Part shown: positions 1 to 64,000 of the stretch, piece by piece | Layout: every line of letters begins with the position of its first letter | Numbering within the stretch: the first letter of the stretch is position 1 | DNA from: Candidatus Collierbacteria bacterium | GTDB lineage: Bacteria; Patescibacteriota; Microgenomatia; UBA1400; JACPES01 | Direction of reading: 5' to 3' | Length of the DNA: 64,000 nucleotides | Assembly: GCA_016183365.1 (NCBI GenBank) | Contig: JACPES010000003.1 | Span: forward strand, 13,726 to 77,725 | Translations under genes and position numbers: made by a program | Notes under the pieces: generated by a model | The model's database searches: none | What the model was told of the DNA's origin: nothing | The model's input: the letters and a program-made list of their open reading frames with translations, nothing else

Positions 1-1149
1 TACCACCAATCCTTGGGCTTTACCAAATTCTTCTGCTTCCCATAACCCTGCAAATTCCCCGGTCTCTCGATTAAGAGCCGTCACCTTTTTATCTTTCCGA
101 CCCAGCACCCAAACTTTTTCTCCCTCCTGGGGAACTGAAAATAATATCGGGTCAGACATAAAACCGGTCAGAACCTGGCGAAAATATATTCTACTCCCGT
201 TTCTAAACCGGCTGATTCTACCGCCTTGATGCAGAACCCAAATATCTCCGTCTACGCCTGTAGCCACAGCATCTGACAGATCAAAATTTAACCCTGGTTT
301 AAACCACTGTCTGCGGCTGCCAAACTCCGGTTTATCGGAATTGTTCTCCCCGCCTTGATATTTTAGGACTTCGGAAACTGATTTATCCAGAACATATAGA
401 TTTCCTCCAAACCAGAACAGTATCGAATCGGCGCCCCACGGCCCGTCTTCTTTGACCGCCTCCGTGGGTTCTCCGCCGTTAAAAGGAAATTCAATAATCC
501 GATTTTCTATTATCCCAAACGCCGAATTGCGGCCCAAAGCCGCACTTTTTATTCCCTCAATTCCCCCGCCGATTACCTGTCCGCTTCTGTCCACGGGCGA
601 CACTGTCGCCAAAATATTATTTTCGTCATCAAAGACCAGCAGACTTTCATTATTGCCGGCCAGAGTTTTCGCCCTTATCTCTTCTGTTAATAAATTTGGG
701 TCTAAAAACTCGCTTAATTTGGCCTGGCGGACAAACCCCAATTCCGATTGGACACTATCTAATTTTTGTTGCAGGCTTTCCAACCGCTTAAGCAATTGTT
801 TATCTCCAATATTTTTCCGGGAATCCTCAACCGACCTTTTCAAATCCAGGCCCAACTCCATGGCCCGAGTTGAATCAACTTTAGCTAAACCGGCGATTTC
901 AGCCAAGACATAATCCGCCTTTTTTTCCAATTTGATTAAGGGCTGCTCTTTGATAAACGCCTGTTTTTTGACAAATCCAAATGTGACAATGAAGCCTAAC
1001 AGAAAAACCAGAACTATCGCCGTTGCCTGATGGGACTTATGCCTCGTTGTTTTTTCTTCTTCGTATACTAGCCTCCCCCCCTGTCCGCCGATTTCAGGCG
1101 GCTTTTTGTTGAGCTTAAATAAATTATCGAATCTAAATCCTTCTCTCAC
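1..1149 (-). CDS. Hypothetical membrane-anchored protein, C-terminus runs off the window start
   Basis: Hand translation of the minus strand gives a continuous frame from a GTG at 1149 (overlapping the TGA of the upstream ORF as GTGA) to position 1. It has a short cytoplasmic N-terminus, one TM helix (TAIVLVFLLGFIVTFGFV) and a long Gly/Asp-rich soluble part. It is not in the ORF track because it lacks a stop in the window; the plus-strand ORF 452..913 is its low-complexity shadow. Confidence 0.5.
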   Translation of the reverse strand, partial: MREGFRFDNLFKLNKKPPEIGGQGGRLVYEEEKTTRHKSHQATAIVLVFLLGFIVTFGFVKKQAFIKEQPLIKLEKKADYVLAEIAGLAKVDSTRAMELGLDLKRSVEDSRKNIGDKQLLKRLESLQQKLDSVQSELGFVRQAKLSEFLDPNLLTEEIRAKTLAGNNESLLVFDDENNILATVSPVDRSGQVIGGGIEGIKSAALGRNSAFGIIENRIIEFPFNGGEPTEAVKEDGPWGADSILFWFGGNLYVLDKSVSEVLKYQGGENNSDKPEFGSRRQWFKPGLNFDLSDAVATGVDGDIWVLHQGGRISRFRNGSRIYFRQVLTGFMSDPILFSVPQEGEKVWVLGRKDKKVTALNRETGEFAGLWEAEEFGKAQGLVV

Positions 1150-1406
1150 AAAACAGCCAGAGAAATTATAAAAATTCCGACCGCAAAAACCAATAACGCT
1201 AAGGCCACCAGCTTTAATCCTCCGGATATAGGCACGGTTAAAACCTGGCTCATCAACTGGACCTGCCTAACCACCACTAAAGAAAAAACTACAAACATTA
1301 AAAGTAGGGCCCATAAAAAAATTCTGACAATTGACAAGAGCCCAAAATCCACTAAATAATTCATATTATTGCTTTTATATCTTTCTAACCATTCTAACCA
1401 TCTCAA
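1146..1406 (-). CDS. Small membrane protein with two TM helices
   Basis: ORF-track protein with two hydrophobic helices. Its N-terminal 14 aa are encoded by a TTAACCA heptamer repeat, so the real start may be the internal Met (MNYLVDFG). Confidence 0.35.
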   Translation of the reverse strand: MRWLEWLERYKSNNMNYLVDFGLLSIVRIFLWALLLMFVVFSLVVVRQVQLMSQVLTVPISGGLKLVALALLVFAVGIFIISLAVL

Positions 1407-1421
1407 CCATTTTAACCATTA

Positions 1422-2021
1422 TTACCTTACCCTTCCCTCTATGGCCTCCTGTTCTTCTTGCGCTATCAACTCCGACAAAACCTTAACCACCTTTTCCGGA
1501 TTGGGAACTTTGTTAAAAACGAATTCCGGAATTTCAGCCGCGGTTTGAATCGAAACATCGCCAAAATTAAAAAACGCCCCCATGATGCCTTTTTGAAAAT
1601 AATTAACATCCTGAATTTTGTTTATTGCAGAAACTCCGACTTTTTTGAACAGCAGTCCATAAAAATCAACGTCTATCACCCGTTCGTCGGTGACAATATT
1701 GACCGAGAAAAACCACATCAAAAACCTCTCGAAAATAAAAGTTAAGATCAGGGCGTACCAAAACAGAGTTAAAATGAACAGGTAATTTTCCGGCAATAAA
1801 GAAATTACCGGTATATACGGCCAAACCAAAGGCGCAAACCCCATCGCCAAGGATATCAATATCCACCAAATGTTGGTCACAAAATGCGGCCGCAACAGTA
1901 ATATTATCCTTTCTTCTTCGTCCTGGGTTTCAAACTTGGTAGCTTTGGGGAAAACCGCCAAGGCGGAAAACAGGCCTCCGGAGCCATGATCTGTTAATAA
2001 CTGCTTAACTGACTCGAGCAT
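1422..2021 (-). CDS. Membrane protein with a bacterial PH (YdbS/YdbT-like, bPH_2) domain
   Basis: Two TM helices followed by a PH-like fold region (VNIVTDERVIDVDFYGLLFKKVGVSAINKIQDV). The architecture matches the YdbS/YdbT family; paralog-like to 22337..22960. Confidence 0.45.
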   Translation of the reverse strand: MLESVKQLLTDHGSGGLFSALAVFPKATKFETQDEEERIILLLRPHFVTNIWWILISLAMGFAPLVWPYIPVISLLPENYLFILTLFWYALILTFIFERFLMWFFSVNIVTDERVIDVDFYGLLFKKVGVSAINKIQDVNYFQKGIMGAFFNFGDVSIQTAAEIPEFVFNKVPNPEKVVKVLSELIAQEEQEAIEGRVR

Positions 2022-2167
2022 GTATTTATCTTATCACTATTTTATTTTTCGGACGAGCCCAGATTTTTCTTGACAGAAAAATCTGCAGGTACGCCCGAAC
2101 CCCGTACCGACGCTCTTCGCGAGCGCTCCCGCTCAGCGGGACGGCGCGAAGCAAGTCTGGTATGGGG

Positions 2168-3961
2168 CTACTTTTTTTCAATATTAAACAATCCGCTCTT
2201 TAAGGCGATTCTGCCCGGGGCCCGTAAATTGAAAGCTTTCTTAAATTCAGATCCGGCAATAGCCACTGATCCTTTATCAGTGTCAAATGTAACACTGGAA
2301 GTTATCCCGTTGTCGGAATAAGTTACCGAAATGCCGTTGACTTTCCCAAATCCCCCGCCGGCGCTTTCCGAGCGCGATTTTAACTCGCCGATAGAATATG
2401 GACTGCCGCCCCAGCAGGGTCCGGCAGGAGTAATCCTGTCGTCACCTTGACCGGATTTCACCAATACCGCCCAAGCGTTTAAAATATCGGCCATTTCCTC
2501 GGAAGTCAACCACGGATGCGACCGGCCGCAGCCATCGCCGGAGCGGCTTCGGTACCAGCCTTTGTAAAACCACGGACTGGCGGCGATTTTTTCATAAGCT
2601 TCTCCGGTCCAACCGCCCCGGCCGGATTTGGTGTCCCAAAACCCGGGGGTCGAATAACCATTGGAGCTATACGATTCCTGATATCCGCCGGAGGTCGAAG
2701 CGTACCAGGCGGAAAACGGCTGGCCGTTGGCAATTAAAACCCAGCCGCTGGTAGCATTGACGGCTTCTTCCCATTTACCGCCTTTATTGGCAGGCTTATA
2801 AACCTGGCACTGCTCGGTAGCGCAAATACTGCCGCTGCCATTGTTGGTATAAGCCAGAGCGTAAGATCGGGCGGCCACCGCCTGGGCTTTCAAAGCCTCC
2901 ATTCCGCCTTCGTCGCCCCAGCTTCCCGGCATTTCATAAATTCTTTTGGCATAGGTCTCTAAATCCACCGATCCGTATCCCCGAACATTAATATTTATGC
3001 CGGTGGAATAATCTTTTTTAATCTCAATTCCCCCGCCGTAATAAGCCTTTAAAATATCTTCGGCCGATTGGCCGTTTTTGGCCCGGCCAAAAGCCCCGTA
3101 CTGGCTCATCCCCTTAAAATGCGGGGCTCCGAATGAAAAAGCGGCGAAAGCCGGAGAAAATCCCGGATTATAATCCGGCCTAGAGGCGGGGTCGTCGGCC
3201 AGGGGCACATCGCCGACAGTAGTCTGAAAAGTTTCCGCTTTTTCGGTTAAAATCGCTTTTTGTCTGGCCGAAAGATCGGCAATTTTACCTGACAATTGGG
3301 CCTGATATTCCTTGGCTCCCTTAATTTCTTTTCTGAAAAAGGCCGCTTCCGTATCCAATTGGGTTTGAAGTTTGGCTAATTGGGTTTTTCTTTCCAGTTG
3401 CTTTTTTTGCTCAATTTCCAATCCTCTTGACTCTTCAGAGATACGGACGATAATTTCCCGGTCTTGGGCGGCGGCGGCCTGGCGGTAGCCCAATTCCCGG
3501 GTTAAATCCGCGGCAGACGAAGACCCCACCAACAATAAAAATGGGCTCATTGATTGTTGGCGTTTATATAAATTTCTGACCCTGATGGATAATAATTGAT
3601 ATTGAACCGCCATTTCAGTTTGTTTGGAATCCAATTCTTTGGCCAGACGTTTATTTTCCGCCACCGCCGCATTAATTCCTTTTTGGGCCGAAACAATTCT
3701 GGCGTCTAATTTTGATACTTCGGCTTCCAACGGGACTGTCGCCGATTCAGACAATTGCCGCAAATGGGATAAATCGTCAATCTGTGCCTGCAAATCGCCT
3801 AGCTCTGTCGCCGAGACGCCGCCATTATTGATAATAGATAAATAGACAAATAGACCCAAAAGTACACTTGCTGCGATTCGTGGTTTACATCCACGTAATC
3901 GTAGGGCGTGACTTCTGGGCGGGCAAATAGACAAATAGACAAATGCCAGAATTTTTCTCAC
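2168..3961 (-). CDS. SpoIID/LytB-domain protein with an N-terminal coiled coil
   Basis: Carries the motifs MSQYGAFGRA, EMPGSWG, EALKAQAVAARSYAL and CATEQCQVY typical of the SpoIID/LytB amidase-enhancer domain. A long Ala/Gln/Leu-rich coiled coil precedes it. The start is uncertain because two AGACAAATAGAC repeat copies and a hairpin lie at 3885-3915. Confidence 0.75.
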   Translation of the reverse strand: MRKILAFVYLSICPPRSHALRLRGCKPRIAASVLLGLFVYLSIINNGGVSATELGDLQAQIDDLSHLRQLSESATVPLEAEVSKLDARIVSAQKGINAAVAENKRLAKELDSKQTEMAVQYQLLSIRVRNLYKRQQSMSPFLLLVGSSSAADLTRELGYRQAAAAQDREIIVRISEESRGLEIEQKKQLERKTQLAKLQTQLDTEAAFFRKEIKGAKEYQAQLSGKIADLSARQKAILTEKAETFQTTVGDVPLADDPASRPDYNPGFSPAFAAFSFGAPHFKGMSQYGAFGRAKNGQSAEDILKAYYGGGIEIKKDYSTGININVRGYGSVDLETYAKRIYEMPGSWGDEGGMEALKAQAVAARSYALAYTNNGSGSICATEQCQVYKPANKGGKWEEAVNATSGWVLIANGQPFSAWYASTSGGYQESYSSNGYSTPGFWDTKSGRGGWTGEAYEKIAASPWFYKGWYRSRSGDGCGRSHPWLTSEEMADILNAWAVLVKSGQGDDRITPAGPCWGGSPYSIGELKSRSESAGGGFGKVNGISVTYSDNGITSSVTFDTDKGSVAIAGSEFKKAFNLRAPGRIALKSGLFNIEKK

Positions 3962-3992
3962 AAATTCAGTATATCAATGATTACAAGATACT

Positions 3993-4277
3993 ATGGTTAT
4001 TATTGAAAGTGGTATCATAAAGCTCATGAAAACTTATTCCTTTAGAACAATTATCGAACCGGATGATCCGTCGGGATATCATGGTTACGTTCCCAAGTTG
4101 AAAGGTGTTCATACCTGCGGAGAAACAATCGATGAAGTTCAACGAAATCTACGCCAGGCCATTAAATGTCATATTGAAGGACTGATGAAAGACGGTGAAC
4201 CAATGCCGACTGAAGAACGTTCAATCGAATCAATTCAAACTTTCTCTCGGCAGGATTTCACTCCAGTTTATGCCTAA
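3993..4277 (+). CDS. hicB: HicB-family antitoxin (UPF0150)
   Basis: The segment YSFRTIIEPDDPSGYHGYVPKLKGVHTCGETIDEVQRNLRQAIKCHIE is a typical HicB RNase-H-like fold signature. Its stop overlaps the ATG of a hicA-like ORF (ATGCCTAA). Confidence 0.8.
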   Translation: MVIIESGIIKLMKTYSFRTIIEPDDPSGYHGYVPKLKGVHTCGETIDEVQRNLRQAIKCHIEGLMKDGEPMPTEERSIESIQTFSRQDFTPVYA

Positions 4278-4496
4278 GTTGCCGGTTGTCAAGGCAAAAG
4301 TTTTGCTGAAAACCCTGCTTAAACTGGGATTTGAGAAGCACCATCAAGCAGGAACCATATCCAGCTGAAACACCCTGATGGGAGAAGGACGACGGTTCCA
4401 TATCATCCGTCCAAAGAAATCAGAAAAGGCACGCTTCGAGGCATTATCAGTGATATCGATTTGACGGTAGAGGAATTCATCCGAGCGCTAAAGTAA
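4270..4496 (+). pseudogene. hicA: HicA toxin disrupted by a frameshift
   Basis: Frame 0 reads MPKLPVVKAKVLLKTLLKLGFEKHHQAG and hits TGA at 4366. The +2 frame continues SRNHIQLKHPDGRRTTVPYHPSKEIRKGTLRGIISDIDLTVEEFIRALK to 4496. Together they form a complete HicA (GSH..HPDG...GTL) split around 4345. Confidence 0.65.
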
Positions 4497-4573
4497 AAAT
4501 CTGCTGGCAAACAAGGTGAAGTGTTAACCCCAAAAAACTTCCCCGGTGAAAGTCTGGTAAAATCGTAGAAGTT

Positions 4574-5371
4574 GTGAAATTTTTTCTGTGTCCCCTTAAT
4601 TTCAAAGTGAAACGCTTATTCAACTTTCAGAGATTAAAACAGTTGTTGGGCATTATGCTTATCTTGTTGGCTATTGTTTTTAGTCAGACTGTTTTAGTAG
4701 AAAAATTTGGTTTCAGTAACGTCGTTTACGCTCAAGTGCAATGCTGTACCTCACCGGCTCAAGTAACATTTGTTGGCGGAAATGTTTATTGTTCACTTCA
4801 TACCGGAACCGGCATTCCGACAAATTGCTCTGGATCAACCCCTAACTGTGATGTTGAAACTAACCAGTGTATTCCTATTCCCGACATTACTAATCCGCAA
4901 TGCTGTACCTCACCGGCTCAAGTAACATTTGTTGGCGGAAATGTTTATTGTTCACTTCATACCGGAACCGGCATTCCGACAAATTGCTCTGGGAACTGCG
5001 ACGTTCTAACTAACCGATGCATCAATTCTCTCCCCGGCGGCGGGCCGACGATCACCGTCTACGATCCGACGTGCAATTCTGGAACTGGATATTACGGTTA
5101 TTCCGGTGTTAAAAGTGCCTTGGGGTGTTTGCCGACTGATCCGCAAACGTTTATTAATACCGCCACCCCTTGGGCGGTGGGGATTGGAGCCGGAATTGCT
5201 TTTCTACTGGGGCTTTATGGAGCGCTGATGATTGTTATTTCCGCCGGCGACCCGGAAAAAATGCAGGCTGGCAAAGAAATTATTACCAGCGCGATTGCCG
5301 GACTATTATTAATAGTTTTTGCGGTTTTTATTTTAAGAATAATTGGGGTTGATGTATTAAAATTGTTTTAG
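4574..5371 (+). CDS. Secreted protein: duplicated Cys-rich module fused to a VirB2/TrbC-like pilin domain
   Basis: The signal peptide probably starts at MLILLAIVF. Two copies of QCCTSPAQVTFVGGNVYCSLHTGTGIPTNCSG are encoded by a 95-nt exact DNA repeat (4739-4833 and 4898-4992). The C-terminal pilin-like segment is TATPWAVGIGAGIAFLLGLYGALMIVISAGDPEKMQAGKEIITSAIAGLLLIVFAVFIL. Confidence 0.55.
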   Translation: MKFFLCPLNFKVKRLFNFQRLKQLLGIMLILLAIVFSQTVLVEKFGFSNVVYAQVQCCTSPAQVTFVGGNVYCSLHTGTGIPTNCSGSTPNCDVETNQCIPIPDITNPQCCTSPAQVTFVGGNVYCSLHTGTGIPTNCSGNCDVLTNRCINSLPGGGPTITVYDPTCNSGTGYYGYSGVKSALGCLPTDPQTFINTATPWAVGIGAGIAFLLGLYGALMIVISAGDPEKMQAGKEIITSAIAGLLLIVFAVFILRIIGVDVLKLF

Positions 5372-5388
5372 TCAAGAGTCATTAAATT

Positions 5389-5721
5389 ATGTTTATATCA
5401 CTAAGCGTGCTAGGTGTAGCTTTACCCGGAGGGGAAAGAGACCTTTTTTGGAGCGATCCGCTAGCGGGAAGGGGGAAGTTTGATGACATTGGAACGACTA
5501 TTACTTCTCTTCTCCCCTACCTTTTCATCATCGGCGGAATCGTGACGGGCGGAATGCTGATAATCGGCGGATTCGACATTTTAACTTCCATGGGCAGCGA
5601 AGAAAAACTAAAAAGCGGAGCGGAGAGAATCAAAAACGCCTTAATAGGGTTTTTATTGTTGTTCGCGGTTTATTGGCTGGCCCAAATCGCTCAAGTCCTT
5701 TTTAAAATACCTATTTTATAG
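5389..5721 (+). CDS. VirB2/TrbC-like pilin paralog 2
   Basis: Two hydrophobic helices separated by a GG..SMGSEEKLKSGAERIKNALIG loop, the same pattern as the other seven paralogs. Confidence 0.5.
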   Translation: MFISLSVLGVALPGGERDLFWSDPLAGRGKFDDIGTTITSLLPYLFIIGGIVTGGMLIIGGFDILTSMGSEEKLKSGAERIKNALIGFLLLFAVYWLAQIAQVLFKIPIL

Positions 5722-5761
5722 GGCCAAGGGACAAAGGCTAAGGGCTAAAGGCAGACAAAAA

Positions 5762-6121
5762 ATGCAAACAAAAAACAACCAGAGAACTGATTTACATGAA
5801 AGAATTTTTCGTTGGATAATTTCAGTTCTTAAACTATTAAAGACTGTCAATAAAGATGTCATCAGCATAGTAATAATTCAACAGTTGGCAAAATCATGTA
5901 CTTCTGTCGGAGCAAATGACCAGGAAGCAGTTACTTCTTCTAGCGACAAAGACTTTGTTTCTAAATATCAAATTGTAAAAAAGGAGCTTTCCGAAAGTAT
6001 TTATTGGCTAAGAATACTTAAAGAGATGTATCCTGACATTGACATTTCAAGCCAGTTAAACGAAAGCATTGAACTTCTTAGAATCATTAGTAAAATCATT
6101 CTCAACGTCAAGAATCGTTAA
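5762..6121 (+). CDS. Four-helix-bundle protein (23S rRNA intervening-sequence protein family)
   Basis: Signature SCTSVGANDQEAV.SSS.KDF..K..IVKKELSESIYWLRIL. The gene is flanked by the inverted repeats GGCTAAGGGCTAAAGG (5739-5754) and CCTTAGCCCTTAGCC (6173-6190). Confidence 0.6.
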   Translation: MQTKNNQRTDLHERIFRWIISVLKLLKTVNKDVISIVIIQQLAKSCTSVGANDQEAVTSSSDKDFVSKYQIVKKELSESIYWLRILKEMYPDIDISSQLNESIELLRIISKIILNVKNR

Positions 6122-6123
6122 GT

Positions 6124-6900
6124 TTGGTAAAATCTTTTCTAGAAATGAAAAAATCGTTTTCCCTTAGCCCTCATCCCTTAGCCCTTAGCCCTTTTCTCCC
6201 CCGGCACATCGCCATCATCATGGACGGCAACCGGAGATGGGCTAAAGCCCGCGGCCTGGCCGCCGTTATGGGCCATGACAAGGCGGCCCGCGACGTCATT
6301 GAGCCGATTGTTGATAGGGCGATCCAATTGGGAATAAAGTTTTTAACCTTTTGGGCTTTTTCCACCGAAAACTGGAAACGGGATAAAGCCGAAATCAGAG
6401 CATTAATGGGGATTTTCCGGGAAGGATTAGATAAATTGGGCGGTAAACTCAACGAAAAAGGCGTTCGTTTGAACGTCATTGGTGAAATGGAAAAATTCCC
6501 TGCAGATATCCAAGAAAAAACCAAGAAGTATATGGAGCTAAGCCGTGACAATATCCAAATCTCCGTCAGCTTCGCCCTGAACTATGGAGGAAGAGACGAA
6601 ATCCTGCGAGCCGTAAGACGGCTCTTCGAAAAAATTCGAAATTCGAAATTCGAAATTCGAAATTTAAACGAAGAAATGTTTGCGAAATTTCTTGACACCG
6701 CGGATATGCCGGACCCGGATTTGATCATTAGAACCGGCGGCGATCTGCGGTTATCCGGCTATTTTCCCTGGCAATCGGTATACTCGGAGTTATATTTCAC
6801 CAAAACCCTGTGGCCGGATTTCACCCCGAAGGAACTGGATAAAGCATTGGAAGATTACGAAAAACGAGAACGGCGATTCGGTGGCGGAGGGAGAAAATAA
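6124..6900 (+). CDS. uppS: Undecaprenyl diphosphate synthase
   Basis: Motif HIAIIMDGNRRWAKARGL and the usual UPP synthase core are present. The likely start is the ATG at 6145. The N-terminal extension is encoded by the CCCTTAGCC repeat, and an in-frame GAAATTC x4 repeat encodes KIRNSKFEIRNL. Confidence 0.85.
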   Translation: MVKSFLEMKKSFSLSPHPLALSPFLPRHIAIIMDGNRRWAKARGLAAVMGHDKAARDVIEPIVDRAIQLGIKFLTFWAFSTENWKRDKAEIRALMGIFREGLDKLGGKLNEKGVRLNVIGEMEKFPADIQEKTKKYMELSRDNIQISVSFALNYGGRDEILRAVRRLFEKIRNSKFEIRNLNEEMFAKFLDTADMPDPDLIIRTGGDLRLSGYFPWQSVYSELYFTKTLWPDFTPKELDKALEDYEKRERRFGGGGRK

Positions 6901-6902
6901 AA

Positions 6903-6985
6903 AAAATTGCTAAATTGTTATATTGTTAAATTGGAATACGCACCAATTAGTCCTGCAAAGCAGGATCTGGCTCTGCCAGACAATC
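6903..6985. repeat. About 80-nt hairpin repeat element, copy 1
   Basis: ATTGCTAAATTGTTATATTGTTAAATTGGAATACGCACCAATTAGTCCTGCAAAGCAGGATCTGGCTCTGCCAGACAATCCAGCAAT, containing a TCCTGC...GCAGGA stem-loop, followed by a CAATCTA heptamer array. Confidence 0.5.
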
Positions 6986-7030
6986 CAGCAATCCAACAAT
7001 CTAGCAATCTAGCAATCTGACAATCTAACA
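6981..7030. repeat. CAATCYA heptamer array running into the start codon of pilin gene 3
   Basis: CAATCCAGCAATCCAACAATCTAGCAATCTAGCAATCTGACAATCTAACAATG. Confidence 0.65.
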
Positions 7031-7360
7031 ATGTATTTATTCACAGTCAACATCGGCCAAGATTTAAAACTCCAGGACGATACTCCAATTGGCGACGTCA
7101 TCCAATTCCAAAGCGTCGGAGCCTTGATTTCCGCCTGGCTGCCAAATATTTATATTTTAGGCGGGATTATCGTCTTGATTCTAATCATTGTTTCCGGGTT
7201 TATGTGGATTACCAATGCCGGAAATATTAAAAAAATTGAAGAGTCTCAAAAGATCCTGACCTTTGCTATAATGGGTTTTATATTTTTGTTCGGGAGTTAT
7301 TGGATTATTCAAATAATTCAAGTCCTGACGGGAATACCGATATTGAATTCAAGTTTATGA
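7031..7360 (+). CDS. VirB2/TrbC-like pilin paralog 3
   Basis: Hydrophobic helix (ISAWLPNIYILGGIIVLILIIVSG), then FMWITNAGNIKKIEESQKILTFAIMGFIFLFGSYW. Confidence 0.5.
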   Translation: MYLFTVNIGQDLKLQDDTPIGDVIQFQSVGALISAWLPNIYILGGIIVLILIIVSGFMWITNAGNIKKIEESQKILTFAIMGFIFLFGSYWIIQIIQVLTGIPILNSSL

Positions 7361-7830
7361 AAATACTGAATGAAAAATACCGAATACTGAATAAAAAAAA
7401 GGGCGCATCTGACTTCCCTTATTCAGTATTCAGTATTCAGAATTCAGCATTCGTTTCTCTTGGCATCTTTGGCACCATTAAAAATCCTCTCGGCGATACT
7501 TTTGATAAAGCCGGAGGATACGCATCGGTTGAGGGCGGATTGGGGTTATTACTCACCAATCTCATCCGCTTAACTACCGTCGGCGCCGGCATTTGGTTTT
7601 TGGTCAATTTGATTACTGCCGGGGTGATGTATATCGGCTCCAACGGCGAAACCGAAAAAATCACTATAGCTTGGGCTAAAATTTGGCAATCGTTGATCGG
7701 CCTTTTGATAATCGTTAGTTCTTTGACCCTGGCAGCTATTATCAGTAAAGTATTTTTCGGTAGCTACTCCACCATTCTTAATCCGGTAATCTATGGTCCG
7801 GGCAATGCCGGAGGAGGAAAAATTCCATGA
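7357..7830 (+). CDS. VirB2/TrbC-like pilin paralog 4
   Basis: Starts at the ATG at 7357 (the ORF-track start at 7300 overlaps the previous gene). Core is GAGIWFLVNLITAGVMYIGSNGETEKITIAWAKIWQSLIGLLIIV. A TATTCAG heptamer repeat sits in the N-terminal region. Confidence 0.45.
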   Translation: MKILNEKYRILNKKKGASDFPYSVFSIQNSAFVSLGIFGTIKNPLGDTFDKAGGYASVEGGLGLLLTNLIRLTTVGAGIWFLVNLITAGVMYIGSNGETEKITIAWAKIWQSLIGLLIIVSSLTLAAIISKVFFGSYSTILNPVIYGPGNAGGGKIP

Positions 7831-8219
7831 CATTGACAGACATTAAGGCCGGCAATATTGGCGGTTTGCCTGACGGCTACCAGGCTATGCCGGCCTCCGA
7901 CGCTCCGGCCACTTTGGAAAAAATAATTTCCAACACAGTCGGATTTTTTACCGTGGTTGGAGGCTTGACATTTATCATTTATATCGTTTTAGCCGGCTTA
8001 ACCTGGATTACTGCCCGGGAAGAAGATGCCAGACTATCAAAAGCCAAACAAATGCTCACCAACGCCCTGATCGGGCTGGCCCTGATAGTTGTTTCTTGGG
8101 CCGTGGCCGGAATAATCGGGACTATTTTTGGATTTGACATTTTAAACCCGGGAAAATATATTGAAATGATATCGCCTGGCGGGAGCGGCGGCGATGAACG
8201 AGAAAAAAGATCATCATGA
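7827..8219 (+). CDS. VirB2/TrbC-like pilin paralog 5
   Basis: FFTVVGGLTFIIYIVLAGLTWITAREEDARLSKAKQMLTNALIGLALIVVSWAVAGII. It overlaps its neighbours by 4 nt, consistent with an operon. Confidence 0.5.
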   Translation: MTLTDIKAGNIGGLPDGYQAMPASDAPATLEKIISNTVGFFTVVGGLTFIIYIVLAGLTWITAREEDARLSKAKQMLTNALIGLALIVVSWAVAGIIGTIFGFDILNPGKYIEMISPGGSGGDEREKRSS

Positions 8220-8617
8220 AACGAATCTTTTATTTATCTATTTGCCTATTTGTCTATTTGTCTATTCTGTCTGCCTCTGCCTATGCCGCCGGCATCACCA
8301 ATCCGGCTCTTGCGGACGATCTGGGGAGGGGGGATCCGGCGAATGTTTTTGGCCGGTTCGTGGGAAGCTGGTGGGGATTGGCGTATGTCATCGGCGGATT
8401 GCTGTTTTTGCTTTACCTGGTGTGGGGCGGAGTGGAATGGATCATGGGCGGTGGCAATAAAGACCGGATCGAAAGCGCCAAAAATAAAATTTCCAACGGT
8501 ATTTTAGGGCTGACCCTGCTGGCTGCGTCGTTCGCGTTGGTAAAGGCAATTGGATTTGTGTTGGGAATTGATTTATTGGAAACTTTGACTTTTGATTTAT
8601 CCAGACTGGCGCCGTAA
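8216..8617 (+). CDS. VirB2/TrbC-like pilin paralog 6
   Basis: Signal peptide MKRIFYLSICLFVYLSILSASAYA. Core is WWGLAYVIGGLLFLLYLVWGGVEWIMGGGNKDRIESAKNKISNGILGLTLLAASFALV. The signal peptide is partly encoded by a TCTATTTG repeat. Confidence 0.5.
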   Translation: MKRIFYLSICLFVYLSILSASAYAAGITNPALADDLGRGDPANVFGRFVGSWWGLAYVIGGLLFLLYLVWGGVEWIMGGGNKDRIESAKNKISNGILGLTLLAASFALVKAIGFVLGIDLLETLTFDLSRLAP

Positions 8618-8669
8618 TCAATGTTTTGGTAAACTAACTGGAATGTGTTTGAAAAGGAGGTGAGAAATT

Positions 8670-9026
8670 ATGTCATTATTATCAACAGTGTTTGCGGCAG
8701 GAAGCGGAGATATTAATATCGGCCCCAAAGCAACGGCGGCCGGAGTGGACAAAGTAGGCACTATCGGTGATTTAATTGGCGCGGCCATTGGCTCGGCATT
8801 CTTAATCGCCTTCCTGCTGGTATTCGTAATGCTGGTTTTTGGCGGCGTCCAATGGATTACTTCCGGCGGAGACAAAGAAAATACCCAAAAAGCCAAAGAC
8901 CGGATAACTTCCGCTTTGGTGGGAATAGCGATCATCGGCGGAGCTTGGGCTTTAATGAGAGTTGTAGAATTTTTCTTCAACATCGATATCTTGGGTGGAT
9001 TCAAATTGCCGTCGGCGGCGCAATAA
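8670..9026 (+). CDS. VirB2/TrbC-like pilin paralog 7
   Basis: Preceded by an AAGGAGGTGAG ribosome-binding site. Core is GAAIGSAFLIAFLLVFVMLVFGGVQWITSGGDKENTQKAKDRITSALVGIAIIGGAWALM. Confidence 0.5.
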   Translation: MSLLSTVFAAGSGDINIGPKATAAGVDKVGTIGDLIGAAIGSAFLIAFLLVFVMLVFGGVQWITSGGDKENTQKAKDRITSALVGIAIIGGAWALMRVVEFFFNIDILGGFKLPSAAQ

Positions 9027-9043
9027 ACGCGATCCGAATAAGA

Positions 9044-9178
9044 TGATGTCTTGAAGGTGGAAGATGGAAGTCCTTGATCTTGAAACCTTGACGAATCACC
9101 ATCGAGGATTCAAGGTAGCAATCACATCAAGTTCAAAAACCTCAAGAGCATCCATCTTCAAAACATCTATTTCGTGGA
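9044..9178 (+). repeat. About 140-nt palindromic intergenic element, copy A (between pilin genes 7 and 8)
   Basis: Starts GATGTCTTGAAG...CTTGATCTTGAA.CCTTGAC and ends ...ATCAAGTTCAA.AA...CAAGAGCATCCATCTTCAAAACATC. The two ends are inverted repeats of each other. Confidence 0.6.
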
Positions 9179-9211
9179 TTAGTATCGCTTTTCTCTGCTA
9201 TACTTTCAGAT

Positions 9212-9547
9212 ATGAGAGTGTGGGCAGTCGGATTAGTCACCAATGATGCTCCGAATTCTTTGGCCGATATTGAAACGGTAATTAAGAATTTATTGGGATC
9301 GGCTGCCAGCCTGATTGGGTTGGCTATTTTTGTGATGCTGGTGGTCGGAGCCTTTCAATACATTACTTCCGGAGCGGACCAAAAAGCTGTGGAAAAATCC
9401 CGACAAGTATTCACTTTTGCCTTGATGGGCGGAGCCGCGATCATAATTTTATGGCTGGTATTTGTTTTCCTGAAAGAATTCACCGGCATTGACTTACTGA
9501 AGTTTAATATTTGTATATTTCAAGATGAATTCTGCAAATTGCCGTGA
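9212..9547 (+). CDS. VirB2/TrbC-like pilin paralog 8
   Basis: ASLIGLAIFVMLVVGAFQYITSGADQKAVEKSRQVFTFALMGGAAIIILWLVFVF. Confidence 0.45.
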   Translation: MRVWAVGLVTNDAPNSLADIETVIKNLLGSAASLIGLAIFVMLVVGAFQYITSGADQKAVEKSRQVFTFALMGGAAIIILWLVFVFLKEFTGIDLLKFNICIFQDEFCKLP

Positions 9548-12408
9548 AAAAATTTACTATTTTGCCAATATTCATGCTTCTGCTCTTGAGTATAAGTTTA
9601 CAACCCACTCCGGCCGACGCTTTGGAAACCTGCGTTCCCCAGCAGATAAATCCCAACGAACCCCATGAATTCCGACCCAATCCCGGGCAAATCTGCACTC
9701 CCGAGATTCCGCAAGCAGCCCGCTTAACCTGCGGCACTGATCTGGTAGCCCAAAAAACCGTCAACGCGGCTCGGGGCGGGACTGGCTGCTCGCCGGCAAA
9801 TCCGACCGTCGGACAAACAGTTACCTGCACTAGGGATCTTAGTGTTGATGTGCCGATTTCCATCGGGCTGGCGGGATTGGAATTACCAATCGCCGGCGTG
9901 GCCAGCAACACCCAAGTCAGCGATACTTTAAACCCCGCCCAAAAAATGAGCCAGTACACCAGTTGGTATCTTCAAGGAGTCAAAGAGGATGGCACCAATG
10001 CCAAAGCCCTGGCCGACTACATGAACGGCATCATCAATAGCACCGGTGGCATCGGTAACCTGAAGCTCCTGTCGCCGGTTTTTAATATCCCCAGCTTCCA
10101 AACGCCCGGTCTGTTTGCCGCCATAGAAGCAGCCGGGGCAAAATTCAGTGAGCTGGATGCTTTCGCCGGCAACACCTACACCTTGGAAGGCCGCAAAGCT
10201 TATGACTGGTACGCCGATTTCCTGAAGGGAAAGGCGGATCAGTACGGCAAAAAAGTGATCTTCACCGAATTCGGTGATTTCGCCACCATCAACACCCAGC
10301 CAGACAACCGCCCGGATGTGGTCGCGACAATGAAGCAAGAGTTTGACCGGACGATGAGTGATGGCAATATTGAATCGGCGTTATATTTCAACGCGCTGGG
10401 AGATAATCCCGGCTTCGGTGGTTTTCGCCTGTCGCCGGATGAGCTGCGGGCGATTACTCAAGGCGCGCCTCGCCGAGCCGGGATTAACTCGGCCTCGCCG
10501 GTAAATGGCGGCGGCGGTTTTGCCACGCGCGTCGCCGACCTTGGTCTGGGTTGGACGCTGGAAATTGCCTACAACCCCAGCGATAAAGACGCTGTCGTCA
10601 GCGCGTTTAACACCGCAATTGCCCGCGGCCTGACACCGATCCTGCGAATCTGCGCCGGCGATGCCTGCGAATTCAGCGATCCGGCCGTCTATGCCCAATT
10701 CCTGCGCGACATTGCTCCCCGGATCAATGGCACCTTTTGGGCGATTGCCGGGCCGAACGAACCGGATATCGAAACTTGGGTAAGTGGAACTTCGAGCGTT
10801 CAGACCGACCAGTTCAGCTTCTTGGGTCCGATCAAAAAACTGGTTTCCGATACCGTCATCGACCAGAAAAAAACCGATCTGATCAATGCCGCAGTCGCCG
10901 GAACCGCGTATAACCAAATTATCGGCTACGTGTACCACAACGCCGTCATTCCTCGGCTGGAAGCAAAGAATTTGCTGCAGCAAAACCCCCGCCAGACTGA
11001 TATCCAGCGGATCCGCCTCACCGATATGGCCAATCATCTTAATCCGGCCTACATCGAAGGGGATCAAGAAGCCCTAAAGTGGTATATCCTCTGGCGCGAC
11101 ATGCCGTTTAGTCAAACCGTGGATCTGCCGGGTGAAATTTTCGCCACCACGTCGCTAGCCGATGCCAACGTCAAAAACGCCAGATTAACAATCACCTCGA
11201 CACTGGCGGACTTCCGGGTGGCCTTCCCCCATTTGGTGGAAGACGACCAAATGAGCCAATTGCTGCAAGCGGTGTTTCGGCCGCTGGGAGTGGCTGAAAC
11301 CAGCGGTTTTTCCGAACCGAATGCGGTGGATTATTCCACCGTCAATCGAGCCACACCGTTTAATACCAACTATTGCGATCTGCGGGAAACTTATAGCAAT
11401 CGCGGCGACAGCCTGGAAACCACCCGAACGATTACCGGCAACTTTAGCTTCACCAAAACCGTTACATATTCTTATACTCATGGAGAAAAAGACGCCAACG
11501 GCAAGCTCCTGACCACGATTGATGTAGATGTGTCGGGGCCGGTGTCGGTTTTCGCCCGCAATCCGCTGTCCATCGACAATATCTACGATCGATTAGTTGG
11601 CGGCCCATCAGCAATTTTTAAAGCCATTTTCCCCAACCCCGATCAAACCCTCGGTGGGATCAAGGACCTGCCGGCGGCAGCGCCGATCTCCATGAATTGC
11701 GGCTCCGGCTGCACGGTGAAACCCGGTAATCAAGAAGGGCGTAAAGCCGAGGTTTTCTTCGCCCACTGGGGCAGCGTGCTGACTTACTTCCACGACAAGC
11801 TCCAAAAAGCCCTTGACCCGCTGGGACGCACTAGCGCAGGTCCGAATCCGCCAGGCGGCGGAGGCTTATCTTGCACTATGCCGATTACTTCCTGCGGCCC
11901 GGTCAATTGGAACCTCGGTCTCTTTGACACTTATTTCAACGCTTACAATTCGGATAACAATAGCTCCTGGAGTCTGATCAAAGAACCATGGGCGCAGCAG
12001 CTGATCGGCCAAACCGCCGGCTGGAGCTGTCCGCAGTTTGTCAGTACCTTGTGGCTTGAGGAATCCGGTGGATCGGCAATCGGGCAGTATGATTTGGGTT
12101 GCATTTATCACCTCGATGGACACAGGGCACTAACCAGTGATCATCGCGGCGGGCCGGCTGATTTTCCCACCTACACCGCCTTTAAAAATCACTATGAACC
12201 CATCCTCAAAGATCAGCTCGCTTGTCTGCGCTCGTATATCGAACCGATCGGTGAAGATTTTCAAACCTTCATGTGTCAGTACAGCGGAGAGACCGATGCC
12301 GATCCGACTAAGCCATTCCGCCAATGCGATACCTTTACTAACAATCCCAATTTCCCCGTCAACATGTGTAAAATCGGCGGCGAAGTGGGAATTGCCACCC
12401 CAAACTAG
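9544..12408 (+). CDS. Large secreted protein (954 aa) with glycoside-hydrolase-like motifs and a Cys-rich C-terminal domain
   Basis: Signal peptide MKKFTILPIFMLLLLSISLQPTPADA. Motifs VIFTEFGDF and WAIAGPNEPD resemble TIM-barrel hydrolase catalytic motifs. Gly/Ala-rich codon use raises local GC. Confidence 0.45.
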   Translation: MKKFTILPIFMLLLLSISLQPTPADALETCVPQQINPNEPHEFRPNPGQICTPEIPQAARLTCGTDLVAQKTVNAARGGTGCSPANPTVGQTVTCTRDLSVDVPISIGLAGLELPIAGVASNTQVSDTLNPAQKMSQYTSWYLQGVKEDGTNAKALADYMNGIINSTGGIGNLKLLSPVFNIPSFQTPGLFAAIEAAGAKFSELDAFAGNTYTLEGRKAYDWYADFLKGKADQYGKKVIFTEFGDFATINTQPDNRPDVVATMKQEFDRTMSDGNIESALYFNALGDNPGFGGFRLSPDELRAITQGAPRRAGINSASPVNGGGGFATRVADLGLGWTLEIAYNPSDKDAVVSAFNTAIARGLTPILRICAGDACEFSDPAVYAQFLRDIAPRINGTFWAIAGPNEPDIETWVSGTSSVQTDQFSFLGPIKKLVSDTVIDQKKTDLINAAVAGTAYNQIIGYVYHNAVIPRLEAKNLLQQNPRQTDIQRIRLTDMANHLNPAYIEGDQEALKWYILWRDMPFSQTVDLPGEIFATTSLADANVKNARLTITSTLADFRVAFPHLVEDDQMSQLLQAVFRPLGVAETSGFSEPNAVDYSTVNRATPFNTNYCDLRETYSNRGDSLETTRTITGNFSFTKTVTYSYTHGEKDANGKLLTTIDVDVSGPVSVFARNPLSIDNIYDRLVGGPSAIFKAIFPNPDQTLGGIKDLPAAAPISMNCGSGCTVKPGNQEGRKAEVFFAHWGSVLTYFHDKLQKALDPLGRTSAGPNPPGGGGLSCTMPITSCGPVNWNLGLFDTYFNAYNSDNNSSWSLIKEPWAQQLIGQTAGWSCPQFVSTLWLEESGGSAIGQYDLGCIYHLDGHRALTSDHRGGPADFPTYTAFKNHYEPILKDQLACLRSYIEPIGEDFQTFMCQYSGETDADPTKPFRQCDTFTNNPNFPVNMCKIGGEVGIATPN

Positions 12409-12411
12409 TAA

Positions 12412-13992
12412 TTGATGGACAAATTTTGTGATATGCTATTTGTAATGAAGCGCGTCTGCCGCCGGCTGACAACTATCTTAACTATCTTAACGATTCTGGC
12501 CCTGCTGCGGCCAGTCTTCGCCCAGGACATCAAGGAAAATCCCTATTGGCGCCAGAGCACCACTTCCCAAGTCCAGGAGGTTGAGGTGGGGCCGGAAAAC
12601 GAAGTCACCGCTCCCCGCTACACCTATTTCCAAACCAATACTACTTTTAACGCCATCAGCGCCGGAATTCTCGATCCCACCGGCCAAAATCAATCGGCAG
12701 CTGTGCCGCTATTGGGCCGGTCCATTGCCTTGCTTACCGGCCGGCCGCCGGTCCAAACCCATGAATATCTGGCGTATATGGCAAGCAAGGCTGGGTTTAT
12801 TGACCAGGCTTACGCCCAGTCAAGAGGCGGGTTTGAGGTCTTACAGCCGATTCAAAAATTATGGATTGCCACCCGAAACATAGCCTACTTGATCACTTCC
12901 CTAACTTTAGTAGTAATTGGATTTATGATCATGCTGCGGAAAAAAATCGACGCCCAGACAATTGTCGGGGTCGAACAGGCTTTGCCGAATTTGGTCATCA
13001 CCCTGCTTTTAATTACCTTTAGCTACGCCATTGCCGGATTTGTGATTGATATGATTTATTTCGTGTCGTTTTTTGGAATTAAATTGCTAGCCCTGAATAA
13101 CATTTTTGCTCCAGGAGACTACGGCAGTGCCGCCATTGAAACCATCAGAACTAAATCCATCTTCTCTATCGGCATCCGGGATCTATTCCGGATTGGCGGC
13201 ACCAGCGCCGGCTCGGCCGAAACCGCCGCGGACGCCGTCGGCAATTTAATCGCGGAATTATTGGGCGAGGGCAAACTGTTCGCGGCTACGCAAATAATTT
13301 CCCAGCCGATCGCTTACGTCATTTTCGCCGTCGCGATTTTGTTCGCGGTTTTTAAGCTGTTCTTTAGCCTTTTGATGGCGTATATCCAAATAATTTTATT
13401 GGCCATATTGGGGCCGCTGCAACTGATGCTCAACGCCTTGCCGGGGAGTGACGCATTTTCTAAATGGTTTAGAAATCTTTTGGCTAACGCCATGGCTTTT
13501 CCGGCTGCCATTATGATGCTGGTCTTCGCCGCCGCTCTGATGGGCCAAACCGGCGAACATTTTAGGATTGCCGACGACATTGGTTTTACCGATAGCGTAA
13601 GCGGGGTTAAATGGATCCCGCCCTTGGTTTTCGGAAGCGGGGCCGGAGCCACCAATCCCGTCGACGCGGTCATCGCCCTGATCGGAATCGGGATCCTGCT
13701 GATGACACCCAAGGTCGTGGATATGGTCAAAGAAGCCATCCAAGCCCCCGAATTCAAGTACGGCTCCGCCATCGGCGAAGCGGTTGGGTTTGGGTGGTCA
13801 CCAATTAAACGTGGTTGGGGAGCGGGAACCGACATAGCAAGACAAGAAAGACAATTCAGAGAACAAGCCAGAATTTGGGGCAAAGAAGATTTATCACCAT
13901 ATCAACCGCCAACAGGACAACAACCTACTCGCTGGACAGATTTGAGGGGTCGCCTCGGTGCATTTGGACGCCGATTTACGGGTTTGCAATAA
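12412..13992 (+). CDS. Polytopic membrane protein, VirB6/TrbL-like
   Basis: Signal peptide followed by at least six TM helices (e.g. LITSLTLVVIGFMIML and LVITLLLITFSYAIAGFVIDMIYFVSFFGI). It sits directly downstream of the pilin array. Confidence 0.4.
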   Translation: MMDKFCDMLFVMKRVCRRLTTILTILTILALLRPVFAQDIKENPYWRQSTTSQVQEVEVGPENEVTAPRYTYFQTNTTFNAISAGILDPTGQNQSAAVPLLGRSIALLTGRPPVQTHEYLAYMASKAGFIDQAYAQSRGGFEVLQPIQKLWIATRNIAYLITSLTLVVIGFMIMLRKKIDAQTIVGVEQALPNLVITLLLITFSYAIAGFVIDMIYFVSFFGIKLLALNNIFAPGDYGSAAIETIRTKSIFSIGIRDLFRIGGTSAGSAETAADAVGNLIAELLGEGKLFAATQIISQPIAYVIFAVAILFAVFKLFFSLLMAYIQIILLAILGPLQLMLNALPGSDAFSKWFRNLLANAMAFPAAIMMLVFAAALMGQTGEHFRIADDIGFTDSVSGVKWIPPLVFGSGAGATNPVDAVIALIGIGILLMTPKVVDMVKEAIQAPEFKYGSAIGEAVGFGWSPIKRGWGAGTDIARQERQFREQARIWGKEDLSPYQPPTGQQPTRWTDLRGRLGAFGRRFTGLQ

Positions 13993-14047
13993 ATTAACTC
14001 ATCCCCCTCCACGACACCAGCAAACGATTTTTTATTCTCGTTTTGTA

Positions 14048-16420
14048 TTAAATAGCTCTCGTAACTTTATGATAGTTTAAACTATTCGGTCCAAAATACT
14101 GCGGCGGGGCCAAACACAAGGAATGATCCGCACCCGCTCCGATTAATCCTTTCTTGGCCAACTTTTCTAGGTTCATTTGCAATACACCTTTTTGGTCACC
14201 ATTGATCAATCCCTCGTTTTCCATAAACTCATACAATTGAGACAAATGGTATAAACCAAATGGAATACGCCCAGCAAGCCAATGCATCGAAAATCTGTTA
14301 TGCCCATTCTGAGTGATAGCCTCATGAGTTTTTACCATCTTATCGACACGATTTCTTTCATCCCCTAATAAATTGGGGTTCTGTTTCATCTCGCTCAATG
14401 ATCGTCCAGCTTCACGGTATAATTCCGCAGTCGTAGCTGTATAAAATAAAGGTCTGCCGCTAGGACCAACTAAAAACCTTTCGGATTCATCTTCAACCCA
14501 CCAACATCCAATTTCTTTTAATGCTTTCTCAAATTCTTGAAGTTCAGCAACTTGTATATTTGCGGAAGCATCTGTAAACCAATCTTTAACCAGACGGTCG
14601 TAAGTAATTCCATCGGGAGCTACCTTTAACCCATTGCTCTTTACGAACTGCTTATAATCAAACATCAGGAAACGGCTTTCTTGATCATCTAATTTCCCAA
14701 CACAGTGCATCCGAGTAAGCCCCTTAAGCCAAAAATAAGTAAATGGAAGCGCCTGCTGATCCTCTGTGAAAGCAAAAAATTTACCTTGGTTATAACTATC
14801 TGCCAGGACCTTGGTTGCGGCTTTGGAAATTTCGATCGCCCTAACTCCCATAAGAAGCACTTGTTCTGGATTACTTTTATAACTCCTTTCACCCTTTGTC
14901 AGTTGTCCACCCCTCGCTTCTATAACTTTATTAACCATCTGTATCACCTCAGCAGTATCCAATACCTTCCCCGCGTAACGAACCCAATTATCAAAATCCC
15001 TTGATCCGATTTTAGACCAGTCAAATATTGCGATTCCTTTCTGGGATGCAAATTTAATCATGTTACGGAATCCTTCCTCGCCATTGTTTTGGCCAACCGG
15101 TAAACCAGAAACATTTCCTAAAATCTTATCCAAGAGGAGGAGGTGATAGATATTCAATTGTTCCTCGAGGGGCAATGTCGCAAAGTTCGCCTTTACGTGC
15201 TGTAATTCATTTGAAATTTGCGCATGCATCTGTACGAAATTAACTCCATTAAAAAGCGTTGAATGACGTTCGGCTCTCGTCTCCCACAGCTCCACCGGCC
15301 TCATATGATCGACTGGAATAAACGCGTATTCCGACACCGTATCCTCCATCTCAGCAGTTGTCATTCGACCGCGTCGCGCCTGTATTGTTGCCGCTAACGC
15401 AATATCAGATTCTCCTTCGCGTGGGCGATAAAGAAAAATATCTTTCAGCGCTTCAATTCGTCTTCTTGCCAAATTTACCTCCGCTGACGGTGCTCCTGGC
15501 GACGCTTCAAATAGACCCCAAAAATAAGATAGGGCATCTTTAGCGTATTTCGACACACCTCCTGGATAAATTGGCGTCAGGTTCGCTTCGGGCGCAATCT
15601 GCGCATCAATCATTCCATACTCTATAAAATAGCGAGCTCCAGGCATTTTCCTGGCATGAAATTCTCGGTGGCTGCCTTTCACTGTTTGCGTGTATTCAAG
15701 GACATCGTTAGTAATATGCAAGAACGCTTCGGCTCCATAAGCAATTGGCGCTAGAAAATCTTCCAACTGTCCTGTCGACTCAATCGGATATCCATTATAT
15801 GTCTGGTACTCTCCCCAACGGACGTTCAAAGACTCACGAGGAATTTCTAATTGATCTTCAACTAACTCATCAATGAGGTGTTTATACTTCGAGGCATGAC
15901 GACCAGGCGTATCGGCTTCTCGAAGCTGACGCGCCATTTCCGGCCTATAAGCCACTCTCCCCATTACATCAGCTAGTGAGAAATCAAGCGGGCGGTTGGC
16001 AAATTCTCCTTCAAGTCGAACCTTCATATCTTTTACGCCGACATAAGGAATAGCCGCAATATTATCGGGAGGAATAGGACTAACCATACCACGAATTTGT
16101 TCAAAATTCGTATATCCTTCAACATCCGAAATCGCCGCGACGTGAGCAACCAATCCGAGAAGAGATCCTATCCCAAGGGTACCAACGTGTTCTCCCCAAT
16201 CAATAGAACCAATGTCATTCGACGTAACCTGCGACCGGAGGAGTTGAAAACTTTGAGGATGTTTAGCAAGTGCTTTCATTAAGTGCCCTCGCATAAACTG
16301 CCCTCGTTCCCGAGGCGAAAGCGTCCTTGCATAATCCATAATTTCAGGAAGTTGATAATATCGGCCAACTCCAAACAACATCTGTTGAAGTAGCCCCATC
16401 ATATCTTCAGGACCTGGCAT
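14048..16420 (-). CDS. Hypothetical cytoplasmic protein (790 aa), last gene of a 4-gene operon
   Basis: Long intact ORF with no signal peptide or TM segment and no domain I can recognise. It lies 4 nt from the upstream gene. Confidence 0.5.
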   Translation of the reverse strand: MPGPEDMMGLLQQMLFGVGRYYQLPEIMDYARTLSPRERGQFMRGHLMKALAKHPQSFQLLRSQVTSNDIGSIDWGEHVGTLGIGSLLGLVAHVAAISDVEGYTNFEQIRGMVSPIPPDNIAAIPYVGVKDMKVRLEGEFANRPLDFSLADVMGRVAYRPEMARQLREADTPGRHASKYKHLIDELVEDQLEIPRESLNVRWGEYQTYNGYPIESTGQLEDFLAPIAYGAEAFLHITNDVLEYTQTVKGSHREFHARKMPGARYFIEYGMIDAQIAPEANLTPIYPGGVSKYAKDALSYFWGLFEASPGAPSAEVNLARRRIEALKDIFLYRPREGESDIALAATIQARRGRMTTAEMEDTVSEYAFIPVDHMRPVELWETRAERHSTLFNGVNFVQMHAQISNELQHVKANFATLPLEEQLNIYHLLLLDKILGNVSGLPVGQNNGEEGFRNMIKFASQKGIAIFDWSKIGSRDFDNWVRYAGKVLDTAEVIQMVNKVIEARGGQLTKGERSYKSNPEQVLLMGVRAIEISKAATKVLADSYNQGKFFAFTEDQQALPFTYFWLKGLTRMHCVGKLDDQESRFLMFDYKQFVKSNGLKVAPDGITYDRLVKDWFTDASANIQVAELQEFEKALKEIGCWWVEDESERFLVGPSGRPLFYTATTAELYREAGRSLSEMKQNPNLLGDERNRVDKMVKTHEAITQNGHNRFSMHWLAGRIPFGLYHLSQLYEFMENEGLINGDQKGVLQMNLEKLAKKGLIGAGADHSLCLAPPQYFGPNSLNYHKVTRAI

Positions 16421-16424
16421 AGCG

Positions 16425-17474
16425 TTATCCTCCGTTCCTTCCCAACATAGACTTTAAAACACGCAAAAGTATGCCAATGTCAGCTCCGGGAGGAATCAAT
16501 CCGATGTCAGGCGAAAAACCCAAAGCGTCATCTCTTCTGAGTCTTTCGTATAGATTGATTAATGATCCGTTCTGTTTTTCTAAATCATTTGGAAATTGAC
16601 CAACTAGTGTCTGTCTCAACTCAACAAGGAAATTAGCAGCAATCTGTTCACCTGTATTCTGTCGATCTGAACTAAGTTTTAGTACATTCTCTATCGCAAA
16701 TTGATGTTGAACCTCTTCACCTAAACGTAGTAATATAACACGCAGCTCGCTCCTATTTCCATTCCATGCCGATAAATTCCCAGAAAGTCGTCTGGGGTTA
16801 GCGTCAATTTCTTTTATCATGCTCTGTAGAGTGAGAAGTGTTCTGTTTTTATCTATTCCAAGATTTCGTTGAAGGCCAGCTAGCCACTGTTGCTGTTCTG
16901 ACGGAAGCCCTATACGCCAATCAGCCGGTTGAATAGCCGCCTGCGGTTCGGGCGGCGACGTCGCCGGACGGCGGGCCTCGCGGATAATTTCCTCAATCGG
17001 CCGCCTGTCGCCCCCGGCTTGAGCCGCCCTAATCGCTTCGTAAATTTTCCGATATTCTTCAAAAGTACAAAGTGGCTTCCCGCCAACCGTTATCTGTTCT
17101 CCGTCACCCAAATCCTTCTGCCGCTGGCTCTCGATATATTGACCTATCTTATCAAGATTTACCTGCCCCGCCATCCCCGCAAAATATTTCTCCACCGGAT
17201 CGACCCCCCCCCCTCCCCCCATCTCCTCCGGATTTGATTCGTCCACCTTTCCCGCCGCCCGCAATTGTTCCAGCGGAGTCGTCGCCGGCCCAAACATTTG
17301 TTCGACATCGGCAGGCCCCAAATCCCTCACTTCGCCAACTCCCGCGTTCGCCTCGTGATTAGTTCCAAGCTGCGGAGCTGTACCTTCCGCCAGTCCGGCC
17401 GGAAACTGTCCTACCGGTAGCCCCTCCGGTCTTTGTCCTGGTGATAATTGTTCTGTGTTCATCTGATCAGGCAT
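16425..17474 (-). CDS. Hypothetical protein (349 aa)
   Basis: Intact ORF with a Gly/Pro-rich N-terminal region; tightly linked to its neighbours. Confidence 0.45.
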   Translation of the reverse strand: MPDQMNTEQLSPGQRPEGLPVGQFPAGLAEGTAPQLGTNHEANAGVGEVRDLGPADVEQMFGPATTPLEQLRAAGKVDESNPEEMGGGGGVDPVEKYFAGMAGQVNLDKIGQYIESQRQKDLGDGEQITVGGKPLCTFEEYRKIYEAIRAAQAGGDRRPIEEIIREARRPATSPPEPQAAIQPADWRIGLPSEQQQWLAGLQRNLGIDKNRTLLTLQSMIKEIDANPRRLSGNLSAWNGNRSELRVILLRLGEEVQHQFAIENVLKLSSDRQNTGEQIAANFLVELRQTLVGQFPNDLEKQNGSLINLYERLRRDDALGFSPDIGLIPPGADIGILLRVLKSMLGRNGG

Positions 17475-17519
17475 TGAGAAGATTATAGCAATGTGAAGAG
17501 ATAGCTACAAACAGAAAAA

Positions 17520-18095
17520 TTACATCCCGTGATCCCTCGGCTCATAAACGGGATTAAAACATCTATGTCTACCCTGCGCAATCTGTTCAGCCAAGCGATT
17601 TTCGATCTTCTCAAGCAATGCCGGATCTTTCACCAAGAACAAATCACTTTTACTATTAACAATCACCGATGCTGCTTCTACCCAAATCTTATTCGGATTA
17701 TCAATTTCTAATTCAACTCCAAGTTTAGTTGTTGTTTCTCCTTCTCCCCTGTCTTTTTCCACAAAAAACCCAACTGTTTCGGCATGATACATTCCACCCT
17801 CTTTATTTTTAAGATCGTAACAATCTACAATCCCCTTTCGTATATGCAATTCGACTGCCGGATCAACCTCCTTAAGAACGCCCAAAACATCTACTAAAAC
17901 TCTTTGGACGCCGGTGGCCTCAAGGGCTTTTTTCCCTTTCTCAAATCTAACCTTTTCCAAGGCCTCTTGTTGTCGTGTTTTTTCTTGATACTCAATGAGC
18001 AATTTGCGCTGCTCCTCCTCCTGCAGCCGTAACTCCGCCGCCTTTTCAGCTTCAGCCCGCTGAATAATTTGTTGGACTTTCTCTTTAATACTCAT
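17520..18095 (-). CDS. Hypothetical protein (191 aa) with an N-terminal coiled coil
   Basis: N-terminus is rich in E, K and Q (AEAEKAAELRLQEEEQRKLLIEYQEKTRQQEALEK). Confidence 0.45.
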   Translation of the reverse strand: MSIKEKVQQIIQRAEAEKAAELRLQEEEQRKLLIEYQEKTRQQEALEKVRFEKGKKALEATGVQRVLVDVLGVLKEVDPAVELHIRKGIVDCYDLKNKEGGMYHAETVGFFVEKDRGEGETTTKLGVELEIDNPNKIWVEAASVIVNSKSDLFLVKDPALLEKIENRLAEQIAQGRHRCFNPVYEPRDHGM

Positions 18096-18129
18096 ATATA
18101 AAATAAAATTTCGGATTGTAAATACCGTC

Positions 18130-19245
18130 TTATCTTTCCATTCCAGCTAAAATGTCCACCATTGCCCTCTTAACATTTGTCTCGTTAGGCTGAGCGATTA
18201 GCTTTCCTCCAAGATTTGCTTCAACCGTTACATAGAGACCTAATTTACCATCAGTTTTCATCGTACTAAAACGAATGGCAAAAGTATCCCGGGAAGACTC
18301 TGGTAGATAAAATTCATCTCCTTCTTTGGCCGGATAAGAAAATCCAAAACATTTCTCTGCTAAATACTTAAAACACCTTTTTTGTGTAATCTCAATTGCG
18401 ATTTCATCTCTAAGACTAATGACGTTTTCAGGTGGGGTGTTGACAATAATATGCTGAGATAGTTCTTTCCCTGTATCTAAGAACGACATCGGCTGGCCAC
18501 AAAACGCCGTAATAGACAAGGTTGGCACCCCCTTGTTAACTCCTATGGCCTTTGCGGCTAAACGGTAAGGTGGCTTACTATCCATATCTTCGATAAAAAA
18601 ACCTTTCCCTGCAAATCTATTCGAACCATCGCTTGTTAGATAATTAGTCGACTCCGATATTAATTGCGGAACGTGTAATCTCTCTAAGGAATCAACTGAT
18701 TCTCTGCACATGGGCGAGTCTGCGCTAATTTTTTTTAATTTATTACTAATTATCTCCGGGCGTAACTGCGCCAAGGCTTCTTCTTGTTCTTTTTTCTTCT
18801 TCGCTTCAGCTTCACCCTCTCGCGTACTTCTCAATGCTTGCACCTCATCTATTAGAGATATTAGAGATGGCTCCGTTCCTATGCCAGCGAGGGGGATGGT
18901 CACCTCAGGTATTACTTGTTGTTTGCGTACGCGGATTTCTTCTAGTCTAGCCCTATAATCAGCAAGTAAAATATCTGCTCCTTGAACTTTCACCGTCTTA
19001 ACGCCGCGTTGTGTTTGCTCATCAGCCCACTGAAGAAATTTATTTGTTTGATCTGCTCCCGCCGTTTCGACTTTACCAAAGTAATCAGCAAATGGATCAT
19101 CTCCGCCGCCCATCGCTTTCGGATTAAAACCAATCTCGACGCCCGCAGCGGTAAGTCTAGCGAGCGCTTCAATTCCGGCAGCAGAACCGGAGCCAAGGTA
19201 GGGAAGATTTTCTTCTAATCTTTTCACTTTATACGAGTATATCAA
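18130..19245 (-). CDS. Hypothetical protein (371 aa), first gene of the operon
   Basis: Starts at a TTG at 19245. Its 5' region (19248-19294) is near-identical to 20716-20762. Confidence 0.45.
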   Translation of the reverse strand: MIYSYKVKRLEENLPYLGSGSAAGIEALARLTAAGVEIGFNPKAMGGGDDPFADYFGKVETAGADQTNKFLQWADEQTQRGVKTVKVQGADILLADYRARLEEIRVRKQQVIPEVTIPLAGIGTEPSLISLIDEVQALRSTREGEAEAKKKKEQEEALAQLRPEIISNKLKKISADSPMCRESVDSLERLHVPQLISESTNYLTSDGSNRFAGKGFFIEDMDSKPPYRLAAKAIGVNKGVPTLSITAFCGQPMSFLDTGKELSQHIIVNTPPENVISLRDEIAIEITQKRCFKYLAEKCFGFSYPAKEGDEFYLPESSRDTFAIRFSTMKTDGKLGLYVTVEANLGGKLIAQPNETNVKRAMVDILAGMER

Positions 19246-19247
19246 AC

Positions 19248-19294
19248 GAAGTCAAGTTTTGAAGTCCAAAAGCATTTTCGCCGTCCCGCCTCCG
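19248..19294. repeat. 47-nt shared 5' leader repeat, copy 1 (start of gene 18130..19245)
   Basis: TATATCAAACGAAGTCAAGTTTTGAAGTCCAAAAGCATTTTCGCCG matches 20716-20762 with 2-3 mismatches. On the coding (minus) strand it reads ...GCTTTTGGACTTCAAAACTTGACTTCGTTTGATATA and includes the TTG start. Confidence 0.6.
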
Positions 19295-19503
19295 ACCGAC
19301 TTCCCAAAAACGGCAATCTCCCCGCCCCGATCTCGGTCGCCTGCCTCCCTTCCGACAGCATCCCCGGTGTTGCTCCTTGTTCTATCTTTGACATATTATC
19401 CATAGGGCAGAAAAATCTTGACAACAATTATATCTTATGGTACATTATCCTTGTTCGTGACCCGCAAGGGTTGTGCGGATAAGACTTAAGCCGCAAGCGA
19501 GTT

Positions 19504-19731
19504 TTATTTCTTCAATCGCAGAAAATCCTCCACCGTCAATCTTGCTCTCTTAATTTGAGATCTAAGCAATCCCGGGGCTAATTCTTTATGATCTGGAATC
19601 GATAAAATCGGAAAACCCGGAGTCGGATGTTCTAAAATGATGTGACTCCCTGCCTGGCGCGCTCGACAATAACCTACTTTCTCAAAACGTTTGACCGCTT
19701 CTCTGCCGGAAATATTGCTTAATTGACCCAT
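19504..19731 (-). CDS. hicA: HicA-family toxin, intact
   Basis: QAGSHIILEHPTPGFPILSIPDHKELAPGLLRSQIKRARLTVEDF matches the HicA/YcfA family. Its start lies 4 nt after the hicB stop. Confidence 0.8.
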   Translation of the reverse strand: MGQLSNISGREAVKRFEKVGYCRARQAGSHIILEHPTPGFPILSIPDHKELAPGLLRSQIKRARLTVEDFLRLKK

Positions 19732-19734
19732 GCA

Positions 19735-19962
19735 TCAAATGGCGACTTGAATTCTGGTAAAACCGAGGTCTCCCACCGGAAACGTTTTTTCTGATTTTTT
19801 CTCCAGAACCTTCATGTAACCGTTAACCGCCTCTTTAATATTCTTAATCGCCTCCCGCTTGGTTTTCCCTTGAGACATGCAGCCGGGAAGACTGGGTATA
19901 TCAATTACGTATCCACCATATTCCAAATCATATTCAATATAAGCCTGAAATGATTTTTTCAT
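19735..19962 (-). CDS. hicB: HicB-family antitoxin
   Basis: YVIDIPSLPGCMSQGKTKREAIKNIKEAVNGYM is a UPF0150/HicB signature. Confidence 0.8.
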   Translation of the reverse strand: MKKSFQAYIEYDLEYGGYVIDIPSLPGCMSQGKTKREAIKNIKEAVNGYMKVLEKKSEKTFPVGDLGFTRIQVAI

Positions 19963-20039
19963 GGTTTAATCATATCATAATTTCAACCTTCATCTTCTGC
20001 CCCCGAATTCTCTTCCGCCCCCAACGCCGCTTGGCTGCC

Positions 20040-20105
20040 TACTGATAAAAGTTCTGATGATTTCATTTCTCCGTCAGGCATTAGGGAGATTATAGCAACG
20101 ATAGT
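20040..20105 (+). repeat. About 65-nt element upstream of a hicB gene, copy 1
   Basis: CTGATAAAAGTTCTGATGATTTCATTTCTCCGTCAGGCATTAGGGAGATTATAGCAACGATAGTC, compared with 21553-21618. The AGATTATAGCAA motif also occurs at 17481. Confidence 0.45.
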
Positions 20106-20274
20106 CTATTCCACGCAAAATCAATTTGAATTATGCTTTCAGGAACCAAATAGTGTCGTTAGCTCCTATAAAGATTACTTAAGTGGATTCTGGTAGTGGT
20201 GCCGTCAGTTCGTTTTCGTCGAGCTAGACGAAGAACTTCACGTCGGCAACGGCAAATTTATTACTTTCGTATTC

Positions 20275-20733
20275 CTATATAGCCGCATCAGTCCATTGGT
20301 TTTCTCTGATTACCTTTAACACTCTTTGGGGTCCACCTCTAGCCTTTACCCACTTTTCGATAGAGCCCTTAGTCCTCTCTGCTCTTTCTATTTCCTCCCA
20401 AGAGAGAGGAAGAGGAGCAACAAATGGTTCGTCGCCTGCGCCCATGTCGATTAATTCCTCTTGCTTGAAGTTACAAGTCGTTGGAATATATTGTTTCCAA
20501 CTAATTTTAACTGGAGGGGAAATTGCCTCGCGTAACCGAGACAACATCCATGTTGCTGTCTCGTCAGATACTCTTCCTGCCTTAACTTCTCCGTCTAAGT
20601 ATAAGAGGAATATTTTTGCAGGTAAACGAGAATTGGAATCAGGTTGCCAAATCTGATTTCCAAAAGAATCTAATGGATTAAATGTTTCACCTAGTGGCAT
20701 AGATATTACTATAACTATATCAAACGAAGTCAA
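20275..20733 (-). CDS. Hypothetical protein (152 aa)
   Basis: Starts at a TTG at 20733. It shares its 47-nt 5' leader and first codons with gene 18130..19245. Confidence 0.4.
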   Translation of the reverse strand: MTSFDIVIVISMPLGETFNPLDSFGNQIWQPDSNSRLPAKIFLLYLDGEVKAGRVSDETATWMLSRLREAISPPVKISWKQYIPTTCNFKQEELIDMGAGDEPFVAPLPLSWEEIERAERTKGSIEKWVKARGGPQRVLKVIRENQWTDAAI

Positions 20734-20762
20734 GTTTTGGGGTCCAAAAGCATTTTCGCCGC
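20716..20762. repeat. 47-nt shared 5' leader repeat, copy 2 (start of gene 20275..20733)
   Basis: TATATCAAACGAAGTCAAGTTTTGGGGTCCAAAAGCATTTTCGCCG. Confidence 0.6.
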
Positions 20763-20926
20763 CTCGCCGGCAACCGACAGCGGTTACAAAATGTTTCCAC
20801 CGCGCCCCTCGCGCCCTGCCCGCTCGCCCGCATTCAGCTCTGCTGATTGAGGCGTCGCCGCCAACGCCGCCATTCCTTGTCCCGGTTGCAGTTCTTTCAT
20901 ATCATTTTCACTCATAGGCAGCTCAT

Positions 20927-20955
20927 TGACAATTTTAACCTCTCGTGTTATATTA
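20927..20955 (+). promoter_or_regulatory. Sigma70-like promoter motif (TTGACA, 17-nt spacer, TATATT)
   Basis: TTGACA at 20927-20932, a 17-nt spacer, then TATATT at 20950-20955. Confidence 0.3.
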
Positions 20956-20966
20956 TATCCAATCAC

Positions 20967-20998
20967 GCCCCGCCGAAAGGCGGGGGCATTTTTTTTAT
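20967..20998 (+). terminator. Rho-independent terminator hairpin
   Basis: GCCCCGCCGAAAGGCGGGGGC followed by ATTTTTTTTAT. It overlaps the 3' end of the NYN gene on the opposite strand. Confidence 0.5.
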
Positions 20999-21540
20999 CC
21001 GGTTAATTTAACTCCTGACTGTTTCTCAAGTTTCTCGATAGAAATCTTATAAATTCCCCTGTTCATTCGATAAATCTCTCGTCCTAAATGTCCGTGCATG
21101 TAAACCACAATTACTTGCTTCTGTTTACCAATCAGCAGTTTATACAACGGCTCAAAGTCCCCATCTCCGGTAAAGAAAATAAATCCCTCAACCCCGTCTG
21201 CTAAATCCTTATGAACGTCAATACACGTCTCCATGTCAAAATCGCACTTGCGAAATTTGAATTTCCTTTTGGTAGTTTCGTCAAAAACCGTAATATATTT
21301 CACCGGTTTCGTCGTCACTTGAAAACTAATATTTTTCGCTTGGCGGATAAACGCTTTTGACTTCGGATGTTTATCTGTGCCAAAATAGAGATTAATTTTC
21401 CCGATTTGGGAATAAGTTTTCAAGTGAGCAAACAGCTTTTCCGGATCAACTTCCCGTTTTAAAGATTTACTCCACCCGTGGATATTCGCCCAATCAAGAT
21501 AGACAACTCAATTCCCTCGAAGTTTTAAAGCTTTAATCAT
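20995..21540 (-). pseudogene. NYN-domain protein with an in-frame TGA after codon 10
   Basis: Translation gives MIKALKLRGN-TGA-VVYLDWANIHGWSKSLKREVDPEKLFAHLKTYSQIGKINLYFG...GDGDFEPL, an NYN/LabA-type domain. The TGA at 21508-21510 is in frame. The ORF-track call begins only at the internal TTG at 21423. Confidence 0.45.
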
Positions 21541-21552
21541 ATCTTAATTCCC

Positions 21553-21618
21553 GCTGATAAAGTTCTGCTGATTTCATTTCTCCGTCGGGCAATTAAACAG
21601 ATTATAGCAATTAGCGTG
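21553..21618 (+). repeat. About 65-nt element upstream of a hicB gene, copy 2
   Basis: CTGATAAAGTTCTGCTGATTTCATTTCTCCGTCGGGCAATTAAACAGATTATAGCAATTAGCGTGC. It ends 14 nt before the hicB ATG at 21632. Confidence 0.45.
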
Positions 21619-21631
21619 CTATAGTAAACAC

Positions 21632-21889
21632 ATGAAGAAAACTGTTAAAGAACTTCAATTCAAGGTCATCATCGAACAAGACGCAGACAGCTGGTATGTG
21701 GCTTCGGTTCCGGAATTGGAGGGTTGCTACACCCAAGGGAAAACCGTCGAACAAGTTAGAGAGAGAATCAAAGAAGTTATCAAGCTGGTTTTAGAAACAG
21801 ATAAAACCGCGGTTAAAGCAAAACTTCAACATCCGATCTCAATACCGAGTTTTCTGGGAATTGAAGACGTCTCCGTTCAATATGCCTAA
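21632..21889 (+). CDS. hicB: HicB-family antitoxin
   Basis: KVIIEQDADSWYVASVPELEGCYTQGKTVEQVRERIKEVIKLVLE. Its stop overlaps the hicA ATG (ATGCCTAA). Confidence 0.75.
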   Translation: MKKTVKELQFKVIIEQDADSWYVASVPELEGCYTQGKTVEQVRERIKEVIKLVLETDKTAVKAKLQHPISIPSFLGIEDVSVQYA

Positions 21890-22105
21890 GCTTAGCCAAT
21901 CAGGGGCAAAGATTTAATTAAAATTTTAGAAAAACAGGGGTTTGTCCAGATTCGCCAACGCGGCAGTCACGCTAGGCTTGTCCATTCAGATGGCAGAAAG
22001 ACTAGCGTACCAATCCATTCTGGAGAAAAAGTCCATCTGGGATTATTGAGGAAAATTCTGCGCGACGCCGGCTTTTCTCCCGAAGAATTCAATCGGCTTC
22101 AATAA
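21882..22105 (+). pseudogene. hicA: HicA toxin disrupted by a frameshift
   Basis: Frame 0 reads MPKLSQSGAKI and stops at 21915. The +2 frame from 21896 reads PIRGKDLIKILEKQGFVQIRQRGSHARLVHSDGRKTSVPIHSGEKVHLGLLRKILRDAGFSPEEFNRLQ, a full HicA. The break is a single-base indel near 21893-21898. Confidence 0.65.
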
Positions 22106-22336
22106 ATAAATTGAATCCTACTGCCCGTCAGATAAAACCACAAACACCCGCCGTCTTCAATTACTTCAATTATTTAAATAATTGAAGTCCCAACCAATTT
22201 ATATAAAACAACTATCATTAACCGGAAATTTCTTAATCCATCAATCATGTAAATTGACTAAGCTATAGCTTAGTCAATTTACAACATAACCTTCAAACCT
22301 GGTAGCCTTTTTAACCTTTAACCTGTTAGCCTGTTC

Positions 22337-22960
22337 TTAATATCTCTTCCCTTTTTTCTTCGGTACGAAGGGCAAAAGAGATTCGATATCTTTGGGCTGT
22401 TTTTTGTAAAGGAACAGAATTTTTTCAATGTAATTCCCCAAATCGCGGTAAAAATAGGCATTTTGGATTTCGACGTCGTCATCGGTAACCAGCCTTTCGG
22501 TCTTTGACACTTCCGGTGTCGCAATCGTAGTTTTGGCATGAACTACCACCGAACCGATCATCAGTTGCTTCCAAATCATGTTCGGAGCGTAGGTTTTGAC
22601 CTTGACCGCTTCCTCCCAATTCAGGCTCCGAATGTTCGTGGCAAACGGAGTTGAAACTTCAAACTTCACTACTCGCCGATCCGTGATATAAGCAATGTTT
22701 TTGAGTCTTGCGTTCCCGACCACCCAAAAGCCAATTGCCGTGATCGCCCCGGCAATGATTCCGCCGCCAACGCCAAATTGGCCCGCGTATTTTTGCATCA
22801 ATCCCTGCCCGCCGATTATCACTGCGATAAAAAACACGATCGCGGCTCCGGCCAGAAATTTTCCGAACAGAATCGTTTGCGACAGCCAATGCGACCGAAC
22901 AACGTACAAAATCCGTTCATCTGTTTGCTGGCCGTAGAAACTCGAATCAGTATTCAACAT
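22337..22960 (-). CDS. Membrane protein with a bacterial PH (YdbS/YdbT-like) domain
   Basis: Two TM helices (FLAGAAIVFFIAVIIGG and GIIAGAITAIGFWVVG) followed by a PH-like segment (YITDRRVVKFEVSTPFATNIRSLNWEEAVKVK). Confidence 0.45.
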   Translation of the reverse strand: MLNTDSSFYGQQTDERILYVVRSHWLSQTILFGKFLAGAAIVFFIAVIIGGQGLMQKYAGQFGVGGGIIAGAITAIGFWVVGNARLKNIAYITDRRVVKFEVSTPFATNIRSLNWEEAVKVKTYAPNMIWKQLMIGSVVVHAKTTIATPEVSKTERLVTDDDVEIQNAYFYRDLGNYIEKILFLYKKQPKDIESLLPFVPKKKGKRY

Positions 22961-22974
22961 AAGTATATGATAAC

Positions 22975-23060
22975 AAAAGGTTAAAAGGCTAACAGGCTAA
23001 AAGGTTAAAAAGGTTAACGGGTTAGAAAGGTTAGAAAAATTAAAAAGTTGAAAAGGCTGA
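22975..23060. repeat. Degenerate AAAGGTT/AAAGGCT tandem array (left flank of the four-helix-bundle gene)
   Basis: GGTTAAAAGGCTAACAGGCTAAAAGGTTAAAAAGGTTAACGGGTTAGAAAGGTTAGAAAAATTAAAAAGTTGAAAAGGCTGAAAA. The reverse complement of this array recurs at 23462-23570, 22290-22335 and 37093-37140. Confidence 0.6.
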
Positions 23061-23458
23061 AAATACAACAAACCATGCAAACCAATAAAGGATATTTTAG
23101 TATTGAGGACACCGGCACGTATAAATTAGCGCATAAAGCTGGAGCAATTGTATGGAACGAAGTCCAAAAATGGTCATGGTTGGCCAAACGAACCTTAGGG
23201 GCTCAATGGATTAATTCAACTGATTCCGTTTCTGCAAATTTAGTAGAAGGTTTCGGAAGATTCCATAAAAAGGATCGCGTTAAGTTCTACTATAACGCCA
23301 AAGGATCAGCATTAGAAAGCCTCGAATGGGCGCGAAAAGCAATAGAAAGAAAGTTAATCGACGAATCAAAGGCAAAAGAAATTATTGCAATCCTAGAACA
23401 GCTTCCTCGAGAGATAAATTTTCAGATAAAATATTCTATGGAGAAATTAAAGAAGTAA
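23048..23458 (+). CDS. Four-helix-bundle protein (23S rRNA intervening-sequence protein family)
   Basis: Signature WINSTDSVSANLVEGFGRFHKKDRVKFYYNAKGSALESLEWARKAIERKLI. Flanked by inverted arrays of AAAGGTT-type repeats (22975-23060 and 23462-23570). Confidence 0.65.
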   Translation: MKRLKIQQTMQTNKGYFSIEDTGTYKLAHKAGAIVWNEVQKWSWLAKRTLGAQWINSTDSVSANLVEGFGRFHKKDRVKFYYNAKGSALESLEWARKAIERKLIDESKAKEIIAILEQLPREINFQIKYSMEKLKK

Positions 23459-23559
23459 TTTTATTTTTTGAGCCTTTTCAACCTTTCTATCCTTCTAACT
23501 TTTCGGTTTTCTTTTTTAACCTTTTTGGCCTTTCCAGCCTTTTTAACCTTCTGACCTTT

Positions 23560-23862
23560 TTATCCTGCCTTCAAATACCCGTCCGCAAAGGCTTCCTGTG
23601 CCCGTTGCACGAGTTGGTCAATTGTCATTCCCGTCCTCTCCGCGAACAGCTCTTCCATCCGCTTTTTGGCCTGCTCCTCATCACCAATCGCTTCCACTTC
23701 TTTCATATCCTCTTCCGTCAAACTCGTCATTAAAGCCGCGTACACGTCCAAGGCCGACAATTTCGCCACCCCGGACAACAACTGCCCGACCTCTTCGTCG
23801 GTCTTTCCCTCGGTTTTAAGTTTGGCAAGCCAATCAGAAAAGACTGTTGTTGGTTGATTCAT
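23560..23862 (-). CDS. Small acidic helical protein (100 aa)
   Basis: Intact ORF, last gene of a 3-gene operon that overlaps the upstream gene by 4 nt. Confidence 0.4.
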   Translation of the reverse strand: MNQPTTVFSDWLAKLKTEGKTDEEVGQLLSGVAKLSALDVYAALMTSLTEEDMKEVEAIGDEEQAKKRMEELFAERTGMTIDQLVQRAQEAFADGYLKAG

Positions 23863-25166
23863 TTTATTACCGGCCCAATGACATTATTAAGCAAATTACT
23901 AGCAGCTTCAAGATCTCCCATATTCGCAGCCCGAATCGCTTGAGCTTCCGGACTATTAAAACCTCTCAAGGCTTCAACCGCTGCTCGTCCACCTTCAGTA
24001 TAAGTCGCTCCGCTGCCAGTCACCACTTTATCAATATTATCGAAAATCGGCCGCAGAGCGTCAGCTGCTGCTTTAATTGCTCCTTGGTTGAGATTATTAA
24101 CCTTATCTCCAATAGCCCTGAAAAGAACATTTGTTACTTCTCCGCGATGCGGGACATTTCCAATCATTTGATAAATCGCTTCTGAAATCGTGTGTTTTGG
24201 CATATTGGCCGCCAATTCCGCCACCGTCGGCCCCTGTTGCAGGGCTGCTATCCTCGCCACCTCGGCGGTTTGGGCAGCAGCTTGAGCCGCAGCTCCCTGG
24301 GCAGCTTCTGCCATTTCTCTCGCCTGTGGAGAAAGAACTACCGGCGACTGTGGCAAATTCGCGTCCGAAACCCTGTGATAATAATCTCCAATTTCGTTAC
24401 CGCCGTGGACAGGCATCGCAGGTGTCGGACCGCCGGGACCCTCTCCCGAACCACCACCTATCACTGCCGGCTGGGCGGCGGCATGTGCCTGAAACAAGCG
24501 GTCTAACCCTTCAGCGCCAACAATCCCAATCCCGGCCGAAGCGGATATTTGGGCAATTAACAATCCCGTTCCCCTTCTGGCCGCTGCTTCACGCGCCAAA
24601 CCGGCAAAGCGGGGATGAATCCTCTCGGCTTGTGATAATACCTCAAGAAATCCTTCTGCCAAAAACCCGCCGATCATTCCGCCGCCAACAAATAATTTCA
24701 GCGCCTGATGCAACTGCGGAACAGTTTCCCACAAGATTCCGGAAAATATCGCTGGTCCGAGCATCAGCGCTCCCTCTTTGGCCGCATTTTTCCAATCCAC
24801 ATCTCTTAACCAACCTACCAATCTATTTTGAATTCTTTCTTCAACTTCCTCTTCTGATTCACCGGCCGGAGAAATTATCACTTCTCCCATCGCCTCTTCC
24901 GCCGTCGGTTCGTCTAAAACCGGTTTTTCCTGAAGTTGCACGGACGGAAAAACTTCTTCTGCTCCGGCCGGCTCAAAAGTTAAACTATTCAAGCTCGCCA
25001 AAACCCCGCTTATATCCCATGCTCTGAAACTGTTCATTTCATCCGCGGACAAATCCGCAACCGACAGCCTTCTCGACTCTGCTGTCGGAACAAAATCCAA
25101 ACCTGCTCTTGCTTCCTGAAGACTTAATCCATCAAGTTGGGCCAACGCTTCCGGAGATAGGCTCAT
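23859..25166 (-). CDS. Ala/Gly-rich hypothetical protein (435 aa)
   Basis: Low-complexity A/G/E-rich protein with no signal peptide. Overlaps both neighbours by 4 nt. Confidence 0.4.
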   Translation of the reverse strand: MSLSPEALAQLDGLSLQEARAGLDFVPTAESRRLSVADLSADEMNSFRAWDISGVLASLNSLTFEPAGAEEVFPSVQLQEKPVLDEPTAEEAMGEVIISPAGESEEEVEERIQNRLVGWLRDVDWKNAAKEGALMLGPAIFSGILWETVPQLHQALKLFVGGGMIGGFLAEGFLEVLSQAERIHPRFAGLAREAAARRGTGLLIAQISASAGIGIVGAEGLDRLFQAHAAAQPAVIGGGSGEGPGGPTPAMPVHGGNEIGDYYHRVSDANLPQSPVVLSPQAREMAEAAQGAAAQAAAQTAEVARIAALQQGPTVAELAANMPKHTISEAIYQMIGNVPHRGEVTNVLFRAIGDKVNNLNQGAIKAAADALRPIFDNIDKVVTGSGATYTEGGRAAVEALRGFNSPEAQAIRAANMGDLEAASNLLNNVIGPVIK

Positions 25167-27043
25167 TTTCCTCCACCAGTGGCAGACTGGACCTCGGTAA
25201 TTACCGCTCCAATCGTCTTATCAGTAAAATTCATCCCCAATTCAAGCAGGAGTTCTAATAACCCCAAAAGTCCCGCCTGTTCCAACTTTTTCTTCTTCTC
25301 TCCCGTCGGCGCTCCGGTCACTCCCGTCTCATCCATTCTGCTTCTCACCGCTATTTCCGTTAATTTCCGCCCGCCCGGAGTTCCCAAGGCTCCGGCAAAA
25401 AATCCTTTGACAACTTCTTTAGCCGCTTCACCCTCTTCCATAAATTCCATCGCCGACCCGATCGCCTGATTGTATGCTTCCGCCAACCTGACTTTTTGTT
25501 CTCCTTCGGTACCACTGGTATCATTTCTCGCTTTATCCAACTCCGCCAGCGCTCCGGCAAATCCTTGTTTTCTTCTTTCAAATTTCTGCTTTGACATCTC
25601 CTCGGCTGCTTTCGGCATCGGTTCGAAGGAGGTATGAACCAACTCTTCACGTAGCACCTCTCCGGGCCTAAGCCCTCCGCCGCCGATGTAAGAGACGCCA
25701 TCAATAACTGCTTGGTTAGCCGGAACAACAGCCCCCTCTTCATCTTCAAAAGCCGGGGACAGAGGCAAATCTGCCGGAAATTCATCGACTGAAGACGGGA
25801 CAGGAGTTTCCGTAGTAACTGGCACAGGTGGCTCTTCAGCCACTTCGATAACAGGCAATTCTGGTGCGGCAATCACTTCCGGAGTTGCTTCCGCTTCAGG
25901 CGGCTCTGACATCTCCGCCGGCGCGCCTTCCTCTGACAGAACCGACGTCTCCGCCACTGTCACCGCTTCTGGGCTAGAGGTTTTAGCTTCATCAGCCAAC
26001 CGAAGTTGCGCTAGCTCCCACTGTGTTAATAATGTTCCCTCCGCTTGTTTCCGTCTAATTTGTGCCACTGGATCTTCCGGCGCCATTGGCGGTTCTCCGA
26101 TTTCCCCTATTTCATCCTGTGGCTTTTCTGGCACTAACGCCGAGAATGTTTCAAGCTCCTGTCTTAATCGCTTTAGTTTGGCGTATTCCTCGTCACCGAT
26201 AGACTCTGCGGTCTTAATCGTCGCTATTTCCACAGCGGTCAACAACAATCCAGACTTCTGTTTTTCCTGCAAGTCACGAACTGCGGTTTTGGAATGTATT
26301 TTTGCCAGTAGGCCGGATATATCTTGTTTCAATTCTTGCAGCCGCGTTTCAACCAAAGTTCTATCTTGACCTTCCATTTGCGCTATTTCCACAGCGGTCA
26401 ACAATTTCCCGGCCGCCTTACGATCAAACACATCTTTAACAGCCGCCATTGATTTCATCTCTGAAACCACTTGCTGAACTGATTCAACGAGATCTGCGGG
26501 TTGTGCGGCGGCTTCGGCAGCTACCGACACCAGTTCAGCTGCTGGTTCAAGACCTGGAGCAGCCGGAGCTTCCCCGACTGCCTCGGGAACTGACTCAACC
26601 GGAACGGAAATTTGCGGTTCGACTTCAGCTCTCGCTTCGGAAGAAGGCGCCGGGGCTTCTGCTACCGTTAACGCTGGCGGAGCTTCTGGAGCTGGAATCG
26701 GCGCTGGCGCCTCCGTTTCTGGCAAAGGCACTTCGAAAGTCGGCGCAACTACCGCTTCTCCCTGTCCGCCCTGCAGCCAATCCGGAAATTCATCGATTAA
26801 GGTCGGGACTGCGGTTGCTACCGCCGGCGCCGGAACTTCTATCACCGCTGGTTCAGGCCTTCGCGCCAAACCAGGCGCATCTGCCGGGATCAGTTCTACT
26901 GCTTCCGGCAGAAGGGACACACCTGCAGGTTGCGGAACGGCCGTTGGAGTTTCTGTCGGCTTTTTCAGTCTCAAATTAAGAGTCCTTTTTAGAGAATCTA
27001 ATAATCCAACTACACTTGGTTTTGCTTCTGGAGAATCGGACAT
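25163..27043 (-). CDS. Pro/Ala/Glu-rich repeat protein (626 aa)
   Basis: Contains internal peptide repeats (LLTAVEIAQM, LLTAVEIATI, LLTQWELAQL) and DNA repeats (GCTATTTCCACAGCGGTCAACAA at about 26220 and 26385). No signal peptide. Confidence 0.4.
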   Translation of the reverse strand: MSDSPEAKPSVVGLLDSLKRTLNLRLKKPTETPTAVPQPAGVSLLPEAVELIPADAPGLARRPEPAVIEVPAPAVATAVPTLIDEFPDWLQGGQGEAVVAPTFEVPLPETEAPAPIPAPEAPPALTVAEAPAPSSEARAEVEPQISVPVESVPEAVGEAPAAPGLEPAAELVSVAAEAAAQPADLVESVQQVVSEMKSMAAVKDVFDRKAAGKLLTAVEIAQMEGQDRTLVETRLQELKQDISGLLAKIHSKTAVRDLQEKQKSGLLLTAVEIATIKTAESIGDEEYAKLKRLRQELETFSALVPEKPQDEIGEIGEPPMAPEDPVAQIRRKQAEGTLLTQWELAQLRLADEAKTSSPEAVTVAETSVLSEEGAPAEMSEPPEAEATPEVIAAPELPVIEVAEEPPVPVTTETPVPSSVDEFPADLPLSPAFEDEEGAVVPANQAVIDGVSYIGGGGLRPGEVLREELVHTSFEPMPKAAEEMSKQKFERRKQGFAGALAELDKARNDTSGTEGEQKVRLAEAYNQAIGSAMEFMEEGEAAKEVVKGFFAGALGTPGGRKLTEIAVRSRMDETGVTGAPTGEKKKKLEQAGLLGLLELLLELGMNFTDKTIGAVITEVQSATGGGK

Positions 27044-27173
27044 TAATTTGAATTAGATCACGCGGACAACTCGTGTGTCAACCCCTGAATAAACCCCAAA
27101 TAGTATATCATAATCTCCTTACGGTACTCGTTGCCTCGGAACGATTTTTATGTCGCCGCCTCTAACCATTTGT

Positions 27174-27537
27174 TCAAACCTCTCTTTTGTTTGTTTTGCT
27201 CGCCTCATCTGGTCCGCCACTATCCTCCGTCAGAACATAGAAAACCTTCGGCGCAGTCCCTACTTTAATTAAAATTCCAGCAGTAACCAATTTCTTTAGC
27301 TGTCGATGAATGGCAATACTCCCTATCCTTAGAAACTCTACCAAGTCGATGACTCTAGCCCGACTGTTCGCTTGGATAAAAATGTATGGCCGTCCCGCCT
27401 TTAAAAACGATTTGGTGATTTTTGGAATATTCATAAAGCCGGCTCAAGAAAAGCAATTGCAGGTATTCGCGGACCACTGTCGCGTCATTGGTCTTATATT
27501 GGCGGGAAAAAGGTGTTAATTGGGCCAGGGAAATCAT
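27174..27537 (-). pseudogene. AbiEii-like nucleotidyltransferase toxin, frameshifted and truncated
   Basis: One frame gives the N-terminus ...LYEYSKNHQIVFKGGTAIHFYPSEQSG then a stop. A second frame continues SRARVIDLVEF... (RxSxDIDL-like). The total is far shorter than a full AbiEii. It is adjacent to the abiEi-like gene. Confidence 0.4.
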
Positions 27538-28100
27538 ATTGCAAGGTTGGGATACATTTTGGCGTAATTTAGCAACTTTTTCTTATCGATTAAGGACCAG
27601 TCCAATTCATCTTTGGAAAAAGATTTTAAGCCTTTGGAGGCCAAATATGCCTGATCAAGAACGGCTTTTTCCGGGTCAGCGATTAAGAAACCCTCCTGTT
27701 TTTTGTCATAGCCCCAGAATAAATCTTTTTTGAGATGAGAATATGAATATATCTGGTTTTTTAGATTGTATTTAGCGGTTTTTAGAGATGTAACGCTGGT
27801 AACTCCAACCGCAAATTGGGATAAAATGCCGTAGTAGGAAAGAGCTGATTCAAAAGAAATATAAGAAGGCCGGTAATAATAATTGGCAATTAAAAATTGA
27901 TGCGCCGGTTTCTGGGCAAGAATGTAACAATTTTTTCCCATCTTCTCTAGGATGCCGTTTTTCAGCAATTTGGAAATGACAGAAAACGCCGACCTTTCTT
28001 TAGATATTTTTAATATATCAGCCAGTGATTCGCTGGAAAAAACGGTAATCGGAGAAATAAACAGGGTTTGGGTGGCTCGGGCTAAATTATACGTTTCCAT
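27534..28100 (-). CDS. AbiEi-family antitoxin / transcriptional regulator
   Basis: Has the conserved PSYISFESALSYYGILSQ...VTSVTSLKTAKY block typical of AbiEi-type antitoxins. A perfect 9-bp inverted repeat lies in its promoter region. Confidence 0.5.
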   Translation of the reverse strand: METYNLARATQTLFISPITVFSSESLADILKISKERSAFSVISKLLKNGILEKMGKNCYILAQKPAHQFLIANYYYRPSYISFESALSYYGILSQFAVGVTSVTSLKTAKYNLKNQIYSYSHLKKDLFWGYDKKQEGFLIADPEKAVLDQAYLASKGLKSFSKDELDWSLIDKKKLLNYAKMYPNLAI

Positions 28101-28126
28101 TTACTGCATATTATGTGCAGTAAAAT
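28098..28126. promoter_or_regulatory. Perfect inverted repeat TTTACTGCA-N7-TGCAGTAAA, candidate AbiEi operator
   Basis: Palindrome seen in the sequence, overlapping the abiEi start codon. AbiEi antitoxins are known autoregulators that bind inverted repeats. Confidence 0.4.
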
Positions 28127-28165
28127 AGAACGTGTCAGCAGTAATTTTAATGCTAAGATAATCGT

Positions 28166-31100
28166 ATGGTAACCACTACCCGCGATCAAATTGCCGTCGC
28201 CGCCATCCAAGACATTCTCCGCCGTGAAGATTATCAGCCCGAACTCTTAAAAGACATGGCCAAAGCCTTGGCCAAGGCCAGGAATGTTCTGCCGCCGCCG
28301 GATGCCATCATCGTCCGGAACAAAGTTTATTCCTTAAAAACCATCGAGGAACGCCTGGTTCAATTTATCCACTATCTGCCGCCGGATAATCGTCCGGAAA
28401 TTACCGATACATCCTTCTATGACGAAAATTTCTTGAATCAATTAATTTCTATTATTGACGAAGTCTCGGGATTCGCTCCATCCCCTAAGGCAAAAGTTTC
28501 CATGGACGCGGTAGTCCCTGCTAATCTCCAAGAATTGCTCGAGGCCCAAGCCAAAGCCACCGCCGAAAAAAAACAAGCCCTCGGCCGGCCGTCGCAACTT
28601 ACGCAACAAATCAAACAAGCCCAGGAAATCGGCATCCGCAGCCAGCTTTTAAGGGTCGCCGTTTCCCGGCGCTTGTACTTGACACTGTTGGAATCTTCAT
28701 ACATCAAAGACTTGCAAGTTATCTATGGCAAAGAAACAGTCAATCAATTTTTAACGCAAAGAATTGACTTAGCCGTCAATCAGTCCATCACTGCCTTGGC
28801 GATGAACCAGCTGGGATTATCCGATCCCGCCAATGCCGCCGCCTATTTCACCTCTCAATTGGAAAAAAATCTCAAAACCGATCGCAACCTGGCAGTGGCT
28901 TTGGCCAAAACCCCCAAAATCAGCCGGAAAAACGCCTTGGTTGACGCTAAAAATTTAGCCGGGGATGCGGTTGCCGAAATCCAACCCGCCGCCGAAGCAT
29001 TTAGGGCCGAACAGGATTCCTCTCCGATTTATCGCGCCACAGCCCAAGAAATTGCCCAAGGCGAGATTGAGGCCGCCCTGGCAAAATCCGGACAACAACT
29101 TTCCAAAAAACAAGCTAGCCGTCTGGCTGATACCTTGGCTAAATACTCCGATCACTCGGACAAACAATTGCTGATTCTAAAACGGATTCTCCCCGGAATT
29201 TCACCGGAAACAGGACAGGAAATGATTGGTCGTCTTCAACCGGCTATTTCGGCTTTAGCCAGAAGCTCCGACCATCCGTCTATCGCCGAGACTATAAATG
29301 AAGCCTCGTTGATTAATTTGGCCCGGACTAATCCGGCCCTTTTCCCTTTTAGATTAATGGCGGCCATCCGCGGCAATCGGCTGTCTGACGGAGAAACCGT
29401 CGCCTTAACTGTCAGACTCTCGCAACAATTAAGGGTTTCTCTTGATTATGTCGCTCTAAGATTATCAGGGATCAATGCCAAAGATTTGCAAGGCCATCTT
29501 GTTTCTTTAACCAAAGGCCTGCCAGTATTAGGACTTTTGCCTACTCGGCCACCCATAAATCCCAATAGTCCCATTTTCAGACGCTTGAATGACGCCTTGC
29601 CCGGAGTTAGTCAGATAGATAGGGCCAAAGAAGAATTTCAATTCAATCCGATTGCTTCCGGCCTTAATCTGCGGAGCAACTGGTACTCAATAACTCACTT
29701 TTTTAATGTCGGTAAAGCTATTCGCTACAACCTGGGCCGCTTGCCATCAATCAATAGAATGGCTTCTTCCGCTCAAACCGTATTCTCCGGGTTAAGGATC
29801 CGGTCAGGAATCGCCAATTCTGCTTTCAGTTTCTTTACCTCGGTTTCCGGAGGCATTGGCAAACTTAGGTCGGCCGCCGCCTACCCTTTCCGGGCCGTAG
29901 GCTCTGTAATCTCCGCCGGCTGGAGTAAGGCCAAATCCTGGGCCGGAATCCAAGTTAAAGCCGGTCTGGCTAAGGCCGGAGCCTGGCTGGCCAAAAAAGG
30001 CGTCACTGCCGCTGCCACTAAATTAGGTCTGATAGCGGTAGGCAAGGGAGCGGCCGCGCTTTTGGCTCAAGCCGTCCCCATCGCCGGCCAGATCTTCGCC
30101 GCCGCCCTAATCGGCGGCGACATCCTCAAATTCCTCTGGAATAACCGCAAAGAAATCGGGGCTGGCTTGGCGGGGATGTTTTTCCTGGGACAAATGATTT
30201 TGGCAAAAATTCTGGGATTCCTTGGCGCTGCCGCGTGGACCTTGGGCGGGGGGATTCTTGGAGGAGTTATCGGATTCGCGATCGGCGGACCGATTGGAGC
30301 CGTCGTCGGAACTCTGGTCGGCGGCACAATCGGCTATTTGATTTCTTCCGGCGCCCTCGGTTCCGCTCTTGCCGGCGTCGCCGGGTGGCTGGGCTCGATC
30401 GCCGTCGGAATTGGCTCATTCATCGCTACGATTACTTCACCCGCCGCTCTTGCCGGCGTCGCCGGCACGGTGGCCACCGTCAGCGTCGTCGGCGCCATCG
30501 GCGGCGGGGCTTTTCTGGCAATCCAAAACCAGCATGCCCAAACCGCCGCCCTCTATGTCCAAACCGCTGCTCCAGACAGTTTCGGCCGCGGCCGGGGGGC
30601 GGATATTCCCGCTTGCTGGCCGACGTCAGGAACCATCGCCCAAGGGCCATATAACGACCGGCCGATTGTTTGCCAAAGCGGTGGCAAGGTGGTAACTTGT
30701 TCTCATGCCGCTTACAATTCCAACGCCGTCGACATTGCCAAGAGCCCTGTCGGCGAGCCGGTTTACGCCAGCCACGACGGTGTCGCCACCGCTTTCGCCT
30801 TCAGCCCGGTGGCCGAATTTGGCAATTACGTGATCGTCCAGTCTTCTCCTAAAGGTTTCCTGACTATCTATGCCCACCTCCTAGAATTCGACTTACCCAC
30901 CGGAGTTCCCACTCAAATCACCGGCGGCACGCGAATCGGCCTCATGGGTACCAGCGGTAACAGCACCGGACCACATCTGCACTATGAGCTAAATAATGAC
31001 GGACACATCGATACAATTGTGCCACAATACAATCTTTACGATACCGTCGCCTACGACCCGGTTTGCATCGGCCAGTCATCATCCTCGATCAGTGGCTGGA

Positions 31101-31768
31101 TTTCTCGGGTGTCCGGCGCCAACAACGTCATCGCCACCACTAACACCGAATACGACGCCACCGGCGGCGAGGGGATAAACGCCTGCACTTGGCTGGAAAA
31201 ACACGGTGAAGCGTCGGTGGCTGTCAACGCCAATTTCTTCGAAGCCCAAAGCACCAAGAAAATTCCTCGCGGTCCGGCGTCATACCGGCTGGATCCGATT
31301 CCCCATTCGCTGGATCCCCGCTACAGTTTTTGGAGCATTTATGCCAGTGGCTCGAACTTCACGCTTGGACCGGCAGACATTGCTACCCGGCCGCATCAGT
31401 TTGCCGTCTCCGGTTCGCCATTACTAATTCGCGGCAACACAGCGATGCCAATCCCCGATACCTCTGATGGTCCGCAGCATTTTGTCTGGCACACCAAAGA
31501 TACCCGACTAGCGATGGGCTTCACTGGCGCGTCAGCCGTGATCGTCGTTCTGGATAATGCTACGGTCAAGGACATGCAAAAATTCCTACTGTCACAGAAT
31601 ATCCAGAACGCCATCAATCTCGACGGCGGCTCGTCGGCGACGCTGTGCGAGCGAACCGGCTCGGGCGTCATATCCATCATCAGCACCGGCCGAAAGTCGG
31701 CCAACAGCATTGGCTTTATCGGCGGGACGATCGAAAAAATTACCGGCGGACTGGCTCCGGGACCCTAG
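28166..31768 (+). CDS. 1200-aa cell-wall hydrolase: cytoplasmic N-domain, glycine-zipper TM cluster, M23 peptidase and phosphodiester-glycosidase domains
   Basis: M23 motifs HDGVATAF...GTSGNSTGPHLHYE. C-terminal NAGPA-like NLDGGSSATL. The central Gly-rich region has multiple predicted TM helices (GAGLAGMFFLGQMILAKILGFLGAAAW...). It sits at the start of the second T4SS block, in the position a PrgK/VirB1 analogue would occupy. Confidence 0.65.
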   Translation: MVTTTRDQIAVAAIQDILRREDYQPELLKDMAKALAKARNVLPPPDAIIVRNKVYSLKTIEERLVQFIHYLPPDNRPEITDTSFYDENFLNQLISIIDEVSGFAPSPKAKVSMDAVVPANLQELLEAQAKATAEKKQALGRPSQLTQQIKQAQEIGIRSQLLRVAVSRRLYLTLLESSYIKDLQVIYGKETVNQFLTQRIDLAVNQSITALAMNQLGLSDPANAAAYFTSQLEKNLKTDRNLAVALAKTPKISRKNALVDAKNLAGDAVAEIQPAAEAFRAEQDSSPIYRATAQEIAQGEIEAALAKSGQQLSKKQASRLADTLAKYSDHSDKQLLILKRILPGISPETGQEMIGRLQPAISALARSSDHPSIAETINEASLINLARTNPALFPFRLMAAIRGNRLSDGETVALTVRLSQQLRVSLDYVALRLSGINAKDLQGHLVSLTKGLPVLGLLPTRPPINPNSPIFRRLNDALPGVSQIDRAKEEFQFNPIASGLNLRSNWYSITHFFNVGKAIRYNLGRLPSINRMASSAQTVFSGLRIRSGIANSAFSFFTSVSGGIGKLRSAAAYPFRAVGSVISAGWSKAKSWAGIQVKAGLAKAGAWLAKKGVTAAATKLGLIAVGKGAAALLAQAVPIAGQIFAAALIGGDILKFLWNNRKEIGAGLAGMFFLGQMILAKILGFLGAAAWTLGGGILGGVIGFAIGGPIGAVVGTLVGGTIGYLISSGALGSALAGVAGWLGSIAVGIGSFIATITSPAALAGVAGTVATVSVVGAIGGGAFLAIQNQHAQTAALYVQTAAPDSFGRGRGADIPACWPTSGTIAQGPYNDRPIVCQSGGKVVTCSHAAYNSNAVDIAKSPVGEPVYASHDGVATAFAFSPVAEFGNYVIVQSSPKGFLTIYAHLLEFDLPTGVPTQITGGTRIGLMGTSGNSTGPHLHYELNNDGHIDTIVPQYNLYDTVAYDPVCIGQSSSSISGWISRVSGANNVIATTNTEYDATGGEGINACTWLEKHGEASVAVNANFFEAQSTKKIPRGPASYRLDPIPHSLDPRYSFWSIYASGSNFTLGPADIATRPHQFAVSGSPLLIRGNTAMPIPDTSDGPQHFVWHTKDTRLAMGFTGASAVIVVLDNATVKDMQKFLLSQNIQNAINLDGGSSATLCERTGSGVISIISTGRKSANSIGFIGGTIEKITGGLAPGP

Positions 31769-31786
31769 TTTTGGAAATTCGTTACA

Positions 31787-32785
31787 ATGACAGCAGTGAA
31801 AAACAAATTAAACCAACTATTACGACTGCTGCAGACCCACTGGCTGCTTACTGTCCTGGGCCTGGTTATCATCTTAATACCCATAATTATTTTGATCCGC
31901 GGGCAAAGACCGCCCCGGGTGACTGTGCCGCCGCCAGAAATTACCGGTCAGGTTCCGAATAAAGCCGTCCGCAGCATCACCTACACTGGCCAACAGTTAA
32001 TCCTGCCAAAGACAATGGTTGTTTACCGTAACACTGCCAGTGAACTATCGCTGATGAACCTAGTCAAACGGATCGCTACCAGCCGAAATTTACCTCCCTC
32101 CCCCAACAGTTCCACCCTGTGGGTGTCTGGCGAAACCGGCGAGTATGTCCATTTGGATCAAGCCCACGGCGTGGTCACTTACGGCCAAAATTTACCACCG
32201 GAAGATGCGCCCGCTCCCCAGACAGACCGCGCTCGCCAGCTGGCCCAGCAGTGGGTAAAAGACACGCTATCGCTGACGGTCCGCCCGGATGAGAAAAATA
32301 TCAAGTATTTTGCCGTTTCCGGCTCACAACTGGTGCCGGTCGATCCCGGCAGCGCAGAGGTGATCGAGATCCCGTTGAATTTAACGATTGGCCAATACCC
32401 GGTGATGATTGGCAATGCGGCTATTCCAGTTGCCACCGTCAGCGTCGGCCGCAATCACACAATCAATCGAGCCATCCTCAAACCATTTGCCCTGACTCCG
32501 ATGTCCGCTAGCGAACTACCAACAATTGATTTATCCACCATCGTCAAAAACCTGACGGATAAAGCCGAGATTATTAGCATTATGCCGGAAGCGCCAATTG
32601 ATACCAACGCTCATCCGCCCACGGAAATTACCCTAACCGAAGTCCAAATCCAATATCGTCTCGATCCCAATACCAATCTCATCTACCCTTATGTCGCTTT
32701 TACCGGCACCGCCAAACTCCAGGGTGAATCTGTCACGGCCGACGTAAACGTGATTTCTCCCGTCGTTAACACCGCTGCCCCCTAA
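31787..32785 (+). CDS. Bitopic membrane protein, possible VirB8/TcpC/PrgL analogue
   Basis: N-terminal TM helix (LLTVLGLVIILIPIIILI) followed by a ~300-aa extracytoplasmic domain. The size and position match a VirB8-like component, but no motif confirms it. Confidence 0.3.
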   Translation: MTAVKNKLNQLLRLLQTHWLLTVLGLVIILIPIIILIRGQRPPRVTVPPPEITGQVPNKAVRSITYTGQQLILPKTMVVYRNTASELSLMNLVKRIATSRNLPPSPNSSTLWVSGETGEYVHLDQAHGVVTYGQNLPPEDAPAPQTDRARQLAQQWVKDTLSLTVRPDEKNIKYFAVSGSQLVPVDPGSAEVIEIPLNLTIGQYPVMIGNAAIPVATVSVGRNHTINRAILKPFALTPMSASELPTIDLSTIVKNLTDKAEIISIMPEAPIDTNAHPPTEITLTEVQIQYRLDPNTNLIYPYVAFTGTAKLQGESVTADVNVISPVVNTAAP

Positions 32786-32844
32786 CAACCGCGCGACCGA
32801 CAACATGATCCTCAAACAATTCCTCGAACTGGCAGACGGAATTT

Positions 32845-34035
32845 TTGGGAAGTTTCGCAAGCTTCCGTCTCTCCTTGTTACCCCTCTTCCACCAGTATAA
32901 AATTAACCCTATGATTGAACACCCTATTCCTCAAAATGTCACCAGCTACCAGTTCCGCCTCATCGGCGATATGACTTTAAAACAATTCATCGAATTGGCC
33001 GGAGGAGTAGTGGCCGGCTGGCTGATTTGGAGCCTTGATCTGCCAGCAATTATCCGGTGGCCCATGGTAATCATGGCGGTAATTTTGGGGTTTGGATTGG
33101 CGTTTATGCCCCTGGAAGATCGGCCGCTGGATCAATGGTTTATCGCCTTTTTCCGGGCCATTTACCGGCCAACCATTTTTGTCTGGAAAAAAGCTGTCCG
33201 CGATGATATTTTAAGCTTTCAGGCTAGCCCGGCAGAATCAAAATCCGTTTTAGAATCTGCGGTTAAAATGCCCACGGCCAAGCTTGAGTCTTTGTTGGCC
33301 GGCTATAAGATAAATGAGGCAGTAGAAGCCGATCCATTACTGGATGCTTGGGAAAAACGCTTGGCAGCCGTTCCGCAATTATTTTCCGAAGTCACGGTGC
33401 CTAAAAAACTAGCCGACGTAACCGTCTTTCCTCAAGTCAGGGCGGTAGATTTAAGCTATCACGTTTCGGATTTAACCCCAGTCCTCCATCCATTAACTCC
33501 ACCAGAGGATCCGGATGCCATTCTGCGGGGGGAAATTACTTTACCGGCCCACCGTCTCCGAGTCCCGCAGAATTTACCGATAGCCATTGGCGATGCCCCG
33601 GCTAAACCTGCACTTCTCGTCAAACGCGGAGATTCTTTAAGTCAAATAGGGACATCTGAAATCAAACTCCCGTCTTTTAATACGGCCGTTGTCAAGTCCA
33701 GAACCGGAGCCGTTTCGGCAACAGTAATGCAATCCTTAATCTTGCCATCCAGCCCATCTATTCCTAATGTCCTGACCGGAATTGTGGTAACTTCAGACGG
33801 ACAAATCGCTGACAATGCCATTGTTGAAATCCGGCGCCTGACCGATCATCTACCGGTTAGAGCCGTTAAATCCAATAAACTCGGACATTTTGCCATTGCC
33901 ACTCCTTTAGAAAATGGAAGTTATGAAATCCTGACGGACAAAGACGGTCTGGCCTTTGGTATACTCAAAATTGACGTCGGGGGCTTGATTATGCCGCCGA
34001 TTGAAATTAGAGCAAAAAAAGAAAAGATGTCTTGA
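32845..34035 (+). CDS. PrgI/VirB3-like membrane protein with a C-terminal beta-sandwich extension
   Basis: N-terminus YQFRLIGDMTLKQFIELAGGVVAGWLIW...PMVIMAVILGFGLAFMPLEDRPLDQWFIAFFRAIYRP matches the PrgI-family layout. It lies upstream of VirB4, as prgI does before prgJ. Confidence 0.5.
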   Translation: MGSFASFRLSLLPLFHQYKINPMIEHPIPQNVTSYQFRLIGDMTLKQFIELAGGVVAGWLIWSLDLPAIIRWPMVIMAVILGFGLAFMPLEDRPLDQWFIAFFRAIYRPTIFVWKKAVRDDILSFQASPAESKSVLESAVKMPTAKLESLLAGYKINEAVEADPLLDAWEKRLAAVPQLFSEVTVPKKLADVTVFPQVRAVDLSYHVSDLTPVLHPLTPPEDPDAILRGEITLPAHRLRVPQNLPIAIGDAPAKPALLVKRGDSLSQIGTSEIKLPSFNTAVVKSRTGAVSATVMQSLILPSSPSIPNVLTGIVVTSDGQIADNAIVEIRRLTDHLPVRAVKSNKLGHFAIATPLENGSYEILTDKDGLAFGILKIDVGGLIMPPIEIRAKKEKMS

Positions 34036-34168
34036 AGATAGAAAATAGATATTCTTGATCTTGAATTCTTGACAGCTTGACTATCTGATCAAGGAATCAA
34101 AAAATCAATCCGCCAGCCGGCGGATCAAGTTCAAGAATTTCAAGAATATCCATCTTCAAAATATCTTA
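34026..34168 (+). repeat. About 140-nt palindromic intergenic element, copy B (between the prgI-like gene and ORF 34178)
   Basis: Shares the GATGTCTTGAAG start, the CTTGATCTTGAA(TT)CTTGAC block and the ATCAAGTTCAAGAA...TATCCATCTTCAAAATATC end with copy A. Its centre is CCGCCAGCCGGCGG. Confidence 0.6.
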
Positions 34169-34177
34169 AATTAACAA

Positions 34178-34870
34178 TTGCCTATGCCTGTCCAACCTAT
34201 AATTTCTACCACCCAGGATCATTTACCCGTCCACGACATCCAGGAAAATCTGGTAGTTTTAAAAAACGGCTCGGCGGCCATGGTAATCGAAACCTCGGCG
34301 GTTAATTTCGGCTTGTTATCTCAAGGAGAACAAGACGCGATTATTTACGCTTACGCCGCTCTATTAAATTCTCTCAATTTCCCGATTCAAATTTTAATCC
34401 GCTCCGAAAGAAAAGATATCAGCGCCTATCTAGGATTATTGGCCGCGGCGGCAAAAAAACAAATGTCTCCCACTAAACGGGCTTGGATTGAATCTTACCG
34501 CCATTTTGTGGCCGAAACCGTCCAGCGCCGCAACGTCTTAGACAAAAAATTTTATATTATTTTACCCTTTTTGTCATTAGAACTGGGCTCTGCCAAATCT
34601 TTGGGGCTAGCCGTAACCAGCCAAAATCGGCTGCCGGCGCCGTTGACAGAAATTGTCAAAAAGGCTTTGGTGGCCCTGGGGCCGAAGCGCGACCACGTTA
34701 TCAGGCAATTGGAAAGAATCGGTTTAACCGCCAGGCAATTAATCAATAAAGAACTTTTGTCTCTTTTATACCGCACTTATAACCCCGGATACGCCGCCCC
34801 GGAAATCGATGCCGTCAACTTAACCGCTCCCCTGGTGGAGCCGATTATCAAAGATAACAAAATATTATGA
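34178..34870 (+). CDS. Hypothetical protein resembling a VirB4 N-terminal domain
   Basis: TTQDHLPVHDIQENLVVLKNGSAAMVIETSAVNFGLLSQGEQDAIIYAYAALLNSLNFPIQILI parallels the N-terminus of the adjacent VirB4 (TTIQDILAPDAIEVDFTHLKIGNRLVRTLFVAGYP). It overlaps the virB4 start by 4 nt. Confidence 0.35.
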   Translation: MPMPVQPIISTTQDHLPVHDIQENLVVLKNGSAAMVIETSAVNFGLLSQGEQDAIIYAYAALLNSLNFPIQILIRSERKDISAYLGLLAAAAKKQMSPTKRAWIESYRHFVAETVQRRNVLDKKFYIILPFLSLELGSAKSLGLAVTSQNRLPAPLTEIVKKALVALGPKRDHVIRQLERIGLTARQLINKELLSLLYRTYNPGYAAPEIDAVNLTAPLVEPIIKDNKIL

Positions 34871-37092
34871 AGATTCCTTTAATCACCAATATTTTTAAGA
34901 CTAAAAAACCGGAGAATCCAAAAAATCAAGATATTTCGCCGGCAATGCAGTTTGCCCAGGGAATTACCACTATTCAGGATATCTTGGCCCCGGATGCAAT
35001 TGAGGTTGACTTTACCCACCTTAAAATCGGCAACCGGCTGGTCCGAACCCTATTTGTGGCCGGTTATCCGCGTTTTGTGGCCGCCAACTGGCTGTCTCCT
35101 TTGATAAACTTTGACCACTCTTTGGACGTTTCCATGTTTGTTTATCCGGTTGAAGGCAAGGGCGTTTTGGAAAATCTGCGGCGGAAAATCACCGAAATGG
35201 AAGCCGAGATTAATTCCGACCTGCAGCGCGGCCGGCTGGCCAATATTGATACTCAAGTCAAGCTGGAAGACGCCAAAGGGCTGCAGGAACAGTTGGCCAA
35301 GGGGTCTGAACGTTTTTATCAATTTAGCCTGTACGTGACCATCGGATCAGACACCGAAGAAGAACTGAATCAGATCTCCAAACAAATTCAATCCACATTA
35401 GGGTCTCTTTTGATCATTGCCAAACCGGCGTCTTTCGTCATGGAACAAGCCTTTAAAACCACTCAACCGCTGGGTCAGGATTTTTTAAATATTACCCGGA
35501 ATATGGATACCACTTCTCTGGCAACCACTTTTCCGTTTACTTCCAGCGAACTCTCGGCCAATGAGGGAATTTTATACGGAATCAACGAGCATAATGATAG
35601 TTTGGTGGTATTTGACCGCTTTTCCAGAGAGAACGCGAATATGGTCGTATTTGCAAAATCGGGCGCGGGAAAGTCGTTTTTCGTCAAACTTGAAGCCCTG
35701 CGGTCGTTAATGTTTGACACCGAAGTTATCGTCATCGATCCGGAGGACGAATATCACCGGATGGCCGACGCCGTCAACGGCCAATATATTGATTTTAGTT
35801 TTTCATCCAAGGTTAAAATAAATCCTTTTGACCTTCCCTCTTACGCCCGCGGAGAATCCGGACAGGCAGGAGAAAACGAACTATCGCAAAAATTGCTTTC
35901 GCTTCACGCCCTAATGAAAATAATGCTTGGGAGCATGGACGCCACCCAAGAGGCCATCTTAGATCGAGCCTTAATCGCCGCCTATAAAGCCAAAGGCATC
36001 AGCCCCAATCCGGAATCGTTTAATAACGAACCCCCTCTTTTGGAGGATTTATATAAATCTTTGATTGGAATGGAGGCCCCGGGAGCCGAGAACTTGGCCG
36101 CCAGATTGGAAAAATTTGTCAAAGGCAGTTTCCGCGGACTGGTGGACCAAAAAACCAATGTCAACTTGACCAGCGACTTTATCGTCTTTGGAATCAAGAA
36201 TCTGGAAGACGCGCTCCGGCCGGTGGCCATGTTTATGATTCTGGATTTTATTTGGACCAAAGTAAAATCCCAACTTAAGCGCCGGCTATTAATAGTAGAC
36301 GAGGCTTGGTATTTGATGAAAAACCAGGATTCAGCCCTGTTTTTATACTCTATGGCCAAACGAGCCCGTAAATATTATTTGGGGTTGACTACCATTACTC
36401 AAGACGTCGAGGACTTCTTGCATTCTGACTACGGTAAGGCTATCGTCACCAATTCCAGCATTCAAGTCCTGATGAAGCAGTCGGCGGCGGCGGTTGACTC
36501 TCTCCAAGAAGCCTTTTATCTATCCGCCGGGGAGAAACAACTCTTAATGGCTTCAGAAATTGGCGAAGGGTTGTTTTTTGCCGGCCAAAACCATGTGGCC
36601 ATTAAGGTTGTCGCCAGCCCGGAAGAACACAAATTAATCACCAGCAAGCCGCAGGAAATATTAGAAATGGCAAAGCAACGGGGACAACCCGAGGAGAGCG
36701 CCAACCCCGTAATTGCGACACCACAACGTCCCGATTTGATCGGGGGGAGTGGCGAGCATACTACTGGGGTTCCGGAGAGCAATTACTGGAAACCTCCAAA
36801 ACCGGCCGGACAGGAGTCTTTGGCTCTAAATGAAATCGAAGTGGACGTAATTAAAGATCAGAATACTCTAAAAACTCAGATTGCCGGAGAATCGGAAAAT
36901 AAGAGAGTCGGGCTATCGGATAATCGAATTTCCAGGAAGCCGGCAACTCCCGAGCCTCCGAATCTCCGGCAATCTGGCCATCCGAGTGTTCCGAGTATTC
37001 AGAAAACTCCGCTAGCCCCAAATGCCGCCGTCCAACCATCCATCGAATTTACTTCGATATTTGAAACTCAGCCGAAAAAAACAACAGAATAG
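34867..37092 (+). CDS. virB4: VirB4/TrbE/PrgJ-family T4SS ATPase
   Basis: Walker A VFAKSGAGKSFFV, Walker B RRLLIVDEAWYLM, and the TTITQDVEDF motif. The N-terminal domain pattern is typical of Gram-positive VirB4. It has a C-terminal Pro-rich tail. Confidence 0.8.
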   Translation: MKIPLITNIFKTKKPENPKNQDISPAMQFAQGITTIQDILAPDAIEVDFTHLKIGNRLVRTLFVAGYPRFVAANWLSPLINFDHSLDVSMFVYPVEGKGVLENLRRKITEMEAEINSDLQRGRLANIDTQVKLEDAKGLQEQLAKGSERFYQFSLYVTIGSDTEEELNQISKQIQSTLGSLLIIAKPASFVMEQAFKTTQPLGQDFLNITRNMDTTSLATTFPFTSSELSANEGILYGINEHNDSLVVFDRFSRENANMVVFAKSGAGKSFFVKLEALRSLMFDTEVIVIDPEDEYHRMADAVNGQYIDFSFSSKVKINPFDLPSYARGESGQAGENELSQKLLSLHALMKIMLGSMDATQEAILDRALIAAYKAKGISPNPESFNNEPPLLEDLYKSLIGMEAPGAENLAARLEKFVKGSFRGLVDQKTNVNLTSDFIVFGIKNLEDALRPVAMFMILDFIWTKVKSQLKRRLLIVDEAWYLMKNQDSALFLYSMAKRARKYYLGLTTITQDVEDFLHSDYGKAIVTNSSIQVLMKQSAAAVDSLQEAFYLSAGEKQLLMASEIGEGLFFAGQNHVAIKVVASPEEHKLITSKPQEILEMAKQRGQPEESANPVIATPQRPDLIGGSGEHTTGVPESNYWKPPKPAGQESLALNEIEVDVIKDQNTLKTQIAGESENKRVGLSDNRISRKPATPEPPNLRQSGHPSVPSIQKTPLAPNAAVQPSIEFTSIFETQPKKTTE

Positions 37093-37188
37093 AAGGTTAA
37101 AAGGATTAAAAAGGTTGAAAGGTTACAAGGCTGGAAGGTGAGTTTTTTTCAACCTGCCAACTTTTAGCCTGCCGACCTGGATTTCTCG

Positions 37189-38271
37189 TTATTTCTGGAC
37201 GCGGACCGGCATAATCACATGAAGATAATTTTTCGACTTAAATACTCCCGGCTTTAGAGAATCCACCATACTAAAATTTATGGTTTCTTCATCCGTCGAC
37301 CCTAAATAATCTAATAAATAGCGGCCGTTAAAAGCCATTTCCCCCTCGCCCTTTCCTTCGACCTCCAAGATTGTCTCGTTCTCGCCTATTTGAGGAGAAT
37401 TGGCCGACACTTTTAATTTACCATTTTTAATCTTCCACTTAATTATATTGGCCGCGCTTCTGGCGAAAATAGCCGCCACTTTAACCGCCCGCTCCAATTC
37501 TGATCGATTAACGGAGATTGATAAATCAAATGTTTGGGGAACAATTTTTTCCGTCGGCGGAAAATCTCCAGCTATTGTCCGTCCGGACAGCCACCCTTTA
37601 TCTCCGATAATCCCGACTTCCCCGGATTGGCCAAGATTCAAACTAATCTTTTCGACATCCGAAAATTTATCGGCCTCTGACAAAAACCGGGCCGGGATAA
37701 TTATTGTTTTTTCTACCCGGCCGCGGGCCGGGACAGTGGCGAGGCTAAGCCTATAACCATCTGTAGCCATCATTTTCATTTCCTCGCTTTCCGCTGTCGT
37801 CAATTTTATTCCGGTCAAAACCGGCCGGGAATCGTCTTTGGCTGTGGCGAAAACCGTTCTTTTTAAAAGAAATGATAACTCTTCAGGCTTCATCTCCAGA
37901 TCTGATCCGACAGGCGGCTCGATTTTAGGAAATTCTTCTCCGGAAATCCCCACCAATCGGGCTTTAAATGAACCGGATTTGATTAATAACGAATCCTTTT
38001 CAGATGATAGATCGACTTTCCCGGCTATCAATTGGGAAATCAAAGCCGAGAACTCTTTAGCCGGAATTGAAATTTCTCCTTCTTCCTCAATTTTTCCTCC
38101 TACTGTTAATCCCATTGAAATTGACAGGTCTGTGGCTAAAAAAACTATTTTTCCTTTTTCTGCTTTTAATAAAATATTAGACAGAATCGGCAACTGCGGT
38201 TTTGACGACACAATTTTAGAGATAGTCAAGGCCGCTTTAGTTAAATTTTCCTGCAAAATTGATATTTTCAT
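37189..38271 (-). CDS. dnaN: DNA polymerase III beta sliding clamp
   Basis: MKISILQENLTKAALTISKIVSSKPQLPILSNILLKAEKGKIVFLATDLSIS is a typical DnaN N-terminus. It lies directly downstream of dnaA. Confidence 0.9.
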   Translation of the reverse strand: MKISILQENLTKAALTISKIVSSKPQLPILSNILLKAEKGKIVFLATDLSISMGLTVGGKIEEEGEISIPAKEFSALISQLIAGKVDLSSEKDSLLIKSGSFKARLVGISGEEFPKIEPPVGSDLEMKPEELSFLLKRTVFATAKDDSRPVLTGIKLTTAESEEMKMMATDGYRLSLATVPARGRVEKTIIIPARFLSEADKFSDVEKISLNLGQSGEVGIIGDKGWLSGRTIAGDFPPTEKIVPQTFDLSISVNRSELERAVKVAAIFARSAANIIKWKIKNGKLKVSANSPQIGENETILEVEGKGEGEMAFNGRYLLDYLGSTDEETINFSMVDSLKPGVFKSKNYLHVIMPVRVQK

Positions 38272-38503
38272 TGTTTCGTTTTGTCTCTATATTAATTAGT
38301 CCTAGTATATAGGAATGTGGATTTGTCGAGAACTATTAAAAAACCCCTTTTCTCTGGCATTTTTTCTTATAAACCTTTGTTTATAAGAAAAGTGGACAAA
38401 TTGTTAACTCTCCAATTGCCCTGGGAATTATCAACAACCCTAAAAAGTTTTTCGCGACTAATTCACCAGTTATCCACAGAGTTATCCACGGATTGTGGAC
38501 AAC
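38272..38503. promoter_or_regulatory. Candidate oriC: DnaA-box cluster and AT-rich region between dnaA and dnaN
   Basis: TTATCCACA (38471), TTATCCACG (38484), TTGTGGACA (38493), AGTGGACAA (38390), TGTGGATTT (38305). There is also the palindrome CTTATAAACCTTTGTTTATAAG and A/T tracts. Confidence 0.6.
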
Positions 38504-39931
38504 CTAGGCTATTCTCTTTCTGACTTCAGCTAAAGCCCCCCTCAAATGGGCGTTGGTGGCTAGCTCGGCTGTTATTTTATCCGTGGCGTGAATAACAGTG
38601 GAATGGTCTCTGCCTCCAAAAATCCGGCCAATGGAGACCAATGGTAACTGGGCTTCGGTTTTTAAAATATACATGGCTAAATGGCGCGGAATAACCAAAT
38701 CTTTTTGACGACGGCCCCCCTTTATCTCTGCGGACCTGATCCCGAAAACCTCGCAAACAGCGGAGATAACACTGTTGGGAGAAATTTTAGTCAACGGCTG
38801 ATTTTGATTACTGCTTTCAGATGTATTTGCCTTGAACGATTTAATTACTTTCTCGGCAACCTCAATTGTAATTTTATTCCCATGGATTTGGGTTTCCGCC
38901 AATAGTCGTTTTAAGACACCTTCCAAAAAGCGGGTGCTTTCGATATTTCCGGCGATTAATTGAGCCACGTCCATGGGGATGTCTATCCCCCAAGCTTTAG
39001 CCTTAATTAAGACGATGGCAGCGCGTAATTCAAAACTAGGCTGTTGGATATCAATGGTTAAGCCACCCTCAAAACGGCTTTTTAATCTGGCTTCCAACCC
39101 CAAGATTTCGCTGGGGAACTGGTCGCTGGTTAGGACAATTTGTCCGCCCTCCTGATGGATGGCGTTGAAAGTATGGAAAAATTCTTCCTGGACCTTGTCT
39201 TTGCCCCCGATAAATTGGATGTCATCAAGCATCAGGGCTTTGACGGATCGGTATCTTTTACGGAATTCGGCCGTGGTTTTATATTGAATGGCCTCGATAA
39301 TTTCATTGGTAAATTGTTCAGCGCTGCGGTAAATGACTTTGGTTTGAGGGTCGGCTTCCAAAATCCGATGGCCGATCCCCTGCATCAAATGGGTTTTGCC
39401 CACTCCCACTCCGCCAAACAAAAATAACAGGTGGTAGGCTTGACCCGGATTGCGGCTAACGGCTTGAGCGGCGGCATAGGCCATTTCGTTGGTGGAACTA
39501 ACGGCGAATTGTTCAAACGTAAAATCCGGCCTTAAATGGGCGGCTTGAGTACTGCGGTGATAGGCGGCCCGGGAATCATCGGCCGCCGAAAAAAGCGGCC
39601 CGTATGAAGATAACGGTAAAGTCTGTTTGGAGTCCGGGGCGGCCAAAGTAAACTGCAGCTCGCAGCTTTTATGAGTAACTCTTTCAAAAGCATCTTTAAT
39701 CTGTTGGCTGCAGTTGGTTTTAATCCATTGTTGGTGGAAAGATGACGAGGCTGCTAGCAGGGCGGAAATTTTTTCTTCGTCTTCTTCTACTTTTTCTAAT
39801 TTGGTCTGGGAAATAAAGGAGCTGAAGGTTCCGGCAGACAGCTCCACCCTTAAATCTTCCTGAACAGTTTTCCACAGCTCAATCGTATTCATATCTAGGG
39901 CAAATTTATAAAGTTTTCCACACTTAGTCAA
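38504..39931 (-). CDS. dnaA: Chromosomal replication initiator DnaA
   Basis: AAA+ Walker A LFLFGGVGVGKTHL, Walker B ALMLDDIQF, and a C-terminal DNA-binding domain (VIPRHLAMYIL). Confidence 0.92.
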   Translation of the reverse strand: MTKCGKLYKFALDMNTIELWKTVQEDLRVELSAGTFSSFISQTKLEKVEEDEEKISALLAASSSFHQQWIKTNCSQQIKDAFERVTHKSCELQFTLAAPDSKQTLPLSSYGPLFSAADDSRAAYHRSTQAAHLRPDFTFEQFAVSSTNEMAYAAAQAVSRNPGQAYHLLFLFGGVGVGKTHLMQGIGHRILEADPQTKVIYRSAEQFTNEIIEAIQYKTTAEFRKRYRSVKALMLDDIQFIGGKDKVQEEFFHTFNAIHQEGGQIVLTSDQFPSEILGLEARLKSRFEGGLTIDIQQPSFELRAAIVLIKAKAWGIDIPMDVAQLIAGNIESTRFLEGVLKRLLAETQIHGNKITIEVAEKVIKSFKANTSESSNQNQPLTKISPNSVISAVCEVFGIRSAEIKGGRRQKDLVIPRHLAMYILKTEAQLPLVSIGRIFGGRDHSTVIHATDKITAELATNAHLRGALAEVRKRIA

Positions 39932-39948
39932 GAAGAAAAAAAGACGAA

Positions 39949-39977
39949 GGGCTTGTTAAGTCAATAAAGACCAAGTA
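39949..39977 (+). promoter_or_regulatory. Sigma70-like promoter for rpmH (TTGTTA, 17-nt spacer, TAGAAT); mRNA probably leaderless
   Basis: The -10 element ends 4-10 nt before the rpmH ATGs at 39981 and 39987. Confidence 0.4.
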
Positions 39978-39980
39978 GAA

Positions 39981-40151
39981 TATGTTCATGGCGAAAACGA
40001 AAAGAACTTATCAGCCTTCCAAAGTCCACCGGGCCCGGACGCACGGATTCAGAAAAAGAAGCTCGACTAAAAGCGGAAAGAACATTTTACGCGACCGTCG
40101 CCGAAAAGGCCGGAAAAAAATGGCGGTAAAAGTGTGGAAAAAGGCTCATTG
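39981..40151 (+). CDS. rpmH: 50S ribosomal protein L34
   Basis: Hand translation: (MF)[54 protein letters not shown]. It is missing from the ORF track because it is under 60 aa. Confidence 0.85.
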
Positions 40152-40160
40152 AAAGAAGGA

Positions 40161-40240
40161 ATGGCTACAATGGCTACAATGACTACAATGGTTTGATACT
40201 TTTAACCATTTTAACCATTTAACCATTTTAACCATTTAGT
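40161..40240. repeat. Heptamer tandem-repeat arrays (GGCTACAAT x3, then TTTTAACCA x4)
   Basis: Direct tandem repeats seen in the sequence between rpmH and rnpA. The same TTAACCATT motif recurs at 1383-1425 and 48858-48900. Confidence 0.7.
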
Positions 40241-40243
40241 CGT

Positions 40244-40575
40244 TTGCTCCCTAAACGTTTCAGACTCTCCAAACAAGAATTTAAACAGGTAATGGACGAT
40301 GGCCAAATGGCGTCGGGAAGGCTGATGGGGATAATAATAGGGACAAGGGACAAGGGACAAGGGAATTGCCAAAAGCGGGAATTATTGTCAGCAAGAAATT
40401 GTCGAATAAAGCCGTGGTCAGAAATAAATTAAAACGGCGGTTGCGGGCGGCGCTGCAGGCTGTTTTGCCGGAAATTCATTCAGAACCGCACTTGGTAGTA
40501 CTGCCCAATCGTCGCGCCCTCAACACTTCTGTCGGGGAATTGGAATCCGAGCTTCGTTCTATCCTAACAATTTAA
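40244..40575 (+). pseudogene. rnpA: RNase P protein component, reading frame broken at a GGGACAA heptamer repeat
   Basis: Frame 0 reads MLPKRFRLSKQEFKQVM...IIIGTRDKGQGN and stops at 40432. The +2 frame from the TTG at 40366 reads LPKAGIIVSKKLSNKAVVRNKLKRRLRAALQ..., the RnpA core. The junction is the GGGACAA x3.6 repeat at 40340-40365, and removing two units restores one ORF. Confidence 0.6.
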
Positions 40576-40601
40576 CAATTCAGCAATGTACCAATGAAAT
40601 A

Positions 40602-40817
40602 ATGAAACGCTTATTTATTTTCGCCATTAACTTTTATCAACGCCTGAAGCGTTTTTTAGGCCTGTCTTCAGTTTGCCGTTTTACACCGTCTTGTTCCGAA
40701 TACGCTAAACAAGCCATAGACCGCCATGGTATCATCAGGGGATCGTCGCTGGGGTTTAAACGAATCTTTCGTTGTCATCCGTGGTCAAAAGGAGGATTAG
40801 ACTCAGTGCCGAAATAA
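40602..40817 (+). CDS. yidD: Membrane protein insertion efficiency factor YidD
   Basis: FYQRLKRFLGLSSVCRFTPSCSEYAKQAIDRHGIIRGSSLGFKRIFRCHPWSKGGLD. Confidence 0.85.
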   Translation: MKRLFIFAINFYQRLKRFLGLSSVCRFTPSCSEYAKQAIDRHGIIRGSSLGFKRIFRCHPWSKGGLDSVPK

Positions 40818-40819
40818 AA

Positions 40820-40955
40820 AAATTTCCAATTTACAATTTACAATTTTCAATCAAATCTCAATTAACCAATTTTCAATTTTTAATTAAATGCTTGTGTCAT
40901 TTAAAATTCATTCTTTGAAAATTCATTGTAAATTGAAAATTGAGAATTGAAAATT
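40820..40955. repeat. AT-rich tandem-repeat array (CAATTT/CAATTTA/GAAAATT units) upstream of yidC
   Basis: TCCAATTTACAATTTACAATTTTCAATC...AATTGAAAATTGAGAATTGAAAATTAG. The left and right halves are inverted copies. Confidence 0.6.
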
Positions 40956-41744
40956 AGTCAAGCCATGTTCAACACTTATCTCTATCAACCAATCTTGCAG
41001 TCTTTGATCTTTTTCTATCACCTGTTGGGAGATTCCTTCGGGTGGGCGATTATCGGAATGACTTTTGTGATCCGGTTGCTTTCGGCCCCATTAACAATTC
41101 CGGCCATGCGGGTCCAACAGAAACTGCAGAAACTCCACCCCGAATTGGAAAAACTTAAAAAGACACATACTGATAAGAAGGAACTGCAAAAAGCCCAACT
41201 GGAACTTTACCGCCAACATGGAGTTAATCCCGGCGCCGGGTGTCTGCCGCAAATCGTTCAGATAGTTATTTTGATCGCCCTTTATCAAGTATTTATGAAA
41301 TTTTTAAATGGCGGAATGGTTGATGGTCAGGCCGTAAATATGAACTTTTGGTGGCTAGATTTATCCAAACCGGATAAATATTATATTTTGCCCTTCTTGG
41401 CCGGAACCACCCAGCTGGTTTTTTCCATGATGCTAAAGCCGGGAACGGAACACCATGAAGAAAGCAGAAAGATTGTTGAAAGAAAAGAAGAGTCCCGCGG
41501 AACGGGATCCGGCTCCGCCGGAAAAACAGAAATGGATATGGCCACTGAAATCCAAAACCAAATGTTGTTTATGATGCCGCTGATGACAACCATAATCTCG
41601 TTAAAATTCCCCTCCGGCCTGGCCCTATATTGGGTAATGACCACTGTTTTTTCCATAATCCAGCAATGGATAATGACCGGTCCCGGAGGCTTAAGATATT
41701 TTTTCAAAAAAGCCCTTGATATAATTGGCATATGGAAGAAATAA
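40947..41744 (+). CDS. yidC: YidC/Oxa1-family membrane protein insertase
   Basis: Core segments IRLLSAPLTIPAMRVQQKLQKLHPELEKLKK and GCLPQIVQIVILIALYQVF, in the conserved rnpA-yidD-yidC-jag order. Confidence 0.85.
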   Translation: MKISQAMFNTYLYQPILQSLIFFYHLLGDSFGWAIIGMTFVIRLLSAPLTIPAMRVQQKLQKLHPELEKLKKTHTDKKELQKAQLELYRQHGVNPGAGCLPQIVQIVILIALYQVFMKFLNGGMVDGQAVNMNFWWLDLSKPDKYYILPFLAGTTQLVFSMMLKPGTEHHEESRKIVERKEESRGTGSGSAGKTEMDMATEIQNQMLFMMPLMTTIISLKFPSGLALYWVMTTVFSIIQQWIMTGPGGLRYFFKKALDIIGIWKK

Positions 41745-42211
41745 ATAAAAAAATAAAAAAAGTTTTGGAAGAATTGTTGAAACTGATGGGAATTGCAGAT
41801 TTTTCGGTGGAAGTCAGTCAACTAGATGAAAACGTAATGGCTGCGGTAACGGTTCCCCAGGAAGAATCCGGAATTCTAATCGGCTATCACGGCGAGACGC
41901 AAGCGGCCTTACAGTATTTAACCGGTCAAATTGTTAATAAGGGTCAGGAAAAATGGGATAGGATTATAGTTAATATAAACGGTTATCGCGATCAGCGCGA
42001 GGCCCAATTGAAACAAATGGCCAACAATGCGGCGGACAGGGCCCTATCTTCAGGCAATGAAATTGAGATGCCCTTTTTAACTCCGGCCGAGAGAAGAATT
42101 ATTCACCTGGAATTATCTACCCGCCCCGATATTTCTTCTTATTCCGAAGGCGAGGGCCGAGATAGAAGATTGGTTATCGCTCCTAAAACCGCCGATCAGG
42201 ACAAAGCCTAA
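41732..42211 (+). CDS. jag: Jag/KhpB-like RNA-binding protein (KH plus R3H)
   Basis: GYHGETQAALQYL and ERRIIHLELS (R3H) motifs. Located downstream of yidC. Confidence 0.7.
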   Translation: MEEINKKIKKVLEELLKLMGIADFSVEVSQLDENVMAAVTVPQEESGILIGYHGETQAALQYLTGQIVNKGQEKWDRIIVNINGYRDQREAQLKQMANNAADRALSSGNEIEMPFLTPAERRIIHLELSTRPDISSYSEGEGRDRRLVIAPKTADQDKA

Positions 42212-43285
42212 ATAAATTCCCAAGATTATTCTATTCTGTTGTGATGTTACCCAATAGTGGTCAAGAAGTGAGGTGGAGAAAACCGTTATTAGTCCGGGAA
42301 GAAGTGTCGGGGTTCTTTTCAAGACAGGATAAATTTTCAGCAATCCGATAAGTAAAATTGCGAATCCGAATATTCCGGTTTCGGCTAGAATAAGGAGAAA
42401 AACATTATGTGGAGGTTGGATGCTCCAAAAGCCCGGCGGAAAATAATTTGGAAGTTCTGTTAGTAATTTCCCCGGCCCGATTCCAAAAATCGGGAAATCG
42501 GAAAAAACCTTTAATGCGACCCGATTAAGAATGACGCGTCCGCTGGAACCCGATTCGGAAAAGGATATTATAGACTGGATGTAGGGTTTGTTAGCTAAAA
42601 CAAAATAAGACATAGACCCAATGAAAATTGCCAAAAGAGCGTTTCTGGAAAAGGTAAGCAAAATTCCTCCAATTGCCATCAGTCGCTGGGGCTTATTTTT
42701 CCATAGAATAAACGCCGCCAGTAACAGCCAGCCAGCCAAAGCATTTGGATGGGAAAAGGTTGCATAGGGTCGCAAAAATCTCTGACCAAAAAGATCAATC
42801 GTGGCGATATTAGGGGTAGCCAGAGAAAAAGTTCTTTCGCCGAATATCCACCACCAGCCGGTAGATTTTTTAATTGAGAATTGGACAACTTCTAATATCA
42901 GAGAAAATATCAAAGGGAAAAATAAACATTTTTTTATGCCTCGAATGATGCCAAAATTCCTGCCGTTGATATAAATAATCCAAGCCAGCGCCGGTATTTG
43001 AAGATATCTTAAAGACCAATAGACGGAGGGAATATTTCCTTTTCCTGAAAAAAGTGATAATCCCAAAAAAATCGTAATTAATATTTTTGGGAATAAAGCT
43101 TGACGGAATTTAATGAAAGAAATAATTAGTACCCCTATAAATATTAAGTCGGTTAAATAAATAGTAGGAGACAGATAGTCAACTTTTATTCCATTAACCA
43201 AACTCCACGCCGGCCAAAAATGAAATCCCAGCTGGGCGGGAGACAACAGTACCAAAAGTATTATCAGCCAGTAGTTGATTTTCAT
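42113..43285 (-). CDS. Polytopic membrane protein, O-antigen ligase (Wzy_C/WaaL)-like
   Basis: At least 10 TM helices and the motif QPPHNVFLLILAETGIFGF (H-N...E-G signature). Confidence 0.45.
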   Translation of the reverse strand: MKINYWLIILLVLLSPAQLGFHFWPAWSLVNGIKVDYLSPTIYLTDLIFIGVLIISFIKFRQALFPKILITIFLGLSLFSGKGNIPSVYWSLRYLQIPALAWIIYINGRNFGIIRGIKKCLFFPLIFSLILEVVQFSIKKSTGWWWIFGERTFSLATPNIATIDLFGQRFLRPYATFSHPNALAGWLLLAAFILWKNKPQRLMAIGGILLTFSRNALLAIFIGSMSYFVLANKPYIQSIISFSESGSSGRVILNRVALKVFSDFPIFGIGPGKLLTELPNYFPPGFWSIQPPHNVFLLILAETGIFGFAILLIGLLKIYPVLKRTPTLLPGLITVFSTSLLDHYWVTSQQNRIILGIYLGFVLIGGFRSDNQSSISALAFGIRRNIGAGR

Positions 43286-43308
43286 AAGTAAATGTACAAT
43301 ATCACCAA

Positions 43309-43752
43309 ATGAAATTAGTTATTCATGCCGACGGAGGCTCCAGGGGAAATCCGGGCCCGGCCGCCTATGGCGTCATCATCGTCGATGAAACCGGGAAACA
43401 AATAGCCATATTAGGGAAATCCATTGGGGTTAGCACCAACAATCAGGCCGAGTATAAGGGAGTAATTGTCGCGTTGGAACTAGTTAAACAATTGATATTG
43501 GCAGGGAAAAAATTTTCCTCGCTGGAATTTTATTTGGATTCTGATTTAATCGTCAATCAACTGTCCGGGAAATATAAAATCAAGTCGCCCGTGTTGGCGA
43601 TGCTGGCGATAAAAGCCAAAAACTTAGAAAAAGAAATTTCTGTCTCCACGGTTTATAATTATATTCCCCGAGAGCAAAATAAATTGGCAGATAAAATTGT
43701 TAATCAGGTTCTTGACTTAAAAATGCCGGTATATGAAATAGATTTAGCCTGA
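43309..43752 (+). CDS. rnhA: Ribonuclease H-family protein
   Basis: IHADGGSRGNPGPAAYGVII...TNNQAEYKGVIVALE are RNase HI catalytic motifs. Confidence 0.7.
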   Translation: MKLVIHADGGSRGNPGPAAYGVIIVDETGKQIAILGKSIGVSTNNQAEYKGVIVALELVKQLILAGKKFSSLEFYLDSDLIVNQLSGKYKIKSPVLAMLAIKAKNLEKEISVSTVYNYIPREQNKLADKIVNQVLDLKMPVYEIDLA

Positions 43753-43906
43753 TCCCAGTCAATCTATTGAAATTTCAATTGACCAAAATATGACCGAATG
43801 GGTACTTTCGCCAGCGAAAGTACCTACTTTCGTTCCCCAAGTTGACCTGAATAACCAAAAATAACTTGGCACTAATGACATCGCAGTATTTTTTTGGTAA
43901 AGTAAT

Positions 43907-44755
43907 ATGAAAGACATGAAAAATTATTTGGTAGAAGTCGAAACAGTTAATAGCGAGATTAGGTCTGTGCTGATCGGAGGTGGATATATCGCTCAAAAGT
44001 TAGCATTTATTTTGCATAACAGAGGGTTGTCATGCGCGATTATTTCCAGCCCGAAAGACTTAGACTTATCAGCCTCGCCGGAATTTATTTTTTTATTTAT
44101 GGATGGATTGGAATTGGTGCCGGAAATGATTTTAAATTTTGTGGAGTCAGTCAGGACAAAATTAATTATAGTTACCGCTGACGGTGCTCCCGCGGAAGAT
44201 GTGGTTCGACAATGTTTGTCCAAAGATATTGATTTTTGTTCAGCCTCAATTTACAACCTCTATGGAGGCGGAGAATTTGGCGGAATTTTGGACGCTATTT
44301 TTTCTGAAGTTAAAGATGGCAAACTTTATACTTTTAAAAATGATCAAATTATTGTAACCCCACTTTATATTGACGACGCCGTGGAAGGTCTTTGCCGGAT
44401 AGCGTTTTCTACCCAAACTTTTAAAAAAAACTTTTTGTTAACCGGAATAGAAGAAGTTCCGTTGGTGGGCTTTGTAAACAGAATCGCGGCAGAAGCAGGC
44501 AGAATCTTTGGATTTATATTAAAGTCTGAAGAACACCGTCAAGCATATCCGGACATCGTTGTCCGCCATGAAAAAATCTTACAAAGAGATGAATCATGTT
44601 TATTGCTTAACTGGCAGCCGGAAGTCGGTTTATCTGAGGGGATTAAGACGGCCTTAGAATTATTAAAGTCCATAAATAATAACTTGAGAGGCCAGATTGC
44701 AGAGGTTGCAAAGGAGCAACCGGAAGTTAAAAAAAAAACGACTTTAAGCCTATAA
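43907..44755 (+). CDS. NAD-dependent epimerase/dehydratase-like protein (divergent)
   Basis: Weak Rossmann-like segments and TPLYIDDAVEGL. Confidence 0.3.
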   Translation: MKDMKNYLVEVETVNSEIRSVLIGGGYIAQKLAFILHNRGLSCAIISSPKDLDLSASPEFIFLFMDGLELVPEMILNFVESVRTKLIIVTADGAPAEDVVRQCLSKDIDFCSASIYNLYGGGEFGGILDAIFSEVKDGKLYTFKNDQIIVTPLYIDDAVEGLCRIAFSTQTFKKNFLLTGIEEVPLVGFVNRIAAEAGRIFGFILKSEEHRQAYPDIVVRHEKILQRDESCLLLNWQPEVGLSEGIKTALELLKSINNNLRGQIAEVAKEQPEVKKKTTLSL

Positions 44756-44799
44756 AATCTTCATCTAAGCCGCGACTTAAATTTACAAAAAAAATTCTT

Positions 44800-46458
44800 G
44801 TGTTAATAATTCTATTGCCAAGCGTTGTCTTTTTGCCATTGTTGGCATTATTTAGCTTAAAGGTTTTGGCGAATAAAATAATGGAATCAAAGCCTTCAGA
44901 TTCTGGGTTAGGAATGATGGCAGAATTATCACAGGCAGGAATAACTTTAACCAGGGTTTATTCTTCAATTTTGCCGGAAGACATGGGAACATTTTTCAGA
45001 ACGGCTGAAAAAAAATACTCATCCCGACTTTTAATTTATGGTCTAAAAAATCAAACCGAAATGGCTATTAGTCAGGTCATAAACGGGGGATCTGGAACGC
45101 CTGAAGCATTTTCATCAATGGAACAAAAGGCAAATGATTTATTAAAGCAACTAGACCCCGGGGATAGTTCCAGAAAACCAATCGCTTTCGGAAGAGAATT
45201 GTTACCTTTGGCCAAATGGGCAATGGGCTTTGACCGAAAAAAAACATTTTTATTAGTTTTACAAAATTCTATGGAACAAAGGCCAACCGGAGGGTTAATC
45301 GAAGGATTGGGAGTGGCGGTTTTGGAAAAAGGCCGACTGCTGGATTTGACATGGTCTAGACCGGACGATGTTGAGGTAGCTTTAACCGGGACGGAGGACT
45401 CACCCCAGCCGATCAAAACCATGTTGGCAGAATCCAGGTTATTATTCCGCGATGCCAATTGGTCAATCGACGGCCCGAGCGCCGCGGTTCAATTAAAAAA
45501 AATGTATGAAAGGGCTACCGGCCGCGGAGCGGATGGAGTAATATTCTTTTCCACCAAAGGATTTGAAGATATTATTTCTGAAGTTGGAAAAGTGCCAATC
45601 GGGCCTAATCTAGAAATAACCGCCGAAAACTTAAAAGAAAAATCTGCCTTCGCCGGACCGGAATTTACTCTCCAAATCGCCGGAGCGATGTTTGAAACCT
45701 TTAAAGCCGTGCCTTTTCCGGTAATCCAAGGGATTATCAAGGCTTTACAAAACGAGAATATTCTGGTTGTTCCTTTCGCAGCGGATTCGGCCAGACTGGC
45801 GGCCCAACAGGGAATTGACGGCGGGGTAAGAAAACTTTTATGCCCGGCTCAATTATATTCGTCAAAATGTTCCCAAAATTTTATTTATTTAGTTGACGCG
45901 AATTTGGGAGCCAAGAGATCAGATTATTTTCTTAAAAAAGGCCGTCGGGCCTTGGTGACTTTAGCCCCTGATTCTCCGCCGGCTGTAACTTTGGAATTAG
46001 CTTATGCCAATACCTCGACAGTCGGCGGTTCGTCTACGGCTTATCGCGGATATACCCGGGCAGTTATTCCGCTAGAGAGCGTGATTCAGTCTGTTATTGA
46101 GGTGAAAAACGGTCAGGCGGTCCAAATCATGCCAGATAATTATATCGAATTTGGCCAACATATCATTGGTTTTCCTGTTGAAATAATGCCGGGAGAGGCC
46201 TTGTTGATAAAAATAAATTATATTTCGACGAATAAAATTCCAATCGAAAGAGGAATCGGAGCGTACGTCTTGAACCTTAAAAAACAGGCGGGGGATTCCG
46301 TGGAAACCGAAGTCCAGATTAAATTGGGGAATGGCATGACTCCTTTATCGGTTTATCCCCGGGCCGGAATTTCGGATAGCAGCCTGATTTTTAGGCTGAC
46401 TATGGAAAAGTCCGATTCGGCGGCAGTCGAGTTCGCCCTAAACGATTTATTTCGCTAG
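44800..46458 (+). CDS. Secreted/membrane-anchored protein, DUF4012-like
   Basis: N-terminal hydrophobic anchor and an MEQRPTGGLIEGLGVAVLEKG motif resembling E.RxTGG of DUF4012 proteins. Confidence 0.35.
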   Translation: MLIILLPSVVFLPLLALFSLKVLANKIMESKPSDSGLGMMAELSQAGITLTRVYSSILPEDMGTFFRTAEKKYSSRLLIYGLKNQTEMAISQVINGGSGTPEAFSSMEQKANDLLKQLDPGDSSRKPIAFGRELLPLAKWAMGFDRKKTFLLVLQNSMEQRPTGGLIEGLGVAVLEKGRLLDLTWSRPDDVEVALTGTEDSPQPIKTMLAESRLLFRDANWSIDGPSAAVQLKKMYERATGRGADGVIFFSTKGFEDIISEVGKVPIGPNLEITAENLKEKSAFAGPEFTLQIAGAMFETFKAVPFPVIQGIIKALQNENILVVPFAADSARLAAQQGIDGGVRKLLCPAQLYSSKCSQNFIYLVDANLGAKRSDYFLKKGRRALVTLAPDSPPAVTLELAYANTSTVGGSSTAYRGYTRAVIPLESVIQSVIEVKNGQAVQIMPDNYIEFGQHIIGFPVEIMPGEALLIKINYISTNKIPIERGIGAYVLNLKKQAGDSVETEVQIKLGNGMTPLSVYPRAGISDSSLIFRLTMEKSDSAAVEFALNDLFR

Positions 46459-46467
46459 ATCAAGGCG

Positions 46468-46476
46468 TGTTATAAT
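46468..46476 (+). promoter_or_regulatory. Extended -10 element TGTTATAAT upstream of rplY
   Basis: TGnTATAAT motif located 13 nt before the rplY GTG start. Confidence 0.35.
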
Positions 46477-46488
46477 CTTAATCTATTT

Positions 46489-47214
46489 GTGAGTTCTCAA
46501 AAGTTATTATTAACCAGCGCTAAAAGAAAGATAGTCGGCCGCAAAGTAAAGTCTTTAAGAAAGGAAGGTCAGGTTCCCGCTAACGTTTTTGGGAAAAAGA
46601 TTAAATCATTGGCTGTTTCAGTTAAATCTATTGACTTCCGGAAAATTTTCTCAAAGGCGGGAGCCACAGGGATAATTTATTTAGAAGTAACCGGCGAAAA
46701 AGAACTAAGGCCGGTTTTAGTATCAACCATTCAAAAACACCCTCTGAACGGGAGTTTATTGCATATTGATTTCAGGCAGGTGGATTTAGCCGAAAAAGTG
46801 AAGGCCGAAGTTCCGATTAGAATAATCGGGGAGTCTTTGGCCGTTAAAGACAAAAACGGAGTTTTGGTTTTAGTTTTATCGCAGGTAATGGTGGAGGCTT
46901 TGCCGGCCGATTTGCCGGAAAGCTTAGACATTAGTATTCAAAGCTTGGTTGAGATCGGTCAAAGCGTTCATATCAAAGACATTAAGGTCGACAAAGCAAA
47001 GGTTAAAATTGAAGCCGGAGAAGATGAAACAGTGGTTATTATTCAAGAACCCAGAGCGGAAGAAGTTGAAGTGAAACCGGTAGTCGAGGTTGCCGCAATT
47101 GAAGGGGAGGAAGCTGCTAAGACCGAAGGAGAGAAGTTGCCGGCAGATGAAAAAAATCTTCAGCCGGGGACCTCCGCCAAGTCAACCGCCAAGCCTGCCG
47201 ATAAACAAAAATAA
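46489..47214 (+). CDS. rplY: 50S ribosomal protein L25 / general stress protein Ctc
   Basis: KRKIVGRKVKSLRKEGQVPANVFGKKIKSLAVSV is an L25 N-domain, followed by a Ctc-type acidic C-terminal extension. GTG start. Confidence 0.8.
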   Translation: MSSQKLLLTSAKRKIVGRKVKSLRKEGQVPANVFGKKIKSLAVSVKSIDFRKIFSKAGATGIIYLEVTGEKELRPVLVSTIQKHPLNGSLLHIDFRQVDLAEKVKAEVPIRIIGESLAVKDKNGVLVLVLSQVMVEALPADLPESLDISIQSLVEIGQSVHIKDIKVDKAKVKIEAGEDETVVIIQEPRAEEVEVKPVVEVAAIEGEEAAKTEGEKLPADEKNLQPGTSAKSTAKPADKQK

Positions 47215-47657
47215 TGTCCGACTGTATATTTTGTCTGATCGTTTCCGGCCAGATTCCATGCCACAAGGTTTTCGAAAATGAACATTTTTTGGGGTTTCTG
47301 GATATTTCGCCGGTGGTTGAAGGTCATGCTTTGGTCATTCCAAAAAAACACTTCAGGTGGGTTCATGAAGTTGAGGAATTCGGAGAGTTTTGGGAGGCAG
47401 CTCAAAAAGTAGGCCAAGCTCAAATTAATGGATTAAAAGCGGCCACTGTAGTATTTGCCACTGCCGGTTTCCAGGTTCCCCACGCTCATATTCACGTTAT
47501 GCCTTGTCTCGCAGTGGCCCGTAAGGGCGAAGGCGGACCCATGCCGCTGAAACAAAAAGGCGAGTACCTTCCGGGCGTCGAGTCAGCCAAGAGAATTAAT
47601 ATGTCTCCGTCCCAACTTCAAGAAGTGGCCGCCAAACTTCGGAATTCGGTAAAATAA
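47214..47657 (+). CDS. HIT-family (histidine triad) protein
   Basis: CIFCLIVSGQIPCHKVFENEHFLGFLDISPVVEGHALVIPKKH and the HAHIHVMP triad. Confidence 0.8.
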   Translation: MSDCIFCLIVSGQIPCHKVFENEHFLGFLDISPVVEGHALVIPKKHFRWVHEVEEFGEFWEAAQKVGQAQINGLKAATVVFATAGFQVPHAHIHVMPCLAVARKGEGGPMPLKQKGEYLPGVESAKRINMSPSQLQEVAAKLRNSVK

Positions 47658-47675
47658 TCTCCGGAAGATTGCTAA

Positions 47676-47756
47676 ATTGTCCTGCGGAGCAAGATCCTGC
47701 TTTGCAGGACTAAATGCCTCCACAATTTAACAATCTAACAATTTAACAATCTAACA
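47676..47756. repeat. Partial third copy of the hairpin element plus a CAATCTA/CAATTTA heptamer array
   Basis: GATTGCTAAATTGTCCTGCGGAGCAAGATCCTGCTTTGCAGGACTAAATG then CAATTTAACAATCTAACAATTTAACAATCTAACAATG, which runs into the tsaC-tsaE start codon. Confidence 0.4.
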
Positions 47757-48857
47757 ATGAAAATCCTTAACCTGAAAGAAACCTCTAAACATGACGCTAC
47801 CGCTCAATCAGTTAAAATTCTCCGAGCTGAGGGCCTTGTCATCTACCCCACCGAAACCGTTTACGGCGCCGGAGTTGATGCTACCAATCCGGCGGCGGTA
47901 AAAAAACTGGGCGAATATAAATCTAGGCCATTCGGCAAACCTTTTTCAATTGCCGTAGCCGATTGGAAAATGGCGGAAAAATATGTGGTTTTGAATGAAA
48001 CCGCCAAAAAACTTTACCGGCAATTTTTGCCCGGTCCGTTAACAATAATATCTAAACTAAAAACACTTAATTCTTCTAACCCTTCTAACCATTTTCTTTC
48101 TCCCGGCGTCGCCTCTGAAGCCGGAACACTGGGGATTAGGATTTCATCGTATCCGCTGGTTGCGAAAATTGTCAGGTCGTTGGGCAGGCCAATTACCGCC
48201 ACATCCGCCAACGAGGCTTACAAAAAAAGGCCATATCAGATATCAGATATTTTATTTAATATTTCAGACAGGAAGAAACAGCTGATAGATTTAATTATTG
48301 ATGCCGGAGAATTGCCGAGAAATGAACCGTCAACAGTTATAGACACCACTTTGGACGATCAGACAGTTCTGCGTCAGGGAGATATTCAATTAAAAGATAA
48401 AATCCACATTTTGTCCAGGACTCCGGAAAATACTCAAAATCTGGCCAAAGAACTATGGCAAAAATATGAGGGGTTCGTTGGAAAACGAGCGATTATTTTT
48501 GCTCTCGAAGGCCAACTCGGAGCAGGCAAAACCGAATTTACCAAAGGCCTGGCCCGGGCAATGGGGATAAAAAAGGAAATTACCTCGCCAACATTCAATT
48601 TGGTGAATCATTATTCTTTACTCTTTACTCCCTACTCCTTACTCCATATTGACGCTTGGCGTCTTGAATCATCATCAGAACTTGGATCATTGGACTTTTC
48701 TAAAACAATATCCGATAAGTCGGTGATAGCGGTAGAATGGGCCGATCGGGTAACAAACGTCATTCGCCGCTATCAGGAAGAAGCTGTCATCATCTGGGTC
48801 AAAATTAAATACGGAAAGTCCAAAAACGACCGTTTAATCAGCTGGGGAATTTTTTAG
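47757..48857 (+). CDS. Fusion of threonylcarbamoyl-AMP synthase (TsaC/YrdC domain) with the tRNA t6A ATPase TsaE
   Basis: N-half: LVIYPTETVYGAGVDA, SANEAYKKRP, PSTVIDTT (YrdC). C-half: EGQLGAGKTEFTKGLARAMGI, SPTFNLVNHY, HIDAWRL (TsaE). Two heptamer repeats are embedded in frame (LNSSNPSNHF and SLLFTPYSLLH). Confidence 0.7.
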   Translation: MKILNLKETSKHDATAQSVKILRAEGLVIYPTETVYGAGVDATNPAAVKKLGEYKSRPFGKPFSIAVADWKMAEKYVVLNETAKKLYRQFLPGPLTIISKLKTLNSSNPSNHFLSPGVASEAGTLGIRISSYPLVAKIVRSLGRPITATSANEAYKKRPYQISDILFNISDRKKQLIDLIIDAGELPRNEPSTVIDTTLDDQTVLRQGDIQLKDKIHILSRTPENTQNLAKELWQKYEGFVGKRAIIFALEGQLGAGKTEFTKGLARAMGIKKEITSPTFNLVNHYSLLFTPYSLLHIDAWRLESSSELGSLDFSKTISDKSVIAVEWADRVTNVIRRYQEEAVIIWVKIKYGKSKNDRLISWGIF

Positions 48858-48903
48858 CCCTTTAACCATTCTAACCATTTAAATAATTTTAACCATTTAT
48901 CTT

Positions 48904-50004
48904 ATGACAATTCTTTCTATCGACACCAGTTGCGACGAAACAGCTGTCGCGGTTACAGACGGAAACAGGGTTTTAAGCAATATTATCTGGTCCCAGGCCT
49001 TGCTCCATTCTAAATGGGGTGGCGTTGTTCCGTCTCTTGCCAAGCGCGCCCACCAAGAACGTCTTCCTTGGGTTGTCTCCAAAGCGGTTCACGATTCACG
49101 GTTAACGATTAACGAAATTGATGCCATTGCGGCAACGATTGGGCCGGGATTGGCGATTGCGCTGGAGGTGGGAATTGCCAAGGCAAAAGAATTGGCCCTG
49201 AAGTGGCATAAGCCATTAATTCCGGTGAATCACCTCGAGGGCCATATCTTAAGCCCGTTAGCCTGGTCAACAATCAGCAATCAGCAATTAACAATTAACA
49301 ATTTAAACTTTCCCTTCGCGGCCCTCGTAGTTTCCGGCGGTCACACAGAGCTTGTTTTAGTTAAAAAGATAGGCGAATATCAAATTTTAGTCCGAACAAT
49401 AGATGATGCTTTGGGAGAGGCTTTGGATAAAGCCGCCAGGATGTTAGGATTGGGGTATCCGGGAGGCGCGGTGTTGGAAAAATTGGCCAAAACCGGAAAT
49501 CCTTCAACCTATAAACTGCCATTGCCATTATTAGGCCGGGAAAACCAAGGTAAATTCAGTTATTCAGGATTAAAAACCGCTTTTTATCGGTTAACAAACG
49601 AAAAAAGTTTAACGAAGCAAGAAATTTACGATCTAGCCGCCAGTTTTCAAAACACTTCTTTTGAGCATTTGATAAGAATTGTTAAAAAGTCGGTTTTGTC
49701 ATTGCGAGCCACGCTACAGACGGGACGTGGCAATCCAGAAATTACTGATTTTCTAGTCGGCGGCGGCGTCGCCTCCAACATCGAACTTCGCAAAAGGCTG
49801 CGGAATCTTGGAAAAAAATTCGGACTGAAAATTCATTTTCCCTATTCCAAAAAACTCTGTACCGACAATGCCGCCATGATTGGTCTGGCAGGGCAATGGG
49901 CCTTTGCGAGAGGCGAACTGAAACGAACAAAAGAAGAAATAGAATCAATTGACAGAATTCCCGGACTGGATTTTTCTTTAGGCCTACCTCTTTCTCGCGC
50001 ATAA
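48904..50004 (+). CDS. tsaD: tRNA N6-adenosine threonylcarbamoyltransferase TsaD (Kae1/Gcp)
   Basis: ILSIDTSCDETAVAV, HLEGHIL and VSGGHTELV motifs. An in-frame CAATTAA-type repeat encodes STISNQQLTINNLNF. Confidence 0.85.
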   Translation: MTILSIDTSCDETAVAVTDGNRVLSNIIWSQALLHSKWGGVVPSLAKRAHQERLPWVVSKAVHDSRLTINEIDAIAATIGPGLAIALEVGIAKAKELALKWHKPLIPVNHLEGHILSPLAWSTISNQQLTINNLNFPFAALVVSGGHTELVLVKKIGEYQILVRTIDDALGEALDKAARMLGLGYPGGAVLEKLAKTGNPSTYKLPLPLLGRENQGKFSYSGLKTAFYRLTNEKSLTKQEIYDLAASFQNTSFEHLIRIVKKSVLSLRATLQTGRGNPEITDFLVGGGVASNIELRKRLRNLGKKFGLKIHFPYSKKLCTDNAAMIGLAGQWAFARGELKRTKEEIESIDRIPGLDFSLGLPLSRA

Positions 50005-50032
50005 CTCAAGCAAAGTTGACAAGCATGGTATA

Positions 50033-50536
50033 GTGGACGAGAAAATGGATCAACGACAGCGCGAGCAACTTCTTGCCCAAATCCCAACCACAAGTCTCCG
50101 ATCAGAGGCTTTCGAAAAACTTGGAGACGACGCGTCAGTCGCGTTGATGTTTGAGTACCAGTACCAGCTGGAACAGATCCGAGCAAATGCAGAGACGCAA
50201 GTTCCCGTGAGGCGCATCTATGCCCGCGCAGCATTGATCGGCGCGCTTGCTGGGGCAGGTCTTGGGGGCTTGGCATTCCTTTCAGGCAGGGAAGACGTTG
50301 CCAACTCTTCGTTTGAGGCGATCCAAGGCGGAATTGTGTTTCTTGCTGGAGGTGCAGCTTTTGGAGGGATCATGGGTCTAGCTCTTGGTGGTTGCACATC
50401 TGTTGAGCAAGCCAAAAGAATATTTATCCGGCAAGGGGAAAAGTCGGTCCTAGCGGAACACCGGACGTTTCTTGAAAAACGACTTACTGATGATCAGGTA
50501 ACAGATCTGTTTCTCCAAAGTGCCGCAGAAGAATAA
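50033..50536 (+). CDS. Hypothetical membrane protein (167 aa)
   Basis: Two Gly/Ala-rich TM helices (ALIGALAGAGLGGLAFL and GGIVFLAGGAAFGGIMGLALGG). Confidence 0.35.
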   Translation: MDEKMDQRQREQLLAQIPTTSLRSEAFEKLGDDASVALMFEYQYQLEQIRANAETQVPVRRIYARAALIGALAGAGLGGLAFLSGREDVANSSFEAIQGGIVFLAGGAAFGGIMGLALGGCTSVEQAKRIFIRQGEKSVLAEHRTFLEKRLTDDQVTDLFLQSAAEE

Positions 50537-50622
50537 AAATTTTTCCCCTTGACAACATACAACATATAATAAGCGCATGATCAGAACCCAAGGTTTATAT
50601 TCAGGAGGACTTACATAGGGAT

Positions 50623-50832
50623 ATGGCTCTTTTGATGAGACGAGAGAAGATGAATTTTTCTCAACTAATTAGAGAAGGAGTGGAAACGGTAATAAGAAAG
50701 AAAAAGATAAAGAAGAACAAAAAATGGGGAGAGGGATTTATTGGGGCGGTAAAAGGCGGACCCAAGAATTTGTCTTCTAGGATTGATTATTACTTATATG
50801 GAAAGGGTAACCCCAAATGGGCAGGAAAATAG
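50623..50832 (+). CDS. Small basic protein, possible RHH-type antitoxin
   Basis: MNFSQLIREGVETVI resembles RHH antitoxin helices. An AGGAGG ribosome-binding site lies upstream. A PIN-toxin N-terminal fragment follows. Confidence 0.25.
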   Translation: MALLMRREKMNFSQLIREGVETVIRKKKIKKNKKWGEGFIGAVKGGPKNLSSRIDYYLYGKGNPKWAGK

Positions 50833-50900
50833 CCTTGGATTCAAATGTGTTGGTAGCGTTGTATAAGTTTGACGACTCAACCCAATTCTTAATTAGATAA
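50817..50900 (+). pseudogene. Remnant of a PIN-domain (VapC-like) toxin, N-terminal 27 aa only
   Basis: MGRKIALDSNVLVALYKFDDSTQFLIR then a stop. The IALDSNVL block is the canonical start of the first PIN strand. Its ATG overlaps the upstream stop. Confidence 0.35.
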
Positions 50901-51245
50901 GGAAATACCCAGGCTGCCGGCAATTTTTATCAAGATCTCATTGTTGGGATCCAGGTATCTAGCCCGATTTAAAGCTTCTTTGGCGGCGTCATCGTTTCCC
51001 AGCTCTGATTGAGAAATAGCCAGGCGATACAAAAGATCGCGATAATCCGGATATTGGATGGATAATTCCACTAATTTTTCCAATTTGGCTTCTTTATCGC
51101 GGCGGATTTCCCATAATTTGTTAACCCTTTTTTCTTCCAGAACAGTAATTGCGGAAGCCAGCCAAACGACAATTAACAAAACCGAAATGACAACTTCCAG
51201 CCTCCTGACTTTCACAGAATAAATTAAATTTCCCCATCGTTTCAT
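50889..51245 (-). CDS. Membrane-anchored TPR-like protein
   Basis: N-terminal TM helix (VVISVLLIVVWLASAITVL) and a C-terminal TPR-like segment (AKEALNRARYLDPNN). Confidence 0.3.
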   Translation of the reverse strand: MKRWGNLIYSVKVRRLEVVISVLLIVVWLASAITVLEEKRVNKLWEIRRDKEAKLEKLVELSIQYPDYRDLLYRLAISQSELGNDDAAKEALNRARYLDPNNEILIKIAGSLGISLSN

Positions 51246-51300
51246 ATTTACTCCTTCCGTTTGAAATATGTTAAATGATTTGAATCATTTAACCTTTGTT

Positions 51301-53520
51301 TTATTTCGGCCATTTGGATGCAATTAGCATCTGCTTCGGATATTTTCTGAAATCTTTTATCTCTTCCCAAATCGCTTCGGTCACGAAGGGGACAAACGGA
51401 TGTAGTAATTTTAAAAAAGTGATTAATCCATGAAAAATTGCCTTATCGCTAAGTTTACCGGTCTTATTTTTCTCTATTGCTTCATCGCAAAACCAATGCC
51501 AAAATTCGTTATACACCGTCTCCGCCGCCAGTCCCAGTCGGTAATTTTCTAAATTTTTGGTAACGCTGCCAATTACGGCATTAAGTTTATCGAGAAATTC
51601 CTGATCTCTGCTCTCTGATCTCTGTTCTCTGCTCATCACATATCGCGCAGCATTCCAAATTTTATTCGAGAAATTTCTCATCCCTCGCACCTTATCTTCC
51701 GAGAGGGGAATGGCGCTCCCCGGCGCTACGCCGTAGAGCAATGTCATTCGCAACGCATCCGCGCCGTATTTATCCACCAGCTCAATCGGATTAATTACGT
51801 TCCCTTTTGACTTGCTCATCTTTACCCCCTTAGCATCGGTCACCATTGACCACAGATAAACATCCCTAAACGGCACCTCTTTCTTCAAATAAAGCGAAAA
51901 TATGATCATCCGGGAAATCCAAAATGGCAGAATATCTGACAGCGTGCCGATCACGTCAGTGGGGAAGCGAGTTTTAAATTCATTTTGTTTAAGCGTCACC
52001 AACGGCCATTGTCCTGAAGAAAACCAAGTGTCAAAAGTGTCGGTTTCTTGAAGATAGTCCTCGCCCGGGGCGGAAACCGAAACAGTATATTTTATTCCAA
52101 CAGCTGCCCGCAACTCCTGTAAGCCGTTTTTAACTTCAACCAACGAATAATCTTTCAGCAATTCGCCAATTTTCCCCCTGATTAACTTTTTATTCTTATC
52201 AATGAATTTTACTTCAATATCGCCATTTTGTTTTTTGTTTTTTGTTTTTTGTTTTTTACCGATCTGGTACCACACCGGAATCCTGATTCCCCAGCAAATC
52301 TGCCGGCTAATTGGCCAGTCGTGCATCATCGTCAGCCAGGTCAGTATCTGCTTTTTAAATCTCGTCGGGTAAAACTTGATTTTATTTTCCCGCACTGCTT
52401 CCACCACCGGTTTTTTCAGCGACTCGACTTTGATAAACCAATTGGGAATTACCGTTGGCTCCAGAACCCGCTTGCACTTGTAACACAATCCGACCGAGTG
52501 TTTATAATTTTCATCTATTTTGACCATCAGCCCAGCCGCTTGAAGATCATCAGCTACCTTTTTTCTGGCTTCGGCGACTCGCAAACCTTGATAAATGCCG
52601 CATTTTTCATTGAGTTTCCCGTCCGGCCCAATCACTTGTTTGATTTCCAGCCCGTGACGCAGCCCCATTTGAAAATCATTTGGGTCATGAGCCGGCGTCA
52701 CCTTAACCACGCCGGTGCCGAATCTTGGATCTACCGTTTCATCGGCAATTACTTTTACTTTGAATTTTCCGATTAAGCCCTCAACTGTAATTTCCTGCCC
52801 AATATATTTTTTATATCGTTTATCTCTTGGATGAACCGCGACAGCCGTATCCCCAAATTTAGTCTCCGGTCTCACCGTCGCCAGGATAAATGGGCCGTAT
52901 TTAATGTAATAGAGCGGATCAACTCTTTCTTCGTGTACTACTTCCAATTCTGCCAGCGAAGTTCCGCAACGAGTACAGAAATTAACGATATAACTGTCTT
53001 TATAAATTAATCTTTCTTTCTCCATCCGGATAAAAGTTTCCCAAACCTGTTTCAAAACATGGTCATCTAAAGTAAAAACGCTCCGGCTCCAATCGGCGGA
53101 AAATCCCAGACGCTTAAATTGCTCATAGATCATCCCTGAATTGTCTTTAACGAATTGAAAAATATTTTGGTAAAGCGTTTGCCGGTCAAAATCCAGCCGC
53201 GACTTTCCTTGTTTTGCCAAATTTTTCTCGTACACAAATTGGGTCTCAAATCCGGCGTGGTCCATCCCCGGCAGCCAGACGGTCGAGTACCCCTGCATTC
53301 TTTTCCAGCGGATTAACACGTCGTCAACCGTATACATGGCGTGTCCGGCGTGAAGCGAGGCATTTGCGTTTGGCGGCGGCATCAAAATCGTAAAATTGCC
53401 CCTCTTGTCCTTCTGATCCTTCTCTCCGAATTCCGCCTTAAACGCCCCGCTCTCCTCCCATTTGCGGTAAATTTCTTTCTCAAACTTCTCCGGCTGATAA
53501 ACTTTATCCATAGCCATCAA
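51301..53520 (-). CDS. valS: Valine--tRNA ligase (compact, no C-terminal coiled coil)
   Basis: PPPNANASLHAGHAM (HIGH region), WLPGMDHAGFETQ and KMSKSKGNVI. The overall collinearity is with ValRS. An in-frame GTTTTTT repeat encodes KQKTKNKKQNG. Confidence 0.7.
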   Translation of the reverse strand: MMAMDKVYQPEKFEKEIYRKWEESGAFKAEFGEKDQKDKRGNFTILMPPPNANASLHAGHAMYTVDDVLIRWKRMQGYSTVWLPGMDHAGFETQFVYEKNLAKQGKSRLDFDRQTLYQNIFQFVKDNSGMIYEQFKRLGFSADWSRSVFTLDDHVLKQVWETFIRMEKERLIYKDSYIVNFCTRCGTSLAELEVVHEERVDPLYYIKYGPFILATVRPETKFGDTAVAVHPRDKRYKKYIGQEITVEGLIGKFKVKVIADETVDPRFGTGVVKVTPAHDPNDFQMGLRHGLEIKQVIGPDGKLNEKCGIYQGLRVAEARKKVADDLQAAGLMVKIDENYKHSVGLCYKCKRVLEPTVIPNWFIKVESLKKPVVEAVRENKIKFYPTRFKKQILTWLTMMHDWPISRQICWGIRIPVWYQIGKKQKTKNKKQNGDIEVKFIDKNKKLIRGKIGELLKDYSLVEVKNGLQELRAAVGIKYTVSVSAPGEDYLQETDTFDTWFSSGQWPLVTLKQNEFKTRFPTDVIGTLSDILPFWISRMIIFSLYLKKEVPFRDVYLWSMVTDAKGVKMSKSKGNVINPIELVDKYGADALRMTLLYGVAPGSAIPLSEDKVRGMRNFSNKIWNAARYVMSREQRSESRDQEFLDKLNAVIGSVTKNLENYRLGLAAETVYNEFWHWFCDEAIEKNKTGKLSDKAIFHGLITFLKLLHPFVPFVTEAIWEEIKDFRKYPKQMLIASKWPK

Positions 53521-53525
53521 TTGTA

Positions 53526-53912
53526 TCAGAGCTTTCCCGCGGAGTGTTTCTTCAGCCAGGCGGCAATTTCGTCGACTGAAAGATTTTCATTGGCGACCTT
53601 AAGCATCCATTTAACGGCTTGATTTGTATTTGCAGAGATAAACACTCCATTTGCCAAAAGAAATGCTATTGTTCCGGAAAAAGCCGTTCTTTTATTTCCA
53701 TCGACAAAAGGATGATTTTTAACGATAGATTGAATAAAAGCTCCTGCCTTCATGAGAGTATCAGGATAAAGATCTTCTCCGCCAAACGTCGCGAACGGCC
53801 TCCCCACCGCCGACTCCAACATCCCCATATCGCGAGCACCGGAAGAGCCGCCGTATTTTTGAATCATCCGTTCATGGAGAATTAAAACCTGACGTACAGT
53901 AAAGACTTTCAC
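53526..53912 (-). CDS. doc: Doc (death-on-curing) Fic-family toxin
   Basis: Fic motif HPFVDGNKRTAF, about 128 aa. Overlaps the upstream antitoxin by 4 nt. Confidence 0.8.
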   Translation of the reverse strand: MKVFTVRQVLILHERMIQKYGGSSGARDMGMLESAVGRPFATFGGEDLYPDTLMKAGAFIQSIVKNHPFVDGNKRTAFSGTIAFLLANGVFISANTNQAVKWMLKVANENLSVDEIAAWLKKHSAGKL

Positions 53913-54172
53913 GGAAGCTTAGCCAATTTCTCTAGGGTTTCTCCATAGATTGACTCAATGCGGATAATCAGCCTAGAAAATTCTTCATCGGATATTCTCT
54001 GGTAATCAGTTGTATTTCCCTTCGACGTAGCATATTTTATTTCCCCGTTTACTGACTGAGAAAACGCTACCCCGCCGGCTTTGAGACGATGGCGCTTCAC
54101 AAAATCTTTTGGCAGCGTTACTGCCAAAGAATTTCCCACTTGAATAATTTTATGAGCAACTGGCGTAATCAT
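53909..54172 (-). CDS. AbrB/MazE/SpoVT-type antitoxin paired with Doc
   Basis: IQVGNSLAVTLPKDFVKRHRLKAG is a swapped-hairpin AbrB-type DNA-binding domain. Confidence 0.65.
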   Translation of the reverse strand: MITPVAHKIIQVGNSLAVTLPKDFVKRHRLKAGGVAFSQSVNGEIKYATSKGNTTDYQRISDEEFSRLIIRIESIYGETLEKLAKLP

Positions 54173-54202
54173 GATTTAATTATAACCCGTTATAACATCC
54201 TG

Positions 54203-55517
54203 TCAAGAACCGCCGGTACCGCGCAAGTATACCGCTTGCCAGGGGCGGTAATTTGAAGAAAATGTTTGATGAATCAAAGTTTCTCCATTGCGTTCGACGT
54301 GATAATCGAATTTTACTTTTGCTCCCCAGGCTTTCCAATCGACTTGTTTTACTGTTCCGGCCGGGAGAGTCGGGTCATCCTGATATATATCTTCCGGCGG
54401 CGGGATCTGATCGATAATTATTGGTTTAGTAGTTTTAGCTATCCGGCCGTCGTTGGTTCCCCAAAGTTCAATAATCAAAGTAGAGGCCTGATTATCCGCT
54501 TTAGCCTGGATCAAAATATAGGCAGGAGTGTCGTTTTTAAACTTAAAATCTACCGTCGGGGAAAACACTGTGGCGTCAAACCCCGGGGGAGAATTCTGTT
54601 CGTAGTATCCCACCCGGTAGCTATGAGCCCGTCTTTCCACTATCGGCAATCCGGCCGCTAAAACTGCCCGGAATAGAGTGGTGGAATCCTGGCAAACTCC
54701 GCCGCCGTCTCCCAAGACTGTACGGCCTTCCTTAATTACATATGCCTCCAGAAAACCGGTTTCGCGGCTGATGTCGCCGACGGTATCATTAAATGAAAAA
54801 ATAGCCCCAGGCGGGATCAAGGTGCCGTCAATTTTAGTAGCTGTTAGGGCGACGTTGTGTTGTCTGCCCGGAATTGAGCCTTTATAAGTTGAAATTCCCC
54901 GGCCCAATAAAGAGTTTATCCCCAAATTGTCGGCGGTCATTTTGCCGCTAGGAATAGAGGGTTCGATTATAGAAACCGGAATTTCCACGGTCTGATAATC
55001 TTCTCCGCCGAAAACCGCGGTCAGGATTCTTCCTTTCAGCAATTCTTCATCCACTTGTTTGCCGGGTGATCCGGTCTGAAATTCAACCACTTTGTCTCCC
55101 GCGAGTTTAAATTTTGGTTCGACTACCGGAATATTTATTTTGGTAGCTGTGGAAGCAATAAAATCTTGAAGCAGAGCAGTATCATAATTAATTACAGGAT
55201 CAACAGAAATAGTATGATTGTAGGCGGCATATTTAATCATTAAATCATTGATAAAATTCCCGCTTCGACCGACGAACAAAAGTTTTTTTCTGCTTTCCGG
55301 CCAGTCTATATTCACATTGATGTTTTCGGGGGAAAATGTCAATTCGCCGACGGCAATCTGTTTGTTGCGGATTGTGGAAAAGGCCGGAGATAACTTAACC
55401 CCGGGATATGGCCTGTTCTTAAATGCTGTTTCAAAAGCGATAAAGATAGTTGGCGGCAACAGAATTATAAATGTCACCGCGAAACCGACAATTATTTTCC
55501 AATAAGGTTTCAACATG
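54203..55517 (-). CDS. VanW-family protein
   Basis: VanW core GGGVCQDSTTLFRAVLAAGLPIVERRAHSYRVGYY. The likely start is MLKPYWKII (the ORF-track N-terminus overlaps the divergent gene). Confidence 0.75.
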
Positions 55518-56918
55518 GTATATTTTACCTGTATGCCAAAACTACCGGATCCAACCTTAGGGATTAACCCTGTGGCCAGTGTACCAGTGGTTAGTGTTTC
55601 AGATGCCAAAAAGCCCAGCTTAGGGATTTTAGTTGCAATCGCAGCGGCAATAATTTTGGGGCTGGCAGGATTTTTACTTCCCAAGCTTTTTATTTTACCG
55701 CGTTTATCAAAACAAGCCGTAACTTTAACCTATTGGGGTTTATGGGAACCGGCCGAAGTTATGGCCCCGGTTATCGCCAAATATGAATCTGCTCATTTAG
55801 GTGTAAAAATTAACTATCAGATGCAGTCTAAAACCGACTATCGGGAAAGGCTTCAGTCGGTTTTGGCCAGAAAAGAAGGTCCGGACATTATGAGAATTCA
55901 TCAGTCATGGATGCCGATGTTTGCTTCCGAACTGGAGCCGGCTCCGGCGGACATCTTGTCATTAGATGAATTTGATAAGTCATTTTATAAAGACGCGCTG
56001 GCCGATATTACCCCCGGCGGCAAAGTTCTGGCGGTGCCGCTGATGACGGAAAGTTTGGGATTGTTTGTCAACAACGAAATTTTGGCGGCCACCGACTCCG
56101 GCGTGCCGGCCACTTGGGACGATCTGCGGAAAACGGCTTTTGCTTTAACCAAATGGGATGAACAGGGCAGGATTGTTCGGTCTGGAATGGCCATGGGAAC
56201 GACCAATAACATTTCCAGTTGGCCGGATATTTTGGCTCTGCTGATGCTGCAAAACAGCGTTGATTTGGTTAAACCGAACGCCACAATTGACGCTCGGGGC
56301 CGGAATTTAGGGGCTGACGCTTTGAAGTTTTATACCATTTTTGCTACTAAAGATAGAATTTGGGATAAAACTTTGCCCCCTGACATAGTGGCTTTTGCGA
56401 CCGGAAAAGTAGCCATGATGATTGGTCCTTCCTGGCAAGTTCACCAAATTGTGACTCTTAACCCCAAATTGGATTTTTCGATTCATCCGGTGCCGCAGTT
56501 AACCAGCCAGCGCCGGATATCCTGGTCATCGGCTTGGGTGGAGGGGGTATCTAAAAACTCAAAATATAAAAAGCAATCTTGGGAGTTTTTAAAATATTTA
56601 TCCTCTCAAGAATCTTTGCAGATGATGTATACCGAAGCGGCTAAGATCCGGCCTTTCGGAGAAATTTATCCCCGCCGCGATATGGCTCAATCATTATCCG
56701 GCGCTAAGTACGTCGAACCATTTGTTAAACAGGCGGAGTTTGGAAAATCTTGGTATATGGCTTCTCAAACCCAAGATAATGGGATCAATGACGAAATAAT
56801 TGCCTATTATGAAGACGCCATTAACGGAATAGTGGAAAAACAAATGACGCCGGAAATAGTGATTGAAACCGTGGCCCAAGGAGTAAAGCAGGTGTTGACA
56901 AAGTTCGGAGTGAAATAA
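55516..56918 (+). CDS. ABC transporter extracellular solute-binding protein (family 1)
   Basis: Signal/anchor followed by a type-1 SBP fold (TLTYWGLWEPAE..., ALPFTY-type pattern). Its start overlaps the VanW start as CATG. Confidence 0.65.
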
Positions 56919-56930
56919 ATAGCGATCCGA

Positions 56931-57878
56931 ATGACACGAATCGGAAGAAAAATCTTCTCTACCCTGCTATATCATTCTATTTTTGACTATCCTTTAACTA
57001 TTGATGAAATACACCACTATTTAATTTCCGAGAAAATTGTGCCGTTGTCAACGTTAAAAGAGGAAATTGGTGTTTTGCTAAAAGTTGGGAAAATTTTGTC
57101 AGGCGGCGAATTCTTTATTTCATCATCTATCATCCATTATCCATTATCCATCATTGTCCTCCGCCGCCACCGGAAGGATATAAGCCAAAAGAAACTGATG
57201 ATTGCGAAACGGGCATCAAGGGTCATTTCAATAATTCCGTGGGTCAAAATGATAGCCATTACCGGAGCTTTGGCGATGGAAAACGTCGACGAGAAAGACG
57301 ATATTGACCTTATGATTATTACCTCAAAAAATCGCCTATGGATTGTCCGCCCATTGGTTCTCTTGTTTGTCTCTCTTTTCTTCAAACGCCGTCATCCTTT
57401 GTCCAACGCTACAACTAACCACCAATCCGGCGGAGCCGGATCCCGCTCCGCGGGACAACTAATAACCCATAACAATGAAATTTGTGTAAATTTGTGGCTT
57501 GATGAATCTGCTCTGGTTATTCCCGAAGGCCAACGAAATCTTTACACTGCCCATGAATTGGCCCAAATGAAGCCGATTGTCAACAAAGAAAAAACATATG
57601 AAAAAATGCTTATTCGGAATAAATGGGGAGAAAAATTCTTAGCAAATTTTTGGTCAACAATTCAGCAATTTAACAATTTAACAATTAACAATCAGCAATT
57701 TGCTACTAACAACCCGTTGAACTTACTGAATCTATTTCTCTTTTGCCTCCAATTTACTTATATGAAAGCAAAGATGACCAACGAACGCGTCTCGCTTCAT
57801 GCCGCTTTCTTTCATCCGGGGAACAGGGCTGATACAATTCTTACCGCATATGACCGTCTTCGTCACCGGGATTTTTGA
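56931..57878 (+). CDS. Nucleotidyltransferase-fold (Pol-beta superfamily) protein
   Basis: ITGALAMENVDEKDDIDLMIIT is a GS...D.D-type NTase motif. Two heptamer repeats are in frame (SSSIIHYPLSII and QQFNNLTINNQQF). Confidence 0.4.
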   Translation: MTRIGRKIFSTLLYHSIFDYPLTIDEIHHYLISEKIVPLSTLKEEIGVLLKVGKILSGGEFFISSSIIHYPLSIIVLRRHRKDISQKKLMIAKRASRVISIIPWVKMIAITGALAMENVDEKDDIDLMIITSKNRLWIVRPLVLLFVSLFFKRRHPLSNATTNHQSGGAGSRSAGQLITHNNEICVNLWLDESALVIPEGQRNLYTAHELAQMKPIVNKEKTYEKMLIRNKWGEKFLANFWSTIQQFNNLTINNQQFATNNPLNLLNLFLFCLQFTYMKAKMTNERVSLHAAFFHPGNRADTILTAYDRLRHRDF

Positions 57879-58269
57879 TTTGTTGCACATCGAGCATCTG
57901 AATTTTTTGCGCGCCGCTAAGAAATTGGGAGGCAAACTGGTGGTGGGGATTGAATCTGATGCCAGAACAAAACAGTTGAAGGGGTCAAATCGGCCAATCA
58001 TGAATCAGGCTGAAAGAAAACAAATGCTGGAAGCCTTGGATTGCGTCGACGAAGTCATAGTTTTGCCCGATAAATTTAACTCCGATCAAGAATATGAGAA
58101 AATACTTTTGTCGGTTGGGGCGGATACTTACGCAGTATCGGAAAACAGTCCCTTTATGGAAAATAAAAAAAGAATTTGTCAGAGAGCCGGAGTTACGATT
58201 AAGGTTGTTAATCGGTATAATCCTGAATATTCGACTACTAAATTGATTGAAAAATTGTCATATTGTTAA
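57846..58269 (+). CDS. Cytidylyltransferase-like (HxGH) nucleotidyltransferase
   Basis: VFVTGIFDLLHIEHLNFL is an HxGH motif, as in RibL/TagD-like enzymes. The likely start is MTVFVTG; the ORF-track start at 57799 overlaps the previous gene. Confidence 0.55.
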
Positions 58270-58340
58270 ATTGTTAATTGAAATACACGCCAATTAGTCC
58301 TGCGAAGCATGATCTGGCCCCGCCAGACAATCTAGCAAAT
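58258..58340. repeat. About 80-nt hairpin repeat element, copy 2
   Basis: TATTGTTAAATTGTTAATTGAAATACACGCCAATTAGTCCTGCGAAGCATGATCTGGCCCCGCCAGACAATCTAGCAAAT, about 85% identical to copy 1. It lies immediately before the start of the YidC-like gene. Confidence 0.5.
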
Positions 58341-59106
58341 GATTATGAATTTATTCACCCAGATTTTCTACCAGCCATTTATAAATCTTTTGGTCGTGAT
58401 TTATTACGGCCTGCGGTTTATTTTGGGCTCAAATGCCGATATGGGCATGGCGGTAATATTGTTTACAGTGGCTATCAGAATAATCTTATTGCCGTTGACT
58501 ATTTCCGGAGATCGGACAGAAGCCGAAAGGTATAAATTGTCCGGAGAGGTTGACGAGCTTAAAAAAAGGTTTTCCGCCGATCCGGTGGCCCGCGATGCTC
58601 ACGTCAAGAATTTATTGAGATCAAACCGGAAAATTGTATTTTTATCTGGTCTTAATCTTGTCATCCAAACCATTGTAGCTTTAATGCTATGGCGGATATT
58701 TGCCAAAGGTTTATTGGGGGCCGACTTTCACTTTTTATATGATTTTGTCCCCCAGCCAAAAGAAACGCTTAATTTAACCTTTATGGGTCAGTATGATTTA
58801 ACCAAGCCAAATCCTACTCTCAACGTCTTGCAGTCAATCCTGATTTTTATTTTTGAAATTGAGGCTAGCTTATTTTCATTGTTTCCTATCACCAGGAAAG
58901 AAATAATCCTGGCCCAGCTTACCCTGCCGATAGGCTCATATATTATTTTTTCCCAACTTCCGGCCGGGAAAAAGTTGTTCATTATTACCACCTTGATTTT
59001 TAGCATTGGCTACACTACTTTTAGCCAGATAAAATATTGGTGGTATAGGTTGGAAAAAACAATGAACAGAAAACCTGCCTCGCCGGCAGGCGGGCAAGAA
59101 GCATGA
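58339..59106 (+). CDS. YidC/Oxa1-like membrane insertase paralog
   Basis: MAVILFTVAIRIILLPLTISGDRTEAERYKLSGEVDELKKRF...SNRKIVFLSGLNLVIQTIVALMLWRIF parallels the YidC core. Confidence 0.5.
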   Translation: MIMNLFTQIFYQPFINLLVVIYYGLRFILGSNADMGMAVILFTVAIRIILLPLTISGDRTEAERYKLSGEVDELKKRFSADPVARDAHVKNLLRSNRKIVFLSGLNLVIQTIVALMLWRIFAKGLLGADFHFLYDFVPQPKETLNLTFMGQYDLTKPNPTLNVLQSILIFIFEIEASLFSLFPITRKEIILAQLTLPIGSYIIFSQLPAGKKLFIITTLIFSIGYTTFSQIKYWWYRLEKTMNRKPASPAGGQEA

Positions 59107-59201
59107 AACAATGACAAGTTAGGAAACAATGAGGCTCCCGACTTGTAATTTGCCCTGGTTGTTAATTAGAGAGTACAATATACAACAATATTTCTTAATT
59201 T

Positions 59202-59759
59202 ATGTTTGATAGATTAGTGGTTTCATTCTTTGTCGACGAAGTGGTCGGCGGTTTTTTTATTTCTGTCCCCCCCGGCCATATTGCCTGCGTTTATGACCGT
59301 GGCCGTGGAGTTTTGCCGCACATTTGGGGTCCGGGACTCCATTTAAAAATTCCTTTTTGGCAGGTGGCCAAACTGTTTAACGCCCAGATTTTGGAATATA
59401 CGATTATTGATAATGCGGATTTATCGAATAAAGAAGCCCTAGGAGATAGGCCGATTCACGCCACTACCAAAGATGGAATCAGCTTAATAATTACCGGCTC
59501 GATCCTGTTTAAGATTGACAAAAATAATGCCCCGGAATTATGGGAAAGCATCGGCGAAAATTTTGTTTCCAAAGTTGTCAGACCGGTTAGCCGCAGTAAA
59601 ATCGCCTCGGTTGTCAGCACTTTATCCTTAGAGCGGTTGCAAAATGATCGGCCTTTGATCGAAAAACAGTTGAAAGAAGAGTTTAATACCGAGTTTCAGA
59701 ACAAGGGGTTGATTTGCGAAGGGGTGCTGTTGTCCGAAATCCAAAAATCCTCCTCTTGA
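59202..59759 (+). CDS. SPFH/band-7-domain protein
   Basis: HIACVYDRGRGVLPHIWGPGLHLKIPFWQVAKLFNAQILEYTI is an SPFH N-terminal pattern. Confidence 0.55.
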   Translation: MFDRLVVSFFVDEVVGGFFISVPPGHIACVYDRGRGVLPHIWGPGLHLKIPFWQVAKLFNAQILEYTIIDNADLSNKEALGDRPIHATTKDGISLIITGSILFKIDKNNAPELWESIGENFVSKVVRPVSRSKIASVVSTLSLERLQNDRPLIEKQLKEEFNTEFQNKGLICEGVLLSEIQKSSS

Positions 59760-59830
59760 CAGATTTTCCAATCTGTTTTATATTACCCCTCTAGTACTTT
59801 GGTTAAAAGAATGATAAGATATACATATCT

Positions 59831-60142
59831 ATGGCAATGGCAAAATTAATTGACCCCAAATCCCTTAAACCCCTACCGGGATATATTCTAGTTGAACCGG
59901 TAAAGGCCGACAAGAAAACCATTTCCGGAATTTATTTACCCGACTCTCACGACGAAAAACCCCAACAGGGGGTGGTTTTGGCTGTAGGCGGAGATTGGGA
60001 GACCGAGCATGGCGCCAAAATAGCCTGTCCGGTTAAAAAGGGAGACCACGTGATATATAAAAAATGGGGCGGAAATGACGTTAAGATCGGTGAAGTAGAA
60101 TACCAGTTCCTTAAATTTGAGGATGTGTTAGCAATAATTTAA
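59831..60142 (+). CDS. groES: Co-chaperonin GroES
   Basis: IKPLPGYILVEPVKADKKTISGIYLPDS, about 100 aa, immediately upstream of groEL. Confidence 0.9.
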   Translation: MAMAKLIDPKSLKPLPGYILVEPVKADKKTISGIYLPDSHDEKPQQGVVLAVGGDWETEHGAKIACPVKKGDHVIYKKWGGNDVKIGEVEYQFLKFEDVLAII

Positions 60143-60215
60143 AATTTCAGATTTCAGAATTCATATTTTCTGAAAAAATCTGCAATCTGAAATATAAAAT
60201 CTGAAATAATTCAAT

Positions 60216-61835
60216 ATGGCAAAACAATTACTTTTTTCTGATCAGGCTCGGAATAAACTCATTTCTGGAGTTAATCAGCTGGCCAAAGCGGTTATCACTA
60301 CTTTGGGACCTCGGGGCCGTAATGTCGCTTTGGATAAAAAATGGGGGGCTCCGGCCGTGGTCCACGACGGAGTTTCAGTTGCCAAAGAAATAGAACTGAA
60401 AGATCCTTTTGAAAATATGGGAGCCCAGTTGGTGAAGGAAGCAGCCAGCAAAACCAATGACGTGGCCGGCGACGGAACCACCACGGCTACGGTTTTGGCT
60501 CAAACTATCGTTTCCGCCGGTATGAAAAATATTACCGCCGGGGCTAACCCTATGCTGATTAAACACGGCATTGACAAGTCGGTTGAGGCGTTAGTAACCG
60601 AATTAAAACGGATAGCCAAAGACGTTAAGCCCGAAGATTGGGAATCGGTGGCGACTATTTCTGCCGGCGACCAGAAAATCGGGAAAAAGATTGCCGAGGC
60701 CCTGAAATTGGTCGGACGTGATGGGTTGGTAGAAGTGGAAGAGGGCAAAGGTTTTGAAATCGAGATTGACCATAAAGAGGGGATGGCCTTTGATAAAGGC
60801 TACGCTTCTCCATATTTTTCCACTAACGCCGACACCATGGAATCGGAAATCAGCGATGCCTATATTTTAATTACAGATCAAAAAGTCAGCTCTATCTCCG
60901 ACCTTTTACCATTCTTGGAGAAATTCGTCAAAGTTAGCAAGAATTTGGTAATCGTAGCCGACGAAGTCGAAGGCGAAGCCTTGGCGACCTTGGTGGTCAA
61001 CAAAATGCGCGGTTCATTTAATGTTTTGGCAGTTAAAGCTCCGGGATTTGGCGACAGGCGCAAGGCCATGCTGGAAGATATCGCGATTTTAACCGGCGGG
61101 TCGTTTATTTCTGAAGATGCTGGCCGGAAATTGGATTCGGTAACCGTGGAAGATTTGGGCCGGGCCGATAGGGTGATAGCCGATAAGGATAATACCAGAA
61201 TTATCGGCGGCGGTGGAGCAAAGGCCGCAATTCAAGCCCGAATTCAATCGATTAGATCAGAGATGGACAGGACTACCAGCGACTTTGATAAAGAGAAATT
61301 GCAGGAGAGATTGGCCAAGCTGTCCGGCGGAGTGGCGGTAATCAGTGTCGGGGCGGCAACGGAAGTTGAGCTTAAAGAGCTCCAGGAAAGAGTCAAAGAC
61401 GCGGTAGAAGCGACAAAAGCGGCGATAGAAGAGGGAATTGTGCCGGGCGGAGGGGTAGCCTTGCTAAGATCGGCCAAAGTTTTGGATAAATTGACCGTCA
61501 GCGGGAATGACGAAAAAGTCGGAGTCGACATTATGCGCGACGTTTGCCAGCAACCCTTAAGATGGTTGGCAACGAACTCTGGCATGGACGCAGGTTGGGT
61601 GGTGCGGAAAGTTGCCGACTCGGCTGTCGCGGATTACGGTTTTGACGCCCTGACTCTTGATTTCGGTTCGATGCTCAAGAAAGGGATTATCGATCCGGTC
61701 AAAGTTACCAGAACCGCTTTGCAAAACGCGGCTTCGGTGGGATCGATGATTTTGACCACGGAGGCCTTGGTTACAGATATTGAGAAAAAAGACGATAAAT
61801 CATCTACTCCGGACATGTCCGGGATGGACATGTAA
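60216..61835 (+). CDS. groEL: Chaperonin GroEL
   Basis: [15 protein letters not shown] and [10 protein letters not shown], 539 aa, with a C-terminal GM-rich tail (MSGMDM). Confidence 0.95.
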
Positions 61836-61861
61836 TTTAAATCTTAACCCCGGCTTTAAGC

Positions 61862-62330
61862 TTGGCCGATTTATTCCGCAGGGCAAAAGTAATAGAACGC
61901 AGGCCGTTTGCTAAAGAAGCCGACGGGCGAAAGATTACGGTTCTCATGGACGGCAAAGATATTTCCTGGGCGATCCGGACTCATGAAATCGATGATTTAG
62001 TGGCTAAATTTGGCGAACACAAAGAGATTATCCAGGCGGTACACGAAAAAGAACGGAAACTGGCCAGCAGGCAGGATGTGGTGATTGAAGACCGGGAGAT
62101 TGGGACGGCGGTTTCAAGAGTATGAAGCGCGGGGGAATAACGTGCCGCATAGCGAAATTGTCAGGGCGTTGAAGGAGCGGGATGAGCTGAATATGCGGCG
62201 GGCGTACGCGCCGCTAAGGAAGGCGGAAGATGCGATGGTGATTGATACTAGTAATAGAACTATCGAAGAGGTAGTGGAGATGATCATTAAGATGGTACCA
62301 AAAGAATTTCCATCTTCAAGAAATCTGTAG
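61862..62330 (+). pseudogene. cmk: Cytidylate kinase remnant: P-loop missing, internal deletion and frameshift
   Basis: ORF1 covers only the middle of Cmk (ITVLMDGKDISWAIRTHEI...VIEDREIGTAV). ORF2 in another frame covers the C-terminus (YEARGNNVPHSEIVRALKERDELNMRRAYAPLRKAEDAMVIDTS). There is no N-terminal GxxGxGKS and about 20 aa are missing at the junction. Confidence 0.5.
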
Positions 62331-62343
62331 ACAAATAGATTAA

Positions 62344-62910
62344 TTACAGCTCTGGCAGAATCTGTTTTGGATTAAGGTATCCGGAATCATTTCTAACCTC
62401 AAAATGTAGATGCGGGCCGGTGGTCCAACCGGTCATACCGACGGTTCCCAAAACAGTTTCTTTGGTGACTGAATCGCCGACATTAACGTTAATCGTGTCC
62501 AGGTGGGCGTAAAGCGTCTGTAATTGGCCGGCATGTTCCACTACTACTTTGTTGCCATACCCAAACCTTTTGCGTTCGATTTCGACCACTTTACCTGTCG
62601 CTGCCGCTAAAATCGAAGTGCCGCGTTTGGCCCTGATATCTACTCCGGGGTGTTGATTACGGAATCCTTGGGAAAATCCGTTATCTTCAGCCACAGGAAT
62701 CCTAAAGGTGGTTTCAGTAATAACCTTGATCGCATTCGGGGTTAATGTGGCTATGTCGACGGTTTCGACCGGAACCTGTCCGCCGACTGGCCCCATTAAA
62801 TTGACCAGAATTATCGATAAAGCTAGATTCCCTCCGACTATTAACTTAATCTTTCGATTTTCAAAGATAGGTCGTAGCCGACGGGATAAAAAGTGACTTT
62901 TCCATAACAT
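62344..62910 (-). CDS. M23-family metallopeptidase, membrane-anchored
   Basis: HPGVDIRAKRGTSILAAATGKVV and GMTGWTTGPHLHFEV. Confidence 0.8.
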   Translation of the reverse strand: MLWKSHFLSRRLRPIFENRKIKLIVGGNLALSIILVNLMGPVGGQVPVETVDIATLTPNAIKVITETTFRIPVAEDNGFSQGFRNQHPGVDIRAKRGTSILAAATGKVVEIERKRFGYGNKVVVEHAGQLQTLYAHLDTINVNVGDSVTKETVLGTVGMTGWTTGPHLHFEVRNDSGYLNPKQILPEL

Positions 62911-63000
62911 AATTAGGCTTAATTTAGGCCCTATTAATAATTAACCTACGCTTGGTGGCGTAGGCTAATAGATACGTGTATGATATACCAAAAGGCCGAA

Positions 63001-64000
63001 AATGTCAAGAAAACCCGAAGGAGCTGGTTGGTTGAGAATGATAAGAGAGGTGGATGTCATGCATAAAAATGTGCTGGTCCGGTTGGATTTGGATGTGCCG
63101 TTAGAAAAACCAAAAATCAAAAATCAAAAATCAAAAATAACGGATGAGTCAAGACTAATAAATTCTTTGCAAACGATTCAGTATTTGGTTGATAGACAGG
63201 CAAAAATAACCATAATTGGACATTTGGGAAGGCCTCATGGCAAGAGGGTAGAAAGGTTAAGCTTACAGCCGGTAACTGACTGGTTTGAGATTAAGTTCCC
63301 CGGAGCGGGGATTAAGGTGGAAGAGAATTTGCGGTTTGATCCGAGAGAAGAAGCAAACTCCCCTACTTTTGCCCAAAATATTGTGCGACGTTTATCTCCG
63401 GACGTTTATGTCTTTGATGCTTTCGGATCTTACCGGCCCCACGCTTCGGTGATTTCAGTGCCTAAATTGGTGCCTACAGTGGCAATTGGATTTAGATTCG
63501 CGGCCGAAATATCGCATTTATCTAAAGTCCTGGAAAATCCGAAGAAACCGGTAATATTTATCATAGGCGGAGTCAAAGCTGATACTAAGATAAGCCTAAT
63601 TCCGAAGCTGGCGGAACGGGCCGATGAGGTGTTGGCAGGAGGGTTACTGGTAAGAAGAGTACAAGAAAGTATAAAAAAGTACAAGAAAGCCCAAGAAGGC
63701 TACGATTCTAAATTGCAAATTGCCGAATTGAGACCGGATGGGCTGGATATTACGGAAGAATCGGCCAGAATGTTTGCCGATAAAATTTTGTCAGCCGGAA
63801 CTGTGGTCTGGAATGGGCCGATGGGCAAGTTCGAGGACGGCAAACATTCAGTTGGGACAGAGATTATTGCTAGGGCGGTGAATGAAACCAAAGCTTATAC
63901 CGTGGTTGGCGGCGGAGACACAGAGACAGCCTTGACGGAGCTTGGATTGGAAAACGGGATCGATTGGATCTCCAGTGGCGGCGGGGCGATGCTTTATTAT
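63001..64000 (+). CDS. pgk: Phosphoglycerate kinase, 3' end beyond the window
   Basis: VLVRLDLDVPL, RFDPREEAN and the C-terminal AYTVVGGGDTETALTELG...ISSGGGAMLYY segment. An in-frame AAAAATC x4 repeat encodes KIKNQKSKI. The likely start is the internal MIREVD. Confidence 0.85.

What the first reader, a model, noticed from the sequence alone, without database searches (positions are those of the whole stretch)
40340..40365. Essential rnpA is frameshifted exactly at a GGGACAA heptanucleotide microsatellite
The RnpA N-terminus is in frame 0 and the RnpA core (LPKAGIIVSKKLSNKAVVRNKLKRRLR) is in frame +2. The switch point is a GGGACAA x3.6 tandem repeat; a 7-nt unit shifts the frame by +1 per copy. 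Removing two units, or adding one, restores a single full-length RnpA. Three explanations fit: an assembly or consensus error at a repeat, slipped-strand phase variation of an essential gene, or internal TTG-initiated expression of a truncated RnpA. Any of the three is notable, because the same heptamer-repeat class is in frame in other essential genes here.
Basis: seen in the sequence. Interest (0 to 1): 0.6.

Follow-up and report, generated by a model that had tools for sequence, protein, structure and literature searches.

The report
rnpA repeat one unit short
The essential RNase P protein gene of this Collierbacteria genome is broken only because a 7-base repeat inside it has one copy too few in this record; contigs built independently from reads of the same strain carry at least one more copy, so the break is most likely an assembly error or a minority variant, not a dead or specially decoded gene.

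Summary
(GGGACAA)x3+GGGAA sits at 40340-40365, and rnpA changes frame exactly there. One, four or seven full units give one intact ORF.

- **Relatives:** about 33 Collierbacteria homologues carry a 7-nt array at the same site, the beta2-beta3 hairpin loop. In the DNA loci read, these arrays are 27-35 nt long and in frame, and the unit sequence differs between lineages. Adding one unit to the window gives 33 nt, the usual length.
- **Independent contigs:** four Logan contigs from four sequencing runs match the window everywhere else with no mismatches. All four read ATA(GGGACAA)x4G, which is at least four units. None carries the 3-unit allele.
- **Conclusion on the frameshift:** it is not a fixed trait of the organism. 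It is most likely a collapsed repeat in the deposited MAG or a minority slipped-strand allele. Adaptive phase variation and programmed frameshifting are not supported. The true copy number (4, or 5-7) could not be read.
- **Wider pattern:** the array belongs to a family found across the genome. The window holds 17 period-7 arrays against about 0.05 in shuffles, with copy number peaking at 4.4-5.0. They lie in frame inside uppS, tsaD, tsaC-tsaE, a class-I aaRS and pgk. I found no description of this for CPR bacteria.

The parts
39982..40152 (+). rpmH (ribosomal protein L34), first gene of the rpmH-rnpA-yidD-yidC-jag cluster, divergent from dnaA (38504-39892/39931, minus strand)
   Evidence: ORF. 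PF00468 on the identical Logan gene call. DnaA domains.
40160..40237 (.). Two intergenic 9-nt arrays: AATGGCTAC x3.6 (40160-40191) and TTTTAACCA x4.3 (40200-40237), just upstream of rnpA
   Evidence: TRF. Logan contigs L092-L095 cross them with no mismatch.
40244..40339 (+). rnpA 5' part from TTG 40244 (residues 1-32: helix 1, strands 1-2). As the record stands, this frame runs on out of frame to TAA 40430-40432.
   Evidence: Aligns residue for residue with the MLPKKFRLS... N-termini of relatives. Secondary structure.
40340..40365 (+). Heptanucleotide array (GGGACAA)x3 + GGGAA, 26 periodic nt counting A40339. This is the frame-break point. It encodes the beta2-beta3 hairpin loop.
   Evidence: Same-strain Logan contigs show at least 4 full units here. 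Relatives have 27-35 nt arrays at the same place. The loop is unstructured with low pLDDT.
40366..40575 (+). rnpA 3' part (core with the RNR motif KAVVRNKLKRRLR), in the -1/+2 frame. NCBI annotates it as a 69-aa protein starting at TTG 40366.
   Evidence: PF00825 at 1e-14. P0010 = MBI2309556.1.
40565..40595 (.). Imperfect 8-nt array (TAACAATT x3.9) spanning the rnpA stop and the rnpA-yidD spacer
   Evidence: TRF; position.
40602..40817 (+). ORF immediately downstream of rnpA, taken to be yidD (membrane protein insertion efficiency factor) from its position in the cluster
   Evidence: ORF. No family search was run on it; the assignment rests on the gene order rnpA-yidD-yidC.
40821..40955 (.). 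Cluster of intergenic 7-nt arrays (AATTTAC x4.4, CAATTTT x2.7, ATTGAAA x4.4) between yidD and yidC. Logan contigs of the same strain begin here.
40947..42211 (+). yidC (40947-41744; PF02096) and jag/khpB (41732-42211; KH + R3H domains)
   Evidence: Pfam annotations on identical Logan genes.

Best explanation
A slippage-prone 7-nt tandem array lies inside rnpA, in the surface hairpin loop between strands 2 and 3. The functional state in this clade is about 4.7 copies (33 nt, 11 residues). That is roughly 21 nt (7 residues) longer than the loop of RnpA proteins that lack an array. The window carries one unit too few (3.7 copies, 26 nt), which moves the essential RNR-motif core out of frame. This state is not fixed in the organism: contigs assembled independently from reads of the same strain carry at least four full units. 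The frameshift in the record is therefore either a repeat collapse or miscall introduced when the MAG was assembled or curated, or a minority slipped-strand allele that happened to be chosen as consensus. The cell's working rnpA is most likely the intact 112-residue gene. Shown: the array, the frame arithmetic, the conserved position and length class in relatives, the loop location, and the discordance with four independent contigs. Inferred: that the true number is exactly four, and that the 3-unit state arose in assembly rather than in cells.
For: (1) One, four or seven units restore the ORF. (2) About 33 Collierbacteria homologues have a hypervariable segment at exactly this place. The segment from the G of 'MGI' to the G of 'KAG' is 19-22 residues in 30 of 33. 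The 4-unit window version gives 20, the 1-unit version 13, and a 7-unit version would give 27. Nineteen of 33 still show at least 3 consecutive i/i+7 identities. (3) DNA of seven relatives shows 7-nt arrays there: ATTCAGT 33 nt, ATTCAGA 32 nt, TCCTTCG 35 nt (twice), AAGGACG 30 nt, CAAAACT 27 nt. All are in frame. (4) Array-less CPR RnpA and B. subtilis RnpA have a loop 5-6 residues shorter in the alignment. (5) The AlphaFold2 model (pLDDT 83) places the array-encoded residues in the unstructured stretch between strands 28-33 and 47-49; residues 37-40 have pLDDT below 50. (6) Logan contigs from SRR12113385, -425, -431 and -383 are identical to the window from as far back as 37304 up to 40364, then read (GGGACAA)x4 G where the window has GGGAATTG. 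Other contigs of the strain show 0 mismatches over several kb apart from adapter ends. (7) A 3-unit array (26 periodic nt) is shorter than what I take to be Logan's k of 31, so contigs would run straight through it. None does, and neither the yidD product nor the 69-aa product is on record in any indexed contig. (8) Only one of 46 database homologues (P0010, which is this record) begins at the break.
Against: No reads could be inspected, and the right-hand side of the array in the read-derived contigs was not recovered. The copy number is therefore known only as at least 4; five or six units would still be out of frame. All four Logan contigs stop right after the last 31-mer that holds unique left flank. 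That implies a branch at the first wholly periodic k-mer: longer alleles, copy-number heterogeneity, a co-occurring strain, or another GGGACAA array elsewhere. Some of these readings mean real heterogeneity. The groundwater MAG project this record may belong to used MEGAHIT plus IDBA-UD scaffolding plus manual curation (PMC7906910). A unitig-based multi-k assembler should normally resolve a 33-nt array with 150-nt reads, so a pure assembler collapse is not guaranteed. I did not verify that the window and the SRR runs belong to that project. The window also contains a genuine-looking pseudogene (cmk), so broken genes do occur in this genome.
Confidence: 0.75

Rival explanations
1. The 3-unit allele is real and dominant in the sampled population, and the cell survives with a split rnpA. 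Under this view the 69-aa core starts at TTG 40366 (GGGA/AAGGGA repeats upstream as a weak Shine-Dalgarno) and works alone or together with the separately made N-terminal fragment, or low-level spontaneous -1 slippage (for example at C CAA AAG, 40368-40374) supplies enough full-length protein.
For: The deposited consensus carries this allele, and NCBI annotated the 69-aa ORF. The break is in a flexible surface loop, the kind of site where split proteins often reassemble (general knowledge). A relative, L006, has an rnpA ORF that begins just 5' of its array and lacks the N-terminal ~30 residues. The frame of the core is open upstream to about 40273, so any -1 slip inside or just after the array would rejoin the protein.
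Against: Four independent same-strain contigs have at least 4 units and none has 3. The 69-aa product lacks helix 1 and two of the four strands of the central sheet. All other relatives keep one ORF. There is no X XXY YYZ slippery heptamer in the zero frame, and the predicted downstream structure is only modest (z = -2.3). In L006 rpmH is truncated as well, so that locus may be a chimeric or deleted contig.
Confidence: 0.12
2. Adaptive slipped-strand phase variation: the array works as an ON/OFF switch for RnpA, as in contingency loci such as neuO.
For: It is a non-triplet coding repeat whose copy number sets the frame, the same logic as the AAGACTC heptamer of neuO (PMC13001214). The copy number differs between the record and the read-derived contigs. 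Every copy of the unit has changed together between lineages (GGGACAA, AGGACGA, ATTCAGA, ATTCAGT, CTTCGTC), which implies repeated slippage or homogenisation over evolutionary time.
Against: rnpA is a single-copy essential gene, so OFF cells would not process tRNA (established knowledge of RNase P). Among relatives the length is nearly constant and in frame, whereas neuO ranges from 3 to 53 copies and 66% of genomes are OFF. The array is short (about 4 copies), below the lengths usual for highly mutable loci. The same arrays sit in many other housekeeping genes, which fits a mutational by-product and not a set of dedicated switches.
Confidence: 0.06
3. Programmed ribosomal frameshifting (-1 or +2) at the repeat produces full-length RnpA from the 3-unit sequence.
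For: The two frames overlap, and a -1 shift anywhere between 40340 and about 40372 would give a protein with an intact core. G-rich, Shine-Dalgarno-like GGGA motifs are repeated upstream.
Against: No orthologue needs a shift, whereas known programmed frameshifts (prfB, dnaX) are conserved across orthologues. There is no canonical slippery site. The predicted downstream structure is weak. Same-strain contigs differ in copy number, which makes a decoding explanation unnecessary.
Confidence: 0.02

Closest known systems
neuO of E. coli K1 (CUS-3 prophage): coding heptanucleotide repeat AAGACTC, phase variation by strand slippage
   Same: A 7-nt unit inside a coding sequence. The protein is full length only for one copy-number class modulo 3. 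The repeat is translated in all three phases as a 7-residue peptide period (PMC13001214).
   Different: neuO is an accessory surface-modification gene with 3-53 copies, and about two thirds of genomes are OFF. Here the gene is essential, the array has about 4.7 copies, the length is nearly constant across about 33 relatives, and all but this record are in frame.
Long simple sequence repeats (5-11-nt units) of prokaryotic genomes, and the heptamer families such as TAACTGA of Beggiatoaceae and cyanobacteria
   Same: Genome-wide excess of short arrays of 7-9-nt units, many directly flanking genes, with 2-6 copies per array. Heptamers are the commonest class, attributed to polymerase slippage (PMC4679880).
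   Different: The Beggiatoaceae repeats are one sequence (TAACTGA) and almost all intergenic. That paper also reports that units whose length is a multiple of 3 dominate in coding regions. Here the units are many different sequences, and 11 of the 17 period-7 arrays lie inside ORFs, including essential housekeeping genes. Copy number has a sharp mode at 4.4-5.0.
Programmed frameshift genes (prfB +1, dnaX -1)
   Same: An essential gene whose two parts lie in different frames.
   Different: Those shifts are conserved among orthologues and have defined slippery sites and stimulators (established knowledge). Neither holds here.
Tandem-repeat copy-number errors or consensus choice in short-read metagenome assemblies
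   Same: A single discordance between the record and independent assemblies, located exactly in a perfect tandem array, with all flanking sequence identical.
   Different: The array is much shorter than a read, so a simple collapse is not expected. Real heterogeneity may underlie it.

Membership tests
RnpA (RNase P protein component, PF00825) | Match to the family profile over its whole length | tested here: met
   The rejoined protein matches PF00825 at 6.3e-19 over profile positions 2-105 of 109. The C-terminal piece alone matches at 1e-14 over positions 41-105.
RnpA (RNase P protein component, PF00825) | RNR motif and alpha-beta sandwich fold; rpmH-rnpA-yidD-yidC gene order | tested here: met
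   KAVVRNKLKRRLR is invariant or nearly invariant in the alignment. The AlphaFold2 model has pLDDT 83 with order H-E-E-E-H-E-H. Gene order.
RnpA (RNase P protein component, PF00825) | One continuous ORF | tested here: not met
   Broken at 40340-40365 in this record. Continuous in all relatives and restorable with one more unit.
Contingency locus (slipped-strand phase variation) | Non-triplet tandem repeat inside the coding sequence, so that copy number sets the frame | tested here: met
Contingency locus (slipped-strand phase variation) | Copy number varies widely among strains or relatives, with many OFF genotypes | tested here: not met
   In 30 of 33 relatives the segment is 19-22 residues long. 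All relatives with this region are in frame. Only this record starts at the break.
Contingency locus (slipped-strand phase variation) | Copy-number heterogeneity within a population | tested here: inconclusive
   The record has 3 units and four read-derived contigs have at least 4. The contig ends imply a branch in the k-mer graph, but reads could not be inspected.
Contingency locus (slipped-strand phase variation) | The gene is dispensable, so the OFF state is viable | not testable with these tools
   RnpA is essential in studied bacteria (established knowledge). No other RNase P protein or RNA gene was seen in the window (Rfam gave no hits), but most of the genome was not available.
Programmed ribosomal frameshift | The frameshift is conserved in orthologues | tested here: not met
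Programmed ribosomal frameshift | Slippery site in the zero frame plus a stimulatory element | tested here: not met
   No X XXY YYZ motif in the array. Only a partial C CAA AAG is present. The downstream fold has z = -2.3 and does not resemble a typical stimulator.
Assembly or consensus artefact at a repeat | Independent assemblies of the same strain disagree only at the repeat | tested here: met
   Four of four Logan contigs that reach the array differ from the record there and nowhere else. Other contigs show 0 mismatches apart from adapter ends.
Assembly or consensus artefact at a repeat | Spanning reads uniformly support a different copy number | not testable with these tools
   There is no access to reads. 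The right flank of the array was not recovered.

The most novel reading that the evidence does not exclude
Collierbacteria, and apparently wider Microgenomates, have a lineage-specific process that installs and keeps homogenising arrays of about 33 nt. Each array is a native heptamer plus about three extra copies, placed in surface loops of essential genes (rnpA, tsaD, uppS, pgk, an aaRS) and between genes. This gives each lineage its own 7-residue-period loop peptide at fixed positions. Under this reading, out-of-frame states such as the 3-unit rnpA allele are real, frequent intermediates that cells survive through split-protein assembly, internal initiation or leaky decoding.
Probability: 0.15. 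Interest if true: 0.7.

Novelty: new variant of a known kind. Interest (0 to 1): 0.4.

Why it matters
For annotation: this rnpA should not be counted as a pseudogene or as a 69-aa protein. MAG pipelines should treat frame breaks at short perfect arrays as suspect.

For biology: a non-triplet repeat has been kept at one loop of an essential protein across a whole clade, with the unit sequence replaced in concert between lineages. The same array class sits in many housekeeping genes. Repeat turnover therefore appears to be a steady source of loop variation, and of transient lethal or near-lethal frameshifts, in these tiny genomes. If within-population heterogeneity is real, it gives a direct way to measure slippage rates and selection in uncultured CPR bacteria.

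Tried and rejected
- **Exact-product look-ups that found nothing:** the 69-aa ORF, yidD, two uppS starts and the array-to-stop partial product. As a result, the right-hand side of the array in read-derived contigs was never recovered.
- **Collection scans:** the genome-contig scan returned only one true relative. The metagenome scan returned mostly distant RnpA genes. Neither held the same strain.
- **RNA searches:** Rfam and tRNA scans of the window found nothing, so the RNase P RNA gene lies elsewhere.
- **Literature:** searches combining Collierbacteria, Patescibacteria, Microgenomates or OP11 with tandem or heptanucleotide repeats found no description of this pattern.
- **Provenance:** I could not confirm from the supplement of PMC7906910 that the SRR runs or this MAG belong to that study.
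- **Considered and rejected:**
  - A programmed frameshift, because there is no conservation and no slippery site.
  - A dedicated phase switch, because length is constant among relatives and the gene is essential.
  - A simple small-k de Bruijn collapse as a sure cause. The arithmetic fits: collapsing a 33-nt array at k = 20-26 gives exactly 26 nt. But unitig-based multi-k assemblers do not normally emit such paths, so I keep this only as a possibility.

Full report
**Observation.** The sequence at 40340-40365 is (GGGACAA)x3 followed by GGGAA. TRF reports 40339-40364, period 7, 3.7 copies, 100% identity. From TTG 40244 the frame reads LLPKRFRLSKQEFKQVMDDGQMASGRLMGIIIGTRDKGQG, then runs out of frame to a TAA at 40430-40432. 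The RnpA core, LPKAGIIVSKKLSNKAVVRNKLKRRLRAALQ...SILTI, lies in the -1/+2 frame and ends at 40575. Rebuilding the array with 0 to 7 full units gives one continuous ORF for 1, 4 and 7 units only. Pfam PF00825 matches the C-terminal piece at 1e-14 and the rejoined protein at 6e-19 over profile positions 2-105 of 109. Such an array is far beyond chance. The window has 17 period-7 arrays of at least 3.5 copies, and 31 of period 7-9. Twenty dinucleotide-preserving shuffles gave a mean of 0.05.

**Context.** The gene order is dnaA (minus strand), then rpmH, rnpA, yidD, yidC and jag on the plus strand. The database holds the 69-aa ORF from TTG 40366 as MBI2309556.1, 'ribonuclease P protein component [Candidatus Collierbacteria bacterium]', on a 588,265-nt contig. 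The public annotation has therefore accepted the truncated product.

**Relatives.**
- A protein search with the rejoined sequence found 46 homologues, 39 of them close (E of 6e-19 or better), all carrying PF00825.
- In the alignment, every close relative has a hypervariable stretch exactly where the array lies, between the conserved (M)GI(L/I)I and (P)KAG. Many of these stretches have a 7-residue period: RTKDEGRRTKE, QNSEFRIQN, QYSVFSIQYS, HHPSSIIHH, VKSENLKVKS. Nineteen of 33 keep at least three consecutive i/i+7 identities.
- The segment length is 19-22 residues in 30 of 33. The 4-unit version of the window gives 20. The 1-unit version gives 13, and a 7-unit version would give 27.
- DNA from seven relatives confirms 7-nt arrays at the same place, all in frame: ATTCAGT 33 nt (L003), ATTCAGA 32 nt (L006), TCCTTCG 35 nt (L004, L005), AAGGACG 30 nt (L104, the closest relative at 77% protein identity) and CAAAACT 27 nt (L001).
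- The window plus one unit is 33 nt. The units differ from each other by one to three positions, and each change is present in all copies. The array has therefore been homogenised repeatedly while keeping its place and length.
- More distant CPR RnpA proteins and B. subtilis RnpA have no array, and their loop is 5-6 residues shorter in the alignment. This is close to a native heptamer plus three extra copies (21 nt, 7 residues).
- An AlphaFold2 model of the 4-unit protein (pLDDT 83, pTM 0.72) places the array-encoded residues in the unstructured stretch between strands 28-33 and 47-49. The lowest confidence is at residues 37-40. This is a permissive hairpin loop.

**Independent evidence on copy number.**
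- Looking up the exact rpmH and DnaA products found Logan contigs (assemblies of single public sequencing runs) of the same strain.
- Four contigs reach the array, from SRR12113385, -425, -431 and -383. They are identical to the window from as far back as 37304 through 40364. All four then read ATAATAATA(GGGACAA)x4G before ending. At that point the window has GGGAATTG after the third unit.
- Other contigs of the strain cover 4963-6657 and 40925-44711 with no mismatch apart from adapter ends.
- The exact TsaD product, with its two imperfect arrays, is also on Logan contigs.
- The only discordance between the record and the read-derived contigs is therefore the copy number of this array.
- A 3-unit array has 26 periodic nt, shorter than what I take to be Logan's k of 31, so contigs would run straight through it. 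None does. Neither yidD nor the 69-aa product is on record in any indexed contig.

**Limits of that evidence.**
- The contigs end right after the last 31-mer that contains unique left flank. The next k-mer, which is wholly periodic, must therefore be branched.
- A branch there can come from alleles of at least 5 units, from copy-number heterogeneity, from a co-occurring strain with the same array, or from another GGGACAA array elsewhere in the genome.
- I could not recover the right-hand side of the array. The number is thus at least 4, not proven to be 4.
- One contig (L099) also stops inside the perfect uppS array after 26 periodic nt, the exit point of a 3.7-copy allele. This hints that heterogeneity may be real at such arrays.
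- If this MAG comes from the Northern California groundwater project, it was made with MEGAHIT, IDBA-UD scaffolding and manual curation (PMC7906910). L001's record title points to that project; accession proximity is only my own impression, and the link could not be verified.
- Collapsing a 33-nt array at k = 20-26 gives exactly 26 nt. However, unitig-based assemblers do not normally emit such paths. I cannot say whether the 3-unit state arose in software or in cells.

**Genome-wide family.**
- Of the 17 period-7 arrays, 11 lie inside ORFs.
- Those that could be assigned to a gene are in uppS (two arrays), the tsaC/sua5-tsaE fusion, tsaD (two), a class-I aminoacyl-tRNA synthetase (two), pgk and rnpA.
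- All except rnpA are in frame, and their copy numbers cluster at 4.0-5.0 (28-35 nt).
- In PGK the array adds 7 residues to what I recall as the canonical VPL-KDG-KITD segment (translation).
- Arrays between genes show the same 4.4-4.9 copy mode. Arrays of 8- and 9-nt units are mostly intergenic.
- Relatives carry the same kinds of arrays.
- The TsaD alignment shows length- and sequence-variable, often 7-periodic, segments at the same loops across Microgenomates.

**Mechanism.**
- *Most likely (0.75):* the array is a slippage-prone coding microsatellite whose selected state is about 4.7 copies. The record carries a minus-one-unit state that is not the genotype of most cells, either through an assembly or consensus miscall or as a minority slipped allele. 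The working gene encodes a 112-residue RnpA.
- *Rival, 0.12:* the 3-unit allele is real and dominant, and function is kept by a split or internally initiated protein or by leaky -1 slippage.
- *Rival, 0.06:* adaptive phase variation.
- *Rival, 0.02:* programmed frameshifting. The last two fail on conservation, since all relatives are in frame. Programmed frameshifting also lacks a slippery site, and the predicted downstream structure is weak.

**Comparison with known systems.**
- The logic is that of neuO. Its AAGACTC coding heptamer gives full-length protein only when the copy number is divisible by three (PMC13001214). But neuO varies from 3 to 53 copies and is OFF in two thirds of genomes. 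Here the length is nearly constant and the gene is essential.
- The genomic background resembles the long simple sequence repeats of 5-11-nt units described for some prokaryotes, and the TAACTGA heptamer arrays of Beggiatoaceae and cyanobacteria (PMC4679880). Those are one motif and mostly intergenic, and that literature reports that units of a multiple of 3 dominate in coding regions. Here many different heptamers sit in frame in housekeeping genes.
- I found no description of this for CPR bacteria.

**Verdict.** The frameshift itself is probably not biology to build on, and it should be checked against reads. The array behind it is real, conserved in position, hypervariable in sequence, and part of an unusual genome-wide pattern. 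That pattern is where the interest lies. Interest 0.4; new variant of a known kind.

Noticed in passing
window 61862-62330: cmk (cytidylate kinase) looks like a true pseudogene. Two ORFs in different frames match PF02224 profile positions 66-126 and 143-210. The P-loop N-terminus and profile positions ~127-142 are missing. No tandem array lies at the break.
   Followed up: partly
window 6161-6193, 6632-6664 (uppS); 48618-48645 (tsaC-tsaE); 49091-49115, 49269-49303 (tsaD); 51601-51631, 52226-52257 (class-I aaRS); 63105-63138 (pgk); 7420-7452, 57121-57154 (unassigned ORFs): In-frame heptamer arrays of 3.6-5.0 copies (25-35 nt) inside housekeeping genes; eight of the ten are 4.4-5.0 copies, and the first tsaD array (49091-49115) is 3.6. 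The intergenic period-7 arrays range from 3.6 to 4.7 copies and several share the 4.4-4.7 mode, so frame selection alone does not explain it.
   Followed up: partly
L006 2440-2520 (Ga0209211_10013165): In this relative, rpmH codon ~24 is joined to rnpA just 5' of its ATTCAGA array, and about 250 nt are missing. rpmH's GFRK codons (GGATTCAGAAAA) contain the array unit ATTCAGA, which suggests either a deletion or an assembly chimera through the shared heptamer.
   Followed up: no
L099 (SRR12113424), window 6627-6657: A same-strain Logan contig stops inside the perfect uppS AAATTCG array after exactly 26 periodic nt. That is the point where a 3.7-copy allele would leave the array, so copy-number heterogeneity may exist there too.
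   Followed up: no
L105 182-628 (CAYOPB010000076.1, P0025): This relative's RnpA has a loop segment about 36 residues longer than the usual 19-21 (56 against about 20) at the same position, with several short 9-10-nt repeats and no clean heptamer array. It may be an expanded and decayed array.
   Followed up: no
window 1383-1420, 6904-7032, 22975-23056, 23513-23566, 37093-37130, 40160-40237, 40821-40955, 47722-47758, 48861-48898, 58252-58277: Many intergenic spacers in the window hold A/T-rich 7-9-nt arrays. The same few units (TTTAACCA(T), ACAATCTA, AACAATT, AAAAGGTT) recur at separate loci, often abutting start or stop codons. Function unknown.
   Followed up: no
window 36000-40000: Cumulative GC skew reaches its minimum around 36-40 kb, next to dnaN-dnaA and the divergent rpmH. 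This fits a replication origin there.
   Followed up: no
window 47757-48857; 5762-6121; 19504-19962; 21632-21889: A TsaC/Sua5-TsaE fusion protein, a 23S rRNA intervening-sequence protein (PF05635) gene, a HicA/HicB pair, and a second HicB-like gene.
   Followed up: no
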